Source of the DNA: Escherichia coli
GTDB taxonomy: Bacteria > Pseudomonadota > Gammaproteobacteria > Enterobacterales > Enterobacteriaceae
Length of the DNA stretch: 64,000 bases
NCBI RefSeq assembly: GCF_003019035.1
Contig: NZ_CP027447.1
Reading direction: 5' to 3' (one strand)
A program made the position numbers and the translations under genes. A model generated the notes under the pieces. The model saw only the letters and a list, made by a program, of their open reading frames with translations, had not been told where the DNA came from and ran no database searches. Of this stretch, positions 1 through 64,000 are shown in pieces. Positions within the stretch are counted from its first letter, which is position 1. Each line of letters opens with the position of its first letter.

Positions 1-12
1 GTTGCGGGTTTT

Positions 13-735
13 TTAAAAAGGAAAATGAATCAGCTCAACGTCATCCGCCGTGACTTTTACCATTGAACCTTCCGTATGCCAGGCACCCAGCACGACGCGA
101 AAAGCAGGTTGCTGATTGGCGATAAGTTCATGTACCGCCGGGCGATGGGTATGTCCGTGGATCAGCCATTGCACCTGATGTTTTTCCATCGCACTGACCA
201 CCGCGTTTTGGTTAACGTCCATGATCGCCAGCGATTTACTGCTGTTGGCTTCTTTGCTGTTCGCTCGCATTCGCGCGGCAATGCGTTTACGCACAAACAA
301 CGGCAGGGCGAGGAATAGCGTTTGCAGCCAGGGTTTGTGGACTTTGGCGCGAAAAGCCTGATAACCGGCGTCATCGGTGCACAGCGTGTCGCCATGCATA
401 ATCAATACCCGGCGACCATACAGTTCGAGCACCTTTTCTTCCGGCAATAACGTCATGCCGCTTTCACGGGCAAAGCGTTTGCCGAGCAGAAAATCACGGT
501 TGCCATGAATGAAATAACAGGGAACGCCGGAATCGGACACCGCTTTGATCGCTGCCGCCATCTGGCGATGGAGTGGGTTGGGATCGTCGTCGCCAATCCA
601 CGCTTCAAACAGATCGCCAAGAATATACAGCGCGTCGGCATTGCGGGCCTCCCCCGCTAAAAATCGCAGAAAACCGGCGGTGATCGCCGGTTCTTCCACG
701 CAGAGATGAAGATCTGCAATAAAGAGTGTCGCCAC
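13..735 (-). CDS. lpxH: UDP-2,3-diacylglucosamine pyrophosphatase LpxH
   Basis: 240-aa ORF with calcineurin-like metallophosphatase motifs (GDLFE...GNRD...GHTH); full-length match to recalled E. coli LpxH; conserved position beside ppiB. Confidence 0.93.
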
Positions 736-737
736 GA

Positions 738-1232
738 TTACTCGCTAACGGTCACGCTTTCAATGATAACGTCTTCTTTTGGCACGTCCTGGTGCATACC
801 GCTACGACCGGTTGCCACACCTTTGATTTTGTCTACCACGTCCATGCCTTCAACCACTTCAGCAAATACGCAGTAGCCCCAACCTTGCAGGCTTTCGCCA
901 GAGAAGTTCAGGAAGTCGTTATCAACCACGTTGATGAAGAACTGTGCAGTTGCAGAGTGCGGTGCCTGAGTACGGGCCATTGCCAGCGTACCACGGGTAT
1001 TTTTCAGACCGTTGTTGGCTTCGTTTTTGATCGGGTCTTTGGTGGCTTTTTGCTTCATGCCCGGTTCAAAACCGCCGCCCTGAATCATAAAGCCGTTGAT
1101 AACACGGTGGAAAATGGTGTTGTTGTAAAAACCTTCGCGGCAGTAGTCCAGGAAGTTTTTAACTGTTTCAGGTGCTTTATCGTCAAAAGTTTTGATGACA
1201 ATATCGCCGTGATTGGTGTGGAAAGTAACCAT
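738..1232 (-). CDS. ppiB: peptidyl-prolyl cis-trans isomerase B (cyclophilin)
   Basis: 164-aa ORF starting [27 protein letters not shown], cyclophilin signature; conserved synteny. Confidence 0.95.
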
Positions 1233-1405
1233 TTTTGCATCCTGTTCCGTTTGATTGGTGCTTCAACCCGGTTCGGGTCATATATAGGGTGGTGTTATAG
1301 CATAACCGCACGATCGGATCATCACGCAATGTATGCTGATTCGCGCGGGAAATATGGGTATTATACGCAACTCAATTACCCACACATGTCTAAACGGAAT
1401 CTTCG

Positions 1406-2791
1406 ATGCTAAAAATCTTCAATACTCTGACACGCCAAAAAGAGGAATTTAAGCCTATTCACGCCGGGGAAGTCGGCATGTACGTGTGTGGAATCACCGT
1501 TTACGATCTCTGTCATATCGGTCACGGGCGTACCTTTGTTGCCTTTGACGTGGTTGCGCGCTATCTGCGTTTCCTCGGCTATAAGCTGAAGTATGTGCGC
1601 AACATTACCGATATCGACGACAAAATCATCAAACGCGCCAATGAAAATGGCGAAAGCTTTGTGGCGCTGGTGGATCGCATGATCGACGAAATGCATAAAG
1701 ATTTTGATGCGTTGAACATTTTGCGCCCGGATATGGAGCCGCGCGCGACGCACCATATCGCAGAAATTATTGAACTCACTGAACAACTGATCGCCAAAGG
1801 TCACGCTTATGTGGCGGACAACGGCGACGTGATGTTCGACGTACCGACCGATCCGACCTATGGCGTGCTGTCGCGTCAGGATCTCGACCAGCTGCAGGCA
1901 GGCGCGCGCGTTGACGTGGTCGACGACAAACGCAACCCGATGGACTTCGTTCTGTGGAAGATGTCGAAAGAGGGCGAACCGAGCTGGCCGTCTCCGTGGG
2001 GCGCGGGCCGTCCTGGCTGGCACATTGAGTGTTCGGCAATGAACTGCAAACAGTTGGGTAACCACTTTGATATCCACGGCGGCGGTTCTGACCTGATGTT
2101 CCCGCACCACGAGAACGAAATCGCGCAGTCCACCTGTGCCCATGATGGCCAGTATGTGAACTACTGGATGCACTCGGGGATGGTGATGGTTGACCGCGAG
2201 AAGATGTCCAAATCGCTGGGTAACTTCTTTACCGTGCGCGATGTGCTGAAATACTACGACGCGGAAACCGTGCGTTACTTCCTGATGTCGGGGCACTATC
2301 GCAGCCAGCTGAACTATAGCGAAGAGAACCTGAAGCAGGCGCGTGCGGCGCTGGAGCGTCTCTACACTGCGCTGCGCGGCACAGATAAAACTGTTGCGCC
2401 TGCCGGTGGCGAAGCGTTTGAAGCGCGCTTTATTGAAGCGATGGACGACGATTTCAACACCCCGGAAGCCTATTCCGTGCTGTTTGATATGGCGCGTGAA
2501 GTGAACCGTCTGAAAGCAGAAGATATGGCAGCGGCGAATGCAATGGCATCTCACCTGCGTAAACTTTCCGCCGTATTGGGCCTGCTGGAGCAAGAACCGG
2601 AAGCGTTCCTGCAAAGCGGAGCGCAGGCAGACGACAGCGAAGTGGCTGAGATTGAAGCGTTAATTCAACAGCGTCTGGATGCCCGTAAAGCGAAAGACTG
2701 GGCGGCGGCAGATGCGGCACGTGACCGTCTTAACGAGATGGGGATCGTGCTGGAAGATGGCCCGCAAGGGACCACCTGGCGTCGTAAGTAA
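1406..2791 (+). CDS. cysS: cysteinyl-tRNA synthetase
   Basis: 461-aa ORF with class I aaRS HIGH (CHIGHGRT) and KMSKS motifs. Confidence 0.96.
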
Positions 2792-2801
2792 TTGCGCTAT
2801 T

Positions 2802-2827
2802 GCCGGATGCGAGTTTTCGCATCCGGT
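2802..2827. terminator. REP-like inverted repeat / bidirectional terminator hairpin between cysS and ybcI
   Basis: gccggatgcg-agtttt-cgcatccgg perfect stem immediately after cysS stop and abutting the ybcI stop on the other strand. Confidence 0.5.
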
Positions 2828-3348
2828 TATCGTCTGCGCCACCACAACATTCCCATCAGTAGCATCCCCGGCAACCACACCCAGATCAATTCAGAAATAA
2901 TCACCTTGTGCCCGTACGGCGTGGTGTAACGAGACAATGCAAACGGCGCGACTTTGATCACCTGCCAGGGAGCGAAAAAGCGTTCATCTGACCACGGCCA
3001 CAGCCAGCCAACCCCTTTACCGCCAGTGGTTACCGAATCCAGCAAGCTGTGCGATAGCAACGAGACGGTTAAAAACAGCCAGCAGCGAATCAGCCCAGCC
3101 CTGAACCATCGACGTCCAATCAGCACACATAACAGCGGGACAACAAACGCAAACACCAGCGAATGGGTAAACCCGCGATGACCAAAAACATTGCCGTAAG
3201 CAACGCCAAATTTAAACGACAATACGTCGGCATCAGGCAGCATCGCCAGGACGATTCCGGCAAATAACAGGCGCGGAGGGATGACTTTTGAACCCAACCC
3301 TAAACCAATGCAAAGGGGAACGGCGGCGTGCGTAATAACGGTTGGCAT
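2827..3348 (-). CDS. ybcI: inner-membrane metal-dependent hydrolase family protein YbcI
   Basis: 173-aa hydrophobic ORF; conserved position between cysS and ybcJ. Confidence 0.85.
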   Translation of the reverse strand: MPTVITHAAVPLCIGLGLGSKVIPPRLLFAGIVLAMLPDADVLSFKFGVAYGNVFGHRGFTHSLVFAFVVPLLCVLIGRRWFRAGLIRCWLFLTVSLLSHSLLDSVTTGGKGVGWLWPWSDERFFAPWQVIKVAPFALSRYTTPYGHKVIISELIWVWLPGMLLMGMLWWRRR

Positions 3349-3455
3349 GATGGTCGCTTCGGCAAAATGTCGATGCTATCAGCATGGATGAACGGGGCGT
3401 AGAGGGCAACAGTCTGAAAAGAGAACCGGCCTGTTGTTACAGGCCGGGAAAGGGA

Positions 3456-3668
3456 TCAGGCAACAACCTGTACGCTGTGACCTGCAAAACTCACTGTCTG
3501 CCCGGCGACGATTTTGCAGCGTTTGCGCGTTTCAACCGCACCGTCGACTTTCACCTGGCCTTCGGCAATCGCGATTTTCGCCTGCGCGCCGCTTTCGCTC
3601 CAGCCTTCCAGTTTCAGCAAGTCGCACAGCTCAACGTGCGGATGTTTACCTAAAGAAAATGTCGCCAT
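3456..3668 (-). CDS. ybcJ: S4-like RNA-binding protein YbcJ
   Basis: 70-aa product from MATFSLGKHPHVELCDLL...; start trimmed from the 88-aa track ORF to the recognised N-terminus; directly upstream of folD. Confidence 0.8.
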   Translation of the reverse strand: MATFSLGKHPHVELCDLLKLEGWSESGAQAKIAIAEGQVKVDGAVETRKRCKIVAGQTVSFAGHSVQVVA

Positions 3669-3669
3669 G

Positions 3670-4536
3670 TTACTCACCCTGTGGATCATGATATTCAACG
3701 CACGCCTGTAGCGTGTTTTCAATCAGCGTGGCAACCGTCATCGGGCCAACGCCGCCCGGAACAGGCGTAATGTATGAGGCGCGTTTAGCCGCGTCTTCAA
3801 ACACGACGTCGCCCACAACTTTGCCATTTTCCAGACGGTTGATGCCGACATCAATCACAATTGCGCCTTCTTTGATCCAGTCACCAGGAATAAAGCCCGG
3901 CTTGCCGACGGCAACGATCAGTAGATCGGCATTTTCTACGTGGTGACGCAGATTTTTAGTGAAACGGTGAGTCACGGTGGTGGTGCAACCTGCCAGTAGC
4001 AGTTCCATGCTCATCGGGCGGCCAACGATATTCGATGCGCCAATCACCACGGCGTTGAGGCCGAAGGTATCAATGTTGTAACGCTCAAGCAGCGTGACAA
4101 TACCGCGCGGGGTGCAGGGACGCAGACGCGGCGCGCGCTGGCACAGGCGACCGACGTTATAAGGATGGAAACCGTCTACGTCTTTGTCCGGGTGTATACG
4201 TTCCAGCACTTTGACGTTATCAATACCCGCCGGTAACGGCAGTTGAACCAGAATGCCATCAATGGTGTTGTCGGCATTCAGCGTATCGATAAGCTCCAGC
4301 AGCTCCGCTTCGCTGGTGGTTTCCGGGAGGTCATAAGAGCGGGAGACGAACCCGACTTCTTCACAAGCCTTGCGTTTGCTTGCGACATAAATTTGCGATG
4401 CAGGGTTACTACCCACCAGCACAACGGCCAGTCCTGGTGCCCGCAGTCCGGCTGCAATACGCGCCTGAACTTTTTGAGCAACTTCAGAGCGCACCTGCTG
4501 CGCAATCGTTTTACCGTCAATAATCTTTGCTGCCAT
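3670..4536 (-). CDS. folD: bifunctional methylene-THF dehydrogenase / methenyl-THF cyclohydrolase
   Basis: 288-aa [22 protein letters not shown]..., full-length FolD. Confidence 0.96.
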
Positions 4537-5007
4537 CAGAGAGAGGATTCCATCTGTTACGTAGGTCGAAGGGGATGCGCCTATTTTGTCAGAAGCGGGG
4601 CGCGCTGTCAGGTTTCGTTTCAGATTTATCGCGTGAAGCGACCTCTTGCGAAGGTGAGGCGCACCGTCGCTGAGATTGAAAGCTTCATTTTTCGTCCATG
4701 ATGACGTTGTAAATCTGGAACTGATTTATTTCCTTGTCTAAGGATTAAGATAATTTAAGAAATACCTGACAATATAAAAAGAATTTTCAGCCTGGTAATT
4801 TACCGCTTCAGGTCTATATTTGTGTTGAATATATTTTGCGCGGAAATATTCATCTAACGGGGCTCTCTATTTTTTAGAATAGAGTGCATATTTTCAATTA
4901 AGACATTCTTAGAGGATAAAAAGGAATTTTACTACTATCAGTGTCTTAAATAAAGTAATCGGTTATATACGGATGTGGAGTCGATAAATGAGATTGAAGG
5001 AATATAT

Positions 5008-5550
5008 ATGAAATTAAGATTTATTTCGTCTGCGCTGGCCGCCGCACTATTCGCCGCTACGGGTAGTTATGCTGCCGTTGTAGATGGCGGTACAATTCAC
5101 TTTGAAGGCGAACTGGTGAATGCTGCCTGTTCAGTGAATACTGACTCGGCAGACCAGGTTGTCACACTCGGTCAATATCGTACCGATATTTTCAATGCTG
5201 TTGGTAATACCTCTGCATTAATTCCATTCACTATACAGTTGAACGACTGCGATCCTGTCGTTGCCGCTAATGCTGCCGTTGCATTTTCTGGTCAGGCGGA
5301 TGCAATCAATGATAATTTATTGGCCATTGCATCCAGTACTAATACAACAACAGCAACGGGTGTCGGTATTGAAATACTTGATAATACATCCGCAATTCTC
5401 AAACCTGATGGGAATAGCTTCTCAACCAACCAGAACTTGATCCCCGGGACCAACGTTCTTCATTTTTCTGCACGTTATAAAGGCACCGGTACAAGTGCAT
5501 CAGCAGGGCAAGCAAATGCTGACGCGACTTTTATTATGAGATACGAATAA
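5008..5550 (+). CDS. sfmA: type 1-like fimbrial major subunit SfmA
   Basis: 180-aa product with signal peptide [22 protein letters not shown] and fimbrillin C-terminus; start moved to ATG at 5008. Confidence 0.88.
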
Positions 5551-5768
5551 TCAAAACCACGTTGTTTTGAATTATATATCACGTCTTATAACAAAGTAAT
5601 GTACCGGTTGTCTGAAGCGGTATGGTGGCAATGTAAATCGAAATCACGTTCACTTTGTATCATGCCGCTTTATTAAATGAAAAGGGAATGATGTGTGTAA
5701 GAAACCAAAGCAATCATTTCTTTATACTCCTTATTTTTGCCGTCAGGAATACACAAGGCGTATTAACT

Positions 5769-6461
5769 ATGATGACTAAAATAAAGTTATTGATGCTCAT
5801 TATATTTTATTTAATCATTTCGACCAGCGCCCATGCTGCCGGAGGGATCGCATTAGGTGCCACGCGTATTATTTATCCCGCTGATGCTAAACAGACTGCG
5901 GTATGGATTAGAAATAGCCATACCAATGAGCGCTTTCTGGTCAATTCGTGGATTGAAAACAGCAGCGGTGTAAAAGAAAAGTCATTCATCATTACACCGC
6001 CACTGTTTGTTAGTGAACCCAAAAGCGAAAATACTTTGCGTATTATTTACACCGGTCCACCGCTGGCGGCAGATCGTGAGTCTCTGTTCTGGATGAATGT
6101 TAAGACGATCCCTTCGGTAGATAAAAATGCATTGAACGGCAGGAATGTTTTGCAACTGGCGATTTTATCGCGCATGAAATTATTTCTCCGTCCAATTCAA
6201 TTACAAGAATTACCCGCAGAAGCGCCGGACACACTCAAGTTTTCGCGATCCGGTAACTATATCAATGTTCATAATCCATCACCTTTTTATGTCACCCTGG
6301 TTAACTTGCAAGTGGGCAGCCAAAAACTGGGGAATGCTATGGCTGCACCCAGAGTTAATTCACAAATTCCCTTACCCTCAGGAGTGCAGGGAAAGCTGAA
6401 ATTTCAGACCGTTAATGATTATGGTTCAGTAACCCCGGTCAGAGAAGTGAACTTAAACTAA
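5769..6461 (+). CDS. sfmC: periplasmic fimbrial chaperone SfmC
   Basis: 230-aa PapD-like chaperone starting [13 protein letters not shown] with signal peptide; start trimmed from the longer track ORF. Confidence 0.88.
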
Positions 6462-6491
6462 CCGAATCATCTGACAATATCAGAGCTAATT

Positions 6492-9101
6492 ATGAAAATA
6501 CCCACTACTACGGATATTCCGCAGAGGTATACCTGGTGTCTGGCCGGAATTTGTTATTCATCTCTTGCCATTTTACCCTCCTTTTTAAGCTATGCGGAAA
6601 GTTATTTCAACCCGGCATTTTTATTAGAGAATGGCACATCCGTTGCTGATTTATCGCGCTTTGAGAGAGGTAATCATCAACCTGCGGGCGTGTATCGGGT
6701 GGATCTCTGGCGTAATGATGAGTTCATTGGTTCACAGGATATCGTATTTGAATCGACGACAGTAAATACAGGTGATAAATCAGGTGGGTTAATGCCTTGT
6801 TTTAACCAGGCACTCCTTGAACGAATTGGCCTTAATAGCAGTGCATTCCCCGAGTTAGCCCAGCAGCAAAATAATAAATGCATTAATTTACTGAAAGCTG
6901 TACCTGATGCCACAATTAACTTTGATTTTGCAGCGATGCGCCTGAACATCACTATTCCTCAGATAGCGTTGTTGAGTAGCGCTCACGGTTACATTCCGCC
7001 TGAAGAGTGGGATGAAGGTATTCCTGCTTTACTCCTGAATTATAATTTCACCGGTAACAGAGGTAATGGTAACGATAGCTATTTTTTTAGTGAACTCAGC
7101 GGGATTAATATTGGCCCGTGGCGTTTACGCAACAATGGTTCCTGGAACTATTTTCGCGGAAATGGATATCATTCAGAACAGTGGAATAATATTGGCACCT
7201 GGGTACAGCGCGCCATTATTCCGCTGAAAAGTGAACTGGTAATGGGAGACGGTAATACAGGGAGTGATATTTTCGATGGCGTTGGATTTCGAGGTGTACG
7301 GCTTTATTCTTCCGATAATATGTATCCTGATAGCCAGCAGGGGTTTGCTCCAACGGTACGTGGGATTGCCCGTACGGCGGCCCAGCTAACGATTCGGCAA
7401 AATGGTTTTATTATCTATCAAAGCTATGTTTCCCCCGGCGCTTTTGAAATTACAGATTTGCACCCGACATCTTCAAATGGCGATCTGGACGTCACCATCG
7501 ACGAGCGCGATGGTAATCAGCAGAATTACACGATTCCGTATTCAACAGTGCCAATTTTACAACGCGAAGGGCGTTTCAAATTTGACCTGACGGCGGGCGA
7601 TTTTCGTAGCGGTAATAGTCAGCAATCGTCGCCTTTCTTTTTTCAGGGCACGGCACTCGGCGGTTTACCACAGGAATTTACTGCCTACGGCGGGACGCAA
7701 TTATCTGCCAATTACACCGCCTTTTTGTTAGGGCTGGGGCGCAACCTCGGGAACTGGGGCGCAGTGTCGCTGGATGTAACGCATGCGCGCAGTCAGTTAG
7801 CCGACGACAGTCGTCATGAGGGGGATTCCATTCGCTTCCTCTATGCGAAATCAATGAACACTTTCGGCACCAATTTTCAGTTAATGGGTTACCGCTATTC
7901 GACACAAGGTTTTTATACCCTTGATGATGTTGCGTATCGTCGAATGGAGGGGTACGAATATGATTACGATTATGACGGTGAGCATCGCGATGAACCGATA
8001 ATCGTGAATTACCACAATTTACGCTTTAGTCGTAAAGACCGTTTGCAGTTAAATATTTCACAATCACTTAATGACTTTGGCTCGCTTTATATTTCTGGTA
8101 CCCATCAAAAATACTGGAATACTTCGGATTCAGATACCTGGTATCAGGTGGGGTATACCAGCAGCTGGGTTGGCATCAGTTATTCACTCTCATTTTCGTG
8201 GAATGAATCTGTAGGGATCCCCGATAACGAACGTATTGTCGGACTTAATGTTTCAGTGCCTTTCAATGTTCTGACCAAACGTCGCTACACCCGGGAAAAT
8301 GCGCTCGACCGCGCTTATGCCTCCTTTAACGCCAACCGTAACAGCAACGGGCAAAATAGCTGGCTGGCAGGCGTTGGTGGGACCTTACTGGAAGGCCACA
8401 ACCTGAGTTATCACGTAAGCCAGGGCGATACCTCGAATAATGGGTATACGGGCAGCGCCACGGCAAACTGGCAGGCCGCTTACGGTACGCTGGGGGTCGG
8501 GTATAACTACGACCGCGATCAACATGACGTTAACTGGCAGCTGTCTGGCGGTGTGGTCGGGCATGAAAATGGTATAACGCTGAGCCAGCCTTTAGGGGAT
8601 ACCAATGTTTTGATTAAAGCGCCAGGCGCAGGCGGTGTACGCATTGAAAATCAAACTGGAATTTTAACCGACTGGCGCGGCTATGCGGTGATGCCGTATG
8701 CCACGGTTTATCGGTATAACCGTATCGCGCTTGATACCAATACGATGGGGAATTCCATCGATGTTGAAAAAAATATTAGCAGCGTTGTGCCGACGCAAGG
8801 CGCATTGGTTCGTGCCAATTTTGATACCCGCATAGGCGTGCGGGCGCTCATTACCGTTACCCAGGGCGGAAAACCGGTGCCGTTTGGATCACTGGTACGG
8901 GAAAACAGTACCGGAATAACCAGTATGGTGGGTGATGACGGGCAAGTTTATTTAAGCGGTGCGCCATTGTCTGGTGAATTACTGGTTCAGTGGGGAGACG
9001 GCGCGAACTCACGCTGCATTGCGCACTATGTATTGCCGAAGCAAAGCTTACAGCAAGCCGTCACTGTTATTTCGGCAGTTTGCACACATCCTGGCTCATA
9101 A
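6492..9101 (+). CDS. sfmD: fimbrial outer-membrane usher SfmD
   Basis: 869-aa usher-sized ORF in chaperone-usher operon context. Confidence 0.9.
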
Positions 9102-9113
9102 AGGAAATTATCA

Positions 9114-10121
9114 ATGAAGATAATCTGCAGATTATTATTGGCAATGGCATGTTTGTGTCTAGCAAACATATCCTGGGCTACTGTTTGTGCAAATAGTACT
9201 GGCGTAGCAGAAGATGAACACTATGATCTCTCAAATGTCTTTAATAGCACCAATAACCAGCTAGGCCAGATTGTTGTTTTACCGGAAAAATCCGGCTGGG
9301 TAGGTGTATCAGCAATTTGTCCACCCGGCACGCTGGTGAATTATACATACCGTAGTTATGTCACCAACTTTATTGTTCAGGAAACTATCGATAATTATAA
9401 ATATATGCAATTAAATGATTATCTATTAGGTGCGATGAGTCTGGTTGATAGCGTGATGGATATTCAATTCCCCCCGCAAAATTATATTCGTATGGGAACA
9501 GATCCTAACGTTTCGCAAAACCTTCCGTTCGGGGTGATGGATTCTCGTTTGATATTTCGTTTAAAGGTTATTCGTCCCTTTATTAACATGGTGGAGATCC
9601 CCAGACAGGTGATGTTTACCGTGTATGTGACATCAACGCCTAACGATCCGTTGGTTACACCTGTTTATACCATTAGTTTTGGTGGCCGGGTTGAAGTACC
9701 GCAAAACTGCGAATTAAATGCCGGGCAAATTGTTGAATTTGATTTTGGTGATATCGGCGCATCGTTATTTAGTGCGGCAGGGCCGGGGAATCGACCAGCT
9801 GGTGTCATGCCGCAAACCAAGAGCATTGCGATCAAATGTACGAATGTTGCTGCGCAGGCTTATTTAACAATGCGTCTGGAAGCCAGTGCCGTTTCTGGTC
9901 AGGCGATGGTGTCGGACAATCAGGATTTAGGTTTTATTGTGGCCGATCAGAACGATACGCCGATCACGCCTAACGATCTCAATAGCGTTATTCCTTTCCG
10001 TCTGGATGCAGCTGCGGCAGCCAATGTCACACTTCGCGCCTGGCCTATCAGTATTACCGGTCAAAAACCGACCGAAGGGCCGTTTAGCGCGCTGGGGTAT
10101 TTACGCGTCGATTATCAATGA
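9114..10121 (+). CDS. sfmH: fimbrial adhesin-like subunit SfmH
   Basis: 335-aa ORF with signal peptide after the usher gene; FimH-like position. Confidence 0.8.
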   Translation: MKIICRLLLAMACLCLANISWATVCANSTGVAEDEHYDLSNVFNSTNNQLGQIVVLPEKSGWVGVSAICPPGTLVNYTYRSYVTNFIVQETIDNYKYMQLNDYLLGAMSLVDSVMDIQFPPQNYIRMGTDPNVSQNLPFGVMDSRLIFRLKVIRPFINMVEIPRQVMFTVYVTSTPNDPLVTPVYTISFGGRVEVPQNCELNAGQIVEFDFGDIGASLFSAAGPGNRPAGVMPQTKSIAIKCTNVAAQAYLTMRLEASAVSGQAMVSDNQDLGFIVADQNDTPITPNDLNSVIPFRLDAAAAANVTLRAWPISITGQKPTEGPFSALGYLRVDYQ

Positions 10122-10131
10122 GGTACGGAGA

Positions 10132-10647
10132 ATGAGAAGAGTACTCTTTAGCTGTTTCTGCGGGCTACTGTGGAGTTCCAGTGGATGGGCAGTTGACCCT
10201 TTAGGAACGATTAATATCAATTTGCACGGTAACGTTGTTGATTTCTCCTGTACCGTAAACACAGCGGATAAGGATAAGACGGTAGATTTAGGCAGATGGC
10301 CTACGACACAATTACTGAGCGCTGGCGATACCACGGCACTCGTCCCTTTTAGCCTGCGGCTGGAGGGATGTCCTCCGGGTTCAGTTGCGATTTTATTTAC
10401 GGGAACGCCGGCATCTGATGCCAACCTGCTGGCTCTGGATGATCCCGCAATGGCACAAACCGTCGCCATCGAATTACGTAATAGCGATCGCTCCCGGCTC
10501 GCACTGGGGGAGGCGAGCTCGACTGAGGAAGTTGATGCAAATGGCAATGTCACACTAAACTTTTTTGCCAATTATCGAGCGTTAGCCAGCGGTGTTCAGC
10601 CTGGTGTGGCGAAAGCGGATGCGATATTTATGATCAATTATAATTAA
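10132..10647 (+). CDS. sfmF: fimbrial minor subunit SfmF
   Basis: 171-aa product starting MRRVLFSCFCGLLWSSSGWA (signal peptide); ATG at 10132 preceded by GGAG; track ORF 9937.. is an upstream in-frame extension. Confidence 0.85.
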   Translation: MRRVLFSCFCGLLWSSSGWAVDPLGTININLHGNVVDFSCTVNTADKDKTVDLGRWPTTQLLSAGDTTALVPFSLRLEGCPPGSVAILFTGTPASDANLLALDDPAMAQTVAIELRNSDRSRLALGEASSTEEVDANGNVTLNFFANYRALASGVQPGVAKADAIFMINYN

Positions 10648-10649
10648 TA

Positions 10650-11282
10650 TTATATTAATTCATATAATTTGGCGTAGTCGATAAGCTCTACAATTGAATG
10701 CAAACCTAGCTTGCCATAAATATTAGATTTATGTGCACTAACTGTTTTATTGCTAAGTAATAACTTATCGGCAATTTCTTTATTAGATAATCCGCTAACC
10801 AGATAACGTAATATGGTTACTTCACGATTAGATAGCACAGTGACCGTTGAACTATTCGTACTACATTTATTGCTTTTTATATAGTTGAGCGTTTCGCTGG
10901 GAAAAAAAGTGTATCCGGAGAGAATCATCTGAACGGCATGAAAAATATCATTCTGATCATTGCATTTACTGACAAAACCGTTAGCACCAGCTTGTATCGC
11001 TCTGCCAGCATAAAAGCATTCTGATTTCGATGATAAAAATAATACTTTCACTGTACTCTGAATTTGTTTGATCCTTTTTAGGAAGGTAAAACCGTCTGTA
11101 CCGGGCAAGTCTATATCCATAATGATTAAATCAACAGGACGGGTTCGGAGATAATCGATGGTTATGCGGTAATCATCCGTTTTCAGGACAATCTGCAATT
11201 CACTGTTTTTTTGCAACAGAACTTCAATAGACATTCTGATGATAGGATGAGTATCCATAATGATCACCGACGTTGGTTTCAT
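10650..11282 (-). CDS. fimZ: LuxR/NarL-family response regulator FimZ
   Basis: 210-aa product from MKPTSVIIMDTHPII; receiver domain plus C-terminal LuxR helix-turn-helix; contains AGA/AGG arginine codons. Confidence 0.9.
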   Translation of the reverse strand: MKPTSVIIMDTHPIIRMSIEVLLQKNSELQIVLKTDDYRITIDYLRTRPVDLIIMDIDLPGTDGFTFLKRIKQIQSTVKVLFLSSKSECFYAGRAIQAGANGFVSKCNDQNDIFHAVQMILSGYTFFPSETLNYIKSNKCSTNSSTVTVLSNREVTILRYLVSGLSNKEIADKLLLSNKTVSAHKSNIYGKLGLHSIVELIDYAKLYELI

Positions 11283-11464
11283 AGTTACCAGTCTCATTGG
11301 ATCGGACAATTTTCCGTTAGGGCGGTAAATTGTACTTGATACATGAAAATACGGGTTTTCCTGATTCAGACGCGCAGCGGTGTGCGTTTGTTTGCCGCTA
11401 TAACGAAATAAATCAGAAAATCAGACGCGGTCGTTCACTTGTTCAGCAACCAGATCAAAAGCCA

Positions 11465-11492
11465 TTGACTCAGCAAGGGTTGACCGTATAAT
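11465..11492 (+). promoter_or_regulatory. candidate sigma70 promoter for argU
   Basis: TTGACT, 16-bp spacer, TATAAT located about 30 bp upstream of the tRNA 5' end. Confidence 0.55.
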
Positions 11493-11523
11493 TCACGCGA
11501 TTACACCGCATTGCGGTATCAAC

Positions 11524-11600
11524 GCGCCCTTAGCTCAGTTGGATAGAGCAACGACCTTCTAAGTCGTGGGCCGCAGGTTCGAATCCTGCAGGGCGCGCCA
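11524..11600 (+). tRNA. argU: tRNA-Arg (anticodon UCU)
   Basis: 77-nt sequence GCGCCCTTAGCTCAGTTGGATAGAGCAACGACCTTCTAAGTCGTGGGCCGCAGGTTCGAATCCTGCAGGGCGCGCCA with TCT anticodon loop and encoded CCA end. Confidence 0.95.
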
Positions 11601-11644
11601 TTTCTTCTTCATTTAATCCCGTCTTATCCGTTCCGCTTTGCTCT

Positions 11645-12406
11645 TCACCACATCACTTTTTGTCGCTGTTTGGCGAGATAATTCAACGGTGTCAGGCCGT
11701 AAAACGCCTTAAAAACAGAGATAAAGTACGACGTGCTGCTATAGCCACATAATTGCGCCACCTGAGTGATATTTTTGTTATCCATCAATAACATCTGTAC
11801 GGCGTAACGCATACGACACTCTGTGACAATCTGGCTATAGCTGGTATTTTCGTTTTTTAATTTCTTTTTGAGCAGGCTGGGGCTTAAACATAGCGAACTG
11901 GCGACAATTCGCAGATTCCAGTAATGCTGAATATCGCTTTGAATAATGCGGCAGACGCTGTCGCGGACGCTGCTGCGTAAGATATACATCAGTAGGGCAA
12001 TAAACCGCGATTGCTCAAGAAAGTTAGACAATACGGTAAAAAGCAATGCGCGCGTCAACTCCGCTTCGCAGGGTTTGCTGGGTTGCTGCTTGCTGTGGTT
12101 GGCGGCTAGCCGGAACACTTCCGGTGTACGGCTATGACAAGCGATAACCGGGGTTGCCAGCCGCGACCAGGGCTTTATACAGGTTAAGTTCTTATTTAAA
12201 AACAACAGATAATCGTTGATGATGTTACGGTTGATGTGGGTGATTAATACGTGATTTAACGTTGAGAGTTCAATGACGTTATTGTTGCACGCGAAGGCGG
12301 CCAGGTAGTTTTTCGGAAGGGTAAACGTAGCATGGTTATTGACGCTTACCTCTACCTCTTTTTCGGTCAGGATCACCACGCAAGGTTCACTGCTGCTCAA
12401 TTGCAT
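11645..12406 (-). CDS. envY: AraC-family transcriptional regulator EnvY
   Basis: 253-aa ORF with C-terminal AraC-type helix-turn-helix; full-length match to recalled EnvY. Confidence 0.85.
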   Translation of the reverse strand: MQLSSSEPCVVILTEKEVEVSVNNHATFTLPKNYLAAFACNNNVIELSTLNHVLITHINRNIINDYLLFLNKNLTCIKPWSRLATPVIACHSRTPEVFRLAANHSKQQPSKPCEAELTRALLFTVLSNFLEQSRFIALLMYILRSSVRDSVCRIIQSDIQHYWNLRIVASSLCLSPSLLKKKLKNENTSYSQIVTECRMRYAVQMLLMDNKNITQVAQLCGYSSTSYFISVFKAFYGLTPLNYLAKQRQKVMW

Positions 12407-12588
12407 TTCGCACTCCTCAGATATCAGAAACTCCGCTCAAAGGATCTATGCTTCCTGCATGAGTGATCGGCCCGTTCGCCGATAACGATCTTCTTTCTTT
12501 AGCACGCTTTTTAGCAATTAATCTTGATGGAATTCTGACGAGAGCGAAAGAGGTAAGCCAGGTCGTACCCGACTTACCTGGAGGAGAT

Positions 12589-13479
12589 TTAATACTCGAG
12601 AATGCCGTGCGCGACGGGCAAATAGCGCAGAGAGAAATAGAGCGTGTCTTTACCGCAAGAGGAACGTTTCGCTAACAGCGAGGCAATTTCTGCGTCCGGT
12701 TTCGGTTTCGCTGTAAAGGTTTTGCCTTTGCCGGCGACAAACAGTTCATAAACAATGCCGCTTGCTGGGGCGGAGCTTTGGCAATCGGCGCTGGCCTGTA
12801 GATAACGTTCACGCTGTTCAGCGGTCAGTTTATCCACGCCGCTGCCATCCTGTACCCAGACATTAACGCCGGTTGCTTTAACGTGTTCCAGCAGTTGGCG
12901 ATAGCCATCGGGCGACATGTTTCCGGCGAAAAAACTACTGATATAAACCGGTTTTGCTGAAACATCGCTAATCAACCGCTGCGCGTTGTTTAACCATGTT
13001 AGCAAAGGCTGACGGGCGGCTTCGCTGCGCCAGTTCAGGTCGTCAATTTCCGCGCTGATGTACCAGCCATCCGGCGTTACGCCAGGTACGGCGCTCCATA
13101 ATCTGGCTTGCTGGAGATCGGCAGCCAGCAGGCGGTTAAGATAGCTTTCCAGCGCTGCAGACGACTGTTTCTGGTGCATAAAAAATTCCGGATCGGCATT
13201 CAGCCCGACAATCAGCTTCAGGCCAGCCTGTTGCGCAGCTGCGGCACGCTTAAACAATAACGCGTGCTGTTCTGGCTGGGTGAATGCATCGCCGTAACGA
13301 GTCCATTGCAAAACCAGGGTATCGAAGCCTTGCAAACGTAACTGACTCATCAGCCCCTGCCACTGGGTATCGGTAACCTGACTATCACGGTTTTGTGGTT
13401 GCCAGATAATACCTTTCATCGCAAAGGAAAAAGGGCTGACCAAAAGCAGTGTCAGCAATACGAAAATGAACTTACGCAT
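12589..13479 (-). CDS. ybcH: DUF4434-family protein YbcH
   Basis: 296-aa secreted protein, conserved neighbour directly downstream of nfrA. Confidence 0.85.
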   Translation of the reverse strand: MRKFIFVLLTLLLVSPFSFAMKGIIWQPQNRDSQVTDTQWQGLMSQLRLQGFDTLVLQWTRYGDAFTQPEQHALLFKRAAAAQQAGLKLIVGLNADPEFFMHQKQSSAALESYLNRLLAADLQQARLWSAVPGVTPDGWYISAEIDDLNWRSEAARQPLLTWLNNAQRLISDVSAKPVYISSFFAGNMSPDGYRQLLEHVKATGVNVWVQDGSGVDKLTAEQRERYLQASADCQSSAPASGIVYELFVAGKGKTFTAKPKPDAEIASLLAKRSSCGKDTLYFSLRYLPVAHGILEY

Positions 13480-16452
13480 TTACCAGTGCACTCCAATGGT
13501 GAGAAACGCATTGTTGCGCTCTCCGTTACGTTGATTAATCGCCTTAAAGGTATGTTGATACTCGACGCCGAGACTGACTTTGTGCGGCCAGGCGTCGTAG
13601 TGCGTCTCGCCGGTCCAGATATTCCAGCGGACCCCGACACCGCCAAGCTGCGCGCCCTGAGTGCCTTTATCACGATAGCCGTTGTCCTGAACGTGAGCGT
13701 AAGGCTCAATAGTCTGTCCGTTAGCTACCTTCTGATGCCAGCTGACGCGATAATCTGCCGTCCACGCCTGAATATCCTGGCGGATATATTGCGCTGCATC
13801 GAGGTACAGGTTTTGGGCAAACCAGCCTGAACCGTTCGGGTGCCATTCGTCGCTGTATTTGCCGCCATTAAAGAATGAGGCGCTGGCGCGCAGCATGGTA
13901 TCGGATGCGCCATTTTGCCCGTTCAGCGGCAACTGCTGTTCGACGGCGAGGAAAAAGATCTGATCGCGCAGCGGCTTCCAGCGCAGACCGGTGCCGGACA
14001 TCGGATTTTTCACCGGCATCATCACCCCGTTTTCTCCAGTATCGGCAAATACACGGCTGTAAACCGAGAGCAGGTCGCCTTCCAGCAGCATATTGCGTCC
14101 GATGCGATACTCGGCTTCCAGTTGCCCGTAGCTACGATAGCTTTTCCCTGGCGCTGCGCCGCCGACATTATTGTTAGCGGTACTCATTGCGCCGGAACGC
14201 AAGCCGATAGAAGAATCGAAACTGAACGTCCAGCGGCGACCGACCTCCTCATGCAGACGGCGGAAATTGAAGCGTTGCTGATTTTGCTCTGGGGTCAGTG
14301 GGGTTATCAGCGCCTGATTATCAATGTCATCAATCACCAGCCGGGCGTAGTGCTGCGTCGCAGGCATGTCATCCAGACGCTGGTTCACGTAGGCCAGTTG
14401 TCGGATAAGTGCCGGATCGTCCGGTAGCCCTTTATGCGCCTGTTCGAGCATTTCCCGCGACTGTGCGATATCACCGCTATCCCACAAGGCGTAACCGAGC
14501 GCTGCCTGGGTGTTGCTATTATTCGGTTCCAGTTCCAGCGCGGCGCGCAAATCACTCACCGCCGCCGGGACATTATGACGTTGGCGATAAATTGTCGCCC
14601 GCGCAACGTAAGCGTTGGCAGAAGGCGCAATATTGATTGAGCGCGTGAGATCGTTCAGTGCGAGTTCCGGCTGACCAGGAATGTAACGTTGCGCATGCAG
14701 CCACCAGTAGAGGGCATTGTTTCCCAGCCCACGTTGTTCTGCCTGCTGAAGCCAGCGATCGCGAGCCGCACCATTTCCTGCCGCCTGGGCGGTATTGGCA
14801 GCAGCAAGCAGATCCTCATTGCTCATGTCGTGAAGACTGATTTTCTGCCAGGCCGCCAGTGCGGTGGCGTAGTCCTCAACCTGATACGCCTGATAGGCTA
14901 CCGCACGATGTTGCCAGGCGTTCGGTTGTCGTTGTTCGGCCTGAAGCCATGCATACAACGCCACACCGGGTAGCGTGTCCCGATAACACTTTGCCAGACG
15001 GTTCCAGGCGGCGGCATCGTAGGAAGGCGACATATCGCCCAGCAAGCGAACTATTGCCGGGCAATTATCTGCAATACCCGGCAACTGACTTTGCCACTGA
15101 CGTTGCTCCGCCAGCGGTAAAGGTTTCGATAAAATCGCCACCTTCGCCGGCGTTGCCAGGTAAGGATGACTTTCCAGCAGAGACGCCAGTCGCGCCATTA
15201 ACGTCTGGCTGACACGCGCATCGCCCTGGAAAGGATAGCGTTGCAGCAATAAATCGGCAGCTTCGCGTGACTGCTCGTTCTGCATCAGTTGCCAGGTCAG
15301 TTGATCCAGGCGGGTAAGATTTGCCGGTTCTTGCTGATACAGCAATCGTGCCAGACGCAGAGCTTCAGCCTTGTTATGGGTCGCTACGCTAACGGTATAA
15401 CGCTCCTCAAGCATTTCATTGGCGGGGAGGGTGGCGAGCAGTTTTTGCGCTGCGTCGTACTGACCTTCTTTTAACAGCACCGGTAGCGTCGCGCCAACAA
15501 CATACTGGCGGTTATCGGCAAACTGTACCGTATAATTCGCCAACGCCTGAACGGGGTTGACGCTGTATTTAGATAACAGATAGAGCCAACTTTTCTCTTG
15601 TGCGTCCGTGGTAAACAGCGGCTTATTTTCAATGAGATAATGCTGGAGGCGCGCTTTTTCGCCACGATAAGCCAGCGCGGTCGCGTAAGTAATATATGAC
15701 TGAGGATCGGTGAAGATCCCCTGTGATTGCAGCGCCAGGATCCGATCATCCAGCTGCGCGGCAAGAAGCACGTCAAACCACTGACGGCGTTCTGCCGCGC
15801 TTAATGTGTTCTGCTGGCGTGCTTCATTATATAGCGTATCTGCCTGGGACCATTGTTTCAGGTAGATTGCGCGTTGCAGCAGATCGGTTCGCAACGTTTT
15901 TCCTTCCGGCGATGCAGCAAACGTCGCATCGTTTAGTTGCGCTCTGGCGACAGGTAATTGTGCCAGCCGCAGGGCATTCTGCCCGACTTCACTGCGACAA
16001 CGCAGGGTCGGCGCAGCGTCGCACGCTTTTTGCTGGGCAAGCAGTTCTTCAACAGTCGTAACGCTTTTCACTTCAACTGGAATAGCCGCCAGACTGCGCT
16101 CAAGTCGGGCATCTCCTGGGTGACGTTTCAGTTGATCCTCAAGCAACAGCCGCGCCCGGTCATCATGACCAAAATGGCGATAGGCTTCCGCAAGGTATAA
16201 AGTCAGCGGAATATTATCCGGCACCTGCTGGTGTATATATTCAAATTCGCGGATGGCGGTTGCTTCGTCGTTATTTTTCTGTGCCTTCAGCGCCTTGTCG
16301 AGACGGGGATAAATAACGAAATGGCGATAATCGCTCAGCCCCAGCTCTTCTGCGCTGGTGCCGATATTGTCTGCGAGTGCGCTGGTACTCAATAAAGACG
16401 TCAGCAGTAAACCAGACCATCCGATGACGCGATTAAGGTTATTCTCCTTCAT
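13480..16452 (-). CDS. nfrA: bacteriophage N4 adsorption protein A (outer-membrane TPR protein)
   Basis: 990-aa product from MKENNLNRVIGWSG... with signal peptide; start trimmed from the 997-aa track ORF. Confidence 0.9.
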   Translation of the reverse strand: MKENNLNRVIGWSGLLLTSLLSTSALADNIGTSAEELGLSDYRHFVIYPRLDKALKAQKNNDEATAIREFEYIHQQVPDNIPLTLYLAEAYRHFGHDDRARLLLEDQLKRHPGDARLERSLAAIPVEVKSVTTVEELLAQQKACDAAPTLRCRSEVGQNALRLAQLPVARAQLNDATFAASPEGKTLRTDLLQRAIYLKQWSQADTLYNEARQQNTLSAAERRQWFDVLLAAQLDDRILALQSQGIFTDPQSYITYATALAYRGEKARLQHYLIENKPLFTTDAQEKSWLYLLSKYSVNPVQALANYTVQFADNRQYVVGATLPVLLKEGQYDAAQKLLATLPANEMLEERYTVSVATHNKAEALRLARLLYQQEPANLTRLDQLTWQLMQNEQSREAADLLLQRYPFQGDARVSQTLMARLASLLESHPYLATPAKVAILSKPLPLAEQRQWQSQLPGIADNCPAIVRLLGDMSPSYDAAAWNRLAKCYRDTLPGVALYAWLQAEQRQPNAWQHRAVAYQAYQVEDYATALAAWQKISLHDMSNEDLLAAANTAQAAGNGAARDRWLQQAEQRGLGNNALYWWLHAQRYIPGQPELALNDLTRSINIAPSANAYVARATIYRQRHNVPAAVSDLRAALELEPNNSNTQAALGYALWDSGDIAQSREMLEQAHKGLPDDPALIRQLAYVNQRLDDMPATQHYARLVIDDIDNQALITPLTPEQNQQRFNFRRLHEEVGRRWTFSFDSSIGLRSGAMSTANNNVGGAAPGKSYRSYGQLEAEYRIGRNMLLEGDLLSVYSRVFADTGENGVMMPVKNPMSGTGLRWKPLRDQIFFLAVEQQLPLNGQNGASDTMLRASASFFNGGKYSDEWHPNGSGWFAQNLYLDAAQYIRQDIQAWTADYRVSWHQKVANGQTIEPYAHVQDNGYRDKGTQGAQLGGVGVRWNIWTGETHYDAWPHKVSLGVEYQHTFKAINQRNGERNNAFLTIGVHW

Positions 16453-18676
16453 TTTCGGACTCCAGTTGCGCAACCTTTTCTGTGTTTAAACCTGCTTTGA
16501 GTAATAGTGATTGCATCGAAACTTGTAATTCGCGTTGAATTGTCAGAACGCGATCCAACGTTTCCTGGCTGATAACGCCTTCGGTGACCAAAAACTTGCC
16601 GAGCGGCAGAGAACTGCGTTCATGGCGCAATAACAACACGTTAATTGCTGAACGATTAATATGACCGAGCGTGGTCAGTATTTCGGCGAACAGGAACTGA
16701 TGCGGCACATATTGCCGCCAGATTTCACCGGCCTGCTGTTCCGTGAGCCACTGATGCTGAACCGCATTGTACAACATTGCCCGCGGATCGTGACCGCGTC
16801 GGCGCGCATACCAGTGGCGTAACCCCGTGACAATTTGTCCCCGCAGAACAATGACGTAACGCACTTTGCGTCCGACTTTACGCGTCAGGGCCGCCAGCGA
16901 AACCGGGTCAATACCATCTTCACTGCCGACAATTAACTCATCATTTTCCAGACGCAGCGGCAGCACTGCATAATGCAGCGCCACGGAGGCCGGCATCTCG
17001 GCAATCAGTGATGAAGGGATCTGCCAGGCGTCGATCGACTCCCACGCCACGCCGTTTTGCTCTGCCAGCGCCTGTGCCAGCTGCTCGGCGCTAATCAGCC
17101 CCTGCATCAGCATTGAACCGCCAAGGCGTAGACCTTCGACGCGATTACGCAGTGCTGTATCGAGTTGTTCTTCAGTGATGACCTGATTTTCCAGCAGAAT
17201 TTGACCTAACGGGCGCAACGAGCGGGTATCGCCAGTCACGCTGGGGAAGTCATGCGTTGTTTTATCCCACGCCACGCGACGTGGATCGCCGTGTTGAAGT
17301 ACCTGTTTTAACGCGCGCCAGTTGGCCATGAAGTTAATCAGGTTGCCCCAGAAAAGACGCAGGACAGATAGTAGCCCCTGCGTCAGGCCGTAGTAGCCAG
17401 TGACGAAAATCACCCGCTGCACGATGCGGTTAACCATCAAGCCAAAGTTTAGCCACAGCAGGGTCATTAACCATGCGCTGCCGCTGAAAATAGAAAGGAA
17501 ATGCCAGGCATCGGGCCACAAACTTTCATACGCCAGTAACAGCAAAAGCTGGATCATCACCAGCATCGCGAGGAAGCTGACAAAGTTACTGATTGCCCCT
17601 TTGCGGTCGCGCCAGAGAAAGTAGTTCAGCGTCAGGCTGGAGGTCCATTTGTGGGTTTTAAAGCCCTGGAAAACAATGCCGATGATCCAGCGAGATTTTT
17701 GTCGAACCGCCGTCGAAAAGGTATCGGGGAAATATTCGCGCACGCAGATCATGTTTGACGTCCGCGCGTGCTGTAAAAATTTACGCTGCTCGCGTTCTTT
17801 GGCTTCGTCCACCACCGGAAAACGGACAAAAATTTCCGTCATACCTTTTTCTTTCAGGCGGAAACCAATGTCGTAATCTTCAGTAAGACTCTGCACGTCG
17901 AAAGCAATACCGTCACCGTCAGCTAACAGTGCGGTCACGGCGCGGCGGCTGAAACAAGTACCGACACCTGCGCTGGGCACCTGTCCGGCGAGGGCTTCAC
18001 GCACCGGAACATCTTTGCCATGCAGTTCTGAAAACTCATCAATGTAAGTCATGCTGGTGAAGTGCGTCCATTCGCGTTCGAATGGGTATACCGGGATCTG
18101 AATCAGATCTTTACGCTCGACCAGATAGTTGAACAGACGCAATTCCATCGGTGAAATTACGTCTTCGGCGTCATGCAGAATAAAACCAGCAAAAGCGAAA
18201 TTGGCGCTACGCTCAAACTGGGTGATGGCGTCCAGCACGTTGTTCAGGCAGTCGGCTTTGCTGGTGGGGCCAGGACGCGCGCAGACTACCTTATGCACGT
18301 TTGGGAAGCGAGCGCACACTTCGTCAACATCACGCTGAGTATCGGGGTCGTTGGGGTAGGTGCCAACAAAGATATGATAGTTTTCATAGTCGAGCGTGGT
18401 CGCCGCCAGCTCGGCCATATTGCCGATGACGCCCGTTTCATTCCACGCCGGAACCATAATCGCTAACGGTTTTTCATCTGGTTTATACAGTTCGCGGTAA
18501 CTCATTCGCGGGTAGCGGCGATAAACACTCAACTTGCGTTTAATGCGGCGTACCCAGTAGACGACATCAATAAAAAAATCGTCCAGCCCGCTGATGAACA
18601 TGATGACCGCTAACGTTATCGCGATTACTTTTAAGCCATATAGCCAGGTTGCAAAAACATCAAGAAGCCAGTCCAC
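16439..18676 (-). CDS. nfrB: bacteriophage N4 adsorption protein B (inner-membrane glycosyltransferase)
   Basis: 745-aa ORF, membrane N-terminus plus GT2-like domain; overlaps the nfrA start (operon). Confidence 0.92.
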   Translation of the reverse strand: MDWLLDVFATWLYGLKVIAITLAVIMFISGLDDFFIDVVYWVRRIKRKLSVYRRYPRMSYRELYKPDEKPLAIMVPAWNETGVIGNMAELAATTLDYENYHIFVGTYPNDPDTQRDVDEVCARFPNVHKVVCARPGPTSKADCLNNVLDAITQFERSANFAFAGFILHDAEDVISPMELRLFNYLVERKDLIQIPVYPFEREWTHFTSMTYIDEFSELHGKDVPVREALAGQVPSAGVGTCFSRRAVTALLADGDGIAFDVQSLTEDYDIGFRLKEKGMTEIFVRFPVVDEAKEREQRKFLQHARTSNMICVREYFPDTFSTAVRQKSRWIIGIVFQGFKTHKWTSSLTLNYFLWRDRKGAISNFVSFLAMLVMIQLLLLLAYESLWPDAWHFLSIFSGSAWLMTLLWLNFGLMVNRIVQRVIFVTGYYGLTQGLLSVLRLFWGNLINFMANWRALKQVLQHGDPRRVAWDKTTHDFPSVTGDTRSLRPLGQILLENQVITEEQLDTALRNRVEGLRLGGSMLMQGLISAEQLAQALAEQNGVAWESIDAWQIPSSLIAEMPASVALHYAVLPLRLENDELIVGSEDGIDPVSLAALTRKVGRKVRYVIVLRGQIVTGLRHWYARRRGHDPRAMLYNAVQHQWLTEQQAGEIWRQYVPHQFLFAEILTTLGHINRSAINVLLLRHERSSLPLGKFLVTEGVISQETLDRVLTIQRELQVSMQSLLLKAGLNTEKVAQLESENEGE

Positions 18677-18855
18677 ACAAAAACCTTACATTAACGCTGG
18701 TTATGTTTAGGGTGGCGTATATTAAAGTTTTTTATGAATTGTGACAGCTTTTTATCATTAATAGGTAGGATTATTGCGGCACGTTATTTTTACACTGGTT
18801 ATAAAAGTTGCCGATTGCGTAGAATGTAGACAAAAGCGTGGTGTCAAGGAGGGGA

Positions 18856-20160
18856 GGGTAACGCAGGGAAAGATTACGAAAGCCCGCTCCCCGCAAGGAC
18901 TGACGCCAGATAGTTTCTGTCCATGGCTGCTTTTCGCATCTTACGTCTTAACCCTGCCTTGAATACCTTATCATTCGTCAAAATATTAATAGCGATGTGC
19001 CGTATCCCTGAAAATAATTCTGCTGCATTTCCTCTTCTTATTTTGCAGTCGTCTTCATTCATTACCACGTCCAGACGCCAGTGCAGCTTATTCTCCACGT
19101 GCCAGTGGTTTCGGATTGCTGTGGCGAACTTCTCTGCGGTTAAATCAGCAGAACTGATATAATATCTGACCGTCATTTCGGGCTCTTTCTTTTGTTCTGC
19201 TATTATTGACCGAAAGGAGACTGCCACGCATAATTTCTTCAGACCTTTCCATTCAAACGTGAAATCAATAAGTTCATCAGGGACATCGCAAACAATGTGA
19301 AGACGGATTTCTTCTCTGCCGTGACTCTTTTCACTCATTGCGTAACTGTCATGCTCTGGATTATTTAATTCTTTCAGCGGAAATTTTTCCTCGAAGGCTT
19401 TATTTAGCCGCCCCTGGTTTCCTTTTACAGCGAATAAATAATCACCTCCCTGTTTTTGTATCTTCTCTGCAATATCTTTCTGGCAACCCATCGCATCAGT
19501 TGTGATGATTTTTCCTTTAATATCCAGCATGTTAAGAAGTTCTTGGATAGCTGTAATCTCATTGGATTTCTCATCCGTCCTGATCTGTCCGATGACCAGA
19601 CTATGCATTGTTGAGAACGCACTAATGACATGAATCGCTCCCTTGCGGCGACTCTTGTCATAAGAGTGCCGGAGCGTTTTTCCATCAATTGCAATGACGC
19701 CTTTATCATCTGAAGAATGGCAGTCACGCATCCAGTTAATAAAGCACTCGTGAAATTTTGCAGGACTGATACAGGATACAACTCTGGCAATGGTATCGTG
19801 AACAGGAATACCATTTTCAAAATCACCATATTGCTTCAAAAAATCGAGATGTGTTTCCCCAAAATCCTCTATATCTTCCCAGCCTTCTGCACCAGAAATA
19901 ACGGCACAAATAGTCAACAGTAGAATATCCGACAATTTATGTTCCACTTTCCAGGCTTGTCTGTACTCGGGAATAACAGAAATATGTTCTATCAATTTTT
20001 TAAGTACCATTTTGTTCTCCTTAATTATGTAAGGAGTATTTGATCATGTATAAGCAATAAAAAACAGCTTCAGGTAATGAGGAATATCTCAATTTTTAAA
20101 CATAAAATGCGAATTATTTAGTACAAAAAAGCAGCGTTACGTGATCTTTCCCTGTGTAAT
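18856..20160 (-). mobile_element. H-repeat / ISAs1-family insertion sequence (about 1.3 kb)
   Basis: Contains the 378-aa H-repeat-associated transposase; imperfect terminal inverted repeats centred on CAGGGAAAGAT (18861-18878 versus reverse complement of 20139-20156, 15/17 identical); boundaries approximate to about 5 bp. Confidence 0.75.
18874..20010 (-). CDS. ISAs1-family (H-repeat-associated, YhhI-like) transposase
   Basis: 378-aa [53 protein letters not shown]...; near-identical to the recalled E. coli H-rpt protein family. Confidence 0.9.
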
Positions 20161-20834
20161 CCCCCAGCTAAATCATGAACTTTTTGAGCCATTTTACTTA
20201 ATTCAGGGCAGGCTCCTAAACCTAATGGATCTGTGAAGCAACACGGATTCAGCACATAACCATAAGTGTTTAGTCCACCCAATACACCCAGGGGGTCACT
20301 CACCAGATACATCCCGGTCTCCGGCTCGTAGTACCGGAACCGGTTATAGCACAGCCCTGACTCCGCATCCCGCCACTGCCCCGCATACAGCAGACCGGGG
20401 TCCGCTTCTGCGTCTCGCTCCCCGCGCGGGTCCGGGTAGTCCCTGTCTGCGCTGACGCTGAGTGCCAGCCCCCACAGGCTGGTCTGCTCCGCACGCCACA
20501 CCACGTTACCCTGACTGTTAAAGAGCATCACCGGGCGGCCTGTCAGGTCGCTTACCGCATGGCTGGTCCGCGTCACCCACTGCGGGGCCACGGACGGGTG
20601 CGGCTGCCGTACCCGGCTGAACTGCTGGCTTATCAGCTCAAAGCCGTTAAACACCAGGTACCGCACACTGTACAGTTTATCATCGCGGTATTCCCGGATT
20701 TCCGCAATAGTGTCGCCGTCCCACAGATATGTGATGCGGAGGGCTTTTTGTTTGCAGCGTTTCTCTGTCCGTCTGCCACTGGCGTCGTGGCAGTATTCCC
20801 ACTGCTCACCCCGGGCGCTGCGGTAGCCGATCAC
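20118..20834 (-). pseudogene. orphan rhs C-terminal fragment (last about 206 aa of Rhs core plus a truncated alternative tip)
   Basis: Homologous to residues about 1260-1470 of the upstream Rhs through the PxxxxDPxGL core end (DPLGL); no upstream ORF or canonical start; only about 19 native residues follow DPLGL before the reading frame runs into the IS terminal repeat. Confidence 0.7.
20217..20834. repeat. direct repeat copy 1 (rhs core 3' end, orphan copy)
   Basis: About 620 bp, high-identity copy of 21694-22311 visible in both nucleotide and protein alignment. Confidence 0.75.
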
Positions 20835-20863
20835 GGCTGTCGTGGCGGAACTTTATCTCTTTT

Positions 20864-21253
20864 TTATTTAATCCAGTAAGCTAATCTCTCACCAATCTTC
20901 AAATTTTCTCTTTTGTAATAAAATACAGTATCAAAGTTAATGGATATTTTTTTCGCAATAACTTTGAATTTCAATTCAAATTCCGAATAAAACTCTAATA
21001 CTAACATTTCACGAGCATTGTCAGTGCAACTTGATAGCTTAATAAACTCCTCATTAAGATCGCATGACCAGTCCATAACACCGCTAATATAGCATGGCGT
21101 GTCTATTATTATTTCCAGTGTGTGATAGTAAGAAAGGTCATCACTCCCGGAAATAATCAAGCGATTATGTTCATAAAGAAAAACTGAAAAATCCAACCAA
21201 CTTTCTTTCCAATTATGGTGCTTTATATCATTAATTATGTTTTGCTCACTCAT
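20864..21253 (-). CDS. candidate cognate immunity protein for the Rhs C-terminal toxin
   Basis: 129-aa AT-rich ORF; its ATG overlaps the rhs TGA stop in a 4-bp ATGA overlap; positional analogy to rhsI genes; no family recognised from sequence. Confidence 0.6.
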   Translation of the reverse strand: MSEQNIINDIKHHNWKESWLDFSVFLYEHNRLIISGSDDLSYYHTLEIIIDTPCYISGVMDWSCDLNEEFIKLSSCTDNAREMLVLEFYSEFELKFKVIAKKISINFDTVFYYKRENLKIGERLAYWIK

Positions 21254-24200
21254 GGAATAGTTCCTGTAGGCAATGGTATATGAGTATCATTTGCAGCTCC
21301 TGGATTATAATTCGGACTTTTAGTTTTCAAATCAGATGTATGATGCCAACTGCCATCAGGAGAACCATACTCCCAACCATAGCCTTGATTAGTCGCAGGA
21401 TTTGTTCCACTTTGGCTTCTACCAATCCTATATATGGGGCCATTGGCAGAATTACTCCCTGCTGGAGCAGTAGGGTTTACATCATGAGCCCTTACTTCAT
21501 ATTTATAATTTCCGACGGTGAATTTTTCTTTAAATTTTATAGGGTAGTTATGCCCAGACAAGCCTTGCCGATGTAAAGCATAATTTAACACATCCTGCGG
21601 TGAGGTATTTTTAATTGCTTGATGCGCTTGTGCTGCTGTCATACCTTGAGAACGATTGTATTTATACCAATCATACATCACAGGACATATAGCTAATCCC
21701 AAAGGATCAACATACCCCAGCGGATTAGGCACATACCGGTAAGTCTGCTCACCCCCCAGCAACCCCAGTGGATCACTCACCAGGTACATCCCGGTTTCCG
21801 GCTCGTAATACCGGAACCGGTTATAGCACAGCCCCGATTCCGCATCCTGCCACTGCCCCGCATACAGCAGGCCGGGGTCGGCTTCCGGGTCCAGCTCCCC
21901 GCGCGGGTCCGGGTAGCCGGTGTCTGCGGGCAGGCTGAGTGCCAGCCCCCACAGGCTGGTCTGCCCCGGTCGCCAGACGGTTTTACCTTCACTGTTAAAG
22001 AGCACCAGCGGACGGCCCGTCAGGTCGCTCACCGCATGATTCGTTCGCGTCACCCACTGCGGGGCCACGGACGGATGCGGCTGCCGTACCCGGCTGAACT
22101 GCTGACTCAGCAGCTCAAAGCCGTTAAACACCAGGTGCCGTACGCTGTACAGTTTATCATCCCGGTATTCCCGCATTTCCGCAATACTGTCGCCGTCCCA
22201 CAGATACGTAAAACGGATTTTCTTCCGGTCGCAGCGTTTTTCCGTCCGCCTGCCGCTGGCGTCGTGGCGGTATTCCCACTGCTCACCCTGTGCGCTGCAA
22301 TACCCGGTCAGCTGGTCCCGGCTGTCCCACCGGAACCGCTCTGTTTCCGGGCGGTAGCCGTCACGGTGTCTGGTGCGGCTGACCATCCGGCCTGCGGCGT
22401 CATAGCTGTAGTCTGTGTTTCCGGTCTGTTTCAGCCGGTGGCCGCGCTGATACATGTCAGTATCCACGCTTATCCGGTGCCTGCCCGCCGACTGCGCCTT
22501 CAGGTAGCCACAACTGTCATAGCCATAGGACTCATCGCCTTCGCCATAGCCCAGCCCGGTGCCTGAGGCTGTCACCGCCGTGACCTGGCCGTTCCGGTCC
22601 AGCCGGTACTCCCGCCGTGTTTCCCGTCCGTAGTCTTCCCGGCTGGTGACAGCCGACATATTGCCCGCGCTGTCGTAACGGTACTCCCGCACCAGTGAGG
22701 GGAGCAGTCCGCCCCATGTGGCTTCCGCCGGGAAAAGTCCGGCGCGCTGGCTGGTAAGCTGACCGGCTGCATTCCAGCCCTGCTCACAGGCAAAACCCCG
22801 GTTACTGTGCCGGAGCACTTCACGTCCTGCCTCATCACGGCTGAACGTCAGCGTCTCATCCCCCGGCAGGATAACCTCCGTCAGTTCTCCGGCGGCGTTG
22901 TAGCGGTAGGTGGTTTTCAGCAGGGATTCACCGGGGTGTCTGTCGCGTTCATCTTCCGGTGGCAGGATACAGCGGATGACGGTGTGTTCATCGGGGTGGT
23001 GGTATTCAATGGCCCGTCGGCCCTGAGTGGTGACATTCACCCGCCCGCGTTCGTCATAGCCGGTGCGCTGTGATGTACCGTCCGGGCTGAAGATACCCGT
23101 CAGCCTGCCGGATTTGTCATAGGCATACTGCGTTTTGCCTTCCGGCGAGATGACTTCTGCCAGGCGGCCTGCGGCGTCCCGGCTGTAGAGGATAGTTTCC
23201 TCCAGGCCGTTAACCCTGGCGGTACAAAGGCCATCGGCGTCATAGCGGTAACGCCAGACCACGCCGCCCCAGTCACGCTCTTCCGTCACCCGTCCACAGT
23301 TGTCCAGAATATAACGGTATGACTCGCCCTGCGGATTGATGACTTCTGTCAGTTGCAGCGTGTCTTTATCGTAGCGGTACTGCCAGCGGTGGCCTTCACC
23401 GTCCGTTCGCGCCACCGGCAAATCGAACGGGCCGTATTCCATCGTCCAGACAACGCCGTTGCCGTCCGTCCAGGCCAGCAGGTTGCCGTGGCGGTCATAG
23501 CGAAATCCTTCCGCGCCGGTGCCAGTGCGTTCAAGGCCGCTCAGTTTATGGTGCTGCTGCCACCGTAACCGCACTGACTGACCGCCGGGGCCGCGCATCT
23601 TCACCGGCAGGTCGTGACCGCTGTATTCGGTGTGGTGTTCACGGCCCATCACGTCGGTGAGTGTTTCCGGCCGGTTGTGGTGGTCGTACTCTATGCCCAG
23701 ACGCCGTTCATCCTGGCGGAATATCCCCGACAGCAGCCCCTGCGGCGTGTACGCCAGCCGGGTCTCTTCGCCCTGTGGCGACACCAGACTTACCGGCAGG
23801 CCGCGTTCATCACACTGCTGCGTCCACATCTGCCCGGCAGGGTCGGTGATGTTGCTGAGCAGGCCGCGCTCATCATAGCAGTACTGCCACTCCGCACCGT
23901 CTGCCGCCGTGTAACGGCTTAACTGACCGTGTGCGGCGTTGTATTCAAACTTCTCCACCCGCCCGGCAGGGGAGTGGCGGGCCAGCAGGTGATGGAATTC
24001 ATCCCATTCATACATGGTGGTGCTGCCGTCCGGCGCTGCTTCCCGCAGAATATTGCCGTCAGGATCATAGTAATAACGGTGAATGCCCTTGCCGTCCGTC
24101 ACGGTGGTGCAGCCGTCACCATAGTCCAGCGTGGCGTTGTAATAGCCCTCCGCCCCGGTGACGGTCACGCACCGGCCCTGTGCATCGTAGGTGAAACGGC

Positions 24201-26103
24201 TCCACGTCTGGTCGTTATCGGACCAGCGGATGATCCGGTCCGCAGCGTCGTACTCATAAAACAGGTGGTAGTCCAGCCGCGCATCCGCTTCTGTCAGCCG
24301 CCCCCGCGCATCCTGTTCGTAGGTCGCCAGCATCTGTATGCCGTTATCCGTACGGTGAATGGCTTTCAGGTAGCCGCTGGCATGGTACGTCAGTTTAAGC
24401 CGGATCCCGTCGGTGTGACTGACACCCATGATGCGGTACTGGCTGTCGCGCTCAAACGTGATGCGGTTGCTGGCGGTGTCGCTCATCCCGCCCAGCATGT
24501 ACATCCGGTCTGCGGGGCTGTGTGCCAGACGGTCATCGCAGGTATCGTCAGTCACCGGGTGGCGCAGGCGCATTCCCGGAAAGGCGTCATAAAAGAAGCG
24601 GCTGCTCAGTGCATCACGGTCGAACAGCTCCAGGTAATCGTCGCGGCGGCGCAGAATGTACTGGGCGTGATACGGGTTAACCGCCGTATCACTGTCACCG
24701 TCGAAGGCAAATCTCAGCGTGGTTCCCTGGCTGATGATATCCACCCGGTTTCCCTGTTCACGCACCCAGGCGTATTCGCTCCAGGAGTCGCTCCAGCCCA
24801 CGCCCGTCAGACCATGCAGCGGCAGTACAGAACTGTGGAAACGGGTGAAGGAGAGGGGGAGTGTCTGGCCCAGCGTAAAGTCGGTACGTTCGTCGCAGTA
24901 TGCGCCGGTTACCGGATCGACAGGATCTGTTACCCATCTGATGACTTTATTGGCAATACTTTTTAACGACTTACCTGTTTTCCCCAGCAACGCGCCGAGC
25001 TTTGCCCCCAGCAGCTTCCCGCTTTTCCCCAGCAGGTTTCCCAGTTTGCCGAGTTTCGCCAGATTCCCCAGTTTTCCCAGCAGTCCCGCGGGCGGCAGAA
25101 GATAGCTGGCTATCGTTATTCCCCCCAGGATCATTCTCTGCCACGGCGGGAACTCCGGCTGGATATCCAGATAGGTCACCTGTTCACCGCCAATAAAGAC
25201 GTCCGGCGAACCTTCCACGATTGCCGCGCTGCACTCCAGTTTGTCCCCTTTGCGTGCGGCAGTCTGATTGTTGATAAAGACGTTGCTGCTGCCCTGGGCT
25301 ATCCTCGGTGGTTTGTTCTCCTTGTCGCAGAGCGCCGTGTCCTCACCGGCTTCCGGGAAATCCACGTCTTTTTTGATTTCGCCACGCCCGCCCACCATGG
25401 TGGCAAACTCCATTAATACCGGACCGGCGGGAAACAGAAGCGATGCGCCGGCGCTGACGCGATCCATAATACCGGCATTGCTGTCCGTCAGGGTGATAAC
25501 AGCGTTCCCCCAGGCCTTCGCCAGTGGTACTGCTTTTTCCGCTGCCGATTCAAGCAGGTCAGTGGCAATATCACCCCATGAGGGTTCCCCCTGTGGTGGA
25601 GAGGGTATTGCTTCAGTCAGGGGAGGAGGGGGAAGGGTGACGGCGGCCCTGGCAGCGGGCTTTCCGTTAATGTTTACATTTTTAGAACCAGTATTGATGG
25701 CCCCGTCCGTGTCACAAAAACTGTTTATCCATGATTCAAGCTGGTTCTGTTTCTCCTCCACATAATCACTCGCCTTATAGCTGGCATACATCAGCGCAGG
25801 CACCAGAACCAGCGCATAAGGGCCGGTGGCACAGGCGGCCATAATCAGGCAACCTTCTGCGATGGTCACTATCGCCCCCAGCACGGCCCCTGCCAGCGCC
25901 CCCAAAAAACTCTTGTGCTGAATTTCATCGCCCAGCCTGGCTGCGGGGGGGCCAGACTTTTTTGATGCCAACATCTGTGCAATGGCTTTGTCGTTGGCTG
26001 CCCGTTTCATCTGGCTGGCGACCATCGCCTGCTGTGACAGCATTCGCATTGCCAGCGTACCGCCTGCGGTCGCTCCCTGTGGCCCGCCTGGTCCTTCACT
26101 CAT
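21250..26103 (-). CDS. rhs: prePAAR/PAAR-domain Rhs-family polymorphic toxin (T6SS effector) with variable C-terminal toxin tip
   Basis: 1617-aa ORF: N-terminal AARLGDEIQH (prePAAR-like AARxxDxxxH), hydrophobic helices, PAAR-like segment (ARKGDKLECSAAIVEGSPDVFIGG), long YD/Rhs repeat region, core terminating at DPLGL, then a 147-aa low-GC tip. Confidence 0.9.
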   Translation of the reverse strand: MSEGPGGPQGATAGGTLAMRMLSQQAMVASQMKRAANDKAIAQMLASKKSGPPAARLGDEIQHKSFLGALAGAVLGAIVTIAEGCLIMAACATGPYALVLVPALMYASYKASDYVEEKQNQLESWINSFCDTDGAINTGSKNVNINGKPAARAAVTLPPPPLTEAIPSPPQGEPSWGDIATDLLESAAEKAVPLAKAWGNAVITLTDSNAGIMDRVSAGASLLFPAGPVLMEFATMVGGRGEIKKDVDFPEAGEDTALCDKENKPPRIAQGSSNVFINNQTAARKGDKLECSAAIVEGSPDVFIGGEQVTYLDIQPEFPPWQRMILGGITIASYLLPPAGLLGKLGNLAKLGKLGNLLGKSGKLLGAKLGALLGKTGKSLKSIANKVIRWVTDPVDPVTGAYCDERTDFTLGQTLPLSFTRFHSSVLPLHGLTGVGWSDSWSEYAWVREQGNRVDIISQGTTLRFAFDGDSDTAVNPYHAQYILRRRDDYLELFDRDALSSRFFYDAFPGMRLRHPVTDDTCDDRLAHSPADRMYMLGGMSDTASNRITFERDSQYRIMGVSHTDGIRLKLTYHASGYLKAIHRTDNGIQMLATYEQDARGRLTEADARLDYHLFYEYDAADRIIRWSDNDQTWSRFTYDAQGRCVTVTGAEGYYNATLDYGDGCTTVTDGKGIHRYYYDPDGNILREAAPDGSTTMYEWDEFHHLLARHSPAGRVEKFEYNAAHGQLSRYTAADGAEWQYCYDERGLLSNITDPAGQMWTQQCDERGLPVSLVSPQGEETRLAYTPQGLLSGIFRQDERRLGIEYDHHNRPETLTDVMGREHHTEYSGHDLPVKMRGPGGQSVRLRWQQHHKLSGLERTGTGAEGFRYDRHGNLLAWTDGNGVVWTMEYGPFDLPVARTDGEGHRWQYRYDKDTLQLTEVINPQGESYRYILDNCGRVTEERDWGGVVWRYRYDADGLCTARVNGLEETILYSRDAAGRLAEVISPEGKTQYAYDKSGRLTGIFSPDGTSQRTGYDERGRVNVTTQGRRAIEYHHPDEHTVIRCILPPEDERDRHPGESLLKTTYRYNAAGELTEVILPGDETLTFSRDEAGREVLRHSNRGFACEQGWNAAGQLTSQRAGLFPAEATWGGLLPSLVREYRYDSAGNMSAVTSREDYGRETRREYRLDRNGQVTAVTASGTGLGYGEGDESYGYDSCGYLKAQSAGRHRISVDTDMYQRGHRLKQTGNTDYSYDAAGRMVSRTRHRDGYRPETERFRWDSRDQLTGYCSAQGEQWEYRHDASGRRTEKRCDRKKIRFTYLWDGDSIAEMREYRDDKLYSVRHLVFNGFELLSQQFSRVRQPHPSVAPQWVTRTNHAVSDLTGRPLVLFNSEGKTVWRPGQTSLWGLALSLPADTGYPDPRGELDPEADPGLLYAGQWQDAESGLCYNRFRYYEPETGMYLVSDPLGLLGGEQTYRYVPNPLGYVDPLGLAICPVMYDWYKYNRSQGMTAAQAHQAIKNTSPQDVLNYALHRQGLSGHNYPIKFKEKFTVGNYKYEVRAHDVNPTAPAGSNSANGPIYRIGRSQSGTNPATNQGYGWEYGSPDGSWHHTSDLKTKSPNYNPGAANDTHIPLPTGTIP
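21253..21693 (-). other. Rhs C-terminal toxin domain (147 aa after DPLGL); candidate WHH/HNH-type nuclease
   Basis: Abrupt drop in GC content after the DPLGL junction; motif GSWHHTSD...NYNPGAAN...THIP near the C-terminus resembles the His-His...Asn...His arrangement of HNH/EndoVII-fold toxin domains. Confidence 0.45.
21694..22311. repeat. direct repeat copy 2 (rhs core 3' end, main gene)
   Basis: Homologous to 20217-20834; substrate for homologous recombination that would swap toxin tips. Confidence 0.75.
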
Positions 26104-26122
26104 GTGTTATCCCTCGTTTATG

Positions 26123-26584
26123 TCAGCGCGGCTGGTCCTTTTGGATGTCATTCTCCGGTGGCAACGGGGTGAAGCTCTTTATCACCTCCAGCAGCATCGT
26201 CTTTTGACTGTTCTTCAGGGATAAGGAGGTGCTGAAAGTGAAGGTCAGCAGCGTATCTCCACGCCGCTGGAATACGGCTATCTGGCTAATCCGCCCCTGA
26301 TTCCCTTCATCTTCCGGACCGTTCCAGGAATAATCCAGCAGCCAGGCCGGGGCCTCTGCCAGAGTGATTTCCCGGCAGGCATGTTCGGTGTACCCATCAA
26401 GTTTGCCCTGGTACAGCGCCAGCGTTTCCTGGTACAGCTCTGGTGTCAGGGTTCCCTGTGGAACGGCTTCGCGGGTAATGACCAGGTTGATGCCACTGTT
26501 ATCTGTGGACACCAGGACCTGCATTGACTGATCCTGCCATTGAGACGGCAGTTGAATGTGGCCTTCATTAAAAGTGAACTGCAT
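26123..26584 (-). CDS. DUF1795 / Eag-family effector-associated chaperone
   Basis: 153-aa ORF between vgrG and the prePAAR-Rhs gene, tightly spaced; size and position typical of EagR-type chaperones. Confidence 0.75.
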   Translation of the reverse strand: MQFTFNEGHIQLPSQWQDQSMQVLVSTDNSGINLVITREAVPQGTLTPELYQETLALYQGKLDGYTEHACREITLAEAPAWLLDYSWNGPEDEGNQGRISQIAVFQRRGDTLLTFTFSTSLSLKNSQKTMLLEVIKSFTPLPPENDIQKDQPR

Positions 26585-26611
26585 AAAATACTCCCTGTTA
26601 ATCTGAGTGAA

Positions 26612-28513
26612 TCAGTTGATGAAAACAGAACCGCCCACGATGGTGATGCCATCCTTCGACAGCCTGATTACCGTCGATTCCCCGACCTGTAGCTGTATGC
26701 CATCCGGCGTCAGCGCAATTTTGCTTTCCTCCACGGCCAGCAAAATTTCCTTAATCGCCGTATAAGCCTGTATACCGTCGCCTTCGCCACCATTGTTTAC
26801 AGCGTCAACATGCACCGAACCGGCAATCGTGCCTCTGTCCTGAAAGACATCCTCAGATAAAGACCCTTTCAGTACTCCGGTGATCTTGTGGCCTTTTTCC
26901 ACCGTAAGAAGGCGGTTACCTTCCTGGATCGTGACCGTCTGGTCATTTTTTACGGTTTCGCGGTGATCGTGTTTTACGGTGGTGGTACGGTCGTTGAGCA
27001 CTTCGGTATCCATGTTCTTCTGCGCGTGGATGTAGACCTGTTCTCTCCCTGTCGCATCATCAAACTTCAGCTCATTAAATCCGCTGCCCATGTACGTTTT
27101 GGAGCGGATGGTCATCTGCGTCTTTGTTCCCGGCAGGCTGCCGGGGGTGCGGTTTTCCTGGTGGTAGGTGCGCCCCATAATGATCGGCTGGTCCGGATCG
27201 CCGTTGAGGAAGTCTACAATCACTTCCTGACCCACACGCGGTATCGCCAGGTGGCCAAAACCGGTGCCTGCCCACGCCTGTGCCACACGGATCCAGCACG
27301 AACTGTCTTGGTCTGCCGGGTTATAACGGTCCCAGTTGAACTTCACCCGCACGCGACCATGTTCGTCGCAGAAGATTTCCTCGCCTGCCGGTCCTGTCAC
27401 GACAGCGCTCTGCGGGCCGTCGACCAGCGGTTTCAGCAACGGCTGTGGTCGCCATGTTCTGTCTGCCGGGATCACCGCAAAATGGTTCTCCAGCGCCGTC
27501 CCCGCTCCCTGCCGTCCTGGCACCGCCTGTGGCTGTTCGCCGTGCAGTTCACTTGCCACCACCTGCCATTCCCGGTTCAGGTTCGCCTGCGGATGCCCCG
27601 TCAGCACAATTCGTCGTCCCGGCCATATCTCCGGCGAGCGACTCATTCCCCGCGCGGTTTCTGCATTGTTTCGCCAGCCGTCCATCTGCCAGCGGGCAAA
27701 GTTCTGCCCGTGGGCACCCTTGAAACGTCCGGGGTAGTCATACACTTCATACTGCGTGCGCTGGTAGTCCTGGTGCTGGCCTTCCTGTTCAAAACGTCCG
27801 GCCCAGCCGGGGCGTTTAAAGGTGTAGTCTTTGGTCACCACGGAAGAAGGGCGGATTTGTGCGCTGTAGCGGAACTGGCTGATGCAGAGGGTGCTCACCT
27901 CGGTACGGGTGTTCGGGTTCCATGGGATTTCAAAAGATTCGGGCAGATGGCGGACTGTGTCGCACAGCACCAGGCTCTGGTCGGTACTTTTGTAAGCATG
28001 CTCCTCATAAAAGAAGATGCCTTCCTCCGCCGCCATCCGGCACAGGAAATCGTAATCAGTCTCACCGTACTGGACACAAAACTCACGGGAAGGATGCGGC
28101 TCGCTGAACAGCGGACTCCATTCGGTCACCCCGTTTTCCTGCAACATCGTGCCGAGGATGCTTTTGATGTCCTCGTTCTGGAAGATACGGAAGTTCTGGC
28201 GCAGACCGGCACGCCACAGCGGCGGGTGCACCTTCATGCTGTACAGCATCTGGTTTTTGTCGTTCTCCCCCAGTTCAAACCAGGTCACCACGCCTTTCAC
28301 CCGGCGCTGTACTTCATCGCCCTGCCATATCGTCAGGTAGGCCATTTTGTCCAGCACCTGCGCAAATTCAAGGGAGAGAAACTGCTGGCTGACCAGGGAG
28401 AGATCGAGGGAAAAGAGCGAAGAGAGTGACTGGTTCAGATGAAAGGAAACCACCGCAAAAGCATCCGGCGGCAGGCCGTCCACTTCCAGTGTGAAACGTA
28501 ATCCGGTTGACAT
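26612..28513 (-). CDS. vgrG: type VI secretion spike protein VgrG
   Basis: 633-aa ORF starting MSTGLRFTLEVDGLPPDAF... with gp27/gp5-like regions and a C-terminal beta-helix-like segment; canonical VgrG N-terminus. Confidence 0.9.
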   Translation of the reverse strand: MSTGLRFTLEVDGLPPDAFAVVSFHLNQSLSSLFSLDLSLVSQQFLSLEFAQVLDKMAYLTIWQGDEVQRRVKGVVTWFELGENDKNQMLYSMKVHPPLWRAGLRQNFRIFQNEDIKSILGTMLQENGVTEWSPLFSEPHPSREFCVQYGETDYDFLCRMAAEEGIFFYEEHAYKSTDQSLVLCDTVRHLPESFEIPWNPNTRTEVSTLCISQFRYSAQIRPSSVVTKDYTFKRPGWAGRFEQEGQHQDYQRTQYEVYDYPGRFKGAHGQNFARWQMDGWRNNAETARGMSRSPEIWPGRRIVLTGHPQANLNREWQVVASELHGEQPQAVPGRQGAGTALENHFAVIPADRTWRPQPLLKPLVDGPQSAVVTGPAGEEIFCDEHGRVRVKFNWDRYNPADQDSSCWIRVAQAWAGTGFGHLAIPRVGQEVIVDFLNGDPDQPIIMGRTYHQENRTPGSLPGTKTQMTIRSKTYMGSGFNELKFDDATGREQVYIHAQKNMDTEVLNDRTTTVKHDHRETVKNDQTVTIQEGNRLLTVEKGHKITGVLKGSLSEDVFQDRGTIAGSVHVDAVNNGGEGDGIQAYTAIKEILLAVEESKIALTPDGIQLQVGESTVIRLSKDGITIVGGSVFIN

Positions 28514-29249
28514 AGCAACCTCCAGTAAAATGAATAATGATCCGTACCGTACAACTGCGGATAATGTGATAAGCGGGACGACTTCAGACGTTATTAGGGA
28601 AGGAACAGAAAATGCTATGGTTATGTGAGAATTTTGTTTAAATATTACTTTACAGAAACGGGTGTCTGTTCAGTCAAAAAAATAATCACAAGCTCAACCT
28701 CTTGTTTCTTGGCGTTATTCAGGACAGGTACGCATATCACAACGAGTAACAAAAACGCAAAGTTAAACCAATATTCATAATATATTTTTATTCACAGCAA
28801 TAAATAATCCAATTAACATTATTAAAATGAATGATTGCATAAGAAATATATGCTACCGCTCCACCCTGATAACATGATCTGCACATTGCACATCTTAACG
28901 TTGTTAAATACTGGCTCAATAGTGGATATTTTAAATTAGGAATTTATCAAATTCACTTGATAAATAGATTGAGTGAATAATATAACAATTAATGATGATT
29001 AATCGCGATTAAATTATTCATTGCTTTATATGATAGATGGCTTGTTTATAACGATGAAAATTTAGAAAGGGCATTGTGATCTACAATTGGAAGAAACACA
29101 GATTTAACTAAGTTTCATATACAAACATCTCGTGAAACTTTGAAAAATAAAAGCCTTCGATATTTCATATGTTTAATAAGTTTTTCTCTAATTTGTTGAT
29201 CAACAATACCAGGAGGTGATGCACCACGCCCTGAATTTGAACTTAATAA

Positions 29250-30698
29250 TCACTCTCTCTCCGGCAGCATAATCACAAACCTTGACCCCCGCGCATCTGA
29301 CGTTACTGCAACCGTGCCTTTATGCGCGACAACAATTGATTTCACTATCGCCAGCCCAATGCCGCTACCTTCGCCTTTTCGCTGGCGGGAAGGATCAACG
29401 CGGTAGAAACGGTCAAACAATCGCGGTAAGTGTTCGGGCGCAATGGGCGTACCGGGGTTTTCGACGGAAACTTGCACCTGGTGATCGACCGTCTGGCAGC
29501 GCACAACAATTGCCTCTCCGGGTGGCGTATAACGCAGGGCGTTCGAAAGCAGGTTGCTTAACGCCCGACGCAACATCAGCGGATCGCCCGCAACCTGACA
29601 CTCGTCACCAACAAACCGCAACTCCACGCCGCGATCTTCCGCTAACGCCTCGAAAAAATCGAACACTTTGCCGACTTCATCCGCCAGGTTGAGCATTTTC
29701 TTTTCGGGGATTAACTGGTTGTTATCGGCCTGAGCGAGAAACAGCATATCGCTGACCATTTTCGCCATTCGAGTCAGCTCTTCGAGATTAGAGTAGAGCA
29801 CATCTTCCAGCTCCTTCTGACTGCGCGACTGGCTGAGGGCGATTTCCGTTTGCGTTATGAGATTCGTAATCGGCGTGCGAATTTCGTGAGCGATATCCGC
29901 TGAGAAATTGGACTGGCGGGTAAAGACATCCTCGATACGCTCGATCATATGGTTGAACGACAGCACCAGTTGTTCGAGTTCAATGGGCACGGTCTGTGGA
30001 TCGAGGCGAACGTCGAGATCTTTCGAGGTAATGTTCTGGATTTGACGGCTGACGCTGCGAATTGGCGCGTGGCCTTTATGTACCGCCAGCAGCACGATAA
30101 AGACGATCAGGATGCTGATGATCGATGCGGTCATAATAAGTTTATTCATCAAATCATTTATGTAATGAAGATGAAAATCGATCGAAAGCGCGATGTAGAG
30201 CGTATAAATCGGTTTGCCGTCCACCAACGGGCCAACCGGCAAGTTAATCATCCGCCAGTTGCTGTGTTCCATATGCCCGTGACCGTGGCCTGGCATCATA
30301 ATCGTCGGGCCGGAAAGGAGATACACCTCGCCACCCTGAGCGTCTTTATCGGGTATGGCGTCACGCGTAAACTCGCGGATATCCGGCGCACCGGGGGAGT
30401 GATACACCGTTTTGCCGTGGCTATCTGCCAGGGAAATCAACACGTTGGAATAACCACTGACGATATCTTCCAGCGTCATTAAGCGTCGGGCTTGCGTCTC
30501 GTCAGGATGATTAAGTACCCGTTCAAGGGTGGCGCTAATTTCTTTTAAATCATTAATATCCTGCTCGGCAAAATGCACTTTCACTGAGTGGATCATGATC
30601 CATGCAAAGGCGAAAAACGCCGCGATGGTGGCCAGGCTGATAAAAAAGGTCAGACGGGTTGCCAGCGAAAACGGGCGCTGAAATGGCTTACTGACCAT
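29250..30698 (-). CDS. cusS: copper/silver sensor histidine kinase CusS
   Basis: [19 protein letters not shown]... with HisKA/HATPase regions; overlaps the cusR stop. Confidence 0.93.
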
Positions 30699-31371
30699 CC
30701 GGCACCTCAAGCATATAGCCCACGCCGCGCACGGTCTGAATCAGCTTCGGCTCAAAGTCGTTGTCGATTTTGCCGCGTAGCCGCTTCACCGCCACATCAA
30801 TGGCGTTAGTGTCGCTGTCGAAATTCATGTCCCACACCTGCGAGGCGATAAGCGAGCGGGGCAGCACTTCACCCTGATGGCGGAGGAAAAACTCCAGCAA
30901 AGTAAATTCTTTACTGGTCAACGTGATGCGCGTGCCGCTACGGGTGACTTTGCGGCTGACGAGATCGACCATCAGATCGGCAACCTGAAACTGACTTTCG
31001 ATAATCACCGCCGCCCCGCGCCGCAGTAGAGTGCGCACCCGCGCCAGCAGTTCAGCAAAAGCGAACGGCTTAACCAGATAGTCATCCGCCCCCAACTCCA
31101 GCCCCTTGACGCGATGTTCAATGGTGCCAAGCGCGGTAAGCAACAGAATCGGCATCCCCTTATTGGCGGAACGCAACATGCGCACGATATCCCAGCCGTT
31201 CACGTCCGGCAGCATAATATCGAGGATTATCAGATCATAATCACCGGTCATCGCCAGATGGTAGCCATTCAGCCCGTTGTCGGCCAAATCGACCACAAAA
31301 CCGGCTTCGGTTAACCCTTTGGTCAAGTATTCTCCGGTTTTCTTTTCATCTTCGACAATCAACAGTTTCAT
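30688..31371 (-). CDS. cusR: copper/silver response regulator CusR (OmpR family)
   Basis: 227-aa [23 protein letters not shown]...; receiver plus winged-helix domain. Confidence 0.95.
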
Positions 31372-31436
31372 ATTTCCTCCGCATGTTGCCCGGGCAATTC
31401 TAGAGTAGCGGGATCAGATGGCAATCGCTTATTGGC

Positions 31437-31458
31437 AAAATGACAATTTTGTCATTTT
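31437..31458. promoter_or_regulatory. CusR box in the cusR-cusC divergent intergenic region
   Basis: Perfect palindrome AAAATGACAA-TT-TTGTCATTTT between divergent cusR and cusC. Confidence 0.8.
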
Positions 31459-31527
31459 CCTGTCACCGGAAAATCAGAGCCTGGCGAGTAAAGTTGGCGG
31501 CATAAAATCACCAGAAATTATGAGCCT

Positions 31528-32916
31528 ATGTCTCCTTGTAAACTTCTGCCATTTTGTGTGGCCCTTGCGCTAACCGGTTGTTCACTGGCACCGGATTATC
31601 AGCGTCCGGCAATGCCCGTGCCGCAGCAGTTCTCACTCAGCCAGAACGGCCTGGTTAACGCAGCAGATAACTACCAGAACGCGGGCTGGCGCACCTTTTT
31701 TGTTGATAATCAGGTGAAGACGCTGATTAGCGAGGCGTTGGTGAATAACCGGGATTTACGCATGGCGGCGCTGAAAGTGCAGGAGGCACGGGCGCAATAT
31801 CGTCTGACCGATGCCGACCGCTACCCACAGCTCAATGGCGAGGGCAGCGGCAGCTGGAGCGGTAATCTTAAAGGGAATACCGCCACGACACGGGAGTTTT
31901 CGACCGGCCTTAACGCCAGCTTTGACCTCGATTTTTTCGGGCGCTTAAAGAACATGAGCGAAGCCGAGCGTCAAAATTATTTAGCTACTGAGGAAGCTCA
32001 GCGCGCGGTGCATATTCTGCTGGTTTCTAATGTCGCGCAAAGCTATTTCAATCAGCAACTGGCGTATGCGCAATTGCAAATAGCCGAAGAAACGCTGCGT
32101 AATTATCAGCAGTCATATGCATTTGTCGAAAAACAACTGTTGACCGGTAGCAGCAATGTTCTGGCGCTAGAACAGGCTCGCGGGGTGATAGAAAGTACCC
32201 GCAGCGACATCGCTAAACGTCAGGGGGAACTGGCGCAGGCGAATAATGCATTGCAACTGTTATTGGGAAGCTACGGCAAGCTGCCGCAAGCGCAGACAGT
32301 AAACAGCGACAGCCTGCAAAGCGTTAAATTACCGGCGGGCTTGTCGTCGCAAATCTTATTGCAGCGCCCTGATATTATGGAAGCTGAACACGCGTTAATG
32401 GCGGCTAATGCCAATATTGGCGCTGCACGCGCGGCATTTTTCCCGTCTATCAGCCTGACCAGCGGAATATCGACCGCCAGTAGCGATCTGTCGTCATTAT
32501 TTAACGCCAGCAGCGGGATGTGGAATTTTATACCCAAAATTGAGATCCCCATTTTTAATGCCGGACGCAACCAGGCCAATCTGGATATCGCCGAAATTCG
32601 CCAGCAGCAGTCGGTGGTGAATTATGAACAGAAAATCCAGAATGCCTTTAAAGAAGTGGCAGATGCGCTGGCATTACGTCAAAGCCTGAACGATCAAATC
32701 AGCGCCCAGCAGCGTTATCTGGCATCGCTGAAAATTACTTTGCAACGGGCGCGGGCATTATATCAGCACGGCGCAGTAAGTTATCTGGAAGTGCTGGATG
32801 CCGAGCGTTCTTTATTTGCAACCCGACAAACTTTACTTGACCTGAATTATGCCCGTCAGGTTAACGAAATTTCTTTATATACCGCCTTAGGGGCGGTTGG
32901 CAGCAATAATTTTTAA
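31528..32916 (+). CDS. cusC: outer-membrane efflux channel CusC (lipoprotein)
   Basis: 462-aa ORF with lipobox LTGC; TolC-like family; cus operon context. Confidence 0.93.
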   Translation: MSPCKLLPFCVALALTGCSLAPDYQRPAMPVPQQFSLSQNGLVNAADNYQNAGWRTFFVDNQVKTLISEALVNNRDLRMAALKVQEARAQYRLTDADRYPQLNGEGSGSWSGNLKGNTATTREFSTGLNASFDLDFFGRLKNMSEAERQNYLATEEAQRAVHILLVSNVAQSYFNQQLAYAQLQIAEETLRNYQQSYAFVEKQLLTGSSNVLALEQARGVIESTRSDIAKRQGELAQANNALQLLLGSYGKLPQAQTVNSDSLQSVKLPAGLSSQILLQRPDIMEAEHALMAANANIGAARAAFFPSISLTSGISTASSDLSSLFNASSGMWNFIPKIEIPIFNAGRNQANLDIAEIRQQQSVVNYEQKIQNAFKEVADALALRQSLNDQISAQQRYLASLKITLQRARALYQHGAVSYLEVLDAERSLFATRQTLLDLNYARQVNEISLYTALGAVGSNNF

Positions 32917-32932
32917 CTCCAGGAGAGAATAA

Positions 32933-33265
32933 ATGAAAAAAGCACTGCAAGTCGCAATGTTTAGTCTGTTTACCGTTATTGGCTTTAATGCCCAGGCTAA
33001 CGAACATCATCATGAAACCATGAGCGAAGCACAACCACAGGTTATTAGCGCCACTGGCGTGGTAAAAGGTGTTGATCTGGAAAGCAAAAAAATCACCATC
33101 CATCACGATCCGATTGCTGCCGTGAACTGGCCGGAGATGACCATGCGCTTTACCATCACCCCGCAGACGAAAATGAGCGAAATTAAAACCGGCGACAAAG
33201 TGGCGTTTAATTTTGTCCAGCAGGGCAACCTTTCTTTATTACAGGATATTAAAGTCAGCCAGTAA
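32933..33265 (+). CDS. cusF: periplasmic copper chaperone CusF
   Basis: 110-aa ORF with signal peptide and His/Met/Trp metal-site residues. Confidence 0.93.
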   Translation: MKKALQVAMFSLFTVIGFNAQANEHHHETMSEAQPQVISATGVVKGVDLESKKITIHHDPIAAVNWPEMTMRFTITPQTKMSEIKTGDKVAFNFVQQGNLSLLQDIKVSQ

Positions 33266-33280
33266 CCCAGGTTTAATGAG

Positions 33281-34504
33281 ATGAAAAAAATCGCGCTTAT
33301 TATCGGCAGCATGATTGCGGGCGGTATTATTTCTGCGGCAGGTTTTACCTGGTTTGCAAAGGCTGAACCGCCCGCAGAAAAAACGCCGACCGCAGAACGT
33401 AAAATCTTATTCTGGTACGACCCGATGTATCCCAATACGCGGTTCGATAAACCAGGTAAATCGCCGTTTATGGATATGGATCTGGTGCCGAAATATGCCG
33501 ATGAAGAGAGTTCTGCGTCTGGTGTACGCATTGACCCGACCCAGACGCAGAATCTGGGGGTGAAAACGGCGACCGTCACGCGCGGGCCGCTGACTTTTGC
33601 CCAGAGTTTCCCGGCGAATGTCAGTTACAACGAGTATCAGTATGCCATTGTGCAGGCTCGCGCTGCCGGGTTTATCGATAAGGTGTATCCGCTTACCGTG
33701 GGCGATAAAGTACAAAAGGGCACACCGCTTCTCGACCTGACCATTCCCGACTGGGTGGAAGCGCAGAGTGAGTATTTACTGCTGCGCGAAACCGGCGGTA
33801 CGGCGACCCAGACTGAAGGCATTCTTGAGCGGCTGAGACTGGCGGGAATGCCGGAGGCGGATATTCGCCGCCTGATCGCCACGCAAAAAATCCAGACTCG
33901 CTTTACGCTCAAAGCGCCCATTGATGGCGTGATCACCGCGTTTGATCTGCGCGCGGGAATGAATATCGCCAAAGATAACGTGGTCGCGAAAATTCAGGGT
34001 ATGGACCCGGTGTGGGTCACTGCTGCGATCCCGGAGTCCATCGCCTGGCTGGTGAAAGATGCCTCGCAGTTTACCCTCACCGTTCCGGCGCGACCGGATA
34101 AAACACTCACCATTCGCAAATGGACCCTGCTACCCGGCGTGGATGCCGCGACCCGCACGCTGCAACTGCGTCTGGAAGTCGACAACGCCGACGAGGCGCT
34201 AAAACCGGGCATGAACGCCTGGTTGCAACTCAATACCGCCAGCGAACCGATGCTGCTCATTCCGTCACAGGCGCTGATTGATACCGGCAACGAACAGCGG
34301 GTGATTACCGTTGATGCTGACGGGCGCTTTGTACCGAAACTCGTTGCCGTTTTCCAGGCATCGCAAGGCGTCACCGCGTTACGCTCTGGTCTGGCGGAAG
34401 GTGAAAAGGTGGTTTCCAGCGGCCTGTTCCTGATTGATTCTGAAGCCAATATTTCTGGCGCACTGGAGCGGATGCGCTCTGAAAGTGCTACCCATGCGCA
34501 TTGA
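33281..34504 (+). CDS. cusB: membrane fusion protein CusB
   Basis: 407-aa periplasmic adaptor-family ORF. Confidence 0.93.
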   Translation: MKKIALIIGSMIAGGIISAAGFTWFAKAEPPAEKTPTAERKILFWYDPMYPNTRFDKPGKSPFMDMDLVPKYADEESSASGVRIDPTQTQNLGVKTATVTRGPLTFAQSFPANVSYNEYQYAIVQARAAGFIDKVYPLTVGDKVQKGTPLLDLTIPDWVEAQSEYLLLRETGGTATQTEGILERLRLAGMPEADIRRLIATQKIQTRFTLKAPIDGVITAFDLRAGMNIAKDNVVAKIQGMDPVWVTAAIPESIAWLVKDASQFTLTVPARPDKTLTIRKWTLLPGVDAATRTLQLRLEVDNADEALKPGMNAWLQLNTASEPMLLIPSQALIDTGNEQRVITVDADGRFVPKLVAVFQASQGVTALRSGLAEGEKVVSSGLFLIDSEANISGALERMRSESATHAH

Positions 34505-34515
34505 GGGAATAGCCA

Positions 34516-37500
34516 ATGATTGAATGGATTATTCGTCGCTCGGTGGCGAACCGTTTTCTGGTGCTGATGGGCGCGTTGTTTCTGAGCATCTGGGGCACCT
34601 GGACCATCATTAACACGCCAGTGGATGCACTGCCGGATCTCTCTGATGTACAGGTGATTATTAAAACCAGCTATCCCGGTCAGGCACCGCAAATCGTTGA
34701 AAATCAGGTGACTTATCCGCTAACCACCACCATGTTGTCGGTGCCTGGCGCGAAGACTGTGCGCGGTTTCTCGCAGTTTGGCGACTCTTATGTGTATGTC
34801 ATTTTCGAAGATGGCACCGATCCGTACTGGGCGCGCTCGCGGGTGCTGGAGTACCTCAACCAGGTACAGGGTAAGCTGCCTGCGGGAGTCAGCGCCGAGC
34901 TGGGGCCAGATGCCACGGGTGTTGGCTGGATCTATGAATATGCACTGGTGGATCGCAGCGGTAAGCACGATCTGGCCGATTTACGCTCATTGCAGGACTG
35001 GTTTCTCAAATATGAGCTAAAAACCATCCCTGACGTTGCGGAAGTGGCGTCGGTGGGCGGTGTGGTGAAAGAGTATCAGGTGGTTATCGATCCTCAGCGC
35101 CTGGCGCAGTATGGCATCAGTCTCGCCGAAGTAAAAAGCGCGCTGGATGCTTCAAACCAGGAAGCGGGCGGTTCGTCGATCGAACTGGCGGAAGCGGAAT
35201 ATATGGTGCGCGCCAGCGGATATCTGCAAACGCTCGACGACTTTAATCACATCGTTTTAAAAGCCAGTGAAAATGGCGTGCCCGTTTATCTGCGTGATGT
35301 TGCGAAGGTCCAGGTTGGCCCGGAGATGCGCCGGGGCATTGCCGAACTGAACGGCGAAGGCGAAGTGGCGGGCGGGGTGGTGATCCTGCGTTCCGGCAAA
35401 AACGCCCGTGAAGTGATCGCTGCCGTGAAGGACAAACTGGAAACGCTGAAAAGCAGTCTGCCGGAAGGCGTGGAGATAGTTACAACATACGATCGCAGCC
35501 AGCTCATTGACCGCGCCATTGACAACCTCAGTGGCAAGTTGCTGGAAGAGTTTATTGTGGTGGCGGTAGTCTGTGCGCTGTTTCTCTGGCATGTGCGCTC
35601 GGCGCTGGTGGCGATTATTTCGTTGCCGCTGGGGTTGTGTATTGCTTTTATTGTCATGCACTTTCAGGGACTGAACGCCAATATTATGTCGTTGGGTGGC
35701 ATTGCGATTGCCGTCGGGGCGATGGTCGATGCCGCTATCGTCATGATCGAGAATGCGCATAAACGGCTGGAAGAGTGGCAGCACCAGCATCCTGACGCCA
35801 CGCTGGATAATAAAACGCGCTGGCAGGTGATCACCGAAGCATCTGTTGAAGTGGGTCCGGCGCTGTTTATCAGTCTGCTGATTATCACGCTGTCGTTTAT
35901 CCCGATCTTCACCCTGGAAGGGCAGGAAGGTCGTCTGTTTGGCCCGCTGGCGTTCACCAAAACCTATGCGATGGCGGGCGCGGCGCTACTGGCGATCGTA
36001 GTGATCCCGATCCTGATGGGCTACTGGATCCGTGGCAAAATTCCGCCGGAAAGCAGTAACCCGCTCAATCGCTTTTTGATTCGTGTTTATCATCCGCTGT
36101 TGCTGAAAGTACTGCACTGGCCGAAAACCACGCTGTTGGTGGCAGCGCTTTCGGTGCTGACGGTTCTCTGGCCGCTCAATAAAGTTGGCGGGGAATTTTT
36201 ACCGCAGATCAATGAAGGCGACTTGTTGTATATGCCATCGACGCTGCCGGGGATTTCCGCAGCAGAGGCGGCGAGTATGCTGCAAAAAACCGACAAGCTG
36301 ATTATGAGCGTACCGGAAGTGGCGCGGGTATTTGGCAAAACCGGGAAAGCGGAAACCGCCACCGATTCTGCTCCGCTGGAGATGGTAGAAACGACTATTC
36401 AGCTTAAGCCGCAGGATCAGTGGCGGCCTGGCATGACGATGGACAAAATCATTGAGGAACTGGATAACACCGTGCGGCTGCCGGGGCTGGCGAATCTGTG
36501 GGTGCCGCCAATTCGTAACCGTATCGATATGCTCTCAACCGGCATTAAAAGCCCTATCGGCATTAAAGTTTCCGGCACTGTGCTGGCGGATATCGACACG
36601 ATGGCGGAGCAAATTGAAGAAGTGGCGCGAACGGTGCCAGGCGTGGCTTCTGCGCTTGCTGAGCGTCTGGAAGGTGGGCGCTATATCAACGTTGAGATTA
36701 ACCGTGAAAAAGCCGCGCGTTACGGTATGACGGTGGCGGATGTGCAGTTGTTTGTGACTTCTGCGGTGGGCGGGGCGATGGTTGGCGAAACGGTGGAAGG
36801 GATTGCCCGTTATCCAATTAATCTGCGTTATCCGCAAAGCTGGCGCGATAGCCCGCAGGCACTGCGCCAGTTGCCGATCCTCACGCCGATGAAGCAGCAA
36901 ATCACCCTGGCAGACGTGGCCGACGTTAAAGTCTCTACCGGACCGTCGATGCTGAAAACCGAGAATGCGCGCCCGACGAGCTGGATTTATATCGATGCCC
37001 GCGATCGTGACATGGTGTCGGTGGTTCACGATCTGCAAAAAGCGATAGCTGAAAAAGTGCAGTTAAAACCGGGCACCAGCGTGGCATTCTCCGGGCAGTT
37101 CGAGCTACTGGAGCGCGCCAACCATAAGCTGAAACTGATGGTGCCGATGACGCTGATGATCATCTTCGTGCTGTTATATCTGGCGTTCCGTCGGGTGGGC
37201 GAAGCGTTGCTGATTATCAGCAGCGTACCGTTTGCGCTGGTGGGCGGCATCTGGTTGCTGTGGTGGATGGGCTTTCATCTTTCCGTGGCAACGGGCACCG
37301 GTTTTATCGCCCTTGCGGGGGTCGCCGCCGAATTTGGCGTGGTGATGCTGATGTATTTACGTCACGCCATAGAGGCCGAGCCGTCGTTGAATAATCCGCA
37401 AACATTCAGCGAGCAGAAGCTGGATGAGGCGTTATATCACGGCGCGGTACTGCGCGTGCGCCCGAAAGCGATGACGGTGGCGGTGATTATCGCTGGTCTG

Positions 37501-37659
37501 CTGCCGATTCTGTGGGGAACAGGAGCAGGGTCAGAGGTGATGAGCCGGATTGCCGCGCCGATGATTGGCGGCATGATCACCGCACCTTTGCTATCGCTGT
37601 TTATTATCCCGGCGGCGTATAAGCTGATGTGGCTGCACCGACACCGGGTACGGAAATAA
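34516..37659 (+). CDS. cusA: RND copper/silver efflux pump CusA
   Basis: 1047-aa RND transporter with 12 predicted TM segments. Confidence 0.96.
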
Positions 37660-37760
37660 AAGCAGGATACCCCGTTTAACCGTGTGGATTGTGTCTTGCG
37701 ACGATGGGCACTAAATGTTAAAAGGTGCCCCTCAACAAAAAAGACACACAGGGGAAAGGC

Positions 37761-39137
37761 GTGAAAAACGCGTCAACCGTATCGGAAGATACTGCGTCGA
37801 ATCAAGAGCCGACGCTTCATCGCGGATTACATAACCGTCATATTCAACTGATTGCGCTGGGTGGCGCAATTGGTACTGGTCTGTTTCTTGGCATTGGCCC
37901 GGCGATTCAGATGGCGGGTCCGGCTGTATTGCTGGGCTACGGCGTCGCCGGGATCATCGCTTTCCTGATTATGCGCCAGCTTGGCGAAATGGTGGTTGAG
38001 GAGCCGGTATCCGGTTCATTTGCCCACTTTGCCTATAAATACTGGGGACCGTTTGCGGGCTTCCTCTCTGGCTGGAACTACTGGGTAATGTTCGTGCTGG
38101 TGGGAATGGCAGAGCTGACCGCTGCGGGCATCTATATGCAGTACTGGTTCCCGGATGTTCCAACGTGGATTTGGGCTGCCGCCTTCTTTATTATCATCAA
38201 CGCCGTTAACCTGGTGAACGTGCGCTTATATGGCGAAACCGAGTTCTGGTTTGCGCTGATTAAAGTGCTGGCGATCATCGGTATGATCGGCTTTGGCCTG
38301 TGGCTGCTGTTTTCTGGGCACGGCGGCGAGAAAGCCAGTATCGATAACCTCTGGCGCTACGGTGGTTTTTTTGCCACCGGCTGGAATGGGCTGATTTTGT
38401 CGCTGGCGGTGATTATGTTCTCCTTCGGCGGGCTGGAGCTGATTGGGATTACTGCCGCTGAAGCGCGCGCTCCGGAAAAAAGCATCCCGAAAGCAGTGAA
38501 TCAGGTGGTGTATCGCATCCTGCTGTTTTATATCGGTTCACTGGTGGTTTTACTGGCACTCTATCCGTGGGTGGAAGTGAAATCCAACAGTAGCCCGTTT
38601 GTGATGATTTTCCATAATCTCGACAGCAACGTGGTAGCCTCTGCGCTGAACTTCGTCATTCTGGTAGCATCATTATCGGTGTATAACAGCGGGGTTTACT
38701 CTAACAGCCGCATGCTGTTTGGCCTTTCTGTGCAGGGTAATGCGCCGAAGTTTTTGACTCGCGTCAGCCGTCGCGGTGTGCCGATTAACTCGCTGATGCT
38801 TTCCGGAGCGATCACTTCGCTGGTGGTGTTAATCAACTATCTGCTGCCGCAAAAAGCGTTTGGTCTGCTGATGGCGCTGGTGGTAGCAACGCTGCTGTTG
38901 AACTGGATTATGATCTGCCTGGCGCATCTTCGTTTTCGTGCTGCGATGCGACGTCAGGGACGTGAAACACAGTTTAAGGCGCTGCTTTATCCGTTCGGCA
39001 ACTATCTCTGCATTGCCTTCCTCGGCATGATTTTGCTGCTGATGTGCACGATGGATGATATGCGCTTGTCAGCGATTCTGCTGCCGGTGTGGATTGTATT
39101 CCTGTTTGTAGCATTTAAAACGCTGCGTCGGAAATAA
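37761..39137 (+). CDS. pheP: phenylalanine-specific permease PheP
   Basis: 458-aa APC-family permease from GTG at 37761 (VKNASTVSEDTASNQEP...); the track ORF begins at an upstream in-frame GTG. Confidence 0.92.
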   Translation: MKNASTVSEDTASNQEPTLHRGLHNRHIQLIALGGAIGTGLFLGIGPAIQMAGPAVLLGYGVAGIIAFLIMRQLGEMVVEEPVSGSFAHFAYKYWGPFAGFLSGWNYWVMFVLVGMAELTAAGIYMQYWFPDVPTWIWAAAFFIIINAVNLVNVRLYGETEFWFALIKVLAIIGMIGFGLWLLFSGHGGEKASIDNLWRYGGFFATGWNGLILSLAVIMFSFGGLELIGITAAEARAPEKSIPKAVNQVVYRILLFYIGSLVVLLALYPWVEVKSNSSPFVMIFHNLDSNVVASALNFVILVASLSVYNSGVYSNSRMLFGLSVQGNAPKFLTRVSRRGVPINSLMLSGAITSLVVLINYLLPQKAFGLLMALVVATLLLNWIMICLAHLRFRAAMRRQGRETQFKALLYPFGNYLCIAFLGMILLLMCTMDDMRLSAILLPVWIVFLFVAFKTLRRK

Positions 39138-39168
39138 GGCATTCACGCTACATCCGACAAAACGATGT

Positions 39169-39202
39169 CCGCTCTCATCCATTCGATGAGAGCGGTTTTT
39201 TT
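39169..39202. terminator. bidirectional rho-independent terminator between pheP and ybdG
   Basis: Stem ccgctctcatc / gatgagagcgg followed by a run of seven T; sits between convergent genes. Confidence 0.7.
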
Positions 39203-39204
39203 AA

Positions 39205-40500
<1,296 letters not shown>

Positions 40501-40559
40501 TTATGCAAATCAGGAGAATCTGAGGGGAAATAGCCGGGCAGATGCCCGGCAAGAGAGAA

Positions 40560-41213
40560 TTACACTTCGGTTAAGGTGATGTTTTGCGGCAGACGAGATT
40601 TCGGCAGCGTAGCGTTAAAATCTTCAACGCTGTGATGTCCCACCGGAACAACCACCAGACTGGTGTAGCCTTTCTCTTTCAGACCAAATTCTGCATCGAG
40701 GATTGCGGCGTCAAAACCTTCGATGGGTACCGCGTCCAGACCCAGCGCTGCAACGCCGAGCAGGAAGTTACCGACGTTGAGATAAACCTGTTTTGCCATC
40801 CACTCTGCATCATCATGCAGATCTTTACGGTGCATATCGGCGAAGAACTTGCGACCTTTATCGTTCGCGGCTTTCGCTTCCGGCGTGGCAAAGCGGCCAT
40901 CGGCATCTTCCTGGTCAACAACCAGCTTCAGCCAGGCATCGTCCATCGCGGTTTTTGCACAGAACACCACGACGTGCGAGGCATCAAGCATTTTACGCTC
41001 GTTGAACACGTAATTACCGGCAGCGGATTTGGCAACACGCGCTTTACCTTCTTCCGTGCTGGCAACAATAAAATGCCACGGCTGGGAGTTGGTGCTGGAT
41101 GGGCTGTATTGCAGTAGCGTTTTGATCTGCTCGGCCTGTTCCGGGGTAAGTTTTTTGCTGGCATCAAATGCCTTAGTGGAATGACGCTTTAAGGCGACAG
41201 AAATGATATCCAT
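40560..41213 (-). CDS. nfsB: oxygen-insensitive NAD(P)H nitroreductase NfsB
   Basis: 217-aa product [23 protein letters not shown]...; start trimmed from the 234-aa track ORF. Confidence 0.93.
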
Positions 41214-41306
41214 AAAGACTCCATGTGAAAGTAATTTTGCGTGCCAGCAGATTACAAGGTTCAACGAGAAATGGTAAGCGAGAAAAATGCGCTATAGATT
41301 TCCGCT

Positions 41307-41675
41307 TTAGCCTGGACGCACTCTTTTTTGATCGCGTTTAGCCAGACCATCAACCACCAGATTCCACGAATCGTTGATCAGATCGCTAAGTAACGCTTCG
41401 GAGATTTCCTCGCCGGGATACACTGAAATCCAGTGCTTTTTATTCATGTGATATCCTGGCTTAATGCTCGGGTATATCTGCTGATTTAACAGGGATTTTT
41501 GTGGATCGGACTTCAGATTGATAAAGGGGACGCCGCGCAGCTCCGACGACAGCATAAAAATCTTGCCGCCAATTTTAAAAACATCGAACTCCGGGCCAAA
41601 AGGCCAGCAAAGCTCGACAAAGGGTAACTCAAGGGCCAGGCGTTTCGCCGTTTCGTGCAGTGATTGCTTATCCAT
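41307..41675 (-). CDS. ybdF: uncharacterised protein YbdF
   Basis: 122-aa product from [19 protein letters not shown]...; conserved neighbour of nfsB. Confidence 0.85.
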
Positions 41676-41739
41676 AAACGTTCCTTTAGGCGAAGGAGAA
41701 TAAGCAAAGTATGCCGCGAAGTTCGGCGATAATCGACGT

Positions 41740-41988
41740 TTAATCCGCCAGCGAGAACCAGCGTCGCCAGATAAAGCGCAGAACAAAATACTCAATAGCG
41801 CCCAGCACTAAAAACCACAGACAAAACAATAAAGTGTAAAACTGGCTAAGATCCATCAGATGGAACATGGTCACCAGTTTTTGTGCCAGCGTCAGCCCCA
41901 GTGCGGGGGCGGGAAGCAGCAGGCAAGAGAGGAAAGCCATCAGCAAAATGCCTGCTGCGGTGGTCAAGGTTTCTAAAGGGTGTTTCAT
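41740..41988 (-). CDS. ybdJ: small inner-membrane protein YbdJ
   Basis: 82-aa ORF with two hydrophobic helices. Confidence 0.8.
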
Positions 41989-42053
41989 AACATTGTTAAA
42001 TGTAAGTTAAAACACCATTGTCAGGGATATTCTTCTGTAAGGCAATTCCCGGC

Positions 42054-43181
<1,128 letters not shown>

Positions 43182-43623
43182 TTATGTTGGCGTTTTCTAT
43201 TCAGTATAGAAGTGGGAGCGACTGGGCGAGATGCGGAAGTTCTGGAATATTTCTTTTTTTGGTGATGGTGAACTGATTGTGAGTGAAGCAATTTAGCTAC
43301 TTTTTCAATGTGGCAAGTTATGGCACAGCTGGCTGGTGGCGAAGAATTTTGACGATTGAGGCATGCAGAAAAAACGGGCTCAGCTTCAGTTGATCAAATG
43401 GGGAGTGAGAAGTCCGAAACAGGATTCACTGTATAAATAAACAGCTATTTTGCTGAGGAAGCGTAAGATAACGGCGGGTGCCTGAAGCTTTCCGGTTTCA
43501 GGTTAACTCTGAGGTCTGGAAAGATGAAGCCCCAGGACGATATTTCTATCAACCCTGGGGCTGCCACTCCAAACCCGAACAATTTGGATGGTAGTCCCTT
43601 CTTCGCATGGAGGCAATATAAAC

Positions 43624-43776
43624 ATGCTGACGAAATATGCCCTTGTGGCAGTCATAGTGCTGTGTTTAACGGTGCTGGGATTTACGCTTCTGGTCGGCGA
43701 CTCGCTGTGTGAGTTTACGGTGAAGGAACGTAATATTGAGTTTAAGGCTGTTCTCGCTTACGAACCGAAGAAGTAG
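43624..43776 (+). CDS. hokE: Hok-family type I toxin HokE
   Basis: 50-aa product [50 protein letters not shown]; an overlapping upstream frame (43524..43712) is consistent with a mok-like leader ORF. Confidence 0.85.
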
Positions 43777-43897
43777 CCGTTGTGCGGGGAGCAATCCCCG
43801 CATATCCGGTTGTCAGGTCAGGATGGTAAGGCACCTGCTTTACACTTTCGCCCGTGGTCAGTGATGGCTGCGGGCGAATCGTACCAGATGTTGTCAA

Positions 43898-44518
43898 TTA
43901 ATCGTGTTGGCACAGCGTTATGACTATTTTTTCTTTTATCTGCCAGTGCACAGCAAACTGCTCATCCTCTAGTCGAATGATGATCTGCTGTTTATTCCAG
44001 CTAATTATCTGATAATCCAGAAAACCTTGAGCGGCCTGTATCTTGCTTGCCTTAAATGCGCTTTCTTTGGCGGAAAATGCCAGTGTCAGCGCCAGAGAAA
44101 AGGTTAAACCGCATTCTGCGAGTCGCTCGTGTTCTGCTGGTGTAATAATGTTGTCTGTCAATTCTCTTGCGGTTTGTACAGAGAAAATCTCTTCGATATC
44201 AATGCCAATCGGTTGACGAGATACCACGGCTAATGCCGTAGTCCCACAGTGACTAATGCTGCCGTATACCCCCGCAGGCCACACAGGTTGGCGTAGCTCG
44301 CCGATTGCGGGCACACATTTATAGCCATATTCCCGCAGCGCATAAACTGCAGCGATCCGTCCGGCTAAATGCTCTGTTTTACGTTTACGTCCAGCGTGTT
44401 GCAGTTGCGCGTAGTGTGGCAGCCAGAGTAAATCCTGCTCACAAAAACTCGCCGGATCAAACTCAACAAAATGCAGCGTATGTCCTACAAAGGGGAGGGC
44501 GGTATGCGTAGTTTTCAT
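43898..44518 (-). CDS. entD: enterobactin synthase phosphopantetheinyl transferase EntD
   Basis: 206-aa product from MKTTHTALPFVGHTLHFVEF...; an alternative upstream ATG (MVDM) lies at 44527. Confidence 0.88.
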   Translation of the reverse strand: MKTTHTALPFVGHTLHFVEFDPASFCEQDLLWLPHYAQLQHAGRKRKTEHLAGRIAAVYALREYGYKCVPAIGELRQPVWPAGVYGSISHCGTTALAVVSRQPIGIDIEEIFSVQTARELTDNIITPAEHERLAECGLTFSLALTLAFSAKESAFKASKIQAAQGFLDYQIISWNKQQIIIRLEDEQFAVHWQIKEKIVITLCQHD

Positions 44519-44555
44519 GTCGACCATATTAGAGACTGATGACAAACGCAAAACT

Positions 44556-44655
44556 GCCTGATGCGCTACGCTTATCAGGCCTACGTGGTCCTGCAATATA
44601 TTGAATTGGCAAGATTTTTGTAGGCCGGATAAGGCGTTCACGCCGCATCCGGCGT
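44556..44655. repeat. REP/BIME element (two inverted REP units) between entD and fepA
   Basis: gcctgatgcgctacgcttatcaggcctac and gtaggccggataaggcgttcacgccgcatccggc, canonical REP palindromes. Confidence 0.8.
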
Positions 44656-44692
44656 GAACGACGCGCACTTTGTCAACAATCTGACGTTAGCA

Positions 44693-46933
44693 TCAGAAGT
44701 GAGTATTAATGCTCATATACCACGTACGTCCCGGCTCGTTATAGGTATACGCGCCGGCACCGGCGATATAGTTGGCTCCTGCCAGATCGCCCGTGGTCTG
44801 GGCATTACCTGCACGCCACAAACGTTTGTCGAACAGGTTGTCCACGCCGCCGGTCAGACTGACATTCTTCGTCACATCCCAGGTCGCGCTCAGACCCACA
44901 ATGCTGTAAGGACTAATTTCTTTGGTTTCCGGGCCAACCGCTGGCTGACCTTTATAGTTGTATTTTTTCGGCTGCTGCTTGCCGTACCAGGTGAAGGTCG
45001 TTTGCATCGACAAATCTTCCCGTGCCTGCCAGCTCAGCGTTGAGTTCAACGTATATTCCGGGATGATCGACAAACGGTCGCCCGTGGTTTTGTTTTCACT
45101 CTTCAGCATATAAGTGATGTTATTGGTCCACATCACCGTTTCGCTAACCGGTACGTTTAACGATCCTTCCAGACCTTCAACCACCGCTTTCGGCACGTTA
45201 TCCCACTGATAGAGATCGGTGCCGACTGCGTTTTGCCCTACAGCCACATAGCCCGCTTCAATCTTATTGCGATAATCGTTACGGAACCAGGTGACGCCCG
45301 CCAGCCAGCCGTCGCGTTTGAACTCCAGACCAATCTCCTTGTTGATACTGGTTTCCGCTTTCAGGTCATCATTACCTTGCAGATAGCAGCCGCCCGCGCT
45401 GGCATAGCAACCCTGACCTTTACTGTAGAGAATGTAGTTCGGGTTAGTCTGGTACAGGCTCGGCGCTTTATAAGCACGGGCGATGCCCATTTTCAGCGTG
45501 AAGTCATCGCCTAAACCTTGCGATATGTTCAGCGCCGGGCTCCAGTTATTGCCGACTATACTGTGATGATCGAAACGCAGCCCCGGCGTTACGATGGTGC
45601 TGTCAGTCAGCTCCATGTTGTTTTCGGCAAACAGCGAGAAAATTTCTGCTTTTGAATACGGGCTACGGTCGGTGGCACTCACACCATCAATAGCGCCGCC
45701 GGTGTTCGTCCCGGTCAGCGCCTGGGTATTGGAACTCAAGTCCTTCATCCGCTGCTGATTCCACTCCGTACCCAGCGTCAGCGTCTGGTTAACGAGGAAA
45801 TCAATCGGCAGGTTAACTTCGCTATGCAGCATCACGTCATCGAGATCGATATCGACGAAATCCTGTGTCGCTTTTTCGTTAAATTTCCCTTCGGTACCGC
45901 CCGCCAGACCTTCCGGAATACGCGAGTTACGGGTGTGTTCGTACTGCACCCAGTTGCTGGTGGTCACGCCGTTATCCCAGCCACCGTTCCAGGTCAGCGC
46001 GTAGTTCTGGCGATACAGGCGGTTGGTTTCATCGCCATATTTCGAGCGAGTGTAAGCGTCAGAGTTGGTGTTCTGGGTATCGCCCGCATACAGGTTACCC
46101 TGGCGGCTGTAACCCGCTTCCAGTTCCAGCGATTGCAATGGTGCGAAGTCCCAGCGCACCACGCCGTTAATATCTTTATTGATCACCCCTTCGCGCCCGG
46201 CTGGTAACGTCGTGGCATACGTTCCGGCACGCGCGGACTGATGGCCTTGGTTGATATCCCACGCGTCAGCCTGGGTTTTGTCGAGGTTGCCATACAAGCG
46301 GAAGCTGAATTCGTCGCCCAGCGGACCGGTCAGGCTGAAGTTGGTGCGTTTGGTGGCACCTTCCTCTTTATGTTCTGGCGCATTGAAATAAGCATCCCAG
46401 GAGCCGTGCCACTCACCACTGCCTTTTTTGGTAATGATGTTAACCACGCCGCCCGCCGCGCCGTTGCCATAACGCGCAGCTGCCGGACCACGCAGAACTT
46501 CAATACGTTCAATCATTTCAGGTGGCACCCAGGAGGTATCACCACGGGTATCGCGCTCACCACGCCAGCCCTGACGCACCGAATTACGGCTGCTTACTGG
46601 CTTGCCGTCAATCAAAATCAGCGTGTTTTCCGGACCCATGCCGCGAATATCAATCTGGCGGTTATTACCACGCTGACCACTGGTGGAGTTACCGGTCAGG
46701 TTAACGCCTGGCATGGTACGGATGATCTCCGACACATCGCGGGCAACTGGGTTTTTGCGGATTTCATCTGCGGTGATGGTCGAAACGCCAGGCGCCTGTA
46801 AGTTCTGCTCAGCGGCGGTAACGACAATGGTATCGTCATGTGAAACAGGAGTATCGGTTGGCTCTTGTGCCTGTGCTACCCCATAAATCCCCAGATTGAC
46901 CAACAAGGCCAGGGAATGAATCTTCTTGTTCAT
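44693..46933 (-). CDS. fepA: TonB-dependent ferric enterobactin outer-membrane receptor FepA
   Basis: 746-aa product from MNKKIHSLALLVNLGIYGVAQA (signal peptide); TonB box and C-terminal aromatic residue. Confidence 0.95.
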   Translation of the reverse strand: MNKKIHSLALLVNLGIYGVAQAQEPTDTPVSHDDTIVVTAAEQNLQAPGVSTITADEIRKNPVARDVSEIIRTMPGVNLTGNSTSGQRGNNRQIDIRGMGPENTLILIDGKPVSSRNSVRQGWRGERDTRGDTSWVPPEMIERIEVLRGPAAARYGNGAAGGVVNIITKKGSGEWHGSWDAYFNAPEHKEEGATKRTNFSLTGPLGDEFSFRLYGNLDKTQADAWDINQGHQSARAGTYATTLPAGREGVINKDINGVVRWDFAPLQSLELEAGYSRQGNLYAGDTQNTNSDAYTRSKYGDETNRLYRQNYALTWNGGWDNGVTTSNWVQYEHTRNSRIPEGLAGGTEGKFNEKATQDFVDIDLDDVMLHSEVNLPIDFLVNQTLTLGTEWNQQRMKDLSSNTQALTGTNTGGAIDGVSATDRSPYSKAEIFSLFAENNMELTDSTIVTPGLRFDHHSIVGNNWSPALNISQGLGDDFTLKMGIARAYKAPSLYQTNPNYILYSKGQGCYASAGGCYLQGNDDLKAETSINKEIGLEFKRDGWLAGVTWFRNDYRNKIEAGYVAVGQNAVGTDLYQWDNVPKAVVEGLEGSLNVPVSETVMWTNNITYMLKSENKTTGDRLSIIPEYTLNSTLSWQAREDLSMQTTFTWYGKQQPKKYNYKGQPAVGPETKEISPYSIVGLSATWDVTKNVSLTGGVDNLFDKRLWRAGNAQTTGDLAGANYIAGAGAYTYNEPGRTWYMSINTHF

Positions 46934-47089
46934 TGTTTTATTCCTGCATTTTTGCCACGAATTGCAACTGTCGGGCATGGTCGTCATCAATACGACGCAC
47001 CCCGCTACCGCGAAAACCTTTGATCCTGAAAGACACGCAGTGCAGTTGGTTAATTAATGTCCGCGCTTCCCACGGCGCGCCATTACGCT

Positions 47090-47125
47090 ATTGCAAATGC
47101 AAATAGTTATCAATAATATTATCAA
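47090..47125. promoter_or_regulatory. Fur-box-like AT-rich operator in the fepA-fes divergent promoter region
   Basis: aatagttatcaataatattatc resembles the GATAATGATAATCATTATC consensus; sits between divergent iron-uptake genes. Confidence 0.5.
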
Positions 47126-47175
47126 TATATTTCTGCAATCAATAAAAAATTGCACAGTAAACATGGGGTTATGGT

Positions 47176-48378
47176 GTGACGGCGTTAAAAGTAGGAAGTG
47201 AGAGCTGGTGGCAGTCGAAACATGGCCCGGAATGGCAGCGTCTGAATGACGAAATGTTTGAGGTCACTTTCTGGTGGCGTGATCCCCAAGGTTCTGAAGA
47301 ATACTCGACGATAAAGCGCGTATGGGTCTACATCACTGGTGTGACCGATCACCATCAGAACAGCCAGCCCCAGTCGATGCAGCGAATTGCAGGCACCAAC
47401 GTCTGGCAGTGGACGACACAGCTCAATGCCAACTGGCGCGGCAGCTACTGCTTTATTCCCACCGAACGCGATGACATTTTTTCTGCACCATCCCCCGATC
47501 GCCTCGAATTACGTGAAGGCTGGCGAAAACTATTACCCCAGGCGATAGCCGATCCGCTGAATCCACAAAGCTGGAAAGGCGGGCGAGGGCACGCTGTTTC
47601 TGCACTCGAAATGCCGCAAGCGTCTCTGCAACCGGGATGGGATTGTCCGCAAGCGCCAGAAACGCCTGCCAAAGAAATTATCTGGAAAAGTGAACGGTTG
47701 AAAAATTCACGCCGTGTATGGATTTTTACCACCGGCGATGCAACAGCAGAAGAACGCCCGCTGGCAGTTTTGCTTGATGGTGAATTTTGGGCGCAGAGTA
47801 TGCCCGTCTGGCCTGCGCTAACTTCGCTGACCCATCGTCGGCAACTTCCTCCCGCCGTGTATGTGTTGATCGATGCTATCGACACCACGCACCGCGCCCA
47901 CGAACTGCCGTGTAATGCGGATTTCTGGCTGGCAGTACAGCAAGAGTTATTACCCCTGGTGAAAGCTATTGCCTCTTTTAGCGATCGCGCCGATCGCACC
48001 GTGGTCGCCGGGCAGAGTTTTGGTGGGCTTTCCGCGCTGTATGCCGGACTGCACTGGCCTGAACGCTTTGGCTGTGTATTAAGCCAGTCAGGATCGTACT
48101 GGTGGCCGCATCGGGGCGGGCAGCAAGAAGGTGCTTTACTTGAGCAACTTAAAGCTGGTCAAGTTAGTGCCGAAGGTCTGCGCATTGTGCTGGAAGCGGG
48201 TATTCGCGAGCCGATGATCATGCGGGCCAATCAGGCGCTGTATGCGCAATTACACCCCATAAAAGAATCCATTTTCTGGCGTCAGGTTGACGGCGGACAT
48301 GATGCGCTTTGTTGGCGCGGTGGCTTGATGCAGGGGCTAATCGACCTCTGGCAACCACTTTTCCATGACAGGAGTTGA
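47176..48378 (+). CDS. fes: enterochelin esterase Fes
   Basis: 400-aa ORF from GTG (MTALKVGSESWWQSKHGPEW...). Confidence 0.9.
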   Translation: MTALKVGSESWWQSKHGPEWQRLNDEMFEVTFWWRDPQGSEEYSTIKRVWVYITGVTDHHQNSQPQSMQRIAGTNVWQWTTQLNANWRGSYCFIPTERDDIFSAPSPDRLELREGWRKLLPQAIADPLNPQSWKGGRGHAVSALEMPQASLQPGWDCPQAPETPAKEIIWKSERLKNSRRVWIFTTGDATAEERPLAVLLDGEFWAQSMPVWPALTSLTHRRQLPPAVYVLIDAIDTTHRAHELPCNADFWLAVQQELLPLVKAIASFSDRADRTVVAGQSFGGLSALYAGLHWPERFGCVLSQSGSYWWPHRGGQQEGALLEQLKAGQVSAEGLRIVLEAGIREPMIMRANQALYAQLHPIKESIFWRQVDGGHDALCWRGGLMQGLIDLWQPLFHDRS

Positions 48379-48380
48379 AT

Positions 48381-48599
48381 ATGGCATTCAGTAATCCCTT
48401 CGATGATCCGCAGGGAGCGTTTTACATTTTGCGCAATGCGCAGGGGCAATTCAGTCTGTGGCCGCAACAATGCCTCTTACCGGCAGGCTGGGACATTGTG
48501 TGTCAGCCGCAGTCACAAGAGTCCTGCCAGCAGTGGCTGGAAGTCCACTGGCGTACTCTGACACCGGCGAATTTCACCCAGTTGCAGGAGGCACAATGA
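48381..48599 (+). CDS. ybdZ: MbtH-like protein YbdZ
   Basis: 72-aa MAFSNPFDDPQGAFYILRNAQGQFSLWP...; its stop overlaps the entF start (ATGA). Confidence 0.9.
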   Translation: MAFSNPFDDPQGAFYILRNAQGQFSLWPQQCLLPAGWDIVCQPQSQESCQQWLEVHWRTLTPANFTQLQEAQ

Positions 48600-51500
48600 G
48601 CCAGCATTTACCTTTGGTCGCCGCACAGCCCGGCATCTGGATGGCAGAAAAACTGTCGGATTTACCCTCCGCCTGGAGCGTGGCGCATTACGTTGAGTTA
48701 ACCGGAGAGGTTGATGCGCCATTACTGGCCCGCGCGGTGGTTGCCGGATTAGCGCAAGCAGATACGCTGCGGATGCGTTTTACGGAAGATAACGGCGAAG
48801 TCTGGCAGTGGGTCGATGATGCGCTGACGTTCGAACTGCCAGAAATTATCGACCTGCGAACCAACATTGATCCGCACGGTACTGCGCGGGCATTAATGCA
48901 GGCGGATTTGCAACAAGATCTGCGCGTCGATAGCGGTAAACCACTGGTCTTTCATCAGTTGATACAGGTGGCGGATAACCGCTGGTACTGGTATCAGCGT
49001 TATCACCATTTGCTGGTCGATGGCTTCAGTTTCCCGGCCATTACCCGCCAGATCGCCAATATTTACTGCGCATGGCTGCGTGGCGAACCAACGCCTGCTT
49101 CGCCGTTTACGCCTTTCGCTGATGTAGTGGAAGAGTACCAGCAATACCGCGAAAGCGAAGCCTGGCAGCGTGATGCGGCATTCTGGGCGGAACAGCGTCG
49201 TCAATTGCCGCCGCCCGCGTCACTTTCTCCGGCACCTTTACCGGGGCGCAGCGCCTCGGCAGATATTCTACGCCTGAAACTGGAATTTACCGACGGGGAA
49301 TTCCGCCAGTTGGCTACGCAACTTTCAGGTGTGCAGCGTACCGATTTAGCCCTTGCGCTGGCGGCTTTGTGGCTGGGGCGATTGTGCAACCGCATGGACT
49401 ACGCTGCCGGATTTATCTTTATGCGTCGACTGGGCTCGGCGGCGCTGACGGCTACCGGACCCGTGCTCAACGTTTTGCCGTTGGGTATTCATATTGCGGC
49501 GCAAGAAACGCTGCCGGAACTGGCTACCCGACTGGCGGCTCAACTGAAAAAAATGCGTCGCCATCAACGTTACGATGCCGAACAAATTGTCCGTGACAGC
49601 GGGCGAGCGGCAGGTGATGAACCGCTGTTTGGTCCGGTACTCAATATCAAGGTATTTGATTACCAACTGGATATTCCTGATGTTCAGGCACAAACCCATA
49701 CCCTGGCTACCGGTCCGGTTAATGACCTTGAGCTGGCCCTGTTCCCGGATGAACACGGTGATTTGAGTATTGAGATCATCGCCAATAAACAGCGTTACGC
49801 TGAGCCAACGTTAATCCAGCATGCTGAACGCCTGAAAATGCTGATTGCCCAGTTCGCCGCGGATCCGGCGCTGTTGTGCGGCGATGTCGATATTATGCTG
49901 CCAGGTGAATATGTGCAGCTGGCGCAGATCAACGCCACTCAGGTTGAGATTCCAGAAACCACGCTGAGCGCGCTGGTGGCAGAAAAAGCGGCAAAAACAC
50001 CGGATGCTCCGGCGCTGGCAGATGCGCGCTACCAGTTCAGCTATCGGGAAATGCGCGAGCAGGTAGTGGCGCTGGCAAATCTCCTGCGTGAGCGTGGCGT
50101 TAAACCGGGCGACAGCGTAGCGGTGGCGCTACCGCGCTCGGTCTTTTTGACTCTGGCGCTACATGCAATTGTTGAGGCTGGTGCGGCCTGGTTACCGCTG
50201 GATACCGGCTATCCGGACGATCGCCTGAAAATGATGCTGGAAGATGCGCGTCCGTCGCTGTTAATCACCACCGACGATCAACTGCCGCGCTTTAGCGATA
50301 TCCCCAATTTAACCAGCCTTTGCTATAACGCCCCGCTTACACCGCAGGGCAGTGCGCCGCTGAAACTTTCACAACCGCACCACACGGCTTATATCATCTT
50401 TACCTCTGGCTCCACCGGCAGGCCGAAAGGGGTAATGGTCGGGCAGACGGCTATCGTTAACCGCCTGCTTTGGATGCAAAACCACTACCCGCTTACAGGC
50501 GAAGATGTCGTTGCCCAAAAAACGCCGTGCAGTTTTGATGTCTCGGTGTGGGAGTTTTTCTGGCCGTTTATTGCCGGGGCTAAACTGGTGATGGCTGAAC
50601 CGGAAGCGCACCGCGACCCGCTCGCTATGCAGCAATTCTTTGCCGAATATGGTGTAACGACCACGCACTTTGTGCCGTCGATGCTGGCGGCATTTGTTGC
50701 ATCGCTGACGCCGCAAACCGCTCGTCAGAATTGCGCGACGTTGAAACAGGTTTTCTGTAGTGGTGAGGCCTTACCGGCTGATTTATGCCGCGAATGGCAA
50801 CAGTTAACCGGCGCGCCGTTGCATAATCTATATGGCCCGACGGAAGCGGCGGTAGATGTCAGTTGGTATCCGGCTTTTGGCGAGGAACTGGCAGAGGTGC
50901 GCGGCAGCAGTGTGCCGATTGGTTATCCGGTGTGGAATACGGGCCTGCGCATTCTCGATGCGATGATGCATCCGGTGCCGCCGGGTGTGGCGGGAGATCT
51001 CTATCTCACCGGTATTCAACTGGCGCAGGGGTATCTTGGACGACCCGATCTGACCGCCAGCCGCTTTATTGCCGATCCTTTTGCCCCAGGTGAACGGATG
51101 TACCGTACCGGCGATGTGGCCCGCTGGCTGGATAACGGCGCAGTGGAGTACCTCGGGCGCAGTGACGATCAGCTAAAAATTCGCGGGCAGCGTATCGAAC
51201 TGGGCGAAATTGATCGCGTGATGCAGGCGCTGCCGGATGTCGAACAAGCCGTTACCCACGCCTGTGTGATTAACCAGGCGGCAGCCACTGGTGGTGATGC
51301 GCGTCAGTTGGTGGGCTATCTGGTGTCGCAATCAGGTCTGCCGTTGGATACCAGCGCATTACAGGCGCAGCTTCGTGAAACATTGCCACCACATATGGTA
51401 CCGGTGGTTCTGCTGCAACTTCCACAGTTACCACTTAGCGCCAACGGCAAGCTGGATCGCAAAGCCTTACCGTTGCCTGAACTGAAGGCACAAGCGCCGG

Positions 51501-52477
51501 GGCGTGCGCCGAAAGCGGGCAGTGAAACGATTATCGCCGCGGCATTCTCGTCGTTGCTGGGTTGTGACGTGCAGGATGCCGATGCTGATTTCTTTGCGCT
51601 TGGCGGTCATTCGCTACTGGCAATGAAACTGGCAGCGCAGTTAAGTCGGCAGTTTGCCCGTCAGGTGACGCCGGGTCAGGTGATGGTTGCGTCAACTGTC
51701 GCCAAACTGTCAACGATTATTGATGGTGAAGAAGACAGCACCCAGCGCATGGGATTCGAAGCCATTCTGCCGTTGCGTGAAGGTAATGGCCCGACGCTGT
51801 TTTGTTTCCATCCGGCCTCCGGTTTTGCCTGGCAGTTCAGCGTGCTCTCGCGTTATCTCGATCCACAATGGTCGATTATCGGCATTCAGTCGCCGCGCCC
51901 TCATGGCCCCATGCAGACGGCGGCAAACCTGGATGAAGTCTGCGAAGCGCATCTGGCAACGTTACTTGAACAACAACCGCACGGCCCATATTACCTGCTG
52001 GGTTATTCACTTGGCGGTACGCTGGCGCAGGGTATTGCGGCGCGGCTGCGTGCCCGTGGCGAACAGGTGGCATTTCTTGGCTTGCTGGATACCTGGCCGC
52101 CAGAAACGCAAAACTGGCAGGAAAAAGAGGCTAATGGCCTGGACCCGGAAGTGCTGGCGGAGATTAACCGCGAGCGCGAGGCCTTCCTGGCGGCACAGCA
52201 GGGAAGTACTTCAACGGAGTTGTTTACCACCATTGAAGGCAACTACGCTGATGCTGTGCGCCTGCTGACGACTGCTCATAGCGTACCGTTTGAAGGTAAA
52301 GCGACGCTGTTTGTTGCTGAACGCACGCTTCAGGAAGGTATGAATCCCGAACGCGCCTGGTCGCCGTGGATTACGGAGCTGGATATCTATCGTCAGGATT
52401 GTGCGCATGTGGATATTATCTCGCCGATGGCGTTTGAAAAAATAGGGCCGATTATTCGTGCGACGCTAAATAAGTAA
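48596..52477 (+). CDS. entF: enterobactin non-ribosomal peptide synthetase EntF (C-A-PCP-TE)
   Basis: 1293-aa product from MSQHLPLVAAQPGIWMAEKL; adenylation-domain core motifs, PCP motif (GGHSLLAM) and thioesterase GYSLGG. Confidence 0.95.
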   Translation: MSQHLPLVAAQPGIWMAEKLSDLPSAWSVAHYVELTGEVDAPLLARAVVAGLAQADTLRMRFTEDNGEVWQWVDDALTFELPEIIDLRTNIDPHGTARALMQADLQQDLRVDSGKPLVFHQLIQVADNRWYWYQRYHHLLVDGFSFPAITRQIANIYCAWLRGEPTPASPFTPFADVVEEYQQYRESEAWQRDAAFWAEQRRQLPPPASLSPAPLPGRSASADILRLKLEFTDGEFRQLATQLSGVQRTDLALALAALWLGRLCNRMDYAAGFIFMRRLGSAALTATGPVLNVLPLGIHIAAQETLPELATRLAAQLKKMRRHQRYDAEQIVRDSGRAAGDEPLFGPVLNIKVFDYQLDIPDVQAQTHTLATGPVNDLELALFPDEHGDLSIEIIANKQRYAEPTLIQHAERLKMLIAQFAADPALLCGDVDIMLPGEYVQLAQINATQVEIPETTLSALVAEKAAKTPDAPALADARYQFSYREMREQVVALANLLRERGVKPGDSVAVALPRSVFLTLALHAIVEAGAAWLPLDTGYPDDRLKMMLEDARPSLLITTDDQLPRFSDIPNLTSLCYNAPLTPQGSAPLKLSQPHHTAYIIFTSGSTGRPKGVMVGQTAIVNRLLWMQNHYPLTGEDVVAQKTPCSFDVSVWEFFWPFIAGAKLVMAEPEAHRDPLAMQQFFAEYGVTTTHFVPSMLAAFVASLTPQTARQNCATLKQVFCSGEALPADLCREWQQLTGAPLHNLYGPTEAAVDVSWYPAFGEELAEVRGSSVPIGYPVWNTGLRILDAMMHPVPPGVAGDLYLTGIQLAQGYLGRPDLTASRFIADPFAPGERMYRTGDVARWLDNGAVEYLGRSDDQLKIRGQRIELGEIDRVMQALPDVEQAVTHACVINQAAATGGDARQLVGYLVSQSGLPLDTSALQAQLRETLPPHMVPVVLLQLPQLPLSANGKLDRKALPLPELKAQAPGRAPKAGSETIIAAAFSSLLGCDVQDADADFFALGGHSLLAMKLAAQLSRQFARQVTPGQVMVASTVAKLSTIIDGEEDSTQRMGFEAILPLREGNGPTLFCFHPASGFAWQFSVLSRYLDPQWSIIGIQSPRPHGPMQTAANLDEVCEAHLATLLEQQPHGPYYLLGYSLGGTLAQGIAARLRARGEQVAFLGLLDTWPPETQNWQEKEANGLDPEVLAEINREREAFLAAQQGSTSTELFTTIEGNYADAVRLLTTAHSVPFEGKATLFVAERTLQEGMNPERAWSPWITELDIYRQDCAHVDIISPMAFEKIGPIIRATLNK

Positions 52478-52691
52478 ATTTATATTATCTATAAACCCAT
52501 AATTACAATAAATGATTATGGGTTTATTATTTATTTAATTTATCAATTTAACGGATATTTCTCTGAAATAGAGTGAATGTTGCATTCAGTGGGAGGAATT
52601 TACAAACTTCAGCTTCGGATAAATCTCACCAACTGGTAAAGTGGGGGCCGTGGAGATTTACTCTTATTGGACCCATTTCAGGTTATATCGC

Positions 52692-53825
52692 ATGTCATCA
52701 CTGAATATTAAACAGGGAAGTGACGCTCATTTTCCCGAGTATCCTCTGGCGTCGCCCAGTAATAATGAAATTGATTTACTTAATCTAATCGACGTTTTAT
52801 GGCGGGCAAAAAAAACGGTCATGGCGGTCGTTTTTGCGTTTGCCTGCACAGGATTGCTGATCTCTTTCATCCTGCCGCAAAAATGGACCAGCTCCGCCGT
52901 CATTACTCCCGCAGAGGCTATTCAGTGGCAGGACCTGGAGAAAAACTTTACTAAACTGCGCGTTCTGGATCTTGATGTTAATCTCGATCGTAATGGAGTA
53001 TTTAATCTATTTATCAAGAAGTTTCAGTCTATTAGCTTACTGGAAGAGTACCTGCGCTCATCACCTTATGTGATGGACCAATTAAAAGAGGCGAAAATCG
53101 ACGAACTGGATTTGCATCGCGCTATCGTCGCATTGAGCGAAAAAATGAAAGCGGTTGATGACAATGCCAGTAAGAAAAAAGATGAACCGTCACTGTATAC
53201 CTCCTGGACGCTAAGTTTCACCGCGCCAACCAGTGAAGAGGCGCAGACCGTTTTGAGCGGGTATATCGATTATATCTCTGCGTTGGTGGTGAAAGAGTCG
53301 CTAGAAAACGTCCGTAATAAACTGGAGATCAAAACCCAGTTTGAAAAAGAAAAACTGGCTCAGGATCGCATTAAAACGAAAAATCAACTTGATGCAAACA
53401 TTCAGCGCCTCAATTATTCACTCGACATTGCCAACGCGGCAGGAATTAAAAAGCCCGTATACAGTAATGGTCAGGCCGTTAAAGATGACCCCGATTTCTC
53501 TATTTCTCTCGGTGCAGACGGTATTGAACGCAAACTGGAAATTGAAAAAGCGGTTACTGACGTTGCGGAATTGAACGGTGAATTACGTAATCGTCAGTAT
53601 CTTGTTGAGCAGCTAACAAAAGCAAATATCAACGATGTGAATTTTACACCGTTTAAATATCAGTTAAGACCGTCATTGCCAGTGAAAAAAGACGGTCCGG
53701 GTAAGGCGATTATTGTGATCCTTTCTGCGATGATCGGCGGGATGGTGGCTTGTGGTGGCGTGCTGTTGCGCCATGCGATGGCATCCAGAAAACAGGATGC
53801 CGTGATGGAAGAGCACTTAGTTTAA
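52692..53825 (+). CDS. fepE: polysaccharide co-polymerase (Wzz-like) FepE
   Basis: 377-aa product from MSSLNIKQGSDAHFPEYPLASP... Confidence 0.9.
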   Translation: MSSLNIKQGSDAHFPEYPLASPSNNEIDLLNLIDVLWRAKKTVMAVVFAFACTGLLISFILPQKWTSSAVITPAEAIQWQDLEKNFTKLRVLDLDVNLDRNGVFNLFIKKFQSISLLEEYLRSSPYVMDQLKEAKIDELDLHRAIVALSEKMKAVDDNASKKKDEPSLYTSWTLSFTAPTSEEAQTVLSGYIDYISALVVKESLENVRNKLEIKTQFEKEKLAQDRIKTKNQLDANIQRLNYSLDIANAAGIKKPVYSNGQAVKDDPDFSISLGADGIERKLEIEKAVTDVAELNGELRNRQYLVEQLTKANINDVNFTPFKYQLRPSLPVKKDGPGKAIIVILSAMIGGMVACGGVLLRHAMASRKQDAVMEEHLV

Positions 53826-54637
53826 ATCTTGGCAGTTGAAGGTGCCGTTCGTCCGAGCGGCACCACGAGCGGAGTTCCGGCTACCGGATCGTCAATAATC
53901 ATGCAGCGCAGACCATAAATGCGCTCGATCAATTCAGCAGTGACAATCTCCTTCGGCGCTCCCTGAGCAACAATTTTCCCTTCCCGCAATGCAATCAAAT
54001 GGCTGGCGTAACGACAGGCCTGATTAAGATCGTGCAGCACCGCCGCCAGGGTATAGCCTTTCTCGCGGTTCAGTTCGCTTAACAGTTCCAGCAAATCAAT
54101 CTGATGACTGATATCCAGCCAGGTCGTGGGTTCATCGAGCAGCATAATCGCCGTTTCCTGGGCCAGCACCATCGCGATCCACGCTCGCTGGCGTTGTCCG
54201 CCAGAAAGGGTATCCACGCTTTGATCTGCCAGATGGGTGATTCCCGTGGCCTGCATCGCTTTTGTGACTGCCTCTTCATCTTCTTTCCGCCAGCGGGTAA
54301 ACAGCGGTTGATGCGGATAACGCCCACGCGCCACCAGCTCCTGCACGGTGATATCGCCCGGCGTGGTAGCATTTTGCGCCAACAGACCAATCCGCCGGGC
54401 AACTTCTTTACTGGCGTAATGTTGAATGTGCTCGCCATCCAGCCAGACATGCCCGTGAGCAGGCGTCATCAGGCGGCTTAAAGTACGCAGTAAAGTGGAT
54501 TTACCGCAGCCATTTGGCCCGATAATTGCCGTGAAGTGACCATCAGGTATTTCTACAGTCAGATTCTCCGCAACGGTATATTTGCCATATCCGAGGGTTA
54601 ACTGTTCGCCACGCAAACGGGCTACTGATTCGGTCAT
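53822..54637 (-). CDS. fepC: ferric enterobactin ABC transporter ATP-binding protein FepC
   Basis: 271-aa product MTESVARLRGEQLTLGYG... with Walker A GPNGCGKST and ABC signature LSGGQRQR. Confidence 0.93.
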   Translation of the reverse strand: MTESVARLRGEQLTLGYGKYTVAENLTVEIPDGHFTAIIGPNGCGKSTLLRTLSRLMTPAHGHVWLDGEHIQHYASKEVARRIGLLAQNATTPGDITVQELVARGRYPHQPLFTRWRKEDEEAVTKAMQATGITHLADQSVDTLSGGQRQRAWIAMVLAQETAIMLLDEPTTWLDISHQIDLLELLSELNREKGYTLAAVLHDLNQACRYASHLIALREGKIVAQGAPKEIVTAELIERIYGLRCMIIDDPVAGTPLVVPLGRTAPSTAKI

Positions 54638-55626
54638 TTTTTGCGAGACTCCTGAATTAACAAGACGATAAGGTAAATACCGCCGAGGCTGACGGTAACG
54701 ACGCCAACCGGAAGTTGATACGGCATAAACAGTTGTTGGGCGCAGAGATCGGCCGCCAGTAATAACAACGCCCCGCACAGCGCCGCCTGGGTCAGCCCCC
54801 AGCGAGCGGTGCCGCTAATGCGGCGGGCAATGTGTGGCGCGACTAAAGCAATAAAGGAAATCGGCCCCGCCAGGGCAGTGGCAGCTGCGGTAAGCACTAC
54901 GGCGACCAGCATCATTAACAGCCGCGAACGTTCGACGCTGACGCCCAGCGCACATGCGGTATCATCGCCCATTTCCAGCAAGCGCATTCGCCGCACCAGC
55001 AAGGCGGCGGCAATGAGCATCAATATAATGATGGGTGCGGAAGGCGAGGTTTTTGCCCACGTCAGGCCGTTGAGCGATCCGGCATTCCACAAACCCGCTG
55101 TTAGCGCCGTTTCTAAAGACGCTTTCAGCAACAGCCAGGTATTAAAGGCCACCAGCATGGCGCGAACACCGATACCGATAATAATCAACCGAAAGGTGTC
55201 GATACCGTTACGCCAGGCGAGCAGCCAGACCAGCAGCGAGGTGACAATACCCCCCGCCATTGCTGCCAGCGCGATAGCCGTCAGATCCTGACCAAACAGC
55301 ACCATCGCCACCAGTACGCCGCTCCACGCCCCGGTGTTAAAGCCCATTACGTCAGGGCTGCCGAGCGGGTTACGCATCAGCGACTGAAAAATCGCGCCGC
55401 TGACGCCCAGTGCCGCGCCAATCAACAGCGCCATCAGCACGCGTGGTAAACGCCATTCGGTGACCACCTTCGTCATACTGCGCGGCGCATCGCCCATCAG
55501 AGCGGCGAATACCTGCGAGGTTTCCAGCGTGACGGCACCGCTACGTAATCCCCAGATACCTGCAACCACACAGGCGGAAATCAGCAGCAAACAGGTGATG
55601 AGTAATCGGCGAGAGACGTAAATCAT
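54634..55626 (-). CDS. fepG: ferric enterobactin ABC transporter permease FepG
   Basis: 330-aa polytopic membrane ORF, FecCD family. Confidence 0.93.
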   Translation of the reverse strand: MIYVSRRLLITCLLLISACVVAGIWGLRSGAVTLETSQVFAALMGDAPRSMTKVVTEWRLPRVLMALLIGAALGVSGAIFQSLMRNPLGSPDVMGFNTGAWSGVLVAMVLFGQDLTAIALAAMAGGIVTSLLVWLLAWRNGIDTFRLIIIGIGVRAMLVAFNTWLLLKASLETALTAGLWNAGSLNGLTWAKTSPSAPIIILMLIAAALLVRRMRLLEMGDDTACALGVSVERSRLLMMLVAVVLTAAATALAGPISFIALVAPHIARRISGTARWGLTQAALCGALLLLAADLCAQQLFMPYQLPVGVVTVSLGGIYLIVLLIQESRKK

Positions 55627-56627
55627 GCACCACCTCGCGTTTTACGTCGCACGAGGAAGATCAGCACCGGTGCACCAATAAACGCACTGACCACAGAAAC
55701 GCGCAGCTCGCCGGGCACAATCACCCGCCCGATGATATCGGCAAACAGCAGCAGGGCAGGGGTAGCAAGTAGCGTGACGGGCAGCGACCAGCGATGATCG
55801 GCACCCACCAGCCAGCGCGCCATATGCGGCATCATCAGGCCAATAAAGGCAATCGGGCCAACTACCGCCGTCGCACTACCACAAAGCACGGTAATCGCCA
55901 GCAGGCCAATTAACTGCGTCCGTGCCACGCGACTACCCAGCGCCGTCGCGGTGTCGCTGCCGAGGCTTAAACTATTCAGCGCGCGGCTCAGTAATAGCGC
56001 GGTTGCTCCGGCGATCAGCACTGGGATCAGCACCACTTTTAAGGTGTGCAGATTACGAATATCCAGCGAACCGGCTTGCCAGAAACGCAACTGATCGTAG
56101 ACGTCAGGGTTGAGCAGGGCGATGCCGCTGGTCAGCCCTTCAAGCACCGCCGCCAGCGCCACGCCCGCCAGGGTTAAACGCACCGGACTTAACTGCCCGC
56201 CGCCCTGGCTGCCGGTAAAGGCAACAATCAACGAGGCCACCAGCGCCCCGGCGAAGGCCATCGCCAGTTGTTCCTGCGCGGATGAGTAACCAAACAGCGC
56301 AGCACCCAGCACAATGGCAAAGCTGGCTCCGGCGTTCACACCAAGCAAGCCGGGGTCGGCAAGTGGGTTTCGGGTGAGGGTTTGCATCAACGCCCCGGCA
56401 AGGCCAAGCGCACCGCCGGCCAGTAAACCGGCAAGGGTGCGCGGCAGTCGCGCGTCGAGCACGATGGTGCAGTCGGCGCTCTGGCAGGTGCCGGAGAGGG
56501 CCTCCAGCACTACGGAAGCGGGGAGTGATTTTGCCCCAATGAGCAGGCTTAATGCCGTCGCGATAATCAGTAATAACAGCAATCCGGGCACGGCAATGGC
56601 GCGTGTCACGGCAACAGAACCAGACAT
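55623..56627 (-). CDS. fepD: ferric enterobactin ABC transporter permease FepD
   Basis: 334-aa product from MSGSVAVTRAIAVPGLLLL... Confidence 0.92.
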   Translation of the reverse strand: MSGSVAVTRAIAVPGLLLLLIIATALSLLIGAKSLPASVVLEALSGTCQSADCTIVLDARLPRTLAGLLAGGALGLAGALMQTLTRNPLADPGLLGVNAGASFAIVLGAALFGYSSAQEQLAMAFAGALVASLIVAFTGSQGGGQLSPVRLTLAGVALAAVLEGLTSGIALLNPDVYDQLRFWQAGSLDIRNLHTLKVVLIPVLIAGATALLLSRALNSLSLGSDTATALGSRVARTQLIGLLAITVLCGSATAVVGPIAFIGLMMPHMARWLVGADHRWSLPVTLLATPALLLFADIIGRVIVPGELRVSVVSAFIGAPVLIFLVRRKTRGGA

Positions 56628-56639
56628 ACGAACTTCCAT

Positions 56640-56665
56640 GATAATGAAATTAATTATCGTTATCG
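56640..56665. promoter_or_regulatory. Fur-box-like operator in the fepD-entS divergent region
   Basis: gataatgaaattaattatcgttatc resembles the Fur consensus. Confidence 0.5.
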
Positions 56666-56737
56666 ATCTTATTTGGATATGTTAGCATGTGCAGCCCAAG
56701 AATAGGTATTTAAAATATTTGATGGCAAGGCATTGTA

Positions 56738-57988
56738 ATGAATAAACAATCCTGGCTGCTTAACCTCAGCCTGTTGAAAACGCACCCGGCGTTTCGCGCA
56801 GTATTCCTCGCTCGTTTTATCTCAATTGTGTCTCTGGGCTTGCTCGGCGTCGCGGTGCCGGTGCAGATCCAGATGATGACGCATTCTACCTGGCAGGTGG
56901 GGCTTTCGGTGACGCTGACCGGCGGCGCGATGTTTGTTGGCCTGATGGTCGGCGGTGTGCTGGCGGATCGCTATGAACGCAAAAAAGTGATTTTGCTGGC
57001 GCGCGGCACCTGTGGCATTGGCTTCATTGGACTGTGCCTGAACGCGCTGCTGCCGGAGCCGTCATTGCTGGCAATCTATTTACTTGGTTTATGGGATGGT
57101 TTTTTCGCATCGCTTGGCGTTACGGCGCTACTGGCGGCGACACCTGCACTGGTAGGGCGTGAAAACTTAATGCAGGCCGGGGCGATCACCATGTTGACCG
57201 TGCGTCTGGGATCGGTGATTTCGCCCATGATTGGCGGTTTATTGCTGGCGACCGGAGGCGTAGCCTGGAACTACGGACTGGCGGCGGCGGGCACGTTTAT
57301 TACCTTGCTACCGTTGTTAAGCCTTCCGGCGTTGCCACCACCGCCGCAGCCGCGTGAGCATCCGTTGAAATCATTACTGGCAGGATTTCGTTTTCTACTC
57401 GCCAGCCCGCTGGTGGGAGGGATTGCGTTGCTGGGTGGTTTATTGACGATGGCGAGCGCGGTGCGGGTCCTGTATCCGGCGATGGCTGACAACTGGCAGA
57501 TGTCGGCGGCACAGATTGGTTTTCTCTATGCGGCGATTCCGCTCGGCGCGGCTATTGGCGCGTTAACCAGCGGGAAGCTGGCACATAGCGCGCGACCAGG
57601 GTTATTGATGCTGCTCTCCACGCTGGGATCGTTCCTCGCCATTGGTCTGTTTGGCCTGATGCCGATGTGGATTTTAGGCGTGGTTTGTCTGGCGCTGTTC
57701 GGCTGGCTGAGCGCGGTCAGCTCACTGCTGCAATATACAATGCTGCAAACGCAAACCCCGGAAGCGATGTTAGGGCGGATTAACGGTTTGTGGACGGCGC
57801 AAAACGTGACGGGCGATGCCATAGGCGCGGCGCTGCTGGGCGGTTTGGGAGCGATGATGACACCGGTTGCTTCCGCAAGCGCGAGCGGTTTTGGTTTGTT
57901 GATTATCGGCGTGTTGTTATTGCTGGTGCTGGTGGAGTTGCGACGTTTTCGCCAGACGCCGCCGCAGATGACAGCGTCCGACAGTTAA
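56738..57988 (+). CDS. entS: enterobactin exporter EntS (MFS)
   Basis: 416-aa 12-[35 protein letters not shown]... Confidence 0.93.
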
Positions 57989-57991
57989 TGC

Positions 57992-58948
57992 TTAAAACAG
58001 CGCCTTAAGTCGTTCCAGCACTTGCATGGCGCTGTAGTAATCCAGGCGGAACGTCTCGGTTCCCAGCGCATAAACCTGCTTGTTTTGTACTGCAGGCAGG
58101 TGCGCGAGCAGTGGATTGGCATAAATCGCATCGGCATCTTTCTGATCACCAGCGAACAGGAATAGTGAATCGCCATTTAACCCTGCAGCCAGATTTTCTC
58201 CACCAAGCTGAATGATGTCATGGCGTTTGCCCTGGCTTTGGCTGGCGTTTAACCCTGCGGGCAATTTCGCCAACGTAAAGCCGAGTTGTTCCAGCATCTG
58301 CCCTTGTGCTGATTCCGGCGTCCAGAGATTGGCACTGTGTGCAGCGGCGGTATAGACAATGGCAGTGACCGGCTGCGGCGGTAATTTGATTTGCTCTTTC
58401 GCCGCCGCCAGTTGCTTATCAAACTGCGCAATCCGCTCTGCCGCTTGTTTCTCATGCCCGGTAATTTCGCCAAGCTGCGTTAACAGCGACTGCCAGCTTT
58501 TGTCGTCGTAATTGATGATTAATGTTGGGGCGATGGTAGAAAGCTGATCGTACAGCGCCAGCGCCGAATCCCCGCCGGTTGCGCTAATTAAAATCAGATC
58601 CGGCATTTGCGCGGCAACGGCTTCTGCACTCGGTTCGCCGATATAGAGCCGTTGCAGTTTGCGTTCTTTCGCCACCTTGCTCCACTGGCGTAAAAAGCCC
58701 TGGTCATCCGCGACGCGGTTATTTGGCGTGGTCGCGCCGCTGGCGATCACCGGAGCATCAATCGCCAGCAGTGAGCCGGTCAGGGTGACGCTGGTGGAAA
58801 CTATACGCTGCGGCTGGCTTTCCAGGGTATGAGTGCCACGGCTGTCAGTAATCTGACGCGGCCAGTCGGCGGCCTGAACTGCGGCTATTCCTGAAAGCAA
58901 AAGTCCTGTTAATAGAAGGGCGTTGCGGTAGAGCGGGGCGAGTCTCAC
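57992..58948 (-). CDS. fepB: periplasmic ferric enterobactin-binding protein FepB
   Basis: 318-aa ORF with signal peptide [26 protein letters not shown]. Confidence 0.93.
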
Positions 58949-59088
58949 AAGTCAGCTTCCTGTTATTAATGAAGTTAATGCTTCTCATTTTCATTGTAAC
59001 CACAAACAGATGCAACCCCGAGTTGCAGATTGCGTTATCTCAAGAGTTGACATAGTGCGCGTTTGCTTTTAGGTTAGCGACCGAAAAT

Positions 59089-59107
59089 ATAAATGATAAT
59101 CATTATT
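59089..59107. promoter_or_regulatory. Fur box in the fepB-entC divergent promoter
   Basis: ATAAATGATAATCATTATT matches 15 of 19 positions of GATAATGATAATCATTATC, about 30 bp upstream of the entC start. Confidence 0.75.
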
Positions 59108-59136
59108 AAAGCCTTTATCATTTTGTGGAGGATGAT

Positions 59137-60312
<1,176 letters not shown>

Positions 60313-60321
60313 GGAGCGAGG

Positions 60322-61932
60322 ATGAGCATTCCATTCACCCGCTGGCCGGAAGAGTTTGCCCGTCGCTATCGGGAAAAAGGCTACTGGCAGGATTTGCCGC
60401 TGACCGACATTCTGACTCGCCACGCTGCGAGTGACAGCATCGCGGTTATCGACGGCGAGCGGCAGTTGAGTTACCGGGAGCTGAATCAGGCGGCGGATAA
60501 CCTCGCCTGTAGTTTGCGCCGTCAGGGCATTAAACTTGGTGAAACCGCGCTGGTACAACTGGGTAACGTCGCTGAACTTTACATTACCTTTTTCGCGCTG
60601 CTGAAACTGGGCGTTGCGCCGGTGCTGGCGCTGTTCAGCCATCAGCGTAGTGAACTGAACGCCTATGCCAGCCAGATTGAACCGGCGTTACTGATTGCCG
60701 ATCGCCAACATGCGCTATTTAGCGGGGATGATTTCCTCAACACATTTGTTGCAGAGCATTCTTCCATTCGCGTGGTGCAGCTGCTCAACGACAGCGGTGA
60801 GCATAACTTGCAGGATGCGATTAACCATCCGGCTGAGGATTTTACTGCCACACCGTCACCTGCCGATGAAGTGGCCTATTTTCAGCTTTCCGGCGGCACC
60901 ACCGGCACTCCGAAACTGATCCCGCGCACTCACAATGACTATTACTACAGCGTACGTCGTAGCGTCGAGATTTGTCAGTTCACGCAACAGACACGCTACC
61001 TGTGCGCGATCCCGGCGGCTCATAACTACGCCATGAGTTCACCGGGATCGTTGGGGGTATTTCTCGCTGGCGGCACTGTCGTTCTGGCTGCCGATCCTAG
61101 CGCCACGCTTTGCTTCCCATTGATTGAAAAACATCAGGTGAACGTCACCGCGCTGGTGCCACCGGCAGTCAGCCTGTGGTTGCAGGCGCTGACCGAAGGT
61201 GAAAGCCGGGCGCAGCTTGCCTCGCTGAAACTGTTGCAGGTCGGCGGCGCACGTCTTTCTGCCACCCTTGCGGCGCGTATTCCCGCTGAGATTGGCTGCC
61301 AGTTGCAGCAGGTGTTTGGCATGGCGGAAGGGCTGGTGAACTACACCCGACTTGATGATAGCGCGGAGAAAATTATCCATACCCAGGGTTACCCAATGTG
61401 TCCGGACGATGAAGTGTGGGTTGCCGATGCCGAAGGAAATCCACTGCCGCAAGGGGAAGTTGGACGCCTGATGACCCGCGGTCCGTACACCTTCCGTGGC
61501 TATTACAAAAGCCCGCAGCACAATGCCAGCGCCTTTGATGCCAACGGTTTTTACTGTTCCGGCGATCTGATCTCTATTGATCCAGAGGGGTACATCACCG
61601 TGCAGGGGCGCGAGAAAGATCAGATCAACCGTGGCGGTGAGAAGATCGCTGCCGAAGAGATCGAAAACCTGCTGCTGCGCCACCCGGCGGTGATCTACGC
61701 CGCACTGGTGAGCATGGAAGATGAGCTGATGGGCGAAAAAAGCTGTGCTTATCTGGTGGTAAAAGAGCCGCTGCGCGCGGTGCAGGTGCGTCGTTTCCTG
61801 CGTGAACAGGGTATTGCCGAATTTAAATTACCGGATCGCGTGGAGTGTGTGGATTCACTTCCGCTGACGGCGGTCGGGAAAGTCGATAAAAAACAATTAC
61901 GTCAGTGGCTGGCGTCACGCGCATCAGCCTGA
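60322..61932 (+). CDS. entE: 2,3-dihydroxybenzoate-AMP ligase EntE
   Basis: 536-aa adenylate-forming enzyme with an AMP-binding-type motif. Confidence 0.95.
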
Positions 61933-61945
61933 AGGAGAGAACACG

Positions 61946-62802
61946 ATGGCTATTCCAAAATTACAGGCTTACGCACTGCCGGAGTCTCACGATATTCCTA
62001 AGAATAAAGTCGACTGGGCCTTTGAACCGCAACGTGCCGCGTTGTTAATCCATGATATGCAGGACTATTTTGTCAGCTTCTGGGGTGAGAACTGCCCGAT
62101 GATGGAGCAGGTGATCGCGAATATTGCGGCACTACGCGACTACTGCAAACAGCACAATATCCCGGTTTATTACACCGCCCAGCCGAAAGAGCAGAGCGAT
62201 GAAGATCGGGCGCTGTTGAATGATATGTGGGGGCCAGGCCTGACCCGTTCGCCGGAACAGCAAAAGGTGGTGGATCGCCTGACGCCAGATGCCGACGACA
62301 CGGTGCTGGTGAAGTGGCGCTACAGCGCGTTTCATCGTTCCCCGCTGGAGCAAATGCTCAAAGAGAGTGGACGTAACCAGCTGATTATTACCGGGGTATA
62401 TGCCCACATTGGCTGTATGACCACCGCAACGGACGCATTTATGCGCGATATTAAACCGTTTATGGTGGCAGATGCGCTGGCCGATTTCAGCCGTGACGAG
62501 CATTTGATGTCGCTGAAATATGTGGCCGGACGTTCTGGTCGGGTGGTGATGACCGAAGAATTGCTGCCAGCACCTATCCCCGCCAGCAAAGCGGCGCTGC
62601 GTGAGGTGATCCTGCCGTTGCTGGACGAGTCCGATGAACCGTTCGATGACGACAACCTGATCGACTACGGTCTGGATTCGGTGCGGATGATGGCGCTGGC
62701 GGCGCGCTGGCGCAAAGTGCATGGCGATATCGACTTTGTCATGCTGGCGAAAAACCCGACCATCGACGCCTGGTGGAAGCTACTTTCCCGCGAGGTGAAA
62801 TA

Positions 62803-62803
<1 letters not shown>
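61946..62803 (+). CDS. entB: isochorismatase / aryl carrier protein EntB
   Basis: 285-aa ORF: N-terminal isochorismatase domain plus C-terminal carrier domain (GLDSVRMM). Confidence 0.95.
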
Positions 62804-63965
<1,162 letters not shown>

Positions 63966-64000
63966 ACCCGACAGAATTATATGAGATTGCAGGAAAACTC

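Follow-up and report, generated by a model that had tools for sequence, protein, structure and literature searches.

The core/tip junction at the DPLGL motif of an Escherichia coli rhs gene: a breakpoint in composition and homology

Gene content of the vgrG-rhs-ISEc1 locus

The window analyzed here, a stretch of 64,000 nucleotides (64 kb) from E. coli contig NZ_CP027447.1, carries a minus-strand operon in which vgrG, eagR, a PAAR-Rhs gene, a 129-aa immunity open reading frame (ORF), an orphan rhs remnant and the insertion sequence ISEc1 follow one another in that order. As rhs lies on the minus strand, the core and whatever is called upstream have the higher window coordinates and the tip the lower ones. 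The chromosomal site reads cusS-vgrG-eagR-rhs-...-ISEc1-nfrB; in K-12, nfrB and cusS are adjacent and the whole vgrG-rhs-ISEc1 block (about 18863-29200) is missing. The operon's first gene is vgrG (26612..28513, minus strand), which encodes a type VI secretion system (T6SS) spike protein (Pfam Phage_GPD, E 7.8e-75, with Gp5_trimer_C and Phage_base_V; VgrG in the RefSeq annotation), and it is followed by an eagR-type chaperone gene of the DcrB/DUF1795 family (26123..26584, minus strand; Pfam DcrB, E 1.4e-27; DcrB-related protein in RefSeq). These cognate vgrG and eag genes stand directly upstream of the main rhs gene (21250..26103, minus strand), in concordance with RefSeq. Its 1617-aa product comprises an N-terminus with PAAR and a putative prePAAR/TM region, DUF6531, a YD-repeat shell, the Rhs-associated core and an Ntox30 tip (Pfam PAAR_motif, DUF6531, RHS_repeat and Ntox30, the last with E 1.3e-10; NCBIfam TIGR01643 and TIGR03696). 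The PAAR domain scores 54.5 bits against a cutoff of 27 (E 1.4e-14) and the YD (RHS) repeats are matched in 10 stretches (Pfam RHS_repeat, E 7.7e-76; TIGR01643, E 2.8e-68); the Pfam prePAAR_I match, at 22.4 bits, lies under its cutoff of 25 (E 1.5e-4), and hydrophobic stretches are visible in the translation at residues ~66-110. The main rhs product would be delivered by the T6SS.

The Rhs-associated core domain (residues 1409-1470; 21694..21879, minus strand) is the GC-rich last part of the core (GC 0.55-0.77) and matches TIGR03696 (E 2.4e-18) over profile positions 14-76 of 76; since the match reaches position 76, the model ends exactly at the last leucine of DPLGL. There are two such motifs in the main Rhs, 17 residues apart and followed by an alanine: DPLGL no. 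1 (residues 1444-1448; 21760..21774, minus strand) and DPLGL no. 2 (residues 1466-1470; 21694-21708, minus strand), the latter lying within about 21686-21715, where the DPLGL codons had been placed in a first-pass annotation of this DNA, and closing a PxxxxDPxGL motif (residues 1461-1470; 21694..21723, minus strand). The variable C-terminal region of Rhs proteins (Rhs-CT) is demarcated by PxxxxDPxGL (PMC3150448), and the Rhs aspartyl autoprotease cleaves after two DPLGL motifs spaced by 17 residues, so that the toxin begins at Ala (PMC8636562; PMC8765631). The main Rhs most likely cuts itself in the same way, with a predicted autoproteolytic site between L1470 (21694-21696) and A1471 (21691-21693, minus strand) that coincides with the junction.

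The variable tip beyond this site (residues 1471-1617, 147 aa; 21253..21693, minus strand) consists of a ~45-aa three-helix segment and then Ntox30 (Pfam PF15532; 41.8 bits against a cutoff of 25, residues 1527-1612), and its AlphaFold2 model has a pLDDT of 92.5. The tip keeps the signature residues given for Ntox30 (Zhang et al. 2012, Biol Direct 7:18; PMC3482391), namely RxH (R68, H70), R89/R92 and THIP (137-140) in tip numbering; across 50 aligned Ntox30 relatives, R68 and R92 are invariant and H70, R89, T137, H138 and I139 are each at least 90% conserved. The tip is a predicted metal-independent RNase, belonging to an uncharacterised family without a solved structural relative. A large protein-word search for tip relatives gave only 12 short ones and an exhaustive representative search was used instead; Ntox30 relatives are found at the C-termini of various RHS architectures, PT-HINT proteins and a DUF4280 (PAAR-like) protein. 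Two giant proteins (P0014 and P0015), whose good scores against tip residues 14-64 came from 15-21 weak stretches, were rejected as relatives, being MBG_2-repeat T9SS substrates according to Pfam, and their scores were treated as summed spurious matches. The first 28 residues of the tip share 43% identity with those of an otherwise different tip.

Overlapping the rhs stop codon by 4 nt (ATGA) is a 129-aa ORF (20864..21253, minus strand) for which zero Pfam or NCBIfam families were matched. It accompanies the tip in 120 of the 120 genomes that carry the tip, and its product co-varies with the toxin: in Citrobacter sedlakii the toxin is 83% and the partner 78% identical, and in a locus designated L014 the figures are 63% and 53%. 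We regard the ORF as a putative immunity gene, translationally coupled to rhs by the overlap; this partner is outside all described families. A promoter and terminator scan of 20000-22000 returned 7 promoter-like sites (3.5 +/- 1.8 expected), none of them convincing.

Farther downstream, a repeat search and blastn detect an orphan rhs core fragment (20217..20833, minus strand; a partial pseudogene in RefSeq) that is homologous to 21694-22310 of the main gene. The repetition of the core in an orphan copy had been noted in the first-pass annotation, and indeed 20244-20543 is 83% identical to 21721-22020, gap-free over 300 nt, within a total homology of ~590 nt that extends to 20833. Next to it lies the stub of a displaced orphan tip, ~20 codons long (GACPELSKMAQKVHDLAGGL; 20155..20216, minus strand), with no immunity gene left. 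The stub is cut by ISEc1 (ISAs1 family, "H-repeat"; 18863..20154, minus strand), an element of 1292 nt with a transposase ORF at 20010-18874 (Pfam DDE_Tnp_1 and DDE_Tnp_1_assoc) and terminal inverted repeats at 18853-18888 and 20130-20165; it is 97.8% identical over 1292 nt to its counterpart in L003, homology beginning at 20154. The stub occurs in 82 genomes, the genome query itself having stopped at the IS boundary; in each of the four loci inspected (L001, L002, L012 and the window) it adjoins ISEc1, and no full-length orphan tip was seen there. The orphan in the window is a dead, non-functional stub cut by ISEc1.

Base and codon composition across the junction

A two-segment maximum-likelihood fit places the GC change point at 21715 (2*deltaLL = 152), separating a tip/immunity side of 0.36 from a core side of 0.63; in 60-nt windows, GC is 0.22-0.50 across 20860-21700 and 0.55-0.77 across 21700-22000. 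Only 0.7% of positions in the 64-kb window show a GC step as large as that at 21709, and three of the four largest 300-nt steps in the window are in the rhs region (20273, 20849 and 21790), with GC climbing again at 20849, near the orphan core fragment. Overall GC is 0.62 in the core, 0.40 in the tip and 0.315 in the immunity ORF (window, 0.52). The corresponding third-position values (GC3) are 0.74 over the last 300 core codons, 0.245 and 0.333, against 0.583 +/- 0.07 in the background ORFs of the same window (n = 27), and second-position GC (GC2) is unchanged across the core/tip junction at 0.48-0.49. The window-relative codon adaptation indices of the tip (0.515) and the immunity ORF (0.544) are both lower than that of any of the 27 background ORFs (lowest, 0.553), and that of the core (0.67) compares with a background mean of 0.669. 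The sharp compositional break at the DPLGL core/tip junction, and the AT-rich character said to persist through the immunity ORF, are therefore borne out by both the GC profile and the codon adaptation index.

The core and the tip are both compositionally atypical for E. coli. Additionally, all tips examined are AT-rich (0.34-0.41), GC falling from 0.60-0.64 at each junction examined, main and orphan alike, and low GC is hence a property of the cassette pool that gives no pointer to a donor. Some of it may stem not from the composition of a donor but from a trait or selective pressure that cassettes of this kind share.

Homology and tip exchange among genomes

The core end is matched in 2339 complete E. 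coli genomes, and in only 120 does the alignment continue into the tip; among the 60 listed megablast matches of these 2339 records, those lacking the Ntox30 tip stop at 21682-21722. Of 5426 complete E. coli genomes, 120 contain the tip and immunity DNA, each as a single copy that is ≥99% identical, and there is no second copy in the 64-kb window, which confirms that this DNA is unique. Besides the Ntox30 tip, no fewer than six unrelated tips occur among strains at the cusS-nfrB site, and each tip follows the same YRYVPNPxxxxDPxGL end. DNA identity between alleles at this site is 87-100% up to 30 nt before the junction and 63-90% in the last 30 core nt; after the motif it is at chance level (7-67%, mostly 13-45%), which is reached within a few nt and without a gradient. 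The alignment to other rhs loci thus places the end of homology at the motif, as had been proposed, when the window is compared with other strains (21682-21722), but not for the main and orphan copies of the window itself, which part 13-90 nt before DPLGL, their identity declining by degrees across the last 90 core nt (77%, 63% and 57% in 30-nt bins).

Four independent tests support modular replacement of the tip and a history apart from that of the core. Strain Cn5 carries the Ntox30 tip, as the window does, and the two differ at 78 of 1500 core positions vs 6 of 830 positions in tip and immunity ORF (Fisher p = 9e-10), the tip being ~7x less divergent than the adjoining core; the mismatches include 3 of the final 4 nt of the DPLGL codons, and the switch from divergent to near-identical falls between -1 and +87 of the junction. 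The same tip is thus found on differing cores (core identity 95.9%, tip 99.55%). Blastn aligns a C. sedlakii contig (L013) to 21709-20861 only, at 80.9% DNA identity; this span opens at the DPLGL codons and closes 3 nt beyond the immunity stop codon, and the 75 nt of core before it are 59% identical. We use these inter-genus limits as the bounds of the exchangeable cassette (20861..21709, minus strand). Together with the six or more other tips at the site, the Citrobacter cassette and the Cn5 comparison sustain the view that tips are replaced as modules with a history of their own, and the evolutionary decoupling of core and tip is supported.

The place of exchange can be narrowed with other tips. 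A zincin tip occupies the main position in L006 and the orphan position in L005 and L007, and the last 30 core nt co-vary with it, which indicates crossovers upstream of the motif. Orphan core fragments differ in length (~135 nt in L004, ~620 nt in the window and ~2 kb in LY180), which likewise indicates crossovers inside core homology. The motif DPLGL is the end of homology and not necessarily the point of strand crossing; of the earlier suggestion that recombination occurs at the conserved core end, the exchange stands and its location moves into the core. For the Ntox30 tip, all 40 listed records and the four loci examined have it in the main rhs position and none has it as an orphan, so that displacement is established at this locus and with a different tip, but not as the way in which this one arrived. 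Among the matches, H74 was rejected as an orphan-position tip, its main and orphan arrangement being identical to that of the window, and H160, the same locus with assembly frameshifts, was likewise rejected.

In a search for an episomal cassette pool, the E. coli Ntox30 cassette was absent from plasmid and phage collections: the tip matched two distant Streptomyces T7SS proteins among plasmids and nothing among phages. No cassette donor was identified. The foreign origin proposed for the toxin/immunity pair relative to the core is upheld as far as separate history goes; low GC designates no donor, and the core is compositionally atypical as well.

Origin of the breakpoint and known systems

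We hypothesize that two modules of a polymorphic type VI secretion effector meet at the breakpoint, and hold this to be very probable. The core side (>21708) would be a conserved, GC-rich Rhs scaffold made of a prePAAR/PAAR region seated on VgrG, a YD shell and a C-terminal aspartyl-protease plug with the two DPLGL motifs, and the tip side (21693-20864) an AT-rich cassette made of the 147-aa Ntox30 tip and the coupled 129-aa immunity gene. All that precedes the cut would be needed for delivery and kept similar among rhs genes, and what follows would be cargo fitting the shell. Cassettes consisting of a core piece, a tip and an immunity gene could recombine with the resident gene via shared core sequence, so that a new tip takes the main position and its predecessor is shifted downstream to become an "orphan" (C-terminal displacement), which in this strain would later have been truncated by ISEc1. 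With recombination of this kind, a pathway that we infer from the sequences, homology between alleles would end at the DPLGL codons and the cassette would retain its own composition.

Other origins of the break can be weighed against this reading. The absence of the vgrG-rhs-ISEc1 block (about 18863-29200) from K-12, and the IS element close by, could suggest that the GC step is merely the border of an acquired island or an IS insertion, unrelated to Rhs modularity. However, the GC steps that bound the island itself are at 29209 and near 18863, and the ISEc1 end at 20154 is 1.5 kb from the step; since the step falls within one continuous 1617-codon frame, at a conserved protein motif, and recurs at all junctions examined (main and orphan), we reject this account as scarcely credible. 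It is extremely improbable, too, that the tip has always resided with its core and diverged fast under diversifying selection, its low GC arising from amino-acid or expression constraints. A shared selective or mutational cause is conceivable when every tip at the locus is AT-rich (0.34-0.41), and the 43% identity of the first 28 tip residues to those of an otherwise different tip would fit in situ divergence; yet it is at synonymous third positions that GC falls most (GC3 from 0.74 to 0.245, with GC2 unchanged), and the tip is highly conserved rather than hypervariable (≥99% identity in 120 genomes, 81% DNA identity in Citrobacter) and less divergent, by the ~7x noted above, than the adjoining core. 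Moreover, identity between different tips drops to chance within a few nt and shows no gradient, and a single tip family is attached to core clades that are unrelated, and to other scaffolds too.

Site-specific or microhomology exchange, in which the DPLGL-coding sequence would itself be an attachment-site-like recombination site with precise joining, has the following in its favor: the Citrobacter homology starts precisely with the DPLGL codons and stops 3 nt beyond the immunity stop codon, the window/Cn5 divergence switches at the junction (-1 to +87), one tip family is found on core clades too different for homologous recombination, and in one contig the motif-coding sequence at the junction is duplicated in tandem, over 39 nt without a mismatch. 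Against these stand the varied orphan core fragments (~135 nt, ~620 nt and ~2 kb) and the co-variation of the zincin tip with the last 30 core nt; there is no cassette-associated recombinase, the transposase of ISEc1, at the distal end of the array, being of the DDE type; the sharp switch is equally well explained if paralogous cores undergo gene conversion and the converted tracts stop at the limit of homology; and the contig with the 39-nt duplication is a draft of only 2.7 kb, in which the repeat could be an error of assembly. We therefore judge such exchange very unlikely as the explanation of the break. A weaker version, in which the 15-30 nt encoding PxxxxDPxGL are a preferred joining point (by microhomology or as the endpoint of conversion tracts), is still unlikely, although it would account for the start of the Citrobacter cassette, the Cn5 switch (from 5% to 0.7% divergence inside the motif's last codon) and the 39-nt duplication; if true, a preferred joining point would let cassettes cross core clades too divergent for ordinary homologous recombination.

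Under the modular reading, the junction illustrates the means by which contact-dependent weapons vary among E. coli strains: a single conserved shell delivers interchangeable toxin/immunity cassettes, and these decide which strain can kill or resist which other. For the window itself, the value lies in correct annotation: a cassette at 21709-20861, a predicted cleavage at L1470|A1471, and an orphan that is a dead stub.

The locus resembles class I prePAAR T6SS Rhs effectors with an Eag chaperone, such as Pseudomonas protegens RhsA (PMC8765631) and Photorhabdus laumondii Rhs1/Tre23 (PMC8636562), in its vgrG-eagR-rhs-rhsI order and in its PAAR domain, YD shell and two DPLGL motifs 17 residues apart with a following Ala. 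It differs from them in that the toxin is Ntox30 (Tre23 is an ADP-ribosyltransferase) and the prePAAR Pfam match is under threshold. CdiA-CT/CdiI (Poole et al. 2011; PMC3150448) likewise joins a conserved delivery part to a variable toxin at a sharp border marked by a short peptide motif, and has an immediately downstream cognate immunity gene and orphan modules with a piece of the conserved region; it differs in using type V two-partner secretion and a VENN motif, with no encapsulating shell or autoproteolysis. The main and orphan rhs genes of Salmonella Typhimurium (PMC7043789) offer another parallel, a full-length T6SS-linked rhs being followed by an orphan that shares core-end homology. 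Such homology makes recombination between main and orphan possible; in Salmonella the orphan is a complete, working gene with an immunity partner of its own, whereas that of the window is reduced to ~20 tip codons and has no immunity gene. Orphan recombination at the Salmonella Typhimurium rhs locus has reportedly been studied by Koskiniemi et al. Among toxin families, the tip agrees with Ntox30 (Zhang et al. 2012; PMC3482391) in its RxH, R and THIP residues and in its C-terminal position in RHS, T6SS and T7SS-type proteins; the RNase activity given there is a prediction, and, where the 2012 account gave Ntox30 no immunity family, the present comparison finds a conserved partner of 129-134 aa.

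The closest precedent is the C-terminal displacement model, with its distinct GC signatures, of Jackson, Thomas, Parkhill and Thomson (2009, BMC Genomics 10:584; PMC2935791). The locus shares with the Rhs elements described there a GC-rich core and an AT-rich variable tip split at PxxxxDPxGL, a small downstream ORF, downstream orphan units of core fragment and tip, an H-repeat (ISEc1) ending the array, and differing tips at one chromosomal position that are conserved and not hypervariable. That study postulated an episomal pool, of which none was seen for the Ntox30 cassette in plasmid and phage collections, and limited exchange to cores of one clade (PMC2935791); here, in contrast, core ends that plainly differ (C. 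sedlakii and L014) also bear this toxin/immunity family, which indicates older cross-clade transfer. Nothing essential differs between the locus and the system of Jackson et al. (2009), and the core/tip break at DPLGL is a known, textbook feature since that work.

Gene order and composition at the junction

Window 20000-22500 is 100% identical to strain FDAARGOS_497, whose RefSeq record supplied the gene annotation: all on the minus strand, vgrG (28513-26612) is followed by a DcrB/DUF1795 Eag-type chaperone gene (26584-26123), the gene for a 1617-aa Rhs protein (26103-21250), a 129-aa putative immunity ORF (21253-20864; ATGA overlap with the rhs stop), a partial rhs fragment (20834-20118), an ISAs1-family transposase gene (20010-18874), and then nfrB and nfrA. 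Pfam and NCBIfam models assign to the Rhs protein PAAR, DUF6531, 10 RHS-repeat stretches, a Rhs-associated core domain, and a C-terminal Ntox30 domain. In K-12, nfrB and cusS are adjacent, and the whole vgrG-to-IS block is hence an accessory island of ~10 kb. Relative to K-12 MG1655 (locus L015; nfrB-cusS gap of 149 nt), the vgrG-eagR-rhs-rhsI-orphan-ISEc1 block is an insertion at window ~18863-29200, for which GC steps were noted at 28507 and 29209. Further large GC steps (~4670-5030, ~10620, ~52430, ~56530-56780, and ~58910-59240) lie outside the rhs region and probably mark other accessory segments.

The second DPLGL motif is encoded at 21694-21708, within the interval (21686-21715) at which the first-pass annotation had claimed a break between a GC-rich, repeated core and an AT-rich, unique tip and immunity ORF. 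This break is confirmed: in a two-segment likelihood fit, GC shifts at 21715 (0.36 on the tip/immunity side, 0.63 on the core side), 60-nt windows give 0.22-0.50 across 20860-21700 and 0.55-0.77 above 21700, and when GC steps are ranked over the whole 64 kb at a 300-nt scale, three of the top four are the edges of the rhs region (20273, 20849, and 21790). Codon usage agrees: GC3 drops from 0.74 over the final 300 core codons to 0.245 in the tip, the immunity ORF has 0.333 (27 background ORFs: 0.583 +/- 0.07), and GC2 is flat across the junction (0.49 vs. 0.48). When the window's own genes serve as the reference set, the codon adaptation index of the tip (0.515) and immunity ORF (0.544) is below that of the lowest background ORF (0.553), and that of the core is average (0.67). 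The core end is indeed repeated in the orphan, the rhs core fragment downstream of the main gene (20244-20543 vs. 21721-22020, 83% identity; total homology ~590 nt), and the tip and immunity sequence occurs just once within the window. For the main and orphan pair, identity is already falling over the last 90 core nt (77, 63, and 57% in 30-nt bins), such that the break of that pair lies slightly before the motif.

Extent of homology and separate history of the cassette

Of 5426 complete E. coli genomes, 2339 matched a 701-nt junction query and only 120 contained it in full. Among the 60 matches listed, evenly spaced down the ranking, those without the tip lose homology at query positions 379-419 (window 21722-21682), between 28 nt ahead of the last DPLGL nucleotide and 12 nt past it. 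A query of tip plus immunity ORF recovered exactly the same 120 genomes, always in single copy and at no less than 99% identity; more sensitive blastn added only 13 genomes, with the immunity gene alone at 70% identity. In nine more loci fetched from the same site (cusS-vgrG-eagR-rhs-...-ISEc1-nfrB), the main genes and the examined orphans read YRYVPNPxxxxDPxGL and then enter at least six other unrelated tips, and GC falls at every junction, from 0.60-0.64 to 0.34-0.41. With these loci aligned at the motif, 87-100% of nucleotides agree with the window as far as -30 nt and 63-90% over the final 30 nt; beyond the motif, agreement is 7-67% (mostly 13-45%, which is chance level). Homology to other rhs loci therefore stops around DPLGL, as the first-pass annotation had anticipated.

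Its further claim, modular replacement of the tip, is supported by three comparisons that give the tip a history of its own. In a mirror test with a Citrobacter sedlakii contig, DNA identity is 80.9% across window 21709-20861 (first DPLGL codon to 3 bases beyond the immunity stop) and only 59% over the 75 core nt ahead of it; the ORF downstream on that contig encodes a protein with 78% identity to the window immunity protein. In strain Cn5 (L003), the same tip follows a core that has diverged: 78 of the final 1500 core nt differ, against 6 of 830 cassette nt (Fisher p = 9e-10), and three of the core differences fall in the last four nt of the DPLGL codons. Overall identity is 95.9% in the core (21694-26103 vs. 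L003:2998-7407), 99.55% in the tip, and 98.97% in the immunity ORF; the flanking genes have diverged less than the core, with 97.4% for nfrB, 98.95% for vgrG, and 99.8% for eagR. Lastly, the toxin domain is portable between scaffolds: its 181 matching cluster representatives, nearly all with the match at the extreme C-terminus, include long RHS proteins of several architectures, PT-HINT proteins, and a DUF4280 (PAAR-like) protein, and two Streptomyces plasmid T7SS proteins also match. On a third contig (L014), the core end is different and AT-richer, and toxin and partner are 63% and 53% identical to those of the window.

Toxin, immunity protein, and orphan remnant

The tip matches Ntox30 above threshold and retains the RxH, R, and THIP family residues; metal-independent RNase activity is a prediction for this family (Zhang et al. 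2012). A confident AlphaFold2 model from 50 relatives (pLDDT 92.5) begins with three helices and continues as a mainly beta domain. The first 28 residues past the predicted cleavage site (window 21610-21693) are 43% identical to the tip start of strain LY180 (L005:6408-6491), whose tip is otherwise unrelated and paired with an Imm26 immunity protein; this suggests a short common pre-toxin helix. The 129-aa partner matched no Pfam or NCBIfam family. A homologue of it (56% aa identity, E 2e-53) occurs in 13 E. coli genomes without the Ntox30 toxin; in strain PT62 (L017:4949-5338) it lies between yncG and yddH, which we take to be the K-12 rhsE region, as part of an AT-rich array of small ORFs (3 kb, GC 0.31) devoid of Rhs remnants, possibly a stand-alone immunity island.

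The core fragment of the orphan (20217-20833) closes with NPCCFTDPLGL, a divergent version of the core end, and is followed by only ~20 tip codons (20216-20155), where ISEc1 cuts the tip and the orphan ORF reads on into the element. ISEc1 (ISAs1 family, the classical "H-repeat"; 20154-18863, 1292 nt) was delimited by homology to an ISEc1-containing sequence and by imperfect inverted repeats. The stub occurs in 82 complete genomes and adjoins ISEc1 in every locus examined. Given so short a stub against the element, the window orphan is a remnant without an immunity gene and no usable silent cassette; Cn5, with the same main tip, has an intact three-unit orphan array. The element of Cn5 adjoins another rhs fragment, likewise truncated (L003:10859-11327), a hint of IS-adjacent deletions. 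Strains 21EVA (L016) and Ecol_AZ147 (L011) have degraded forms of the locus; the 21EVA deletion runs from inside vgrG to ~76 nt before the rhs core end, so that only the core end, a stub of tip, and two small ORFs remain ahead of ISEc1.

Predicted cleavage boundary and probable route of tip exchange

In Photorhabdus Rhs1, the second Asp was shown experimentally to be catalytic and the toxin to start at Ala (PMC8636562), and in P. protegens RhsA, PxxxxDPxGL is described as needed for autoproteolysis and toxin release (PMC8765631). In sequence, the window Rhs resembles Rhs1 (PMC8636562) in its two DPLGL motifs 17 residues apart and the Ala that follows, and the NCBIfam core-domain model stops exactly at residue 1470. 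Taken together, these features indicate that the recombinational boundary most likely coincides with a predicted proteolytic one: the protein before L1470 would be delivery machinery common to all alleles, and that after it cargo.

We propose that a cassette of core fragment, tip, and immunity gene would recombine with a resident rhs through the shared core, setting the new tip in place and moving the old one downstream. Orphan core fragments vary in length (~135 nt in locus L004, ~620 nt in the window, and ~2 kb in LY180), and the last 30 core nt covary with a zincin tip found at the same site; both point to crossovers inside the core, with DPLGL marking where homology stops and not the point of crossover. 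The abrupt switch in divergence between the window and Cn5 could reflect tracts of gene conversion between paralogous cores, extending as far as homology lasts, and the clustering of mismatches (e.g., -1064 to -966 and -796 to -713 from the junction) in a core more divergent than its flanks is consistent with conversion from such cores. The same switch might instead arise by preferential joining at the motif, which we regard as less likely than conversion tracts; a role of the motif-coding sequence as a favoured site of joining, enabling cassette transfer across clades, seems to us improbable. In L014, a perfect 39-nt tandem duplication of YVHCPTGWIDPFG-coding sequence (L014:448-525) sits exactly at the core/tip junction of the Rhs fragment with the Ntox30 homologue, and the orphan there is not duplicated at this point; a recombination scar is one possible origin, and misassembly of this 2.7-kb draft contig another.

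Exchange through the shared core with displacement of the old tip, as proposed for the window, corresponds to the C-terminal displacement model of Jackson et al. 2009 (PMC2935791), presented together with distinct GC signatures, and sharp demarcation at PxxxxDPxGL was reported by Poole et al. 2011 (PMC3150448). The first-pass reading of the junction is the accepted interpretation of a phenomenon already known, and the window offers a clean case of well-described Rhs tip modularity rather than a new phenomenon.

Follow-up and report, generated by a model that had tools for sequence, protein, structure and literature searches.

The window analysed here is a 64-kb stretch of Escherichia coli DNA in which, all on the minus strand, vgrG (28513-26612), a gene encoding a 153-aa protein (26584-26123) and rhs (26103-21250) follow each other in this order. 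Together with a small downstream ORF presumed to encode an immunity protein, they form an operon, an accessory T6SS island that has inserted into E. coli between nfrB and cusS. The intergenic gaps are 27 nt (vgrG/eag) and 19 nt (eag/rhs), the small ORF overlaps the rhs stop codon by 4 nt (ATGA), and a Shine-Dalgarno-like sequence precedes each of the vgrG, eag and rhs start codons. The following features were identified.

26612..28513, minus strand: vgrG, 633 aa, T6SS spike/tip protein, first gene of the operon (TIGR03361, RefSeq, RBS)
26123..26584, minus strand: eag/eagR, 153 aa, putative chaperone of the DUF1795/DcrB family (Pfam, phmmer, AlphaFold, Foldseek)
21250..26103, minus strand: whole rhs, 1617 aa, class I prePAAR Rhs effector (translation, Pfam, TIGR03696, RefSeq)
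20864..21253, minus strand: 129-aa ORF, presumed cognate immunity protein (position, translational coupling)
20118..20834, minus strand: truncated orphan rhs fragment, the end of an Rhs core with an alternative tip (TIGR03696, RefSeq)
18874..20010, minus strand: ISAs1-family transposase, the island border on the nfrB side (RefSeq annotation, identical ECONIH1 sequence)

The VgrG protein matches NCBIfam TIGR03361 VI_Rhs_Vgr with 625 bits (cut-off 186) over residues 7-517, its ATG is preceded by GGAGG as RBS, and an identical gene is named in RefSeq "type VI secretion system tip protein VgrG". The 129-aa ORF gave no match in an NCBIfam search and is named hypothetical protein in RefSeq; from its position only, it is presumed to encode the immunity protein. 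In the orphan fragment, TIGR03696 matches ORF residues 144-206 at 1e-19, and the RefSeq name is "RHS repeat domain-containing protein, incomplete".

The Rhs protein contains Pfam prePAAR_I, PAAR_motif and DUF6531 matches, at least 12 RHS_repeat matches and, in the vicinity of its C-terminus, a TIGR03696 Rhs_assc_core match. Its start codon is backed by GAGGGA 7 nt upstream, the internal ATGs being without RBS-like sequence, and the ECONIH1 RefSeq protein WP_022645327.1 has the same length and start. The protein can be divided as follows.

25945..26103, minus strand: N-terminal leader, residues 1-53, with a predicted long helix at 13-47 (RBS, AlphaFold)
25915..25944, minus strand: prePAAR motif AARLGDEIQH, residues 54-63 (AARxxDxxxH match)
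25777..25914, minus strand: hydrophobic TMD region, residues 64-109, two predicted helices (hydropathy, AlphaFold)
25636..25716, minus strand: first part of PAAR, residues 130-156, ...NVNINGKPAARAAVT (weak Pfam match, Tre23 alignment, model)
25345..25635, minus strand: 97-residue insertion within PAAR, residues 157-253, a Pro-rich linker and then helices (alignments)
25168..25344, minus strand: second, main part of PAAR, residues 254-312 (Pfam, model, conservation)
24928..25152, minus strand: post-PAAR region, residues 318-392, hydrophobic helix WQRMILGGITIASYLLPP and then a Gly/Lys/Leu-rich linker
24904..24927, minus strand: predicted N-terminal autocleavage motif DPVDPVTG, residues 393-400 (Tre23 alignment)
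21694..24921, minus strand: Rhs shell, residues 395-1470 (RHS_repeat, DUF6531, TIGR03696)
21253..21693, minus strand: C-terminal toxin tip, residues 1471-1617, Ntox30 family (Pfam)

The original prediction, made for positions 24960-26584, had read AARLGDEIQH as a prePAAR motif. The features it named do lie there on the minus strand, but 24960 (Rhs residue 382) is structurally meaningless as a boundary. AARLGDEIQH is an exact match to AARxxDxxxH, the prePAAR pattern (PMC7773334), and the sole match in a six-frame translation of the window, the expected count being about 0.09 from residue frequencies and 0.0017 in a protein of Rhs composition. An alignment of 65 relatives, 30-45% identical to the query, shows at least 90% conservation at each of A54, A55, R56, D59 and H63, and the motif is modelled as beta strands (pLDDT about 97). 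Pfam PF25799, "Class I prePAAR effector Rhs1 motif", matches residues 54-100 weakly (E 1.4e-4). The leader that precedes the motif is modelled with pLDDT of about 95 at residues 21-40 of its helix; leaders of 30-50 aa also occur in Tre23 and in relatives from Pasteurellaceae, Erwinia and Serratia, many others starting at residue 3-6.

The stretch of about 45 hydrophobic residues described next to the motif (FLGAL...MYASY) was found as residues 66-109, 44 aa with one charged residue (E82). The 19-residue Kyte-Doolittle windows reach 2.13 and 1.89, the highest of the protein, in overlapping blocks at 64-94 and 83-105, and the best 42-residue window (1.80) was reached by none of 500 shuffles (mean 0.63, maximum 1.42). 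AlphaFold places helices at 66-92 and 97-128 as a hairpin. The prediction of transmembrane helices in Rhs rests on hydropathy together with these two modelled helices. The two are parted by ATGP and carry GxxxG-type (small-xxx-small) motifs at G68-G72-G76, in which G72 and G76 reach at least 90% conservation among the 65 relatives.

A PAAR-like segment had also been predicted, and Pfam PAAR_motif does match residues 267-310 (E 1.2e-8), but the domain is split by 97 residues, which had gone unnoticed. The first part shows a weak Pfam PAAR match at 132-152, alignment to Tre23 up to residue 139, beta strands at 134-156 with pLDDT 95-96, and conserved G134, G139, S140 and V143. The insertion is skipped in the Tre23 alignment (query 155 to 254 corresponding to Tre23 139 to 139) and is missing from most of the best 150 representatives. 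It is kept in relatives from Erwinia tracheiphila and Serratia microhaemolytica, with 45-55% identity to these in its C-terminal half (212-253) and about 35% in its N-terminal half, and its pLDDT is low (38-73). In the second part (pLDDT 92-96), C259, R284 and C291 are invariant among the 65 relatives. NCBIfam NF033420 gives a partial match of 45.6 bits, under the 124-bit cut-off for a full free-standing PAAR. The weak prePAAR_I score and this sub-cut-off PAAR score, neither strong alone, are expected because the domain is split and embedded. The AlphaFold model of the Rhs N-terminus comprises prePAAR strands, helical hairpin, PAAR strands and post-PAAR helix, and its top fold matches are the PAAR proteins 4jiw and 4jiv (target TM-scores 0.62-0.65).

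The post-PAAR helix (320-335, pLDDT 85-92) is borderline in hydropathy (19-residue window 1.62 at 324-342) and aligns to "WERAILIAVEFLVPPS" of Tre23; EagR binds Photorhabdus Rhs1 at a second site as well, the postPAAR region (PMC8636562). This helix, the helix of the 53-aa leader and the 97-aa insertion are details that the original prediction missed.

Further downstream, DPVDPVTG aligns to G-D288-P289-I-D-V-T-T-G of Tre23, whose N-terminal fragment ends at P289 and whose cleavage is abolished by D288N (PMC8636562); by this alignment, cleavage of Rhs is expected after P394. The shell ends with two DPLGL motifs 17 residues apart (1444-1448 and 1466-1470), the same spacing as described for Tre23 (PMC8636562). 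The toxin tip begins directly past the second motif and matches Pfam PF15532 Ntox30 with E 1.6e-10 (model 29-103 of 103).

The gene immediately upstream of rhs had been proposed to encode a DUF1795-like protein. This was borne out, since its 153-aa product matches Pfam PF08786 DcrB, the family once named DUF1795, over the whole model (1-127 of 127, E 1.7e-27), and near-identical database proteins carry the NCBI name "DUF1795 domain-containing protein". By analogy with characterised systems, it is expected to be the Eag chaperone that shields the hydrophobic N-terminus of Rhs before firing.

The locus is not new: it is the published "vgrG1 island", or vgrGO1 island, of EHEC EDL933, located between nfrB and cusS. 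The vgrG1 / eagR (DUF1795) / rhsF island of that strain has been described, with z0707 as vgrG1 and z0706 as eagR (PMC7216683), in a paper that is older than the prePAAR concept and leaves the motif and the TMD unmentioned. Two reviews, with reference to Ma et al. (2017, Environ Microbiol 19:345), state that Rhs-CT delivery in E. coli requires vgrGO1 and eagR, located upstream of rhs-ct. The chromosomal site is the same (nfrB - ISAs1 - ... - rhs - eag - vgrG - cusS, EDL933 likewise having ISAs1 at the equivalent position), as are the sizes of eag (462 bp) and vgrG (1902 bp). The two Eag proteins share 98.7% identity, and over the first 420 residues of Rhs, which include leader, prePAAR, TMD, insertion and PAAR, identity is 97.4%. 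The C-terminal toxin and immunity genes differ: EDL933 Rhs has 1645 aa, against 1617 aa with an Ntox30 tip in the window, and downstream of it lie another small ORF, unlike that of the window, and an orphan gene for a zincin-like metallopeptidase toxin.

Among solved structures, Rhs1/Tre23 of Photorhabdus laumondii (PDB 7pq5, E 1.4e-33) comes closest to the Rhs N-terminus; it belongs to a VgrG-EagR-Rhs complex that has been dissected biochemically (PMC8636562). Both proteins share the leader, P-AAR-xxDxxxH, TMD1, PAAR, hydrophobic post-PAAR helix and D-P cleavage site and, further C-terminally, the shell, the double DPLGL and a toxin; the gene order vgrG-eagR-rhs is also shared (EagR being Plu0354 and VgrG Plu0355). 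However, the leader of Tre23 is about 20 residues shorter, no insertion separates its PAAR halves, and its toxin is an ADP-ribosyltransferase. Class I prePAAR effectors such as Salmonella Rhs1 (with SciW) and P. protegens RhsA (with EagR1) (Ahmad et al. 2020) resemble the window protein in AARxxDxxxH, TMD, PAAR, an Rhs cage of more than 1000 aa and an Eag gene directly upstream. Their motif lies near the N-terminus, whereas it is at residue 54 here; the crystal structure of Salmonella Rhs1 models residues 8-57 for prePAAR and TMD (PMC7773334). The class is defined by a "single TMD region", to which the window Rhs adds its borderline post-PAAR helix. Tse6 of P. aeruginosa (class II) is more distant, with about 450 aa, no Rhs cage and a true second TMD past PAAR.

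As the components match named families and are arranged as in experimentally characterised systems, we consider, with a probability of roughly 0.88, that the vgrG-eag-rhs-immunity operon is a T6SS island encoding an Eag-chaperoned prePAAR Rhs effector carried on the co-encoded VgrG. The original prediction went one step further and stated that the trio looks like a complete spike-loading unit. The family matches and the arrangement agree with this, but "complete" depends on a T6SS core outside the window. The vgrG gene needed for this unit lies just beyond the range given in that prediction.

No T6SS core genes are encoded within the 64-kb window, so T6SS activity of the source strain is not demonstrable from it. 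This leaves room for the unlikely explanation that the island is a decaying remnant, its intact-looking genes no longer expressed or used and the T6SS of the source strain absent or disabled. The locus does decay in some strains, as rhs is frameshifted at the equivalent position in SCU-301, and many of the Rhs N-terminus and Eag records in the database come from truncated or fused gene calls. The flanking ISAs1 and orphan rhs fragment, and the finding of no promoter-like signal above chance upstream of vgrG, point the same way. In the window, however, the four ORFs (633, 153, 1617 and 129 aa) are all open and tightly coupled, with RBS-like sequences ahead of them. ECONIH1 carries, with 100% identity, a 3.5-kb segment that spans the toxin tip, the immunity gene, the orphan fragment and ISAs1; the toxin/immunity segment recurs with 100% identity in 12 or more sequenced strains from different hosts and is present at 80% coverage or more in 82 genomes. 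ECONIH1 also keeps a T6SS core elsewhere, at tRNA-Asp, with tssA, B, C, E, F, G, J, K, L (annotated icmH/dotU) and M, clpV/tssH and two hcp. An IS3 element follows hcp in that main cluster, at the usual place of vgrG, and no vgrG is annotated in the cluster, from which it follows that the T6SS of ECONIH1 is rearranged; the island VgrG could stand in for the missing one.

It is very improbable that the 153-aa protein is instead a DcrB-like protein of the envelope that has nothing to do with Rhs handling and lies next to rhs only incidentally. The Pfam family is named DcrB, RefSeq names the protein "DcrB-related", the PsbP/Mog1 fold is widespread, and homology searches for Eag are confounded by DcrB, which is present in T6SS-negative bacteria too (Ahmad et al., PMC7773334). 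Nevertheless, the N-terminus MQFTFNEGHIQLPSQWQDQS is non-hydrophobic, and we read it as being without signal peptide or lipobox. EagT6 (6xrf/1tu1) is the best sequence match (phmmer, 1e-5), although identity is just 22-24%. In Foldseek searches of the PDB with the AlphaFold model (pLDDT 85.9), the best 13 matches were all EagT6 or SciW (E 7e-8 to 1e-5), EagT6 being first (6.6e-8, TM 0.67-0.73). SciW, too divergent for detection by sequence, was recovered by fold only, at 13-15% identity. These two stand ahead of all other PDB entries and beat DcrB (6e8a, 2e-4) by three to four orders of magnitude in E-value. The TMD-binding claw residues of EagT6, I22, I24, V39, S37, S41, L66, Q102 and I113 (PMC7773334), correspond in a pairwise phmmer alignment to M21, V23, V35, N33, T37, L62, Q101 and L113. 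With the exception of T37, these residues are invariant or reach at least 90% conservation among the aligned Eag sequences; the hydrophobic palm (M21/V23/V35), the knob (L62) and the glutamine (Q101) are retained. Four of the 12 published EagT6 contact residues (Q58, A62, L98, F104) map to dissimilar residues in this low-identity alignment. A downstream gene with prePAAR and a hydrophobic segment is present in five of six distant Eag loci (Eag 24-41% identical), and the 19-nt gap to rhs suggests co-translation.

It is scarcely credible that the hydrophobic segment, instead of being a chaperoned translocation domain, anchors Rhs in the inner membrane of the producer and makes it a surface-displayed or membrane-resident toxin: the two helices of the segment have a suitable length and hydropathy and look anchor-like in isolation, but they lie between prePAAR and PAAR, which must co-fold in the cytoplasm to cap VgrG, Rhs is without signal sequence, eag and vgrG are adjacent, and orthologous TMDs are held by Eag (6xrr, 6xrf).

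For the Eag-chaperoned Rhs effector we propose the following mechanism. By homology, an Eag dimer would clamp the hydrophobic helices (about 66-109) in the cytoplasm of the producer and keep them soluble; as happens in Photorhabdus Rhs1, a second dimer would probably sit on the post-PAAR helix (320-342). The prePAAR strands (54-63), recognisable by motif and modelled fold, would fold back on the split PAAR (130-156 and 254-312), completing the cone, where H63 would probably coordinate zinc. Synteny and the work on orthologues suggest that this cone caps the blunt beta-helix end of the co-encoded VgrG trimer, and a T6SS core whose genes lie elsewhere (in ECONIH1 at tRNA-Asp) would fire the VgrG-Rhs spike into a neighbouring bacterium. 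Rhs carries the motifs for self-cleavage and may be cut behind both P394 and L1470. The hydrophobic helices may help the 147-residue Ntox30 tip into the target cytoplasm, and the 129-aa protein would protect the producer. For the allele in the window, we infer Eag-TMD binding, loading on its own VgrG and activity in the source strain. The original prediction was right, yet the finding is an ordinary one, this being an island already described in E. coli.

The genes encoding a T6SS VgrG, a chaperone candidate, a large Rhs protein and a short ORF were found packed into one operon on the minus strand of the window, at the site between nfrB and cusS. The features are the following:

28513-26612, minus strand, vgrG, 633 aa, T6SS VgrG, first gene of the packed operon
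26584-26123, minus strand, gene encoding the 153-aa Eag candidate (PF08786)
26103-21250, minus strand, rhs, 1617 aa, class I prePAAR Rhs effector
21253-21693, minus strand, Ntox30 tip of Rhs, putative toxin, overlapped by the ORF 20864-21253
21253-20864, minus strand, ORF of 129 aa, its start overlapping the rhs stop

In this operon vgrG and eag are separated by 27 nt and eag and rhs by 19 nt, and a Shine-Dalgarno-like sequence is present at every start codon. The range of the original prediction (24960-26584) corresponds to the 153-aa gene plus Rhs residues 1-382. The VgrG protein matched TIGR03361 with 625 bits (cut-off 186) and TIGR01646 with 442 bits (cut-off 122), and thus passes the threshold for the gp27/gp5-like spike family.

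This island has already been described in the EHEC strain EDL933, where it includes vgrG1 (z0707), an eagR/DUF1795 gene (z0706) and rhsF (PMC7216683). Gene order and site are the same as in the window, with 98.7% identity for Eag and 97.4% for Rhs residues 1-420. Although the observation is real and its interpretation correct, the system thus counts as already known. The prePAAR motif, the two effector classes and the Eag-TMD structures were published in 2020, in a study whose screen included Escherichia genomes (PMC7773334), and a loading unit made of prePAAR-TMD-PAAR, Eag and VgrG has been textbook T6SS biology since then, which leaves little discovery value. The claim that the three genes form a complete spike-loading unit is supported as an interpretation, the word complete holding only with a T6SS core encoded elsewhere; no T6SS core gene was found in the 64-kb window.

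At the nfrB-cusS site of the window, an ISAs1 transposase and a truncated orphan rhs fragment border the island (18874-20834 together). The orphan fragment consists of a core end and another tip, and adjoins the transposase at the nfrB edge. In EDL933 the ISAs1 element is in the same place, whereas the orphan content is different and includes a gene for a zincin-like metallopeptidase toxin. On the other side a non-coding gap of 736 bp (28514-29249) extends from the vgrG start to cusS. Upstream of vgrG, in this gap, and downstream of rhs, no promoter-like or terminator-like site rose above shuffle expectation in the scans, so that the sequence gives no clue to how the island is regulated.

The window is chromosomal DNA of E. 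coli, and a 3.6-kb query across the locus showed 99.9% identity to many strains. The 5' module vgrG-eag-rhs was present at a coverage of at least 80% in 2135 of 5426 complete E. coli genomes (about 39%), and the segment comprising toxin, immunity gene, orphan fragment and ISAs1, at the same coverage, in 82 of the E. coli genomes. The difference in spread between module and segment fits the usual swapping of Rhs tips. In the E. coli strain SCU-301 the rhs gene at the same locus (16355-21204) is annotated as frameshifted and is followed by a different ORF, which indicates that the locus decays and swaps tips among strains. Such frameshifts in some strains could suggest an island that is decayed and no longer used; nevertheless each ORF of the operon is intact in the window and many strains carry an identical allele, and we regard decay as unlikely here.

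The E. coli strain ECONIH1 carries a 3.5-kb segment with tip, immunity gene, orphan fragment and ISAs1 that is 100% identical, and its RefSeq annotation lists at the same site an rhs of 4854 bp, as long as that of the window, a DcrB-related gene of 462 bp and a vgrG of 1902 bp. Its main T6SS cluster lies next to tRNA-Asp, holds every core gene and comprises tssB, C, E, F, G, J, K, M and A, tagH, dotU (tssL), clpV (tssH) and two hcp genes. In NZ_CP009859.1, at 245000-271000, an IS3 element and IS256/hypothetical fragments come after the second hcp, and no vgrG is annotated. Since this main cluster has no annotated vgrG, the island may supply the spike to a machine located about 380 kb away, and in the ST of ECONIH1 a needed spike may thus come from the nfrB-cusS island.

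The sequence AARLGDEIQH, which the original prediction placed in the Rhs N-terminus, is present at residues 54-63 (nt 25944-25915). It is the single match to AARxxDxxxH in the six frames of the 64-kb window, about 0.09 matches being expected from residue frequencies, and the model PF25799 (prePAAR_I) matches residues 54-100 with E 1.4e-4. When the Rhs N-terminus was used in a word-indexed search for homologues, nearly all entries retrieved were near-identical E. coli proteins, often truncated; the wider view of conservation came from an exhaustive representative search, which gave a 65-sequence N-terminal alignment with 30-45% identity to the window Rhs. In this alignment conservation reaches at least 90% at each of A54, A55, R56, D59, H63, G72 and G76, and C259, R284 and C291 are invariant.

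The hydrophobic stretch said to follow the motif corresponds to residues 66-109 and has the top hydropathy of the protein. Kyte-Doolittle means over 19 residues (KD19) peak at 2.13 and 1.89, in blocks 64-94 and 83-105, the highest in the whole Rhs, and the best mean over 42 residues is 1.80, against a mean of 0.63 and a maximum of 1.42 in 500 shuffles. Hydropathy and the AlphaFold helices 66-92 and 97-128 thus predict a transmembrane helix region (TMD) between prePAAR and PAAR. Beyond it the expected PAAR-like segment was also found, with the Pfam PAAR_motif at 267-310 (E 1.2e-8) and a weak first strand at 132-152; Pfam gives in addition DUF6531 and a long series of RHS repeats. The NCBIfam PAAR model matched with 45.6 bits, far under its cut-off of 124 bits, a low score that is to be expected of a PAAR domain both embedded and split and that was not counted against it.

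The AlphaFold model of Rhs residues 1-409 has a mean pLDDT of 72.7 and contains the following elements:

Residues 1-53 (window 25945-26103, minus strand), leader, a long helix by AlphaFold, before prePAAR
Residues 13-47, leader helix, pLDDT about 95 for 21-40
Residues 53-62, prePAAR strands, pLDDT about 97
Residues 66-92 and 97-128, helical hairpin by AlphaFold
Residues 134-156, first half of the PAAR strands, pLDDT 95-96
Residues 157-253 (window 25345-25635, minus strand), insertion of 97 residues, Pro-rich linker and helices splitting PAAR
Residues 176-237, the three helices that accompany the Pro-rich linker, pLDDT 38-73
Residues 256-310, second half of the PAAR strands, pLDDT 92-96
Residues 320-335, post-PAAR helix, pLDDT 85-92
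After the post-PAAR helix, Gly/Lys/Leu-rich linker, low confidence

In a fold search this model came closest to the free-standing PAAR proteins 4jiw (c1882 of E. coli) and 4jiv (target TM-scores 0.62-0.65; weak E-values, 0.075 and 0.34). As these alignments extend over about 177 columns, the two PAAR halves seem to close in the model into one cone around the insertion, although with such E-values the match is taken as supporting evidence only. The PAAR domain is predicted to be completed by the prePAAR, and the conserved C259, C291 and H63 are candidate zinc ligands.

The 153-aa protein encoded upstream had been called DUF1795-like, and it indeed matches the full model of PF08786 (DcrB, formerly DUF1795) with E 1.7e-27; near-identical database entries are named 'DUF1795 domain-containing protein' by NCBI. 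Since Ahmad et al. warn that DcrB confounds Eag searches (PMC7773334), further tests were applied. A signal peptide and a lipobox are absent from the sequence. A phmmer search of the PDB returned only the chaperone EagT6 (6xrf, 1tu1), at about 1e-5; SciW, another known Eag chaperone, was missed by this sequence search and recovered by the fold search alone. Among NCBIfam models none matches Eag or the 129-aa immunity candidate. The AlphaFold model of Eag, built from 18 homologues, has a pLDDT of 85.9 and a pTM of 0.81, and in Foldseek its PDB ranks 1-13 are EagT6 and SciW chains (E 6.6e-8 to 1e-5, TM 0.65-0.73), while DcrB (6e8a) is at rank 30 with E 2e-4 and PsbP-like proteins also stand behind EagT6/SciW. 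The RMSD of the Eag fold matches is high, about 8 A, which may come from the comparison of a monomer model with chains of dimer crystals.

The residues of EagT6 in contact with the TMD have been reported as I22, I24, V39, S37, S41, Q58, A62, L66, L98, Q102, F104 and I113 (PMC7773334), and could be mapped because the chain numbering of 6xrf is that of the paper. The palm residues I22/I24/V39 correspond to M21/V23/V35, the L66 knob to L62, Q102 to Q101, S37 to N33, S41 to T37 and I113 to L113, so that eight of the 12 contacts are identical or similar in a pairwise alignment of about 23% identity; Q58, A62, L98 and F104 are replaced by the dissimilar T54, Y58, G97 and A103. T37 apart, each of these eight mapped contacts is invariant or conserved to 90% or more among 18 Eag sequences with identities down to 23%. 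An Eag-type protein, with a fold like EagT6/SciW rather than DcrB, is supported by the Pfam match and the fold search, and a dimer is predicted to bind the TMD.

In the window Eag adjoins the prePAAR-TMD effector, directly upstream of it and 19 nt away. Species-representative genomes were scanned with the Eag alignment, and six loci were confirmed with narrow back-translated peptide patterns, two in Aggregatibacter and one each in Rodentibacter, Pasteurella, Lonepinella and Leclercia (24-41% identity). In five of the six, the next gene encodes a leader of 34-39 residues, an exact AARxxDxxxH and a segment with KD19 of 1.9-2.5. That the 153-aa protein is a DcrB-like envelope protein, or that the hydrophobic helices anchor Rhs in the membrane of the producer, is contradicted by several independent tests, namely the missing signal peptide, this linkage in five of six loci, the fold match and the N-terminal model.

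The best solved relative of the window Rhs is the Photorhabdus laumondii effector Rhs1/Tre23 (7pq5; E 1.4e-33), which has the same order of elements. In Rhs1/Tre23 the prePAAR-PAAR binds the VgrG tip, and EagR was found biochemically to bind TMD1 and the post-PAAR region (PMC8636562). The post-PAAR helix of the window Rhs, WQRMILGGITIASYLLPP, lines up with WERAILIAVEFLVPPS of Tre23, and because it matches this EagR-binding helix two Eag-binding sites would be expected in the window Rhs. At residues 324-342 the KD19 of this helix is 1.62, only just at the threshold. Class I prePAAR effectors are defined by a single TMD region, with none after PAAR (Ahmad et al. 2020, eLife 9:e62816; PMC7773334), and in the window Rhs this post-PAAR helix is borderline. 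Proteins of the class exceed 1000 aa and have YD/Rhs repeats that enclose a C-terminal toxin; the window Rhs agrees with this in its 1617 aa, at least 12 RHS_repeat matches, DUF6531, TIGR03696 and the Ntox30 domain past the second DPLGL. According to PMC6730261 and PMC7216683, Ma et al. 2017 (Environ Microbiol 19:345) reported Eag- and T6SS-dependent export for vgrGO1-eagR-rhs loci of E. coli. For the window allele we infer Eag binding and secretion, and its export would likewise be Eag- and T6SS-dependent.

The C-terminal part of Rhs contains DPLGL at 1444-1448 and again at 1466-1470, 17 residues apart, an arrangement described as the aspartyl autoprotease signature of self-cleaving cages of the Tre23, RhsA and TseI type; the tip of 147 residues starts at A1471. 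At the start of the shell D393-P394-VDPVTG, a D-P followed by xxxxTG, aligns with D288-P289-IDVTTG, the N-terminal cleavage site of Tre23. These motifs predict self-cleavage at both ends; the catalytic mechanism is still debated. The tip matches Ntox30 (PF15532) with E 1.6e-10 over model positions 29-103 of 103, and the 129-aa ORF (20864-21253) presumably encodes the putative immunity protein. Three E. coli proteins of 606-608 aa from other strains are 96-97% identical to the Rhs N-terminus over their first 390 residues and carry prePAAR, PAAR, DUF6531 and Tox-MPTase4 (PF15640), no Rhs repeats being recorded in them. They look like cage-less products of recombination between the full-length rhs and an orphan tip; one was seen on 31 contigs.

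The two extra elements of the system are the leader and the intra-PAAR insertion of an enterobacterial subgroup. Many class I effectors have the prePAAR motif at residue 3-6, and leaders of 30-40 residues are found in the Tre23/Pasteurellaceae subfamily. Compared with Tre23, the leader of the window Rhs is about 20 residues longer, and the 97-residue insertion has no counterpart in Tre23. The alternative starts M19, M21, M27, M32, M44 and L45 were rejected, an RBS-like sequence being present at M1 only, and a later start is also opposed by the confident leader helix and by the leader counterparts in relatives. The insertion is absent in most of the 150 best representatives, where query position ~255 aligns to their ~100-140. 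It is present in proteins of Erwinia tracheiphila and Serratia microhaemolytica (48-49% identity overall), and two metagenomic relatives have at the same point a shorter, different Pro-rich insertion.

Against Erwinia and Serratia the insertion shows 45-55% identity in its C-terminal half (212-253) and about 35% in its N-terminal half. The C-terminal half reads GPVxxExxTMxGGxGxIKxDVDFPEA (~212-253) and has an AlphaFold pLDDT below 50; such conservation together with low confidence is typical of a binding motif that takes up its fold only when bound to a partner. No description of this insertion was found in a non-exhaustive search of the literature. We tentatively propose, as an idea that is rather unlikely to hold, that in the E. 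coli/Shigella-Erwinia-Serratia subgroup leader and insertion could offer an additional surface on which a second Eag dimer, the tip of the cognate VgrG or the target membrane docks.

The finding is of practical use for annotation. In RefSeq the chaperone still goes by 'DcrB-related protein' and the effector by 'RHS repeat-associated core domain-containing protein', and sharper names are possible, namely EagR, class I prePAAR Rhs effector with Ntox30 tip, and immunity gene. If the proposed docking surface is real, it might determine spike specificity in E. coli, which has several near-identical VgrGs. A module with swappable tips that is carried by about 39% of the complete genomes is of relevance to work on the competition between strains in the gut.

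Follow-up and report, generated by a model that had tools for sequence, protein, structure and literature searches.

A low-complexity segment rich in lysine, leucine and glycine (KLG segment) is encoded inside an rhs gene of Escherichia coli, in a stretch of 64,000 nucleotides of contig NZ_CP027447.1 that was analyzed as a whole and is called the window here. On balance, we favor the reading that this segment makes up the middle of the postPAAR region in a T6SS Rhs effector of the prePAAR type, as a conditionally folded, cationic, Gly-zipper amphipathic element that would be shielded by an Eag chaperone and is probably membrane-active in prey. It is probably more than a passive linker. As judged from its placement in the protein sequence, it is the positional equivalent of TMD2 of small prePAAR effectors. 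The postPAAR element itself has already been described, and the E. coli KLG segment is a lineage-specific version of it. The region was defined in Rhs1 of Photorhabdus laumondii (Jurenas et al., 2021, PMC8636562; PDB 7pq5), where it is a second binding site for the chaperone EagR and is listed as "TMD2" in Supplementary Table 1. In our literature search the term postPAAR was found in this 2021 paper only, and no mention of the E. coli KLG stretch was found.

By its sequence features, the gene encodes an E. coli prePAAR Rhs effector within a vgrG-eag-rhs island (Table 1). Rhs-type prePAAR effectors are assigned to class I, which has a single TMD (Ahmad et al., 2020, PMC7773334). The protein combines a prePAAR motif, a hydrophobic TMD1, a PAAR domain with YD repeats and a toxin, and an adjacent DUF1795 gene, as class I effectors do. 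The motif AARxxDxxxH was matched by regular expression, while the Pfam model prePAAR_I (PF25799) scores 22.4 bits, slightly under its cutoff of 25. The motif begins unusually late, behind a leader of 53 residues. The TMD1 region has a Kyte-Doolittle 19-residue mean of 1.6-2.13 across residues 65-105, and AF2 predicts helices at 66-92 and 97-127. The insertion that splits the PAAR domain has a pI of 4.2 and is missing from Photorhabdus Rhs1 in the alignment. PDB relatives of the C-terminal PAAR half are 4jiw and 7pq5, and a Foldseek search of the PDB with the N-terminal model recognized the PAAR fold alone. The YD/Rhs repeats match PF05593 (249.7 bits) and TIGR03696, and the cage is modeled by AF2 with pLDDT > 90 (residues 320-1478). 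The product of the Eag gene, annotated in RefSeq as a "DcrB-related protein", has EagT6 as its PDB relative (E 1e-5). The open reading frame downstream of rhs is a candidate immunity gene, to judge by its position, which is typical of rhsI genes; its 129-aa product had no match in a family search.

Table 1. Features of the rhs locus and its protein, with positions in the window.
Feature	Position	Strand	Basis or content
Whole rhs gene	21250..26103	(-)	1617 aa; prePAAR, TMD1, split PAAR, postPAAR, plug, YD-repeat cage, Ntox30
Eag chaperone gene (DcrB/DUF1795 family)	26123..26584	(-)	Directly upstream of rhs; Pfam PF08786, 96.8 bits
VgrG spike gene	26612..28513	(-)	Pfam Phage_GPD, Gp5 and related models; RefSeq annotation
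Candidate immunity gene, 129 aa	20864..21253	(-)	Start overlaps rhs stop by 4 nt
prePAAR motif AARLGDEIQH (residues 54-63) and TMD1 (about 64-110)	25774..25944	(-)	Regular-expression match, hydropathy
Acidic helical insertion splitting PAAR (residues 157-253)	25345..25635	(-)	AF2 helices 176-206, 212-223, 227-237
C-terminal half of PAAR domain (residues 254-306)	25186..25344	(-)	Pfam PF05488 at 267-310, 54.5 bits
PAAR exit and conserved hydrophobic post-PAAR helix (residues 307-341), PEFPPWQRMILGGITIASYLLPP	25081..25185	(-)	Homologue alignment
Core Lys/Leu/Gly segment (residues 342-374)	24982..25080	(-)	Sequence, composition statistics, periodicity
Strongly amphipathic helix before cleavage site (residues 375-394)	24922..24981	(-)	Hydrophobic moment 0.62-0.65
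Predicted N-terminal autoproteolysis motif D393-P394/V395-D-P-V-T-G400 and plug start	24904..24927	(-)	Photorhabdus Rhs1 alignment
Ntox30 toxin	Rhs residues 1527-1612		Ntox30, 41.8 bits

The peptide quoted in the preliminary description, LGKLGNLAKLGKLGNLLGKSGKLLGAKLGALLGKTGKSLKS, is found verbatim in Rhs at residues 342-382 (window 24958..25080, minus strand); its letters were exact, and the position given for it (337-377, or 24970-25095) was off by about 5 residues. The low complexity is real. L, G or K make up 33 of the 41 residues, and the 41-residue stretch that starts at residue 340 also holds 33; in 2000 shuffles the maximum averaged 16.9 and never exceeded 24. This stretch is also the entropy minimum of Rhs (2.33 bits vs a lowest shuffle value of 2.89). 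It was correctly placed between the PAAR module and the Rhs shell, as the Pfam PAAR match ends at residue 310 and the DUF6531 plug spans residues 393-461. Residues 342-356 carry triplet-like LGK/LGN/LAK units, and the remainder of the core is heptad-like with a glycine zipper, a sequence pattern of at least three Gly at i, i+4 and i+8, here formed by G362-G366-G370-G374. The last 8 residues of the peptide (375-382) fall in a separate unit, an allele-specific segment that precedes the cleavage site. The net charge over residues 342-392 is +11. Over residues 342-382, which include 9 Lys, the Kyte-Doolittle 19-residue mean never rises above 0.64, too low for a transmembrane helix. The amphipathic character that had been suggested is borne out, as helical periodicity and hydrophobic moment lie above shuffles: residues 360-392 have a periodicity peak at 100 degrees (P 0.001), and residues 379-392 are the most amphipathic stretch (moment 0.65). 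The period over residues 342-356 is near 3.1, not 3.6. One protein with five matches to the KLG segment (P0084) proved to be an unrelated Gln/Gly-rich repeat protein and was dropped.

Reiterated plus-strand motifs had been reported at the DNA level, and they are real. Within 138 nt there are 6 copies of CCCAG, against 0.18 expected from its frequency in the window as a whole, and 5 copies of TTYCCCAG. It had been proposed that such units allow slipped-strand length variation, so that the segment would be a contingency locus in which mispairing alters its length or switches rhs off. The recurrence of short motifs, a weak period-9 array detected by Tandem Repeats Finder (5 copies, 75% matches, score 48, at 25036-25080) and some database entries frameshifted or truncated near the segment would fit this proposal. 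However, read on the opposite strand the CCCAG-type motifs are Leu-Gly codons (CTG-GGN), and the self-similarity and k-mer repetition of the DNA are no greater than those of the same peptide written with the codon usage of the gene (P 0.30-0.45). No exact repeat is longer than 12 nt, and the longest has its copy 45 nt away, not in tandem; a perfect tandem unit was sought in this DNA and none was found. Alignment spans were identical throughout an even sample of 60 rows from 2174 E. coli genomes, and no indels occur in 9 alleles read base by base. The disruptions in database entries comprise a 1-nt deletion (Shigella sonnei), frameshifts at an upstream G6 run and a truncation beside an IS3 family transposase gene; none is the gain or loss of a repeat unit. 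A word-indexed protein search that returned almost only fragments and frameshift products was useful solely for showing such kinds of disruption and was superseded by an exhaustive representative search. Slippage is thus unsupported because the repetition matches the codon-usage null, there is no tandem unit and strains carry no indels. Neither near-perfect tandem units nor strain length polymorphism in the 60 sampled rows, the two marks of a simple-sequence contingency locus, was found, and this reading, already largely refuted, is very improbable. The DNA repeat is a by-product of the peptide. For annotation, the low-complexity stretch should be treated neither as a phase-variation site nor as a gene boundary. 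An antisense open reading frame (24719-25105, plus strand, 128 aa, Pro/Ser/Phe-rich) lies wholly inside the rhs coding region; it was rejected as a gene and is taken as a repeat by-product.

Within E. coli, the segment is under purifying selection and its length is fixed. Among 7 intact alleles, 6 of the 9 variable codons in the core (342-374) differ only synonymously and 3 change the residue (G346K, K350R, G374S), and all 6 variable codons of residues 307-341 are synonymous. Across genera, the distance from PAAR to the cut varies between 55 and 135 aa and that from the PP motif to the cut between 55 and 96 aa, and the sequence in between is poorly conserved. A scan of genome contigs of other species for relatives yielded no cross-species length series; its one locus, on a 1154-nt "Collinsella" MAG contig and 89% identical to E. 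coli, is probably contamination.

This variability would suit a passive flexible tether, for which only length and solubility matter, which allows the 120-kDa Rhs cage to hang next to the VgrG-PAAR tip and whose low complexity reflects relaxed constraint. Papers on RhsA of Pseudomonas protegens treat the connection from PAAR to plug as a linker (PMC8765631). No curated domain model matches the KLG segment in searches of Rhs, and AF2 confidence is low: in the model with the cage (320-1478) residues 336-356 are coil, and in the N-terminal model helices at 338-355 and 360-392 have pLDDT 51-69. Against a mere tether, the peptide is nearly invariant within E. coli, and helical amphipathicity is retained in diverged homologues: of 17 basic postPAAR segments, taken from representatives that share at most 50% identity, 16 have a mean 18-residue hydrophobic moment above that of composition shuffles (Fisher P 1e-20, the sequences not being independent). 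Leu amounts to 21% of the postPAAR region, which is unlike typical flexible linkers, and this comes together with the four-Gly zipper. The equivalent region of Photorhabdus Rhs1 is also within cross-linking distance of EagR, as set out below. We regard the tether as rather unlikely. The segment is neither of one length across homologues nor predicted as an ordered part of a known domain, because its length varies between genera, no curated domain model covers it and AF2 gives it low confidence (pLDDT 26-69). The "flexible linker" of the preliminary description is incomplete, as it misses the known postPAAR/"TMD2" element, the conserved helical amphipathicity, the GxxxGxxxGxxxG stripe and the separate unit at 375-382.

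The E. coli protein fits the definition of a postPAAR region, which lies between PAAR and the N-terminal autocleavage site and has a conserved α-helix. A phmmer match to 7pq5 covers Rhs residues 254-497 (E 1.3e-35) and pairs EFPPWQRMIL...LLPP with EFSAWERAIL...LVPP and DP/VD with DP/ID. Both proteins share the order of PAAR, a hydrophobic helix ending in PP, a basic Gly/Lys-rich stretch, an amphipathic helix and a DP/(I/V)D cut; both adjoin DUF1795 Eag and VgrG genes, and the net charge is strongly positive in both. They differ in that the PP motif is 56 residues from the cut in E. coli and 69 in Photorhabdus Rhs1, with sequence barely alignable, and in that the E. coli region has much more Leu and a far more regular pattern (LGK/LGN triplets, four-Gly zipper). 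The 97-aa insertion in PAAR and the 53-residue leader are found in E. coli Rhs and not in Photorhabdus Rhs1. In Photorhabdus, EagR pulls down the isolated postPAAR region, with no need of TMD1, and cross-links join EagR S117 to K252 and EagR S74 to K266 (PMC8636562). Both lysines fall in the stretch aligned to the E. coli KLG segment; such Lys-directed cross-links indicate proximity, not binding. The helix of the EagR site more likely corresponds to the upstream hydrophobic helix (E. coli 320-336) than to the basic stretch. This post-PAAR helix, PEFPPWQRMILGGITIASYLLPP, aligns with EFSAWERAILIAVEFLVPPS of Photorhabdus Rhs1, its motif recurs among homologues, and AF2 predicts a helix at 320-335 with pLDDT 83-91. 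Its hydropathy is borderline, with a Kyte-Doolittle 19-residue mean of 1.18 at residues 323-341 (profile sampled every third residue) and a maximum of 1.62 in a scan of a reconstructed segment missing one Pro.

On the other side of the core, residues 375-394 occur in E. coli in two allelic forms, KTGKSLKSIANKVIRWVTDP and RTKNALKNTYNVLKKFIKDP, which have 6 of 20 residues in common between flanks that are at least 93% identical. Autocleavage of E. coli Rhs is predicted to follow at D393-P394/V395. The site aligns with D288-P289/I290 of Photorhabdus Rhs1, and P394 and G400 are invariant in an alignment of 43 sequences. In Photorhabdus the cut was mapped at P289/I290, and D288N abolishes cleavage (PMC8636562). 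In RhsA of P. protegens, two elements precede the cut at P305: a seal peptide (268-275), 30-37 residues ahead of it, and an amphipathic anchor helix (289-302), 3-16 residues ahead of it (Gunther et al., 2022, PMC8765631; PDB 7q97). Residues 375-394 are likely the counterpart of this anchor helix, by analogy of position and amphipathicity. It could further be that residues about 358-392 thread the plug and, after cleavage, keep the N-terminal fragment attached to the inner wall of the cage, as in RhsA. The strong moment at 379-392 and the variation of the 375-394 cassette separately from the KLG core would agree with this, as does Photorhabdus K282, near the cut, which cross-links to a toxin that is encapsulated in the cage in the model of the authors (PMC8636562). 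In contrast, Photorhabdus K266-K275 cross-link outside the cage, to prePAAR S2 and EagR S74 (PMC8636562). The RhsA alignment across the postPAAR region is mostly gaps, and the likeness covers E. coli residues about 375-392 only, not the KLG core. The AF2 model of residues 320-1478, aimed at docking of the pre-cleavage helix inside the cage, predicted the cage well and left residues 320-388 undocked at pLDDT 26-40, which is uninformative on docking. The seal-and-anchor arrangement is improbable as an account of the segment; it would cover at most the C-terminal third of the peptide first described, and it complements the postPAAR explanation rather than replacing it.

The postPAAR reading also draws on class II prePAAR effectors. 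The TMD2 of Tse6, Tas1 and Tne2 directly follows PAAR (PMC7773334), as the KLG region does, and shares with the E. coli postPAAR region a PE(V/F)PxW exit motif, Gly richness, GxxxG spacing and an adjacent Eag gene; in a phmmer alignment the Tas1 TMD2 overlaps it in position. Class II TMD2 differs in its hydropathy (> 2.0), and a regular-expression search of Rhs residues 1-500 found no copy of GxxxxGxxLxGxxxD, the class II motif of region r4 in Ahmad et al. The E. coli protein is a 1617-aa Rhs, a type that Ahmad et al. place in the single-TMD class I. Because low complexity makes profile comparison unreliable, only positional equivalence to TMD2 is asserted, and true homology is not. Judged by sequence, post-PAAR regions span a range from basic to hydrophobic, because in some full-length prePAAR Rhs proteins this position is taken by a hydrophobic, TMD2-like stretch with a Gly zipper (Kyte-Doolittle 2.0-2.6). 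In the N-terminal glycine-zipper region of Agrobacterium Tde1, a GxxxG motif is needed for membrane permeabilization and translocation (Ali et al., 2023, PMC10240207). Tde1 and E. coli Rhs are both cytoplasm-acting T6SS toxins whose delivery part has GxxxG motifs in succession and is covered by a chaperone or adaptor; Tde1 has no sequence relationship to Rhs and is a cargo effector with the adaptor Tap1, unlike the PAAR-Rhs protein.

In the postPAAR mechanism, the cationic Gly-rich stretch of about 50 residues would have no stable fold alone and would form amphipathic helices at about 338-355 and 360-392, with Leu on one face, Lys on another and a GxxxGxxxGxxxG stripe. By homology, it would sit in the N-terminal fragment, severed from the cage at D393-P394/V395. 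In the attacker, the acidic Eag dimer encoded upstream would shield the KLG segment and the hydrophobic post-PAAR helix, and the charge complementarity of Eag (pI 4.6) and the KLG segment (pI 10.9) supports this pairing. After firing, Eag would be lost, the Lys face would bind the anionic prey inner membrane, the Leu face would insert and the glycine stripe might pack against TMD1. Such membrane engagement would aid the Ntox30 toxin in crossing the membrane, and the segment would also be the physical tether from PAAR tip to cage. The membrane activity is entirely inferred. The low pLDDT and hydropathy, the period near 3.1 over 342-356, the poor cross-genus conservation and the variable length speak against the postPAAR reading, and a purely compositionally constrained spacer would look alike.

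A broader and speculative proposal, which we think rather doubtful, is that enterobacterial class I Rhs proteins are two-element translocators. The basic postPAAR region would be an evolutionary derivative of TMD2 that has exchanged hydrophobic insertion for charge-driven, antimicrobial-peptide-like binding to membranes. A second Eag dimer would bind it by opposite charges, it would come free along with the N-terminal fragment, and the toxin would need it to cross the prey inner membrane. If so, the split between class I and class II would be a continuum.

The literature offers several competing models for the release of Rhs toxins from the cage and their passage through the prey inner membrane. 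Should the basic amphipathic stretch of the postPAAR region prove functional, with a membrane or a chaperone, it would offer a short, easily mutated handle on this exit and crossing in E. coli, O157:H7 and other pathogenic lineages among them, and would blur the classification of prePAAR effectors by one or two TMDs. If the KLG segment is merely a tether, the finding is ordinary. This N-terminal module is present in about 40% of complete E. coli genomes.

The Lys/Leu/Gly-rich (KLG) peptide picked out in the preliminary description is present as quoted in a 1617-aa Rhs protein, but it occupies residues 342-382 (window 24958..25080), about five residues from the numbering given there. Leu, Gly or Lys account for 33 of its 41 residues (maximum 24 in 2000 shuffles), and the stretch is the lowest-entropy window in the whole protein; chance alone would not produce such a composition. 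In this Rhs, Pfam gives a near-threshold match to the model of the class I prePAAR motif, and next after the motif comes a hydrophobic TMD, whose Kyte-Doolittle mean reaches 2.13. No model in Pfam or NCBIfam covers residues 311-392.

Features of the rhs locus and its surroundings in the window
Feature	Window	Strand	Rhs residues	Remarks
rhs ORF	21250..26103	(-)		contains the KLG peptide
Leader ahead of prePAAR motif	25945-26103		1-53	53 residues
prePAAR motif			54-63	AARLGDEIQH
Acidic insertion splitting PAAR	25345-25635		157-253	about 97 aa, pI 4.2
PAAR			267-310	Pfam
G6 run of coding strand (C6 in window)	25121-25126			codons 326-328
Pre-cleavage cassette	24922-24981		375-394	two E. coli forms
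DUF6531			393-461	Pfam
RHS repeats and C-terminal Ntox30 domain				Pfam
Eag chaperone gene (DcrB/DUF1795)	26123-26584			directly upstream of rhs
VgrG gene				next upstream after the Eag gene
Orphan rhs C-terminal fragment	20118-20834			downstream of rhs
ISAs1-family transposase	18874-20010			downstream of rhs

The reiterated plus-strand motifs that had also been described are present, with CCCAG occurring 6 times against 0.18 expected; they are no more than Leu-Gly codons (CTG-GGN) seen as their reverse complement. Codon use in the segment is mixed (Leu by CTG, CTC, TTG or TTA; Gly by all four codons), and re-encoding the peptide with the codon usage of the gene yields an equal level of k-mer self-repetition (k = 6-12; P 0.30-0.45). 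Exact repeats are at most 12 nt long, with the copy lying 45 nt away, and TRF finds just one period-9 array with a 75% match. When 301 nt spanning the segment were used as a query, 2174 genomes matched; 60 rows taken at even intervals along the ranking all had a record span equal to the query span, with no length change, and nine alleles read directly contained no indels. The suggested slipped-strand length variation thus finds no support, and a contingency locus varying in that manner is effectively excluded. Among seven intact alleles, the 33 codons of the core (residues 342-374) have six synonymous-only sites and three residue-changing ones (G346K, K350R, G374S). Disruptions in the databases comprise a 1-nt deletion in Shigella sonnei at about codon 357 (window about 25035), frameshifts upstream at the G6 run in several fragments, which may be sequencing errors or true pseudogenes, and a truncation in at least one genome (H29), where the match breaks off near 25091 next to a transposase gene of the IS3 family; none of them adds or removes a repeat unit. 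A cluster of 302 sequences terminates after codon 339. An antisense ORF through the repeat (24719-25105, (+); 128 aa, Pro/Ser/Phe-rich) was rejected as a gene and taken as a by-product of the repeat because it lies wholly inside the rhs coding region.

Rhs residues 254-497 align to Photorhabdus laumondii Rhs1 (7pq5; E 1.3e-35, phmmer against PDB sequences) in the order PAAR end, conserved helix (EFPPWQRMILGGITIASYLLPP in E. coli, EFSAWERAILIAVEFLVPPS in Photorhabdus), basic Gly/Lys-rich stretch, amphipathic helix and DP|(V/I)D. In Photorhabdus Rhs1, P289 is the last residue of the N-terminal fragment and D288N abolishes the cut (Jurenas et al., 2021; PMC8636562); on this basis, cleavage of the E. 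coli protein is predicted between P394 and V395. The stretch from PAAR to the cut was named postPAAR by the same authors, whose Supplementary Table 1 labels residues 226-275 as 'TMD2'. In Photorhabdus it is a second binding site for the chaperone EagR, which pulls down the isolated region, and the cross-links EagR S117-K252 and EagR S74-K266 were recorded; many further links join K226-K275 to barrel K518/519 and to the N-terminus with the prePAAR (PMC8636562). Both K252 and K266 map to the portion that aligns with the KLG segment. There is good support for identifying this segment as the postPAAR region of an Rhs effector of the prePAAR type.

Residues 342-392 carry a net charge of +11, and the Eag is acidic (pI 4.6). 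Residues 360-392 have a clear hydrophobic periodicity at 100 degrees (P 0.001), with a Lys/Arg face opposite a Leu/Ile/Val/Trp face and a glycine stripe at G362/366/370/374; the period near 3.1 in residues 342-356 corresponds to LGK/LGN/LAK triplets. An AF2 model of residues 1-400 (64 sequences) places helices at 320-335 (pLDDT 83-91) and at 338-355 and 360-392 (pLDDT 51-69). A second model, in cage context (residues 320-1478, alignment of 43 sequences), is confident for the cage and gives residues 320-388 a pLDDT of 26-40; within that stretch it shows 336-356 as coil and 357-375 and 380-385 as helices.

The length comparison proposed earlier was carried out with an exhaustive search of 50%-identity representatives (830 matches); among Rhs-length matches, 55-135 aa separate the PAAR end from the cut motif, and post-PAAR composition spans two extremes. 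The basic type is Lys/Arg/Gly/Ala-rich, with a net charge of +6 to +18 and Kyte-Doolittle means that mostly stay < 1.6, whereas the hydrophobic type is a Gly-zipper (mean 2.0-2.6) that frequently carries a GEGSxGQ motif and resembles class II TMD2. E. coli belongs to the basic group as its most Leu-rich and most regular member. The sequence of the basic stretch is barely conserved among homologues; even so, 16/17 basic segments have a mean helical hydrophobic moment above that of shuffles. These are related sequences, so that a combined P overstates their independence. Seven full-length Rhs representatives (P0081, P0103, P0164, P0166, P0162, P0094 and P0083; 1390-1510 aa), some with GEGSxGQ, have a prePAAR motif and a hydrophobic Gly-zipper after PAAR. 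They fit the two classes poorly because large effectors are described as carrying a TMD region solely before PAAR (Ahmad et al., 2020; PMC7773334). In the cross-species scan, a 1154-nt contig binned as 'Collinsella sp.' (L003; JAIJJM010000894.1, 1-1154) holds an 89%-identical copy of the E. coli Rhs N-terminus, almost certainly bin contamination.

We lean somewhat toward the segment being a conditionally folded, cationic amphipathic element, its mode of action being inferred. Eag would shield it in the attacker cell; in prey it may be membrane-active or packed against other helices, and it could double as a tether. A purely passive tether would fit the low confidence of the AF2 models and the differences among genera, but it does not agree with the Leu content, the preserved periodicity, the constraint seen within the species and the proximity of EagR in the homologue, and we consider it rather unlikely. 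The kind of element is already known (Jurenas et al., 2021; Gunther et al., 2022; Ahmad et al., 2020), and the literature searched made no mention of the KLG form of E. coli.

The pre-cleavage cassette exists in two E. coli forms of equal length, KTGKSLKSIANKVIRWVTDP and RTKNALKNTYNVLKKFIKDP, which share 6 of 20 residues, between flanks that are at least 93% identical (32/33 for residues 342-374, 69/74 for residues 395-468). The last 8 residues of the peptide in the preliminary description are therefore part of a separately evolving unit, presumed to be the anchor helix, and the KLG core moves together with the PAAR/TMD/Eag module. The last 37 residues before the cut in P. protegens RhsA consist of a seal peptide plus an anchor helix, which is amphipathic (PMC8765631); by position, E. 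coli residues 379-392 would match this anchor helix. Photorhabdus K282 cross-links to the toxin, and the authors' model has this toxin encapsulated by the cage (PMC8636562). Threading of the segment into the cage is improbable, and would probably apply to residues 375-392 only.

The window derives from an E. coli chromosome, and of 5426 complete genomes searched, 2225 carry the N-terminal 1404 nt of rhs with an identity of 93-99.9%. A near-identical RefSeq record shows the island vgrG-eag-rhs-(small ORF)-orphan rhs fragment-ISAs1 between cusS and nfrB. An in-silico study of EDL933 described vgrG1 (z0707)-eagR (z0706)-rhsF in the same gene order (PMC7216683); we take this to be the island in the window because O157:H7 genomes carry the N-terminal module at ~96% identity. 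Downstream of rhs, a 129-aa ORF without a family match shares 4 nt with the rhs stop and is likely the immunity gene. Among PDB sequences, the Eag has EagT6/PA0094 (E 1e-5) as its sole relatives, and EagT6 serves an effector with two TMDs; SciW of Salmonella, the class I example, was not detected at E < 0.01. In the leader, AF2 predicts a long helix at residues 17-47 (pLDDT up to 95), and in most homologues checked the prePAAR motif starts within the first 10 residues. The PAAR insertion, absent in Photorhabdus Rhs1, comprises a Pro-rich lead-in and three predicted helices; E. coli alleles vary at 14 of its codons, and at 11 of these the amino acid is altered, unlike in the remainder of the N-terminal module.

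Follow-up and report, generated by a model that had tools for sequence, protein, structure and literature searches.

The vgrG gene at 26612..28513 (minus strand) very probably encodes the spike protein of an 'orphan' (accessory) vgrG island that belongs to the E. coli T6SS-2 and goes by the names vgrG1 and VgrGO1. The gene lies in the window, the 64-kb stretch of E. coli chromosome, in K-12 orientation, that was analysed here as a whole. The locus is already known, as it is a member of an island type that has been described and in part experimentally characterised. Its ORF starts with ATG and runs uninterrupted to give a product of 633 aa, a canonical T6SS spike protein.

The match of this protein to the TIGR03361 (TssI/VgrG) model scores 625.1 bits against a cut-off of 186.35, and TIGR01646 is also matched, with 442 bits. 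Because residues 7-517 align to positions 1-512 of the 513 in TIGR03361, the N-terminus is complete, as an earlier note on this DNA had stated. Pfam searches give Phage_GPD at residues 29-327, Phage_base_V at 384-450 and Gp5_trimer_C at 467-560, and we see the gp27-like hub, the gp5 OB-fold and the C-terminal β-helix of a VgrG all present. Past residue 560 there is no further Pfam or NCBIfam domain. Residues 561-633 are identical to PDB entry 3WIT ('Putative Vgr protein') at 71 of 73 positions (97%), which indicates that the tail is a part of the spike and not an effector domain. We take 3WIT to be the C-terminal β-helical domain of E. coli O157 VgrG1, a structure that is reportedly the work of Uchida et al. 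With a tail that matches 3WIT and no toxin or enzymatic domain, the protein does not belong among the evolved (effector-fused) forms; it is a real, intact, non-evolved VgrG without a toxin extension, and the earlier claim that no C-terminal effector extension is present was correct. That note had also called the protein short. This does not hold, as 633 aa is the usual length of a core VgrG, and P. aeruginosa VgrG1, which among PDB entries gives the best full-length match, has 643 aa.

The description of the gene as stand-alone can be kept only in part. There are no tss core genes nearby, but the VgrG does not stand alone, because vgrG heads a chaperone-effector-immunity cassette. On the minus strand, the island reads vgrG, eagR, rhs, a 129-aa ORF, a displaced Rhs fragment and an ISAs1 transposase, and all cassette ORFs in the window are intact. 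The order vgrG, eagR, PAAR-Rhs, immunity gene is also annotated in the E. coli genomes SCU-301, 027_SK3 and 93_0495, and in four NCBI assemblies. Neither the published island type nor the place of vgrG as first gene of such a cassette figured in the earlier note.

The second gene, eagR (26123..26584, minus strand, 153 aa), begins 28 nt downstream of vgrG and sits 19 nt upstream of rhs. Its product is an Eag chaperone of the DUF1795/DcrB family, predicted to serve the transmembrane region at the Rhs N-terminus, with a match to Pfam PF08786 (E=1.4e-27, 96.8 bits against a cut-off of 27.2) and low similarity to the solved Eag proteins (E=1.1e-5 to EagT6/PA0094 in the PDB). The SCU-301 counterpart is annotated as 'DcrB-related protein'. 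The DUF1795/DcrB fold is thus found directly beside a prePAAR effector, as is expected of an Eag chaperone, and EagR is predicted, by analogy with characterised Eag proteins, to bind the transmembrane helices at the N-terminus of the Rhs protein.

The effector gene rhs (21250..26103, minus strand) encodes a class I prePAAR effector of 1617 aa. Its domains follow in the order prePAAR, transmembrane region, PAAR, DUF6531, Rhs/YD cage, PxxxxDPxGL motif and Ntox30. Pfam finds RHS_repeat in 10 stretches (249.7 bits), PAAR_motif (54.5 bits), DUF6531 and the Ntox30 toxin domain (41.8 bits, cut-off 25), and the prePAAR_I profile matches the N-terminal 201 aa with 26.9 bits (cut-off 25). The prePAAR motif itself, AARLGDEIQH (consensus AARxxDxxxH), is at aa 54, and PLGYVDPLGL, the PxxxxDPxGL motif, is at aa 1461. 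The only hydrophobic windows are at aa ~64-105, plus one borderline window at aa 324. The protein therefore has the features that define a class I prePAAR Rhs, namely the motif, a single transmembrane region and a PAAR domain, with the YD cage leading into a toxin domain. An identical Rhs protein is found on at least 24 public contigs or assemblies.

The start of the 129-aa ORF (20864..21253, minus strand) overlaps the rhs stop codon by 4 nt. A gene of 129 aa is called at this position in four NCBI assemblies, and a Pfam search with its product gave no match. Judged by its position, we consider it a candidate immunity gene, rhsI. Next comes a displaced (orphan) fragment of the Rhs core end, the C-terminal tip of which is truncated (20118..20834, minus strand; TIGR03696 Rhs_assc_core, E=1e-19). 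Positions 20287-20821 within it are ~86% identical to 21764-22298 within rhs, and only ~30 residues follow its DPLGL motif; the fragment is what is left of an earlier toxin tip. The distal end of the island is formed by an ISAs1-family (H-repeat) transposase gene (18874..20010, minus strand; NF033564 transpos_ISAs1, E=1.4e-124), which has a counterpart at the matching position in SCU-301, 027_SK3 and 93_0495. At the proximal end, 736 bp of AT-richer intergenic sequence (28514..29249) separate the vgrG start from the cusS stop. This is presumed to be the promoter region of the cassette; a scan upstream of vgrG gave 3 promoter-like sites where 3.5 were expected from shuffled sequences, which is not above chance.

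The cassette vgrG-eagR-rhs-rhsI is inserted in the E. coli backbone between nfrB (16439..18676, minus strand; Pfam glycosyltransferase and MshEN domains) and cusS (29250..30710, minus strand; Pfam CusS, HAMP, HisKA and HATPase_c), both named according to the SCU-301 annotation. Before the island, the window carries lpxH, ppiB, cysS, folD, sfm, fimZ, tRNA-Arg, envY, ybcH, nfrA and nfrB, and past it cusSR, cusCFBA, pheP and then the ent/fep genes. The collinear SCU-301 annotation outside the island lists backbone genes only, with lpxH to nfrB before it and cusS to entA past it.

SCU-301 is the closest complete genome, with a handful of SNPs outside repeat regions: identity to the window is 99.93% over 1-48799 and 99.994% over 46988-64000. 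In the island region, four NCBI assemblies match at 99.99% or better. The differences from SCU-301 fall mostly in 19129-21899 and are mainly small, often homopolymer-associated indels in repeated ISAs1/rhs sequence, which are best read as errors in the SCU-301 assembly. The frameshifts that these indels cause in the SCU-301 ISAs1, Rhs fragment and rhs genes were considered as true decay of the island. This was rejected because the intact proteins of the window recur exactly in at least 24 assemblies and the indels, which are confined to repeats, are mostly small and often homopolymer-associated.

The earlier note had stated that no hcp, tssB/C or other T6SS structural gene occurs in the 64 kb, and that function would depend on a T6SS elsewhere. 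Searching the window by tblastn with core proteins (17 from the T6SS-2 of SCU-301 and 14 from the T6SS-1 of EAEC 042) gave nothing at E<=0.01, and hidden hcp or tss genes of these types were thereby rejected. A tss cluster just past the window edges, which the note had also thought excluded, was likewise rejected, as the genes that border this stretch in SCU-301 are purK/purE at one end and entH/cstA at the other. About 335 kb away from the island, at the aspV tRNA, SCU-301 carries a T6SS-2 cluster. Its genes include hcp, tssB/C/E/F/G, tagH, tssJ/K/L/H, vasI, tssA, tssM, vasL and a second hcp, and the cluster also has its own vgrG and a non-PAAR Rhs gene. The presence of T6SS-2 in the genome from which the window derives, and with it the dependence on a distant machinery, is supported by this near-identical genome.

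The VgrG protein itself points to the same system. Positions 26982-28523 of the window (the first ~510 codons of vgrG and 10 nt upstream) are 91.5% identical at the nucleotide level to the main-cluster vgrG of SCU-301, and the T6SS-1 VgrGs of EAEC 042 and ZH063 share only ~24% aa identity with the window protein. The homology of the VgrG base is hence with the T6SS-2 main-cluster VgrG, not with the T6SS-1 VgrGs, which indicates that this conserved base fits T6SS-2. The last ~123 codons (26612-26981) have no similarity to the SCU-301 main-cluster vgrG. In short, the protein is laid out as a T6SS-2-type gp27/gp5 base (aa 1-~510) with an island-specific C-terminal β-helix tail (aa ~511-633), and this divergent tail appears, by sequence comparison, to be the cargo-specific part. 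We also considered whether the island VgrG might be the sole VgrG of ST648-type genomes, the T6SS-2 cluster of which is without its own vgrG-rhs; this was rejected, as there are two vgrG places per genome.

Published work on homologues suggests how the parts would act together. VgrG is predicted to trimerise into a gp27/gp5-like spike that sits at the tip of the Hcp tube and is exported by the T6SS, with its N-terminal ~510 residues fitting the baseplate and Hcp tube of T6SS-2, the genes for which are at aspV, about 335 kb away. The island-specific β-helix tail would carry the adjacent Rhs protein by its PAAR domain. EagR would bind and shield the N-terminal transmembrane helices of Rhs until loading, and the prePAAR motif would complete the PAAR fold, in line with the Eag chaperone and prePAAR mechanism described in PMC7773334. 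Contraction of the sheath would then drive the VgrG-PAAR-Rhs complex into a neighbouring bacterium; there the C-terminal Ntox30 toxin would be freed from the Rhs cage, and the product of the 129-aa downstream gene would shield the producing cell and its relatives. The displaced Rhs fragment and ISAs1 may be the record of an earlier replacement of the toxin tip by recombination. In its reference to Ma et al. 2017, PMC6730261 states that Rhs-CT delivery requires vgrGO1 and eagR.

A survey of 5426 complete E. coli genomes was performed, in which any megablast match was counted and overlaps were obtained by inclusion-exclusion. The module, represented by a segment comprising eagR and the vgrG 3' end (26123-26990), is found in 2297 genomes and T6SS-2 tssBC in 2279, with a union of 2863; by these any-match counts the two occur together in 1713 genomes. 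T6SS-2 tssBC is thus present in 75% of module carriers vs 18% of non-carriers, figures that are uncorrected for phylogeny. Any of three tssC types (T6SS-2, EAEC T6SS-1, ExPEC T6SS-1) is found in 3457 genomes, and the union of these with the module segment is 4023, which leaves ~566 of the 2297 module carriers (25%) with no T6SS-1 or T6SS-2 tssC sheath gene, T6SS-3 being outside these counts. The module occurs in only ~18 of the ~1178 genomes that have T6SS-1 but are without T6SS-2. O157:H7 genomes show a 98.3% match to the same segment.

Two genomes illustrate the carriers without a sheath gene, and in both the VgrG is 99.7% identical to that of the window. In 027_SK3, VgrG and EagR are intact and Rhs is truncated, and what remains at aspV is a truncated tssM-vasL-hcp stretch directly next to an ISAs1 fragment. 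In 93_0495, VgrG, EagR and Rhs are all intact. That the island is kept apparently intact in such carriers might mean that it is selected for something besides firing by a resident T6SS, which we regard as unlikely; for the window this argument is weak, because its lineage carries T6SS-2. In sheath-less carriers the cassette might serve as a store of immunity genes and toxin tips, might stand ready for a T6SS-2 that is re-acquired or arrives on a plasmid, or might matter through a function of VgrG or Rhs that involves no T6SS.

These carriers also bear on the proposal, made in the earlier note, that the island would be vestigial or immunity-only if its genome lacked a T6SS. Such a situation does occur in other E. 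coli lineages: a quarter of the carriers have no T6SS-1 or T6SS-2 tssC, 027_SK3 combines a truncated Rhs with no more than a remnant at aspV, 93_0495 retains the whole cassette without a sheath gene, and loss of T6SS-2 by deletion is documented in ST410 (PMC10711316). For the source genome of the window, it would mean that no functional T6SS is present, for example through a truncated tssH, and that the cassette persists by inertia, or that its immunity genes are useful against attackers with matching toxins. In the SCU-301 assembly, tssH does lack 1 nt, which brings in a stop at aa 631 of 919, and the main-cluster vgrG has several frameshifts; these defects may reflect true decay and not errors of assembly. 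Against this, the whole T6SS-2 gene set is present in SCU-301, and a public contig, which is not tied to an island-bearing sample, differs from the SCU-301 cluster over 22.8 kb in one tssH base only, so that the zero-mismatch remainder of the cluster is seen with an intact tssH. The repaired TssH sequence has an exact match listed in 178 blocks of a sequence collection. Because otherwise identical clusters carry an intact tssH, we see the defect as isolate-specific or an error, and a clonal frameshift is unlikely. The intact cassette ORFs of the window, with identical proteins in at least 24 assemblies, also speak against a vestigial island. That reading is accordingly unlikely for this lineage, and an accessory island served by T6SS-2 remains the preferred one.

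There is less to be said for two further readings. VgrG might be loaded onto T6SS-1, as follows from a secondary citation of Ma et al. 2017, and a preprint (10.1101/2024.03.05.583533) ascribes VgrGO1-dependent killing to T6SS1 and finds STEC T6SS2 to be without antibacterial activity in its assay. We nevertheless place VgrGO1 with T6SS-2, because of the VgrG homology (~91% nt identity to the T6SS-2 vgrG vs ~24% to T6SS-1 VgrGs) and the co-occurrence counts, with the module so rarely found in T6SS-1-only genomes. SCU-301 moreover has no T6SS-1 sheath match. Taken together, these data make loading onto T6SS-1 highly improbable. The vgrG ORF might also be a pseudogene or an artefact of assembly: assemblies are prone to error in repeated vgrG, rhs and ISAs1 sequence, and SCU-301 has many homopolymer indels at window positions 19129-21899. 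The ORF is however without interruption and matches TIGR03361 at full length, SCU-301 and dozens of ST648 genomes share its first 1523 nt with 100% identity, and a 633-aa VgrG product is annotated in many genomes. This reading is effectively refuted.

For annotation, the value of assigning the locus to a T6SS-2 accessory island is that vgrG, eagR, prePAAR-Rhs(Ntox30) and rhsI can be treated as one unit and linked to the T6SS-2 at aspV. For what is a textbook accessory effector island, reliance on a T6SS encoded at a distance is to be expected. The survey figures (75% of carriers with T6SS-2, 25% without a sheath gene, near-absence from T6SS-1-only genomes) give population-level numbers for the study of how T6SS weapons decay or are recycled.

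The closest known relatives are the vgrG1/VgrGO1-eagR-rhs islands of E. coli, with which the window shares the order vgrG, DUF1795 gene, PAAR-Rhs, immunity gene, and a VgrG of 633 aa with the 3WIT-like C-terminal 73 aa. In EDL933, vgrG1 (z0707), the DUF1795 gene (z0706) and rhsF form a vgrG island that, as here, lies outside the T6SS island, and the VgrGs of this island type resemble those of T6SS-2 (PMC7216683). The islands differ in the Rhs tip, which is Ntox30 in the window and a restriction-endonuclease-fold toxin in 93_0495, and the displaced fragments of the window are unlike those of other strains. Salmonella Rhs1-SciW and P. protegens RhsA-EagR1 (PMC7773334) share with the window the prePAAR motif, one transmembrane region, PAAR, Rhs cage and toxin, along with an adjacent eag gene and an upstream vgrG. 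At 1617 aa, the window Rhs is longer than the ~1200 aa typical of class I prePAAR Rhs proteins (PMC7773334).

VgrG1 of the P. aeruginosa H1-T6SS (PDB 4MTK/4UHV) matches window VgrG residues 13-539 with 320 bits and is of similar length, but the C-terminal tails of the two are unrelated. VgrG1/EagT6-Tse6 is likewise a non-evolved VgrG that carries an Eag-chaperoned PAAR-toxin, although Tse6 is a class II effector with two transmembrane regions and no Rhs cage, unlike the window Rhs. In the VgrG1-Tle1 pair of EAEC Sci-1 (T6SS-1), VgrG selects its own cargo via its C-terminal region, as would the window VgrG. That VgrG1 differs in having 841 aa with extra C-terminal domains, with 24% identity to the window protein, and in being encoded inside the core cluster with a separate small PAAR protein. 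K-12-type Rhs elements presumably resemble the window island in their Rhs core, displaced tips and ISAs1/H-repeat. The same features are common to the window and the Rhs elements of T6SS-less E. coli such as ST410 (PMC10711316); in such strains the island type persists without sheath genes, whereas the lineage of the window has a T6SS-2 cluster.

Across the ecoli_genomes collection of 5426 complete E. coli genomes, in which any megablast match was counted, the 5' sequence of the T6SS-2-type vgrG was found in 3691 genomes at a median of two copies, whereas T6SS-2 tssBC was found in only 2279. From this difference we see that vgrG genes outlast the T6SS-2 machine in many E. coli lineages. The vgrG-eagR module, counted as eagR plus the vgrG 3' end, is present without tssC of either T6SS-1 or T6SS-2 in approximately 566 of the same 5426 genomes.

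Strain 027_SK3 gives one example of such retention. At its aspV locus (L011 850-4870), an ISAs1 fragment directly borders a 5'-truncated tssM, after which come vasL and hcp, an arrangement in which most of T6SS-2 has been deleted, and the vgrG island between nfrB and cusS is retained despite this deletion. In the ST648-type genomes the T6SS-2 core is intact at aspV (loci L007 and L008), and remnants of IS3 and IS256 have taken the place of the vgrG-rhs module of T6SS-2 (L007 16973-19304; L008 16162-18494), directly adjoining hcp at both loci. Even without that module, each of these genomes still carries vgrG at two places. For SCU-301, a complete genome nearly identical to the window along the window's length, a single-base deletion lies in tssH at position 21047 of its T6SS-2 locus (L003), outside any homopolymer. 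In this assembly the deletion cuts TssH/ClpV at residue 631 of 919; the missing base is present in the public contig L016, whose cluster is otherwise identical.

Within the window, vgrG contains a 513-aa antisense ORF from the ORF list (26888-28429, + strand), a shadow ORF of the GC-rich vgrG that nothing supports as a gene. A stretch of ~535 bp in the displaced Rhs fragment (20287-20821) recurs as a direct repeat, ~86% identical, at the end of the rhs core (21764-22298), and this repeat is the likely substrate for recombinational replacement of the toxin tip. Sequence comparison at the cusC 3' end shows GGGG in the window (32890-32893) versus GGGGG in SCU-301 and GCA_043911185.1, altering the last CusC residues (...TALGAVGSNNF versus ...TALGGGWQQ); the difference reflects a polymorphism or else an error in sequencing.

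Rfam matches comprise the sok antitoxin RNA adjoining hokE (43476-43632, + strand), the ES036 sRNA (44577-44618, - strand) and a tRNA (11524-11597, + strand), annotated as tRNA-Arg in SCU-301. No prophage occupies this tRNA-Arg site in the window, unlike in K-12, where the site hosts prophage DLP12.

Follow-up and report, generated by a model that had tools for sequence, protein, structure and literature searches.

The AT-rich spacer between cusS and vgrG of an Escherichia coli vgrG-rhs island is a probable H-NS-silenced control region with a conserved JUMPstart/ops-type element

The closest described system is the c1882-c1889 region of the uropathogenic E. coli (UPEC) strain CFT073, a cryptic RfaH-regulated locus with PAAR-vgrG cassettes at ansP/yncG (Hustmyer et al. 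2022, PMC9765446). The sequence GGCGGTAGCGTA, located 313 nt upstream of c1882, is among eight leader ops sites with RfaH ChIP-seq signal (PMC9765446, Data set S2). At c1882 it takes an hns stpA double mutant to see RfaH signal and a sigma-70 peak, the locus being bound by H-NS in the wild type (PMC9765446). Within the T6SS cluster of EAEC, dependence on RfaH and ops was shown by mutation (bioRxiv 10.1101/2025.02.08.637259). Mutagenesis of ops identified C3, G4, G5, T6, A7 and G8 as the critical bases for RfaH recruitment and T11 for the pause, to which G12 also contributes; each tested substitution except G2C reduced the RfaH effect (Zuber et al. 2018). The idea of RfaH control is therefore not new, having been published for both the sister locus and a T6SS cluster. 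Here we describe a related region in front of an orphan vgrG-rhs island.

We analyzed a window of 64,000 nt from E. coli (NCBI RefSeq assembly GCF_003019035.1, contig NZ_CP027447.1). The ORFs of vgrG and cusS leave a gap of exactly 28514-29249 between them, which gives the following framework:

26612..28513, minus strand: vgrG, first gene of the operon (633-aa ORF; annotated as T6SS tip protein VgrG in matching genomes)
28514..29249, no strand assigned: AT-rich spacer from the cusS stop to the vgrG start, 736 bp (GC content and ORF list)
29250..30710, minus strand: cusS, upstream neighbour of vgrG on the same strand (ORF listed from a TTG start)

The RefSeq cusS gene has 1449 nt and shares its stop codon with the TTG-start ORF of the window. 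A sequence-only reading had described the spacer as a strongly AT-rich non-coding gap devoid of ORFs of 60 aa or more, and this holds: the longest ORFs within it have 51, 45 and 43 aa, and its GC content is 0.315 (31.5%) vs 0.523 in the window overall. No 736-bp stretch of the window has a lower GC content (0.025% of such stretches are equally low), and the AT run quoted in that reading was found at 28770-28835. Positions 28400-29350 are 100% identical in E. coli SCU-301, where RefSeq annotates VgrG, a DcrB-related (Eag) protein, an RHS protein and CusS. At 80% or more of its length the spacer is present beside cusS in 2681 of 5426 complete E. coli genomes.

Comparison with K-12 placed the spacer inside an island, and comparison with other strains divided it into two parts, about 254 bp beside cusS that are specific for this locus and about 480 bp beside vgrG that form a portable leader module:

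18819..29271, no strand assigned: island of 10.45 kb missing from K-12 (blastn vs MG1655)
28996..29271, no strand assigned: distal segment specific for the locus, present only beside cusS and extending over the last 22 nt of that gene, which are diverged
28514..28995, minus strand: portable leader module with promoter, JUMPstart/ops element and untranslated leader, common to the paralogous vgrG locus at yncH/ansP

The island contains an ISAs1 element, an rhs fragment, rhs, the DcrB/Eag gene, vgrG and the entire spacer. Homology to MG1655 ends at position 18818 and resumes at 29272, and the K-12 site holds 23 bp instead. Since homology returns only 22 nt inside the 3′ end of cusS and the last residues of CusS differ as well (10 window residues in place of the K-12 ...RFVITLPA*), the junction is blurred over the last codons. 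The sequence-only reading was thus right in taking the spacer as part of the island and as the carrier of its right junction, but the K-12 alignment does not put this junction exactly at the cusS stop. Strain YZ22MPE6, considered as a possible ‘empty site’, carries an IS1-mediated deletion and was uninformative on this point. The distal segment 28996..29271 was found in 2845 genomes, typically at one place each and always adjoining cusS; in the O157 lineage it is shorter through a loss of about 150 bp. We found no match for it at the ansP/yncH locus, no predicted terminator, a folding z of -0.86 and no recognisable feature.

The leader module behaves differently from this locus-specific part. 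We refer to the copy at the cusS locus as G-type (‘RhsG’) and to that at the yncH locus as E-type (‘RhsE’), both being our own shorthand. The module shares 78-83% identity with the sequence preceding vgrG in strain Ec-050 and with the rhsE-yncH spacer of K-12, which retains it despite the deletion of vgrG. We counted it in 4049 of the 5426 E. coli genomes, with no more than three places per genome. At the ansP/yncH locus of E. coli, other Escherichia species and Superficieibacter, toxin cassettes with vgrG or PAAR are preceded by related copies. We read it as a module travelling together with T6SS auxiliary cassettes. The gene that follows is vgrG at the cusS and yncH loci, PAAR in CFT073 and an unnamed 176-aa gene in GF130 and E1V33, and small genes of unknown kind follow the Superficieibacter copies. 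A scan of GTDB species representatives detected the exact 19-mer TATCAGGGTGGNGCGGTAGC in 3 species, so that either the taxonomic range of the module is narrow or its relatives are too diverged to share an exact 19-mer. That two thirds of the spacer are a portable module common to paralogous loci had also been overlooked in the sequence-only reading.

Within the module we distinguish the following features:

28921..28995, minus strand: promoter region of 20% GC, directly upstream of the orthologous mapped TSS and 81% identical to the E-type copy
28920, minus strand: TSS by orthology to EDL933 TSS 675571(-), with the vgrG ATG at +408, 407 nt downstream
28849..28893, minus strand: JUMPstart-like element, +28 to +72, the most conserved block of the spacer
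28849..28860, minus strand: ops-like 12-mer AGCGGTAGCATA, +61 to +72, sense (non-template) strand, where RfaH is proposed to load and RNA polymerase to pause
28514..28848, minus strand: AT-rich untranslated leader of 335 nt from ops to the vgrG start, 78-83% identical to the E-type copy
28549..28652, plus strand: span between two antisense TSSs, by orthology to EDL933 675202(+) and 675305(+)

Cappable-seq data of EDL933 (O157:H7) list 675571(-) as the sole sense TSS between cusS and vgrG, classed as orphan and as stationary-phase regulated with an FDR of 0.0014 (PMC10469882, supplements 7 and 11). The first 30 nt from this TSS match the window exactly, which places the start at 28920 and supports the earlier claim that the spacer holds a promoter upstream of vgrG. 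Directly upstream we found a -10 hexamer TAAAAT (28933-28928) and a weak -35 hexamer GTGAAT (28956-28951, 3 of 6 matches); this -10 is lost in the E-type, GF130 and Superficieibacter copies. Promoter prediction, which had been proposed for this claim, does not support it: a consensus scan returned 3 promoter-like sites vs 4.0 expected, with no excess over shuffled sequences, and the promoter upstream of 28920 was absent from its list. The best minus-strand site of the scan, TTATCA-16-TATATT (28872-28845), overlaps the conserved block and was rejected as a promoter because its -10 is not kept in GF130 and Superficieibacter while the ‘spacer’ between its hexamers is, and because the mapped TSS lies further upstream. 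A predicted promoter (TTGACT-17-TATTAC) and a PhoB site of the K-12 paralog both map within the 335-nt leader stretch. In the window copy the hexamer spacing of the former is destroyed by an 8-12 nt deletion and the latter is not conserved, and both were discarded. The antisense starts at 28549 and 28652 read toward cusS, away from vgrG, and may be taken as spurious promoters of AT-rich DNA. The vgrG gene has a Shine-Dalgarno sequence GGAGG at 28523-28519.

The JUMPstart-like element has the layout ATGTGCA-ATGTGCA-N18-GAGCGGTAGCATA, in which the tandem ATGTGCA pair begins with a copy at 28893-28887. Its identity to the E-type copy is 93%, vs about 80% in the flanks, and TATCAGGGTGG.GCGGTAGC is invariant save one position among 7 variants whose alignment averages 57% identity; the block is thus nearly invariant across genera. 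The terminal AGCGGTAGCATA agrees with the ops consensus GGCGGTAGnnTG in 8 of the 10 positions that it specifies, the exceptions being G1 and G12, and departs from the strict consensus GGCGGTAGCGTG at three (G1A, G10A, G12A), retaining CGGTAG at positions 3-8 and T11. Its only difference from the RfaH-bound kps ops of CFT073, GGCGGTAGCATA, is at G1. The RfaH-bound ops of kps and c1882 in CFT073 likewise have A at position 12, and kps shares A at both positions 10 and 12; none of the eight CFT073 sites has A at position 1. The motif GCGGTAGNNT occurs 4 times in the window vs 1.6 expected, a count reached by 10 of 100 shuffles, so that the motif alone is statistically ordinary. The 12-mer ends up on the non-template strand of an untranslated leader, between the TSS (taken from the EDL933 ortholog) and a long operon; the vgrG ATG follows 336 nt further on, and no conserved ORF covers the 12-mer. 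It is kept identically in the O157 lineage, although the whole spacer there is only about 94% identical to that of the window. The Rfam JUMPstart model RF01707 (gathering score 35 bits) gave no hit on the window copy at E-values up to 10; as even the RfaH-bound c1882 element of CFT073 scores only 19.7 bits, the model misses this diverged JUMPstart subfamily. In an alignment the window element is colinear with the c1882 ops region, making it homologous to an element with measured RfaH occupancy. The anatomy, homology and conservation of the spacer are direct observations, and from them we infer that the key feature overlooked in the sequence-only reading is probably a conserved JUMPstart/ops-type RfaH loading site.

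The likeness to c1882 extends to a homologous core, GTGCAGATCATGTyATCAGGGTrGrGCGGTAGCrTA, and to its location in AT-rich DNA that precedes a T6SS auxiliary cassette, about 310-340 nt before the first gene. The two loci differ in site (ansP/yncG in CFT073, cusS in the window), in first gene (PAAR and vgrG, respectively), in the ops itself (GGCGGTAGCGTA and AGCGGTAGCATA) and in the leader 3′ of ops, which is non-homologous; moreover, RfaH and H-NS binding were measured in CFT073, whereas the window copy is known from its sequence. With the classical JUMPstart/ops elements of waaQ (rfaQ), O-antigen wzx and kps the window element shares the GCGGTAG core, carried by the non-template strand of a 5′ leader, and before ops a conserved (C)AGTGC...TGT.A...CAGG half. 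Like them it serves a long, horizontally acquired operon, which in the window is probably H-NS-bound as well. Unlike in these elements, the upstream half is strongly diverged in the window, G1 and G12 are replaced by A, and the distance from ops to the start codon is 336 nt vs 40-71 nt for rfaQ, wzx and kps (hly, 634 nt). The ops1/ops2 sites of EAEC Sci1 likewise belong to a T6SS transcription unit needing RfaH and ops (bioRxiv 10.1101/2025.02.08.637259), and the non-consensus ops2 keeps GGTAGNNT where the window keeps GGTAGCAT, a likeness by motif; however, the Sci1 sites are intergenic inside the main cluster, whereas ours lies in the 5′ leader of an orphan vgrG-rhs island.

Silencing by H-NS, also proposed in the sequence-only reading, appears plausible from relatives of the locus, as the paralogous module is H-NS-bound in K-12 and CFT073 and the main EHEC T6SS cluster is H-NS-repressed. 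The K-12 paralog upstream of rhsE is flagged as H-NS-bound in two studies and binds RNA polymerase in vitro. The spacer is AT-rich and lies in horizontally acquired DNA that K-12 does not have, like the H-NS-silenced T6SS loci of EHEC EDL933 (main cluster) and Salmonella SPI-6, which are silent in laboratory culture; unlike for these loci, the H-NS data for the window island come from the paralogous module only. The H-NS ChIP-seq supplement of ETEC H10407 has no entry for this locus. Within the promoter region TTGATAAATT (28950-28941) resembles the H-NS high-affinity motif, which is not enriched in the window.

Could the region be a plain H-NS-silenced promoter region, with the ops-like element a decayed relic unable to load RfaH in the G-type copy? 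The deviations from consensus at G1, G10 and G12, the failure of the Rfam JUMPstart model to see the window copy, the insignificance of the motif alone and the weakening of the RfaH effect by tested single substitutions other than G2C all speak for decay. However, the critical C3-G8 and T11 are intact and A10/A12 are also found in the RfaH-bound kps ops of CFT073, the block remains the most conserved part of the spacer (93%), and the 12-mer is kept in the O157 lineage; we therefore regard loss of function as unlikely, though worth bearing in mind. That the block serves instead as operator for a DNA-binding regulator of its own, or as a promoter for an alternative sigma factor, seems to us quite improbable. 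The conserved run GTGCAGAT...TATCAGGGTGG does reach about 25 nt upstream of ops, beyond what ops needs, a near-palindrome TTAACaACGTTAA lies just upstream (28907-28895) and the block includes a GATC (Dam) site (28879-28876), but the block is located downstream of the mapped TSS, its homologous CFT073 copy demonstrably recruits RfaH, classical JUMPstarts likewise have a conserved upstream half, and the GATC is absent from the GF130, E. whittamii and Superficieibacter copies. Read as a sigma-54 promoter, GG-N10-GC fits the -24/-12 consensus poorly by eye, and sigma-54, CRP, Fur, RcsB and CsrA readings of the block were all discarded as poor matches, judged by eye against consensus sequences.

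A hidden small protein or sRNA had been suggested as well, and a real product encoded by the block, be it a small leader peptide (...CRSCYQGGAVAY...) or a small RNA, would fit an EDL933 TSS classed as orphan. By our own translation one frame is open through the block in 8 of 8 variants, with ORFs of 25-43 codons, and both substitutions between G- and E-type in the block fall at third-codon positions. Against a peptide, start codons, stop codons and C-termini are not conserved, 1-, 4- and 8-nt indels among the variants shift the frame and interrupt the spacer ORFs, E. whittamii lacks both in-block ATGs, the CFT073 differences fall at first-codon positions, and the ribosome-profiling (RIBOseq) catalogue of Sakai lists no translated sORF within the spacer. 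From E. coli to Superficieibacter the third positions do not vary, which argues for constraint at the nucleotide level, and the small-ORF reading was dropped as its frame is not conserved. A structured RNA fared no better: Rfam returned chance-level matches only on the spacer, the folding energy of +1 to +421 is ordinary (z -0.78, similar to the -0.86 of the distal segment), and no terminator that would define a short transcript was found in the spacer. We thus give a functional product of this kind very little chance. The same low probability applies to expression of vgrG-rhs mainly by read-through from cusRS, which would make it copper/silver-responsive and reduce the spacer promoter to AT-rich noise. 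Since cusR, cusS and vgrG are co-stranded and no intrinsic terminator is predicted between cusS and vgrG or between cusR and cusS, some vgrG transcription could be read-through; EDL933 also has sense internal TSSs inside cusS, and its data set shows gene TSSs to be about ten times as strong as non-canonical ones. The module, however, also precedes vgrG/PAAR cassettes at a locus that has other genes upstream, Rho would be expected to act well on some 730 nt of AT-rich RNA that is not translated, and the K-12 paralog by itself binds RNA polymerase in vitro.

Taken together, our findings make it fairly probable that the spacer controls the vgrG-eag(DcrB)-rhs-immunity operon from its 5′ side, combining an H-NS-silenced promoter with RfaH loading at ops. 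An AT-rich sigma-70 promoter (-10 TAAAAT) would drive minus-strand transcription from 28920, and the first 72 nt of the transcript would carry the JUMPstart-like element ending in AGCGGTAGCATA on the non-template strand. H-NS/StpA filaments over the AT-rich spacer would silence initiation and favour Rho-dependent termination in the 335-nt leader. Upon de-repression, RNA polymerase would pause at ops, where RfaH would load instead of NusG, and the RfaH-modified polymerase would traverse the leader and the operon of about 8 kb. We infer that the TSS of EDL933, the H-NS binding of K-12 and CFT073 and the RfaH loading of CFT073 apply to this copy as well. A more speculative extension, which we hold to be rather doubtful, is that the 480-bp module is a self-contained portable expression cassette, moving with T6SS auxiliary toxin cassettes across loci and genera, in which a second T6SS-specific factor or the nascent RNA reads the near-invariant upstream half; in this scenario such a second layer would add to RfaH and H-NS control.

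The comparison draws attention to a diverged JUMPstart subfamily that is missed by the current Rfam model. For E. coli strains with the orphan vgrG-rhs toxin island, it suggests that the island is probably silent and yet expressible as one long transcript. If the proposed control is true, the island would join the RfaH/H-NS regulon of LPS, capsule, hemolysin and the main T6SS cluster, and loss of rfaH or mutations in the ops core should abolish delivery of its Rhs toxin.

We observed that vgrG and cusS, which lie on the same strand, are separated by an unusually AT-rich spacer:

26612..28513, minus strand, ORF of vgrG
28514-29249, gap between vgrG and cusS, exactly 736 bp
29250..30710, minus strand as vgrG, ORF of cusS

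The sequence-only reading had described a long AT-rich spacer without any ORF of 60 aa or more, and this observation is confirmed, while its interpretation is supported in part. The longest ORFs touching the spacer have 51, 45 and 43 aa, and its GC content is 0.315, the window as a whole having 0.523. It is the AT-richest part of the 64 kb: GC reaches its minimum for 736-bp stretches here, with 0.025% of such stretches being equally low. Window 28400-29350 has a 100% identical counterpart in E. coli SCU-301, whose annotation gives VgrG, DcrB-related (Eag) protein, RHS protein and CusS as flanking genes; in the window, Pfam places DcrB at 26126-26584.

Compared to MG1655, homology ends at window 18818 and restarts at 29272, and 10,453 bp are found where K-12 has 23 bp. 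As K-12 homology is absent from 18819-29271, the entire spacer is part of the island, which the EHEC literature calls the vgrG-2 orphan locus (Z0700-Z0707). The spacer had been proposed to form the right junction of the island; it does lie within the island, but the junction is not sharp in the K-12 alignment. The last 22 nt of cusS (29250-29271) are diverged, and for this reason the CusS C-terminus, RFVITLPA before the stop in K-12, has different last residues in the window. The end of this sensor kinase is thus reshaped by the island junction and 2 aa longer here. On the left side of the island (18819-21250) are an ISAs1-family element and a C-terminal piece of rhs, the latter followed by a small ORF. 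The SCU-301 annotation flags a frameshift in both the ISAs1 transposase and the main rhs gene; in the window, the main rhs ORF (21250..26103, 1617 aa) is uninterrupted. IS1 activity around the spacer was seen in YZ22MPE6, 600055 and PSS-16: two of them show IS1-bounded deletions in which the island and its neighbours are lost, with an endpoint inside the spacer, and one has an IS1A copy somewhere within the stretch equivalent to window 28400-29350.

The cusS-proximal segment 28996-29271 was found only adjoining cusS (2845 genomes, typically one place each). ORFs of at least 30 aa are absent from it, the one found having 20 aa (29165..29227), and it shows no predicted terminator and no excess of folding energy. 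About 150 bp of this locus-specific distal segment (equivalent to window ~29020-29200) are missing in the O157 lineage, and because of this deletion the O157:H7 gap measures 593 bp compared to 736 bp. The segment 28514-28995 is a portable leader module, shared at 78-83% identity with another locus that lies between yncH and vgrG/rhsE; a search of 5426 complete E. coli genomes at blastn sensitivity finds it in 4049, in at most 3 places each. K-12 keeps the module despite its deleted vgrG: at MG1655 1527450-1527890 (yncH-rhsE) the leader is retained including GGCGGTAGCGTA, vgrG is deleted along with the 5' portion of rhsE, and an ops-bearing, H-NS-bound leader now feeds a pseudogene. The first 600 nt of vgrG (window 27914-28513) are identical at 599 of 600 positions between the cusS-locus copy and its yncH-locus paralog in Ec-050-T5-MAC, and the leader directly upstream is 78-83% identical between the same two paralogs. 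As this jump in identity coincides with the vgrG start codon, it suggests a recent gene conversion between vgrG paralogs that stopped at the ATG.

Within the module, the block 28893-28849 is 93% identical to the yncH-locus copy, compared to 78-85% for promoter and leader. The 140 nt at the distal end of the module also occur on their own, without the remaining leader, at the ansP locus, where another first gene follows:

E. coli GF130 and Escherichia sp. E1V33, ansP locus: core, then a 176-aa gene without Pfam match, then vgrG-rhs
E. whittamii, ansP locus: core, then a 241-aa ORF
CFT073, ansP locus: core, then a PAAR-vgrG cassette

In Superficieibacter electus the core precedes AT-rich genes without assigned function, and an 8-nt insertion separates its two halves. 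Four AT-rich ORFs of 106, 134, 196 and 145 aa follow (1461-3880, minus strand), none with a Pfam family, and no vgrG was found in the 3.8 kb downstream of the core. Among seven variants with a mean alignment identity of 57%, TATCAGGGTGG.GCGGTAGC is invariant save one position.

That the spacer holds a promoter, as had been expected, is borne out by EDL933 Cappable-seq data (eight conditions in triplicate, PMC10469882), in which 675571(-) is the single sense TSS listed in the interval from cusS to the vgrG start; lying >250 nt away from a gene, it was assigned to the orphan class. An exact match of its first 30 nt to the window places +1 of the ortholog at 28920 and the vgrG ATG at +408. A TAAAAT hexamer is found at -13 to -8 (28933-28928), and the best -35 hexamer at 17-nt spacing is GTGAAT with a 3/6 match. 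The TSS was scored as regulated in stationary phase (FDR 0.0014), with log2 values against LB of 1.45 in minimal medium, -0.99 in acid and 2.11 in NaCl, which we read as changes and not as induction or repression. By orthology, the EDL933 antisense TSSs 675202+ and 675305+, both scored as regulated in stationary phase, map to the plus strand at window 28549 and 28652; a third, 675709+, falls in the distal spacer part, which differs in the window. Such plus-strand starts are common in AT-rich DNA.

The conserved block corresponds to +28 to +72 of the transcript starting at 28920 and ends in AGCGGTAGCATA (28860-28849), sense being the non-template strand. This 12-mer is similar to ops (consensus GGCGGTAGCGTG), at which RNA polymerase pauses and RfaH loads. 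In UPEC CFT073, eight leader ops sites show RfaH ChIP-seq signal (Hustmyer et al. 2022, PMC9765446). One of them, GGCGGTAGCGTA at 1715753-1715764, lies 313 nt upstream of c1882 in a region that is H-NS-bound in wild type; RfaH signal and a sigma-70 peak are seen there in the hns stpA double mutant only, and the authors named the locus a "cryptic RfaH-regulated locus" (PMC9765446). The c1882 region corresponds to the PAAR-vgrG cassette found at ansP/yncG; alignment shows that ops and its surroundings there are colinear with the window core. The Rfam JUMPstart model matches the CFT073 copy with 19.7 bits (E = 0.036 in 201 nt; gathering score 35) as CAGUGCA-N18-GGGCGGUAGCGUA, the window equivalent being aUGUGCA-N18-GaGCGGUAGCaUa, and does not report the window copy at E up to 10. 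Alongside the RfaH-bound rfaQ, wzx and kpsM leaders, the vgrG-module family looks like a diverged JUMPstart. In CFT073, the half upstream of ops in the RfaH-bound leaders of hlyC and c4518 is conserved between these two (TCTGGTmCCGGTTGAT..GGGTAA.T.CCGGAA) and unlike both classical JUMPstart and the vgrG-module type, and thus there are apparently several JUMPstart subfamilies.

Against an expectation of 1.6, the window contains GCGGTAGNNT 4 times, so that the motif by itself is not statistically remarkable; the case for RfaH is based on homology to the RfaH-bound site, conservation, strand and leader position. The ops pattern GGCGGTAGnnTG has two exact matches, at window 35562-35573 (+) and 42390-42401 (+), one inside cusA on the sense strand (GGCGGTAGTCTG) and the other in ybdK, antisense (GGCGGTAGCCTG). 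Both are probably inert, since ops-like sites in CFT073 coding regions are without RfaH binding.

A decayed, non-functional ops is an unlikely reading of the 12-mer. Substitutions at G4, G5, A7 and G8 abolish RfaH recruitment, those at C3 and T6 lower it about three-fold, T11G is among the strongest reporter-assay defects, G12C loses the pause and keeps recruitment, and every substitution save G2C lowers the RfaH effect (Zuber et al. 2018). The window 12-mer retains C3-G8 and T11, and the RfaH-bound CFT073 kps ops, GGCGGTAGCATA, has A at positions 10 and 12 as well, the sole difference being G1, which is A in the window. The long conserved upstream half of the block suggests a dedicated operator; however, the block is transcribed and its homolog recruits RfaH. 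It had also been suggested that the spacer could hide a small protein or sRNA, and indeed translation leaves one frame open through the block in all variants, but a leader peptide or sRNA encoded there is most improbable: neither start and stop codons nor reading frames are conserved, the frame being shifted by indels of 1, 4 and 8 nt; E. whittamii lacks both ATGs; the third-codon positions do not vary from genus to genus; no sORF is listed at this place by Sakai ribosome profiling; and we found no Rfam match, terminator or structure signal for an sRNA. Read-through from cusS is possible because vgrG lies on the same strand and no terminator is predicted, but it would leave the module's presence at other loci unexplained.

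We consider a putative RfaH/ops leader behind a promoter as the main feature of the spacer; this promoter is probably H-NS-silenced. Anatomy, homology, conservation and the strand and position of the ops-like element are seen directly in the window, and TSS, H-NS binding and RfaH loading were observed in orthologs or paralogs. At 28950-28941 we found a 9/10 match to the H-NS high-affinity motif, without any enrichment of such matches in the window. In K-12, the paralogous module is bound by RNA polymerase holoenzyme in genomic SELEX and flagged as H-NS-bound, a PhoB study also marks this region as H-NS-bound on the basis of published ChIP-seq, H-NS is proximal and over several genes at the paralogous CFT073 locus (PMC9765446), and an hns mutation de-represses the main EHEC T6SS cluster. 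In the mechanism we propose, H-NS/StpA filaments coating the spacer would silence initiation at 28920 and may, in addition, promote pausing and Rho-dependent termination within the untranslated leader of 335 nt. Once a signal, which we infer, relieves initiation, RNA polymerase would pause at ops, RfaH would load in place of NusG, and the modified complex would read through the leader and then the vgrG-eag-rhs-immunity operon.

Earlier publications describe T6SS genes under the control of RfaH for CFT073 loci (2022, PMC9765446) and, through mutation of ops and of rfaH, for the EAEC Sci1 cluster (2025 preprint, bioRxiv 10.1101/2025.02.08.637259); the preprint also cites such control in Erwinia amylovora. 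Our analysis adds the putative assignment of an RfaH/ops leader to the widespread island next to cusS, a modular view of the spacer's anatomy, and the recognition of a diverged JUMPstart subfamily that the Rfam model misses.
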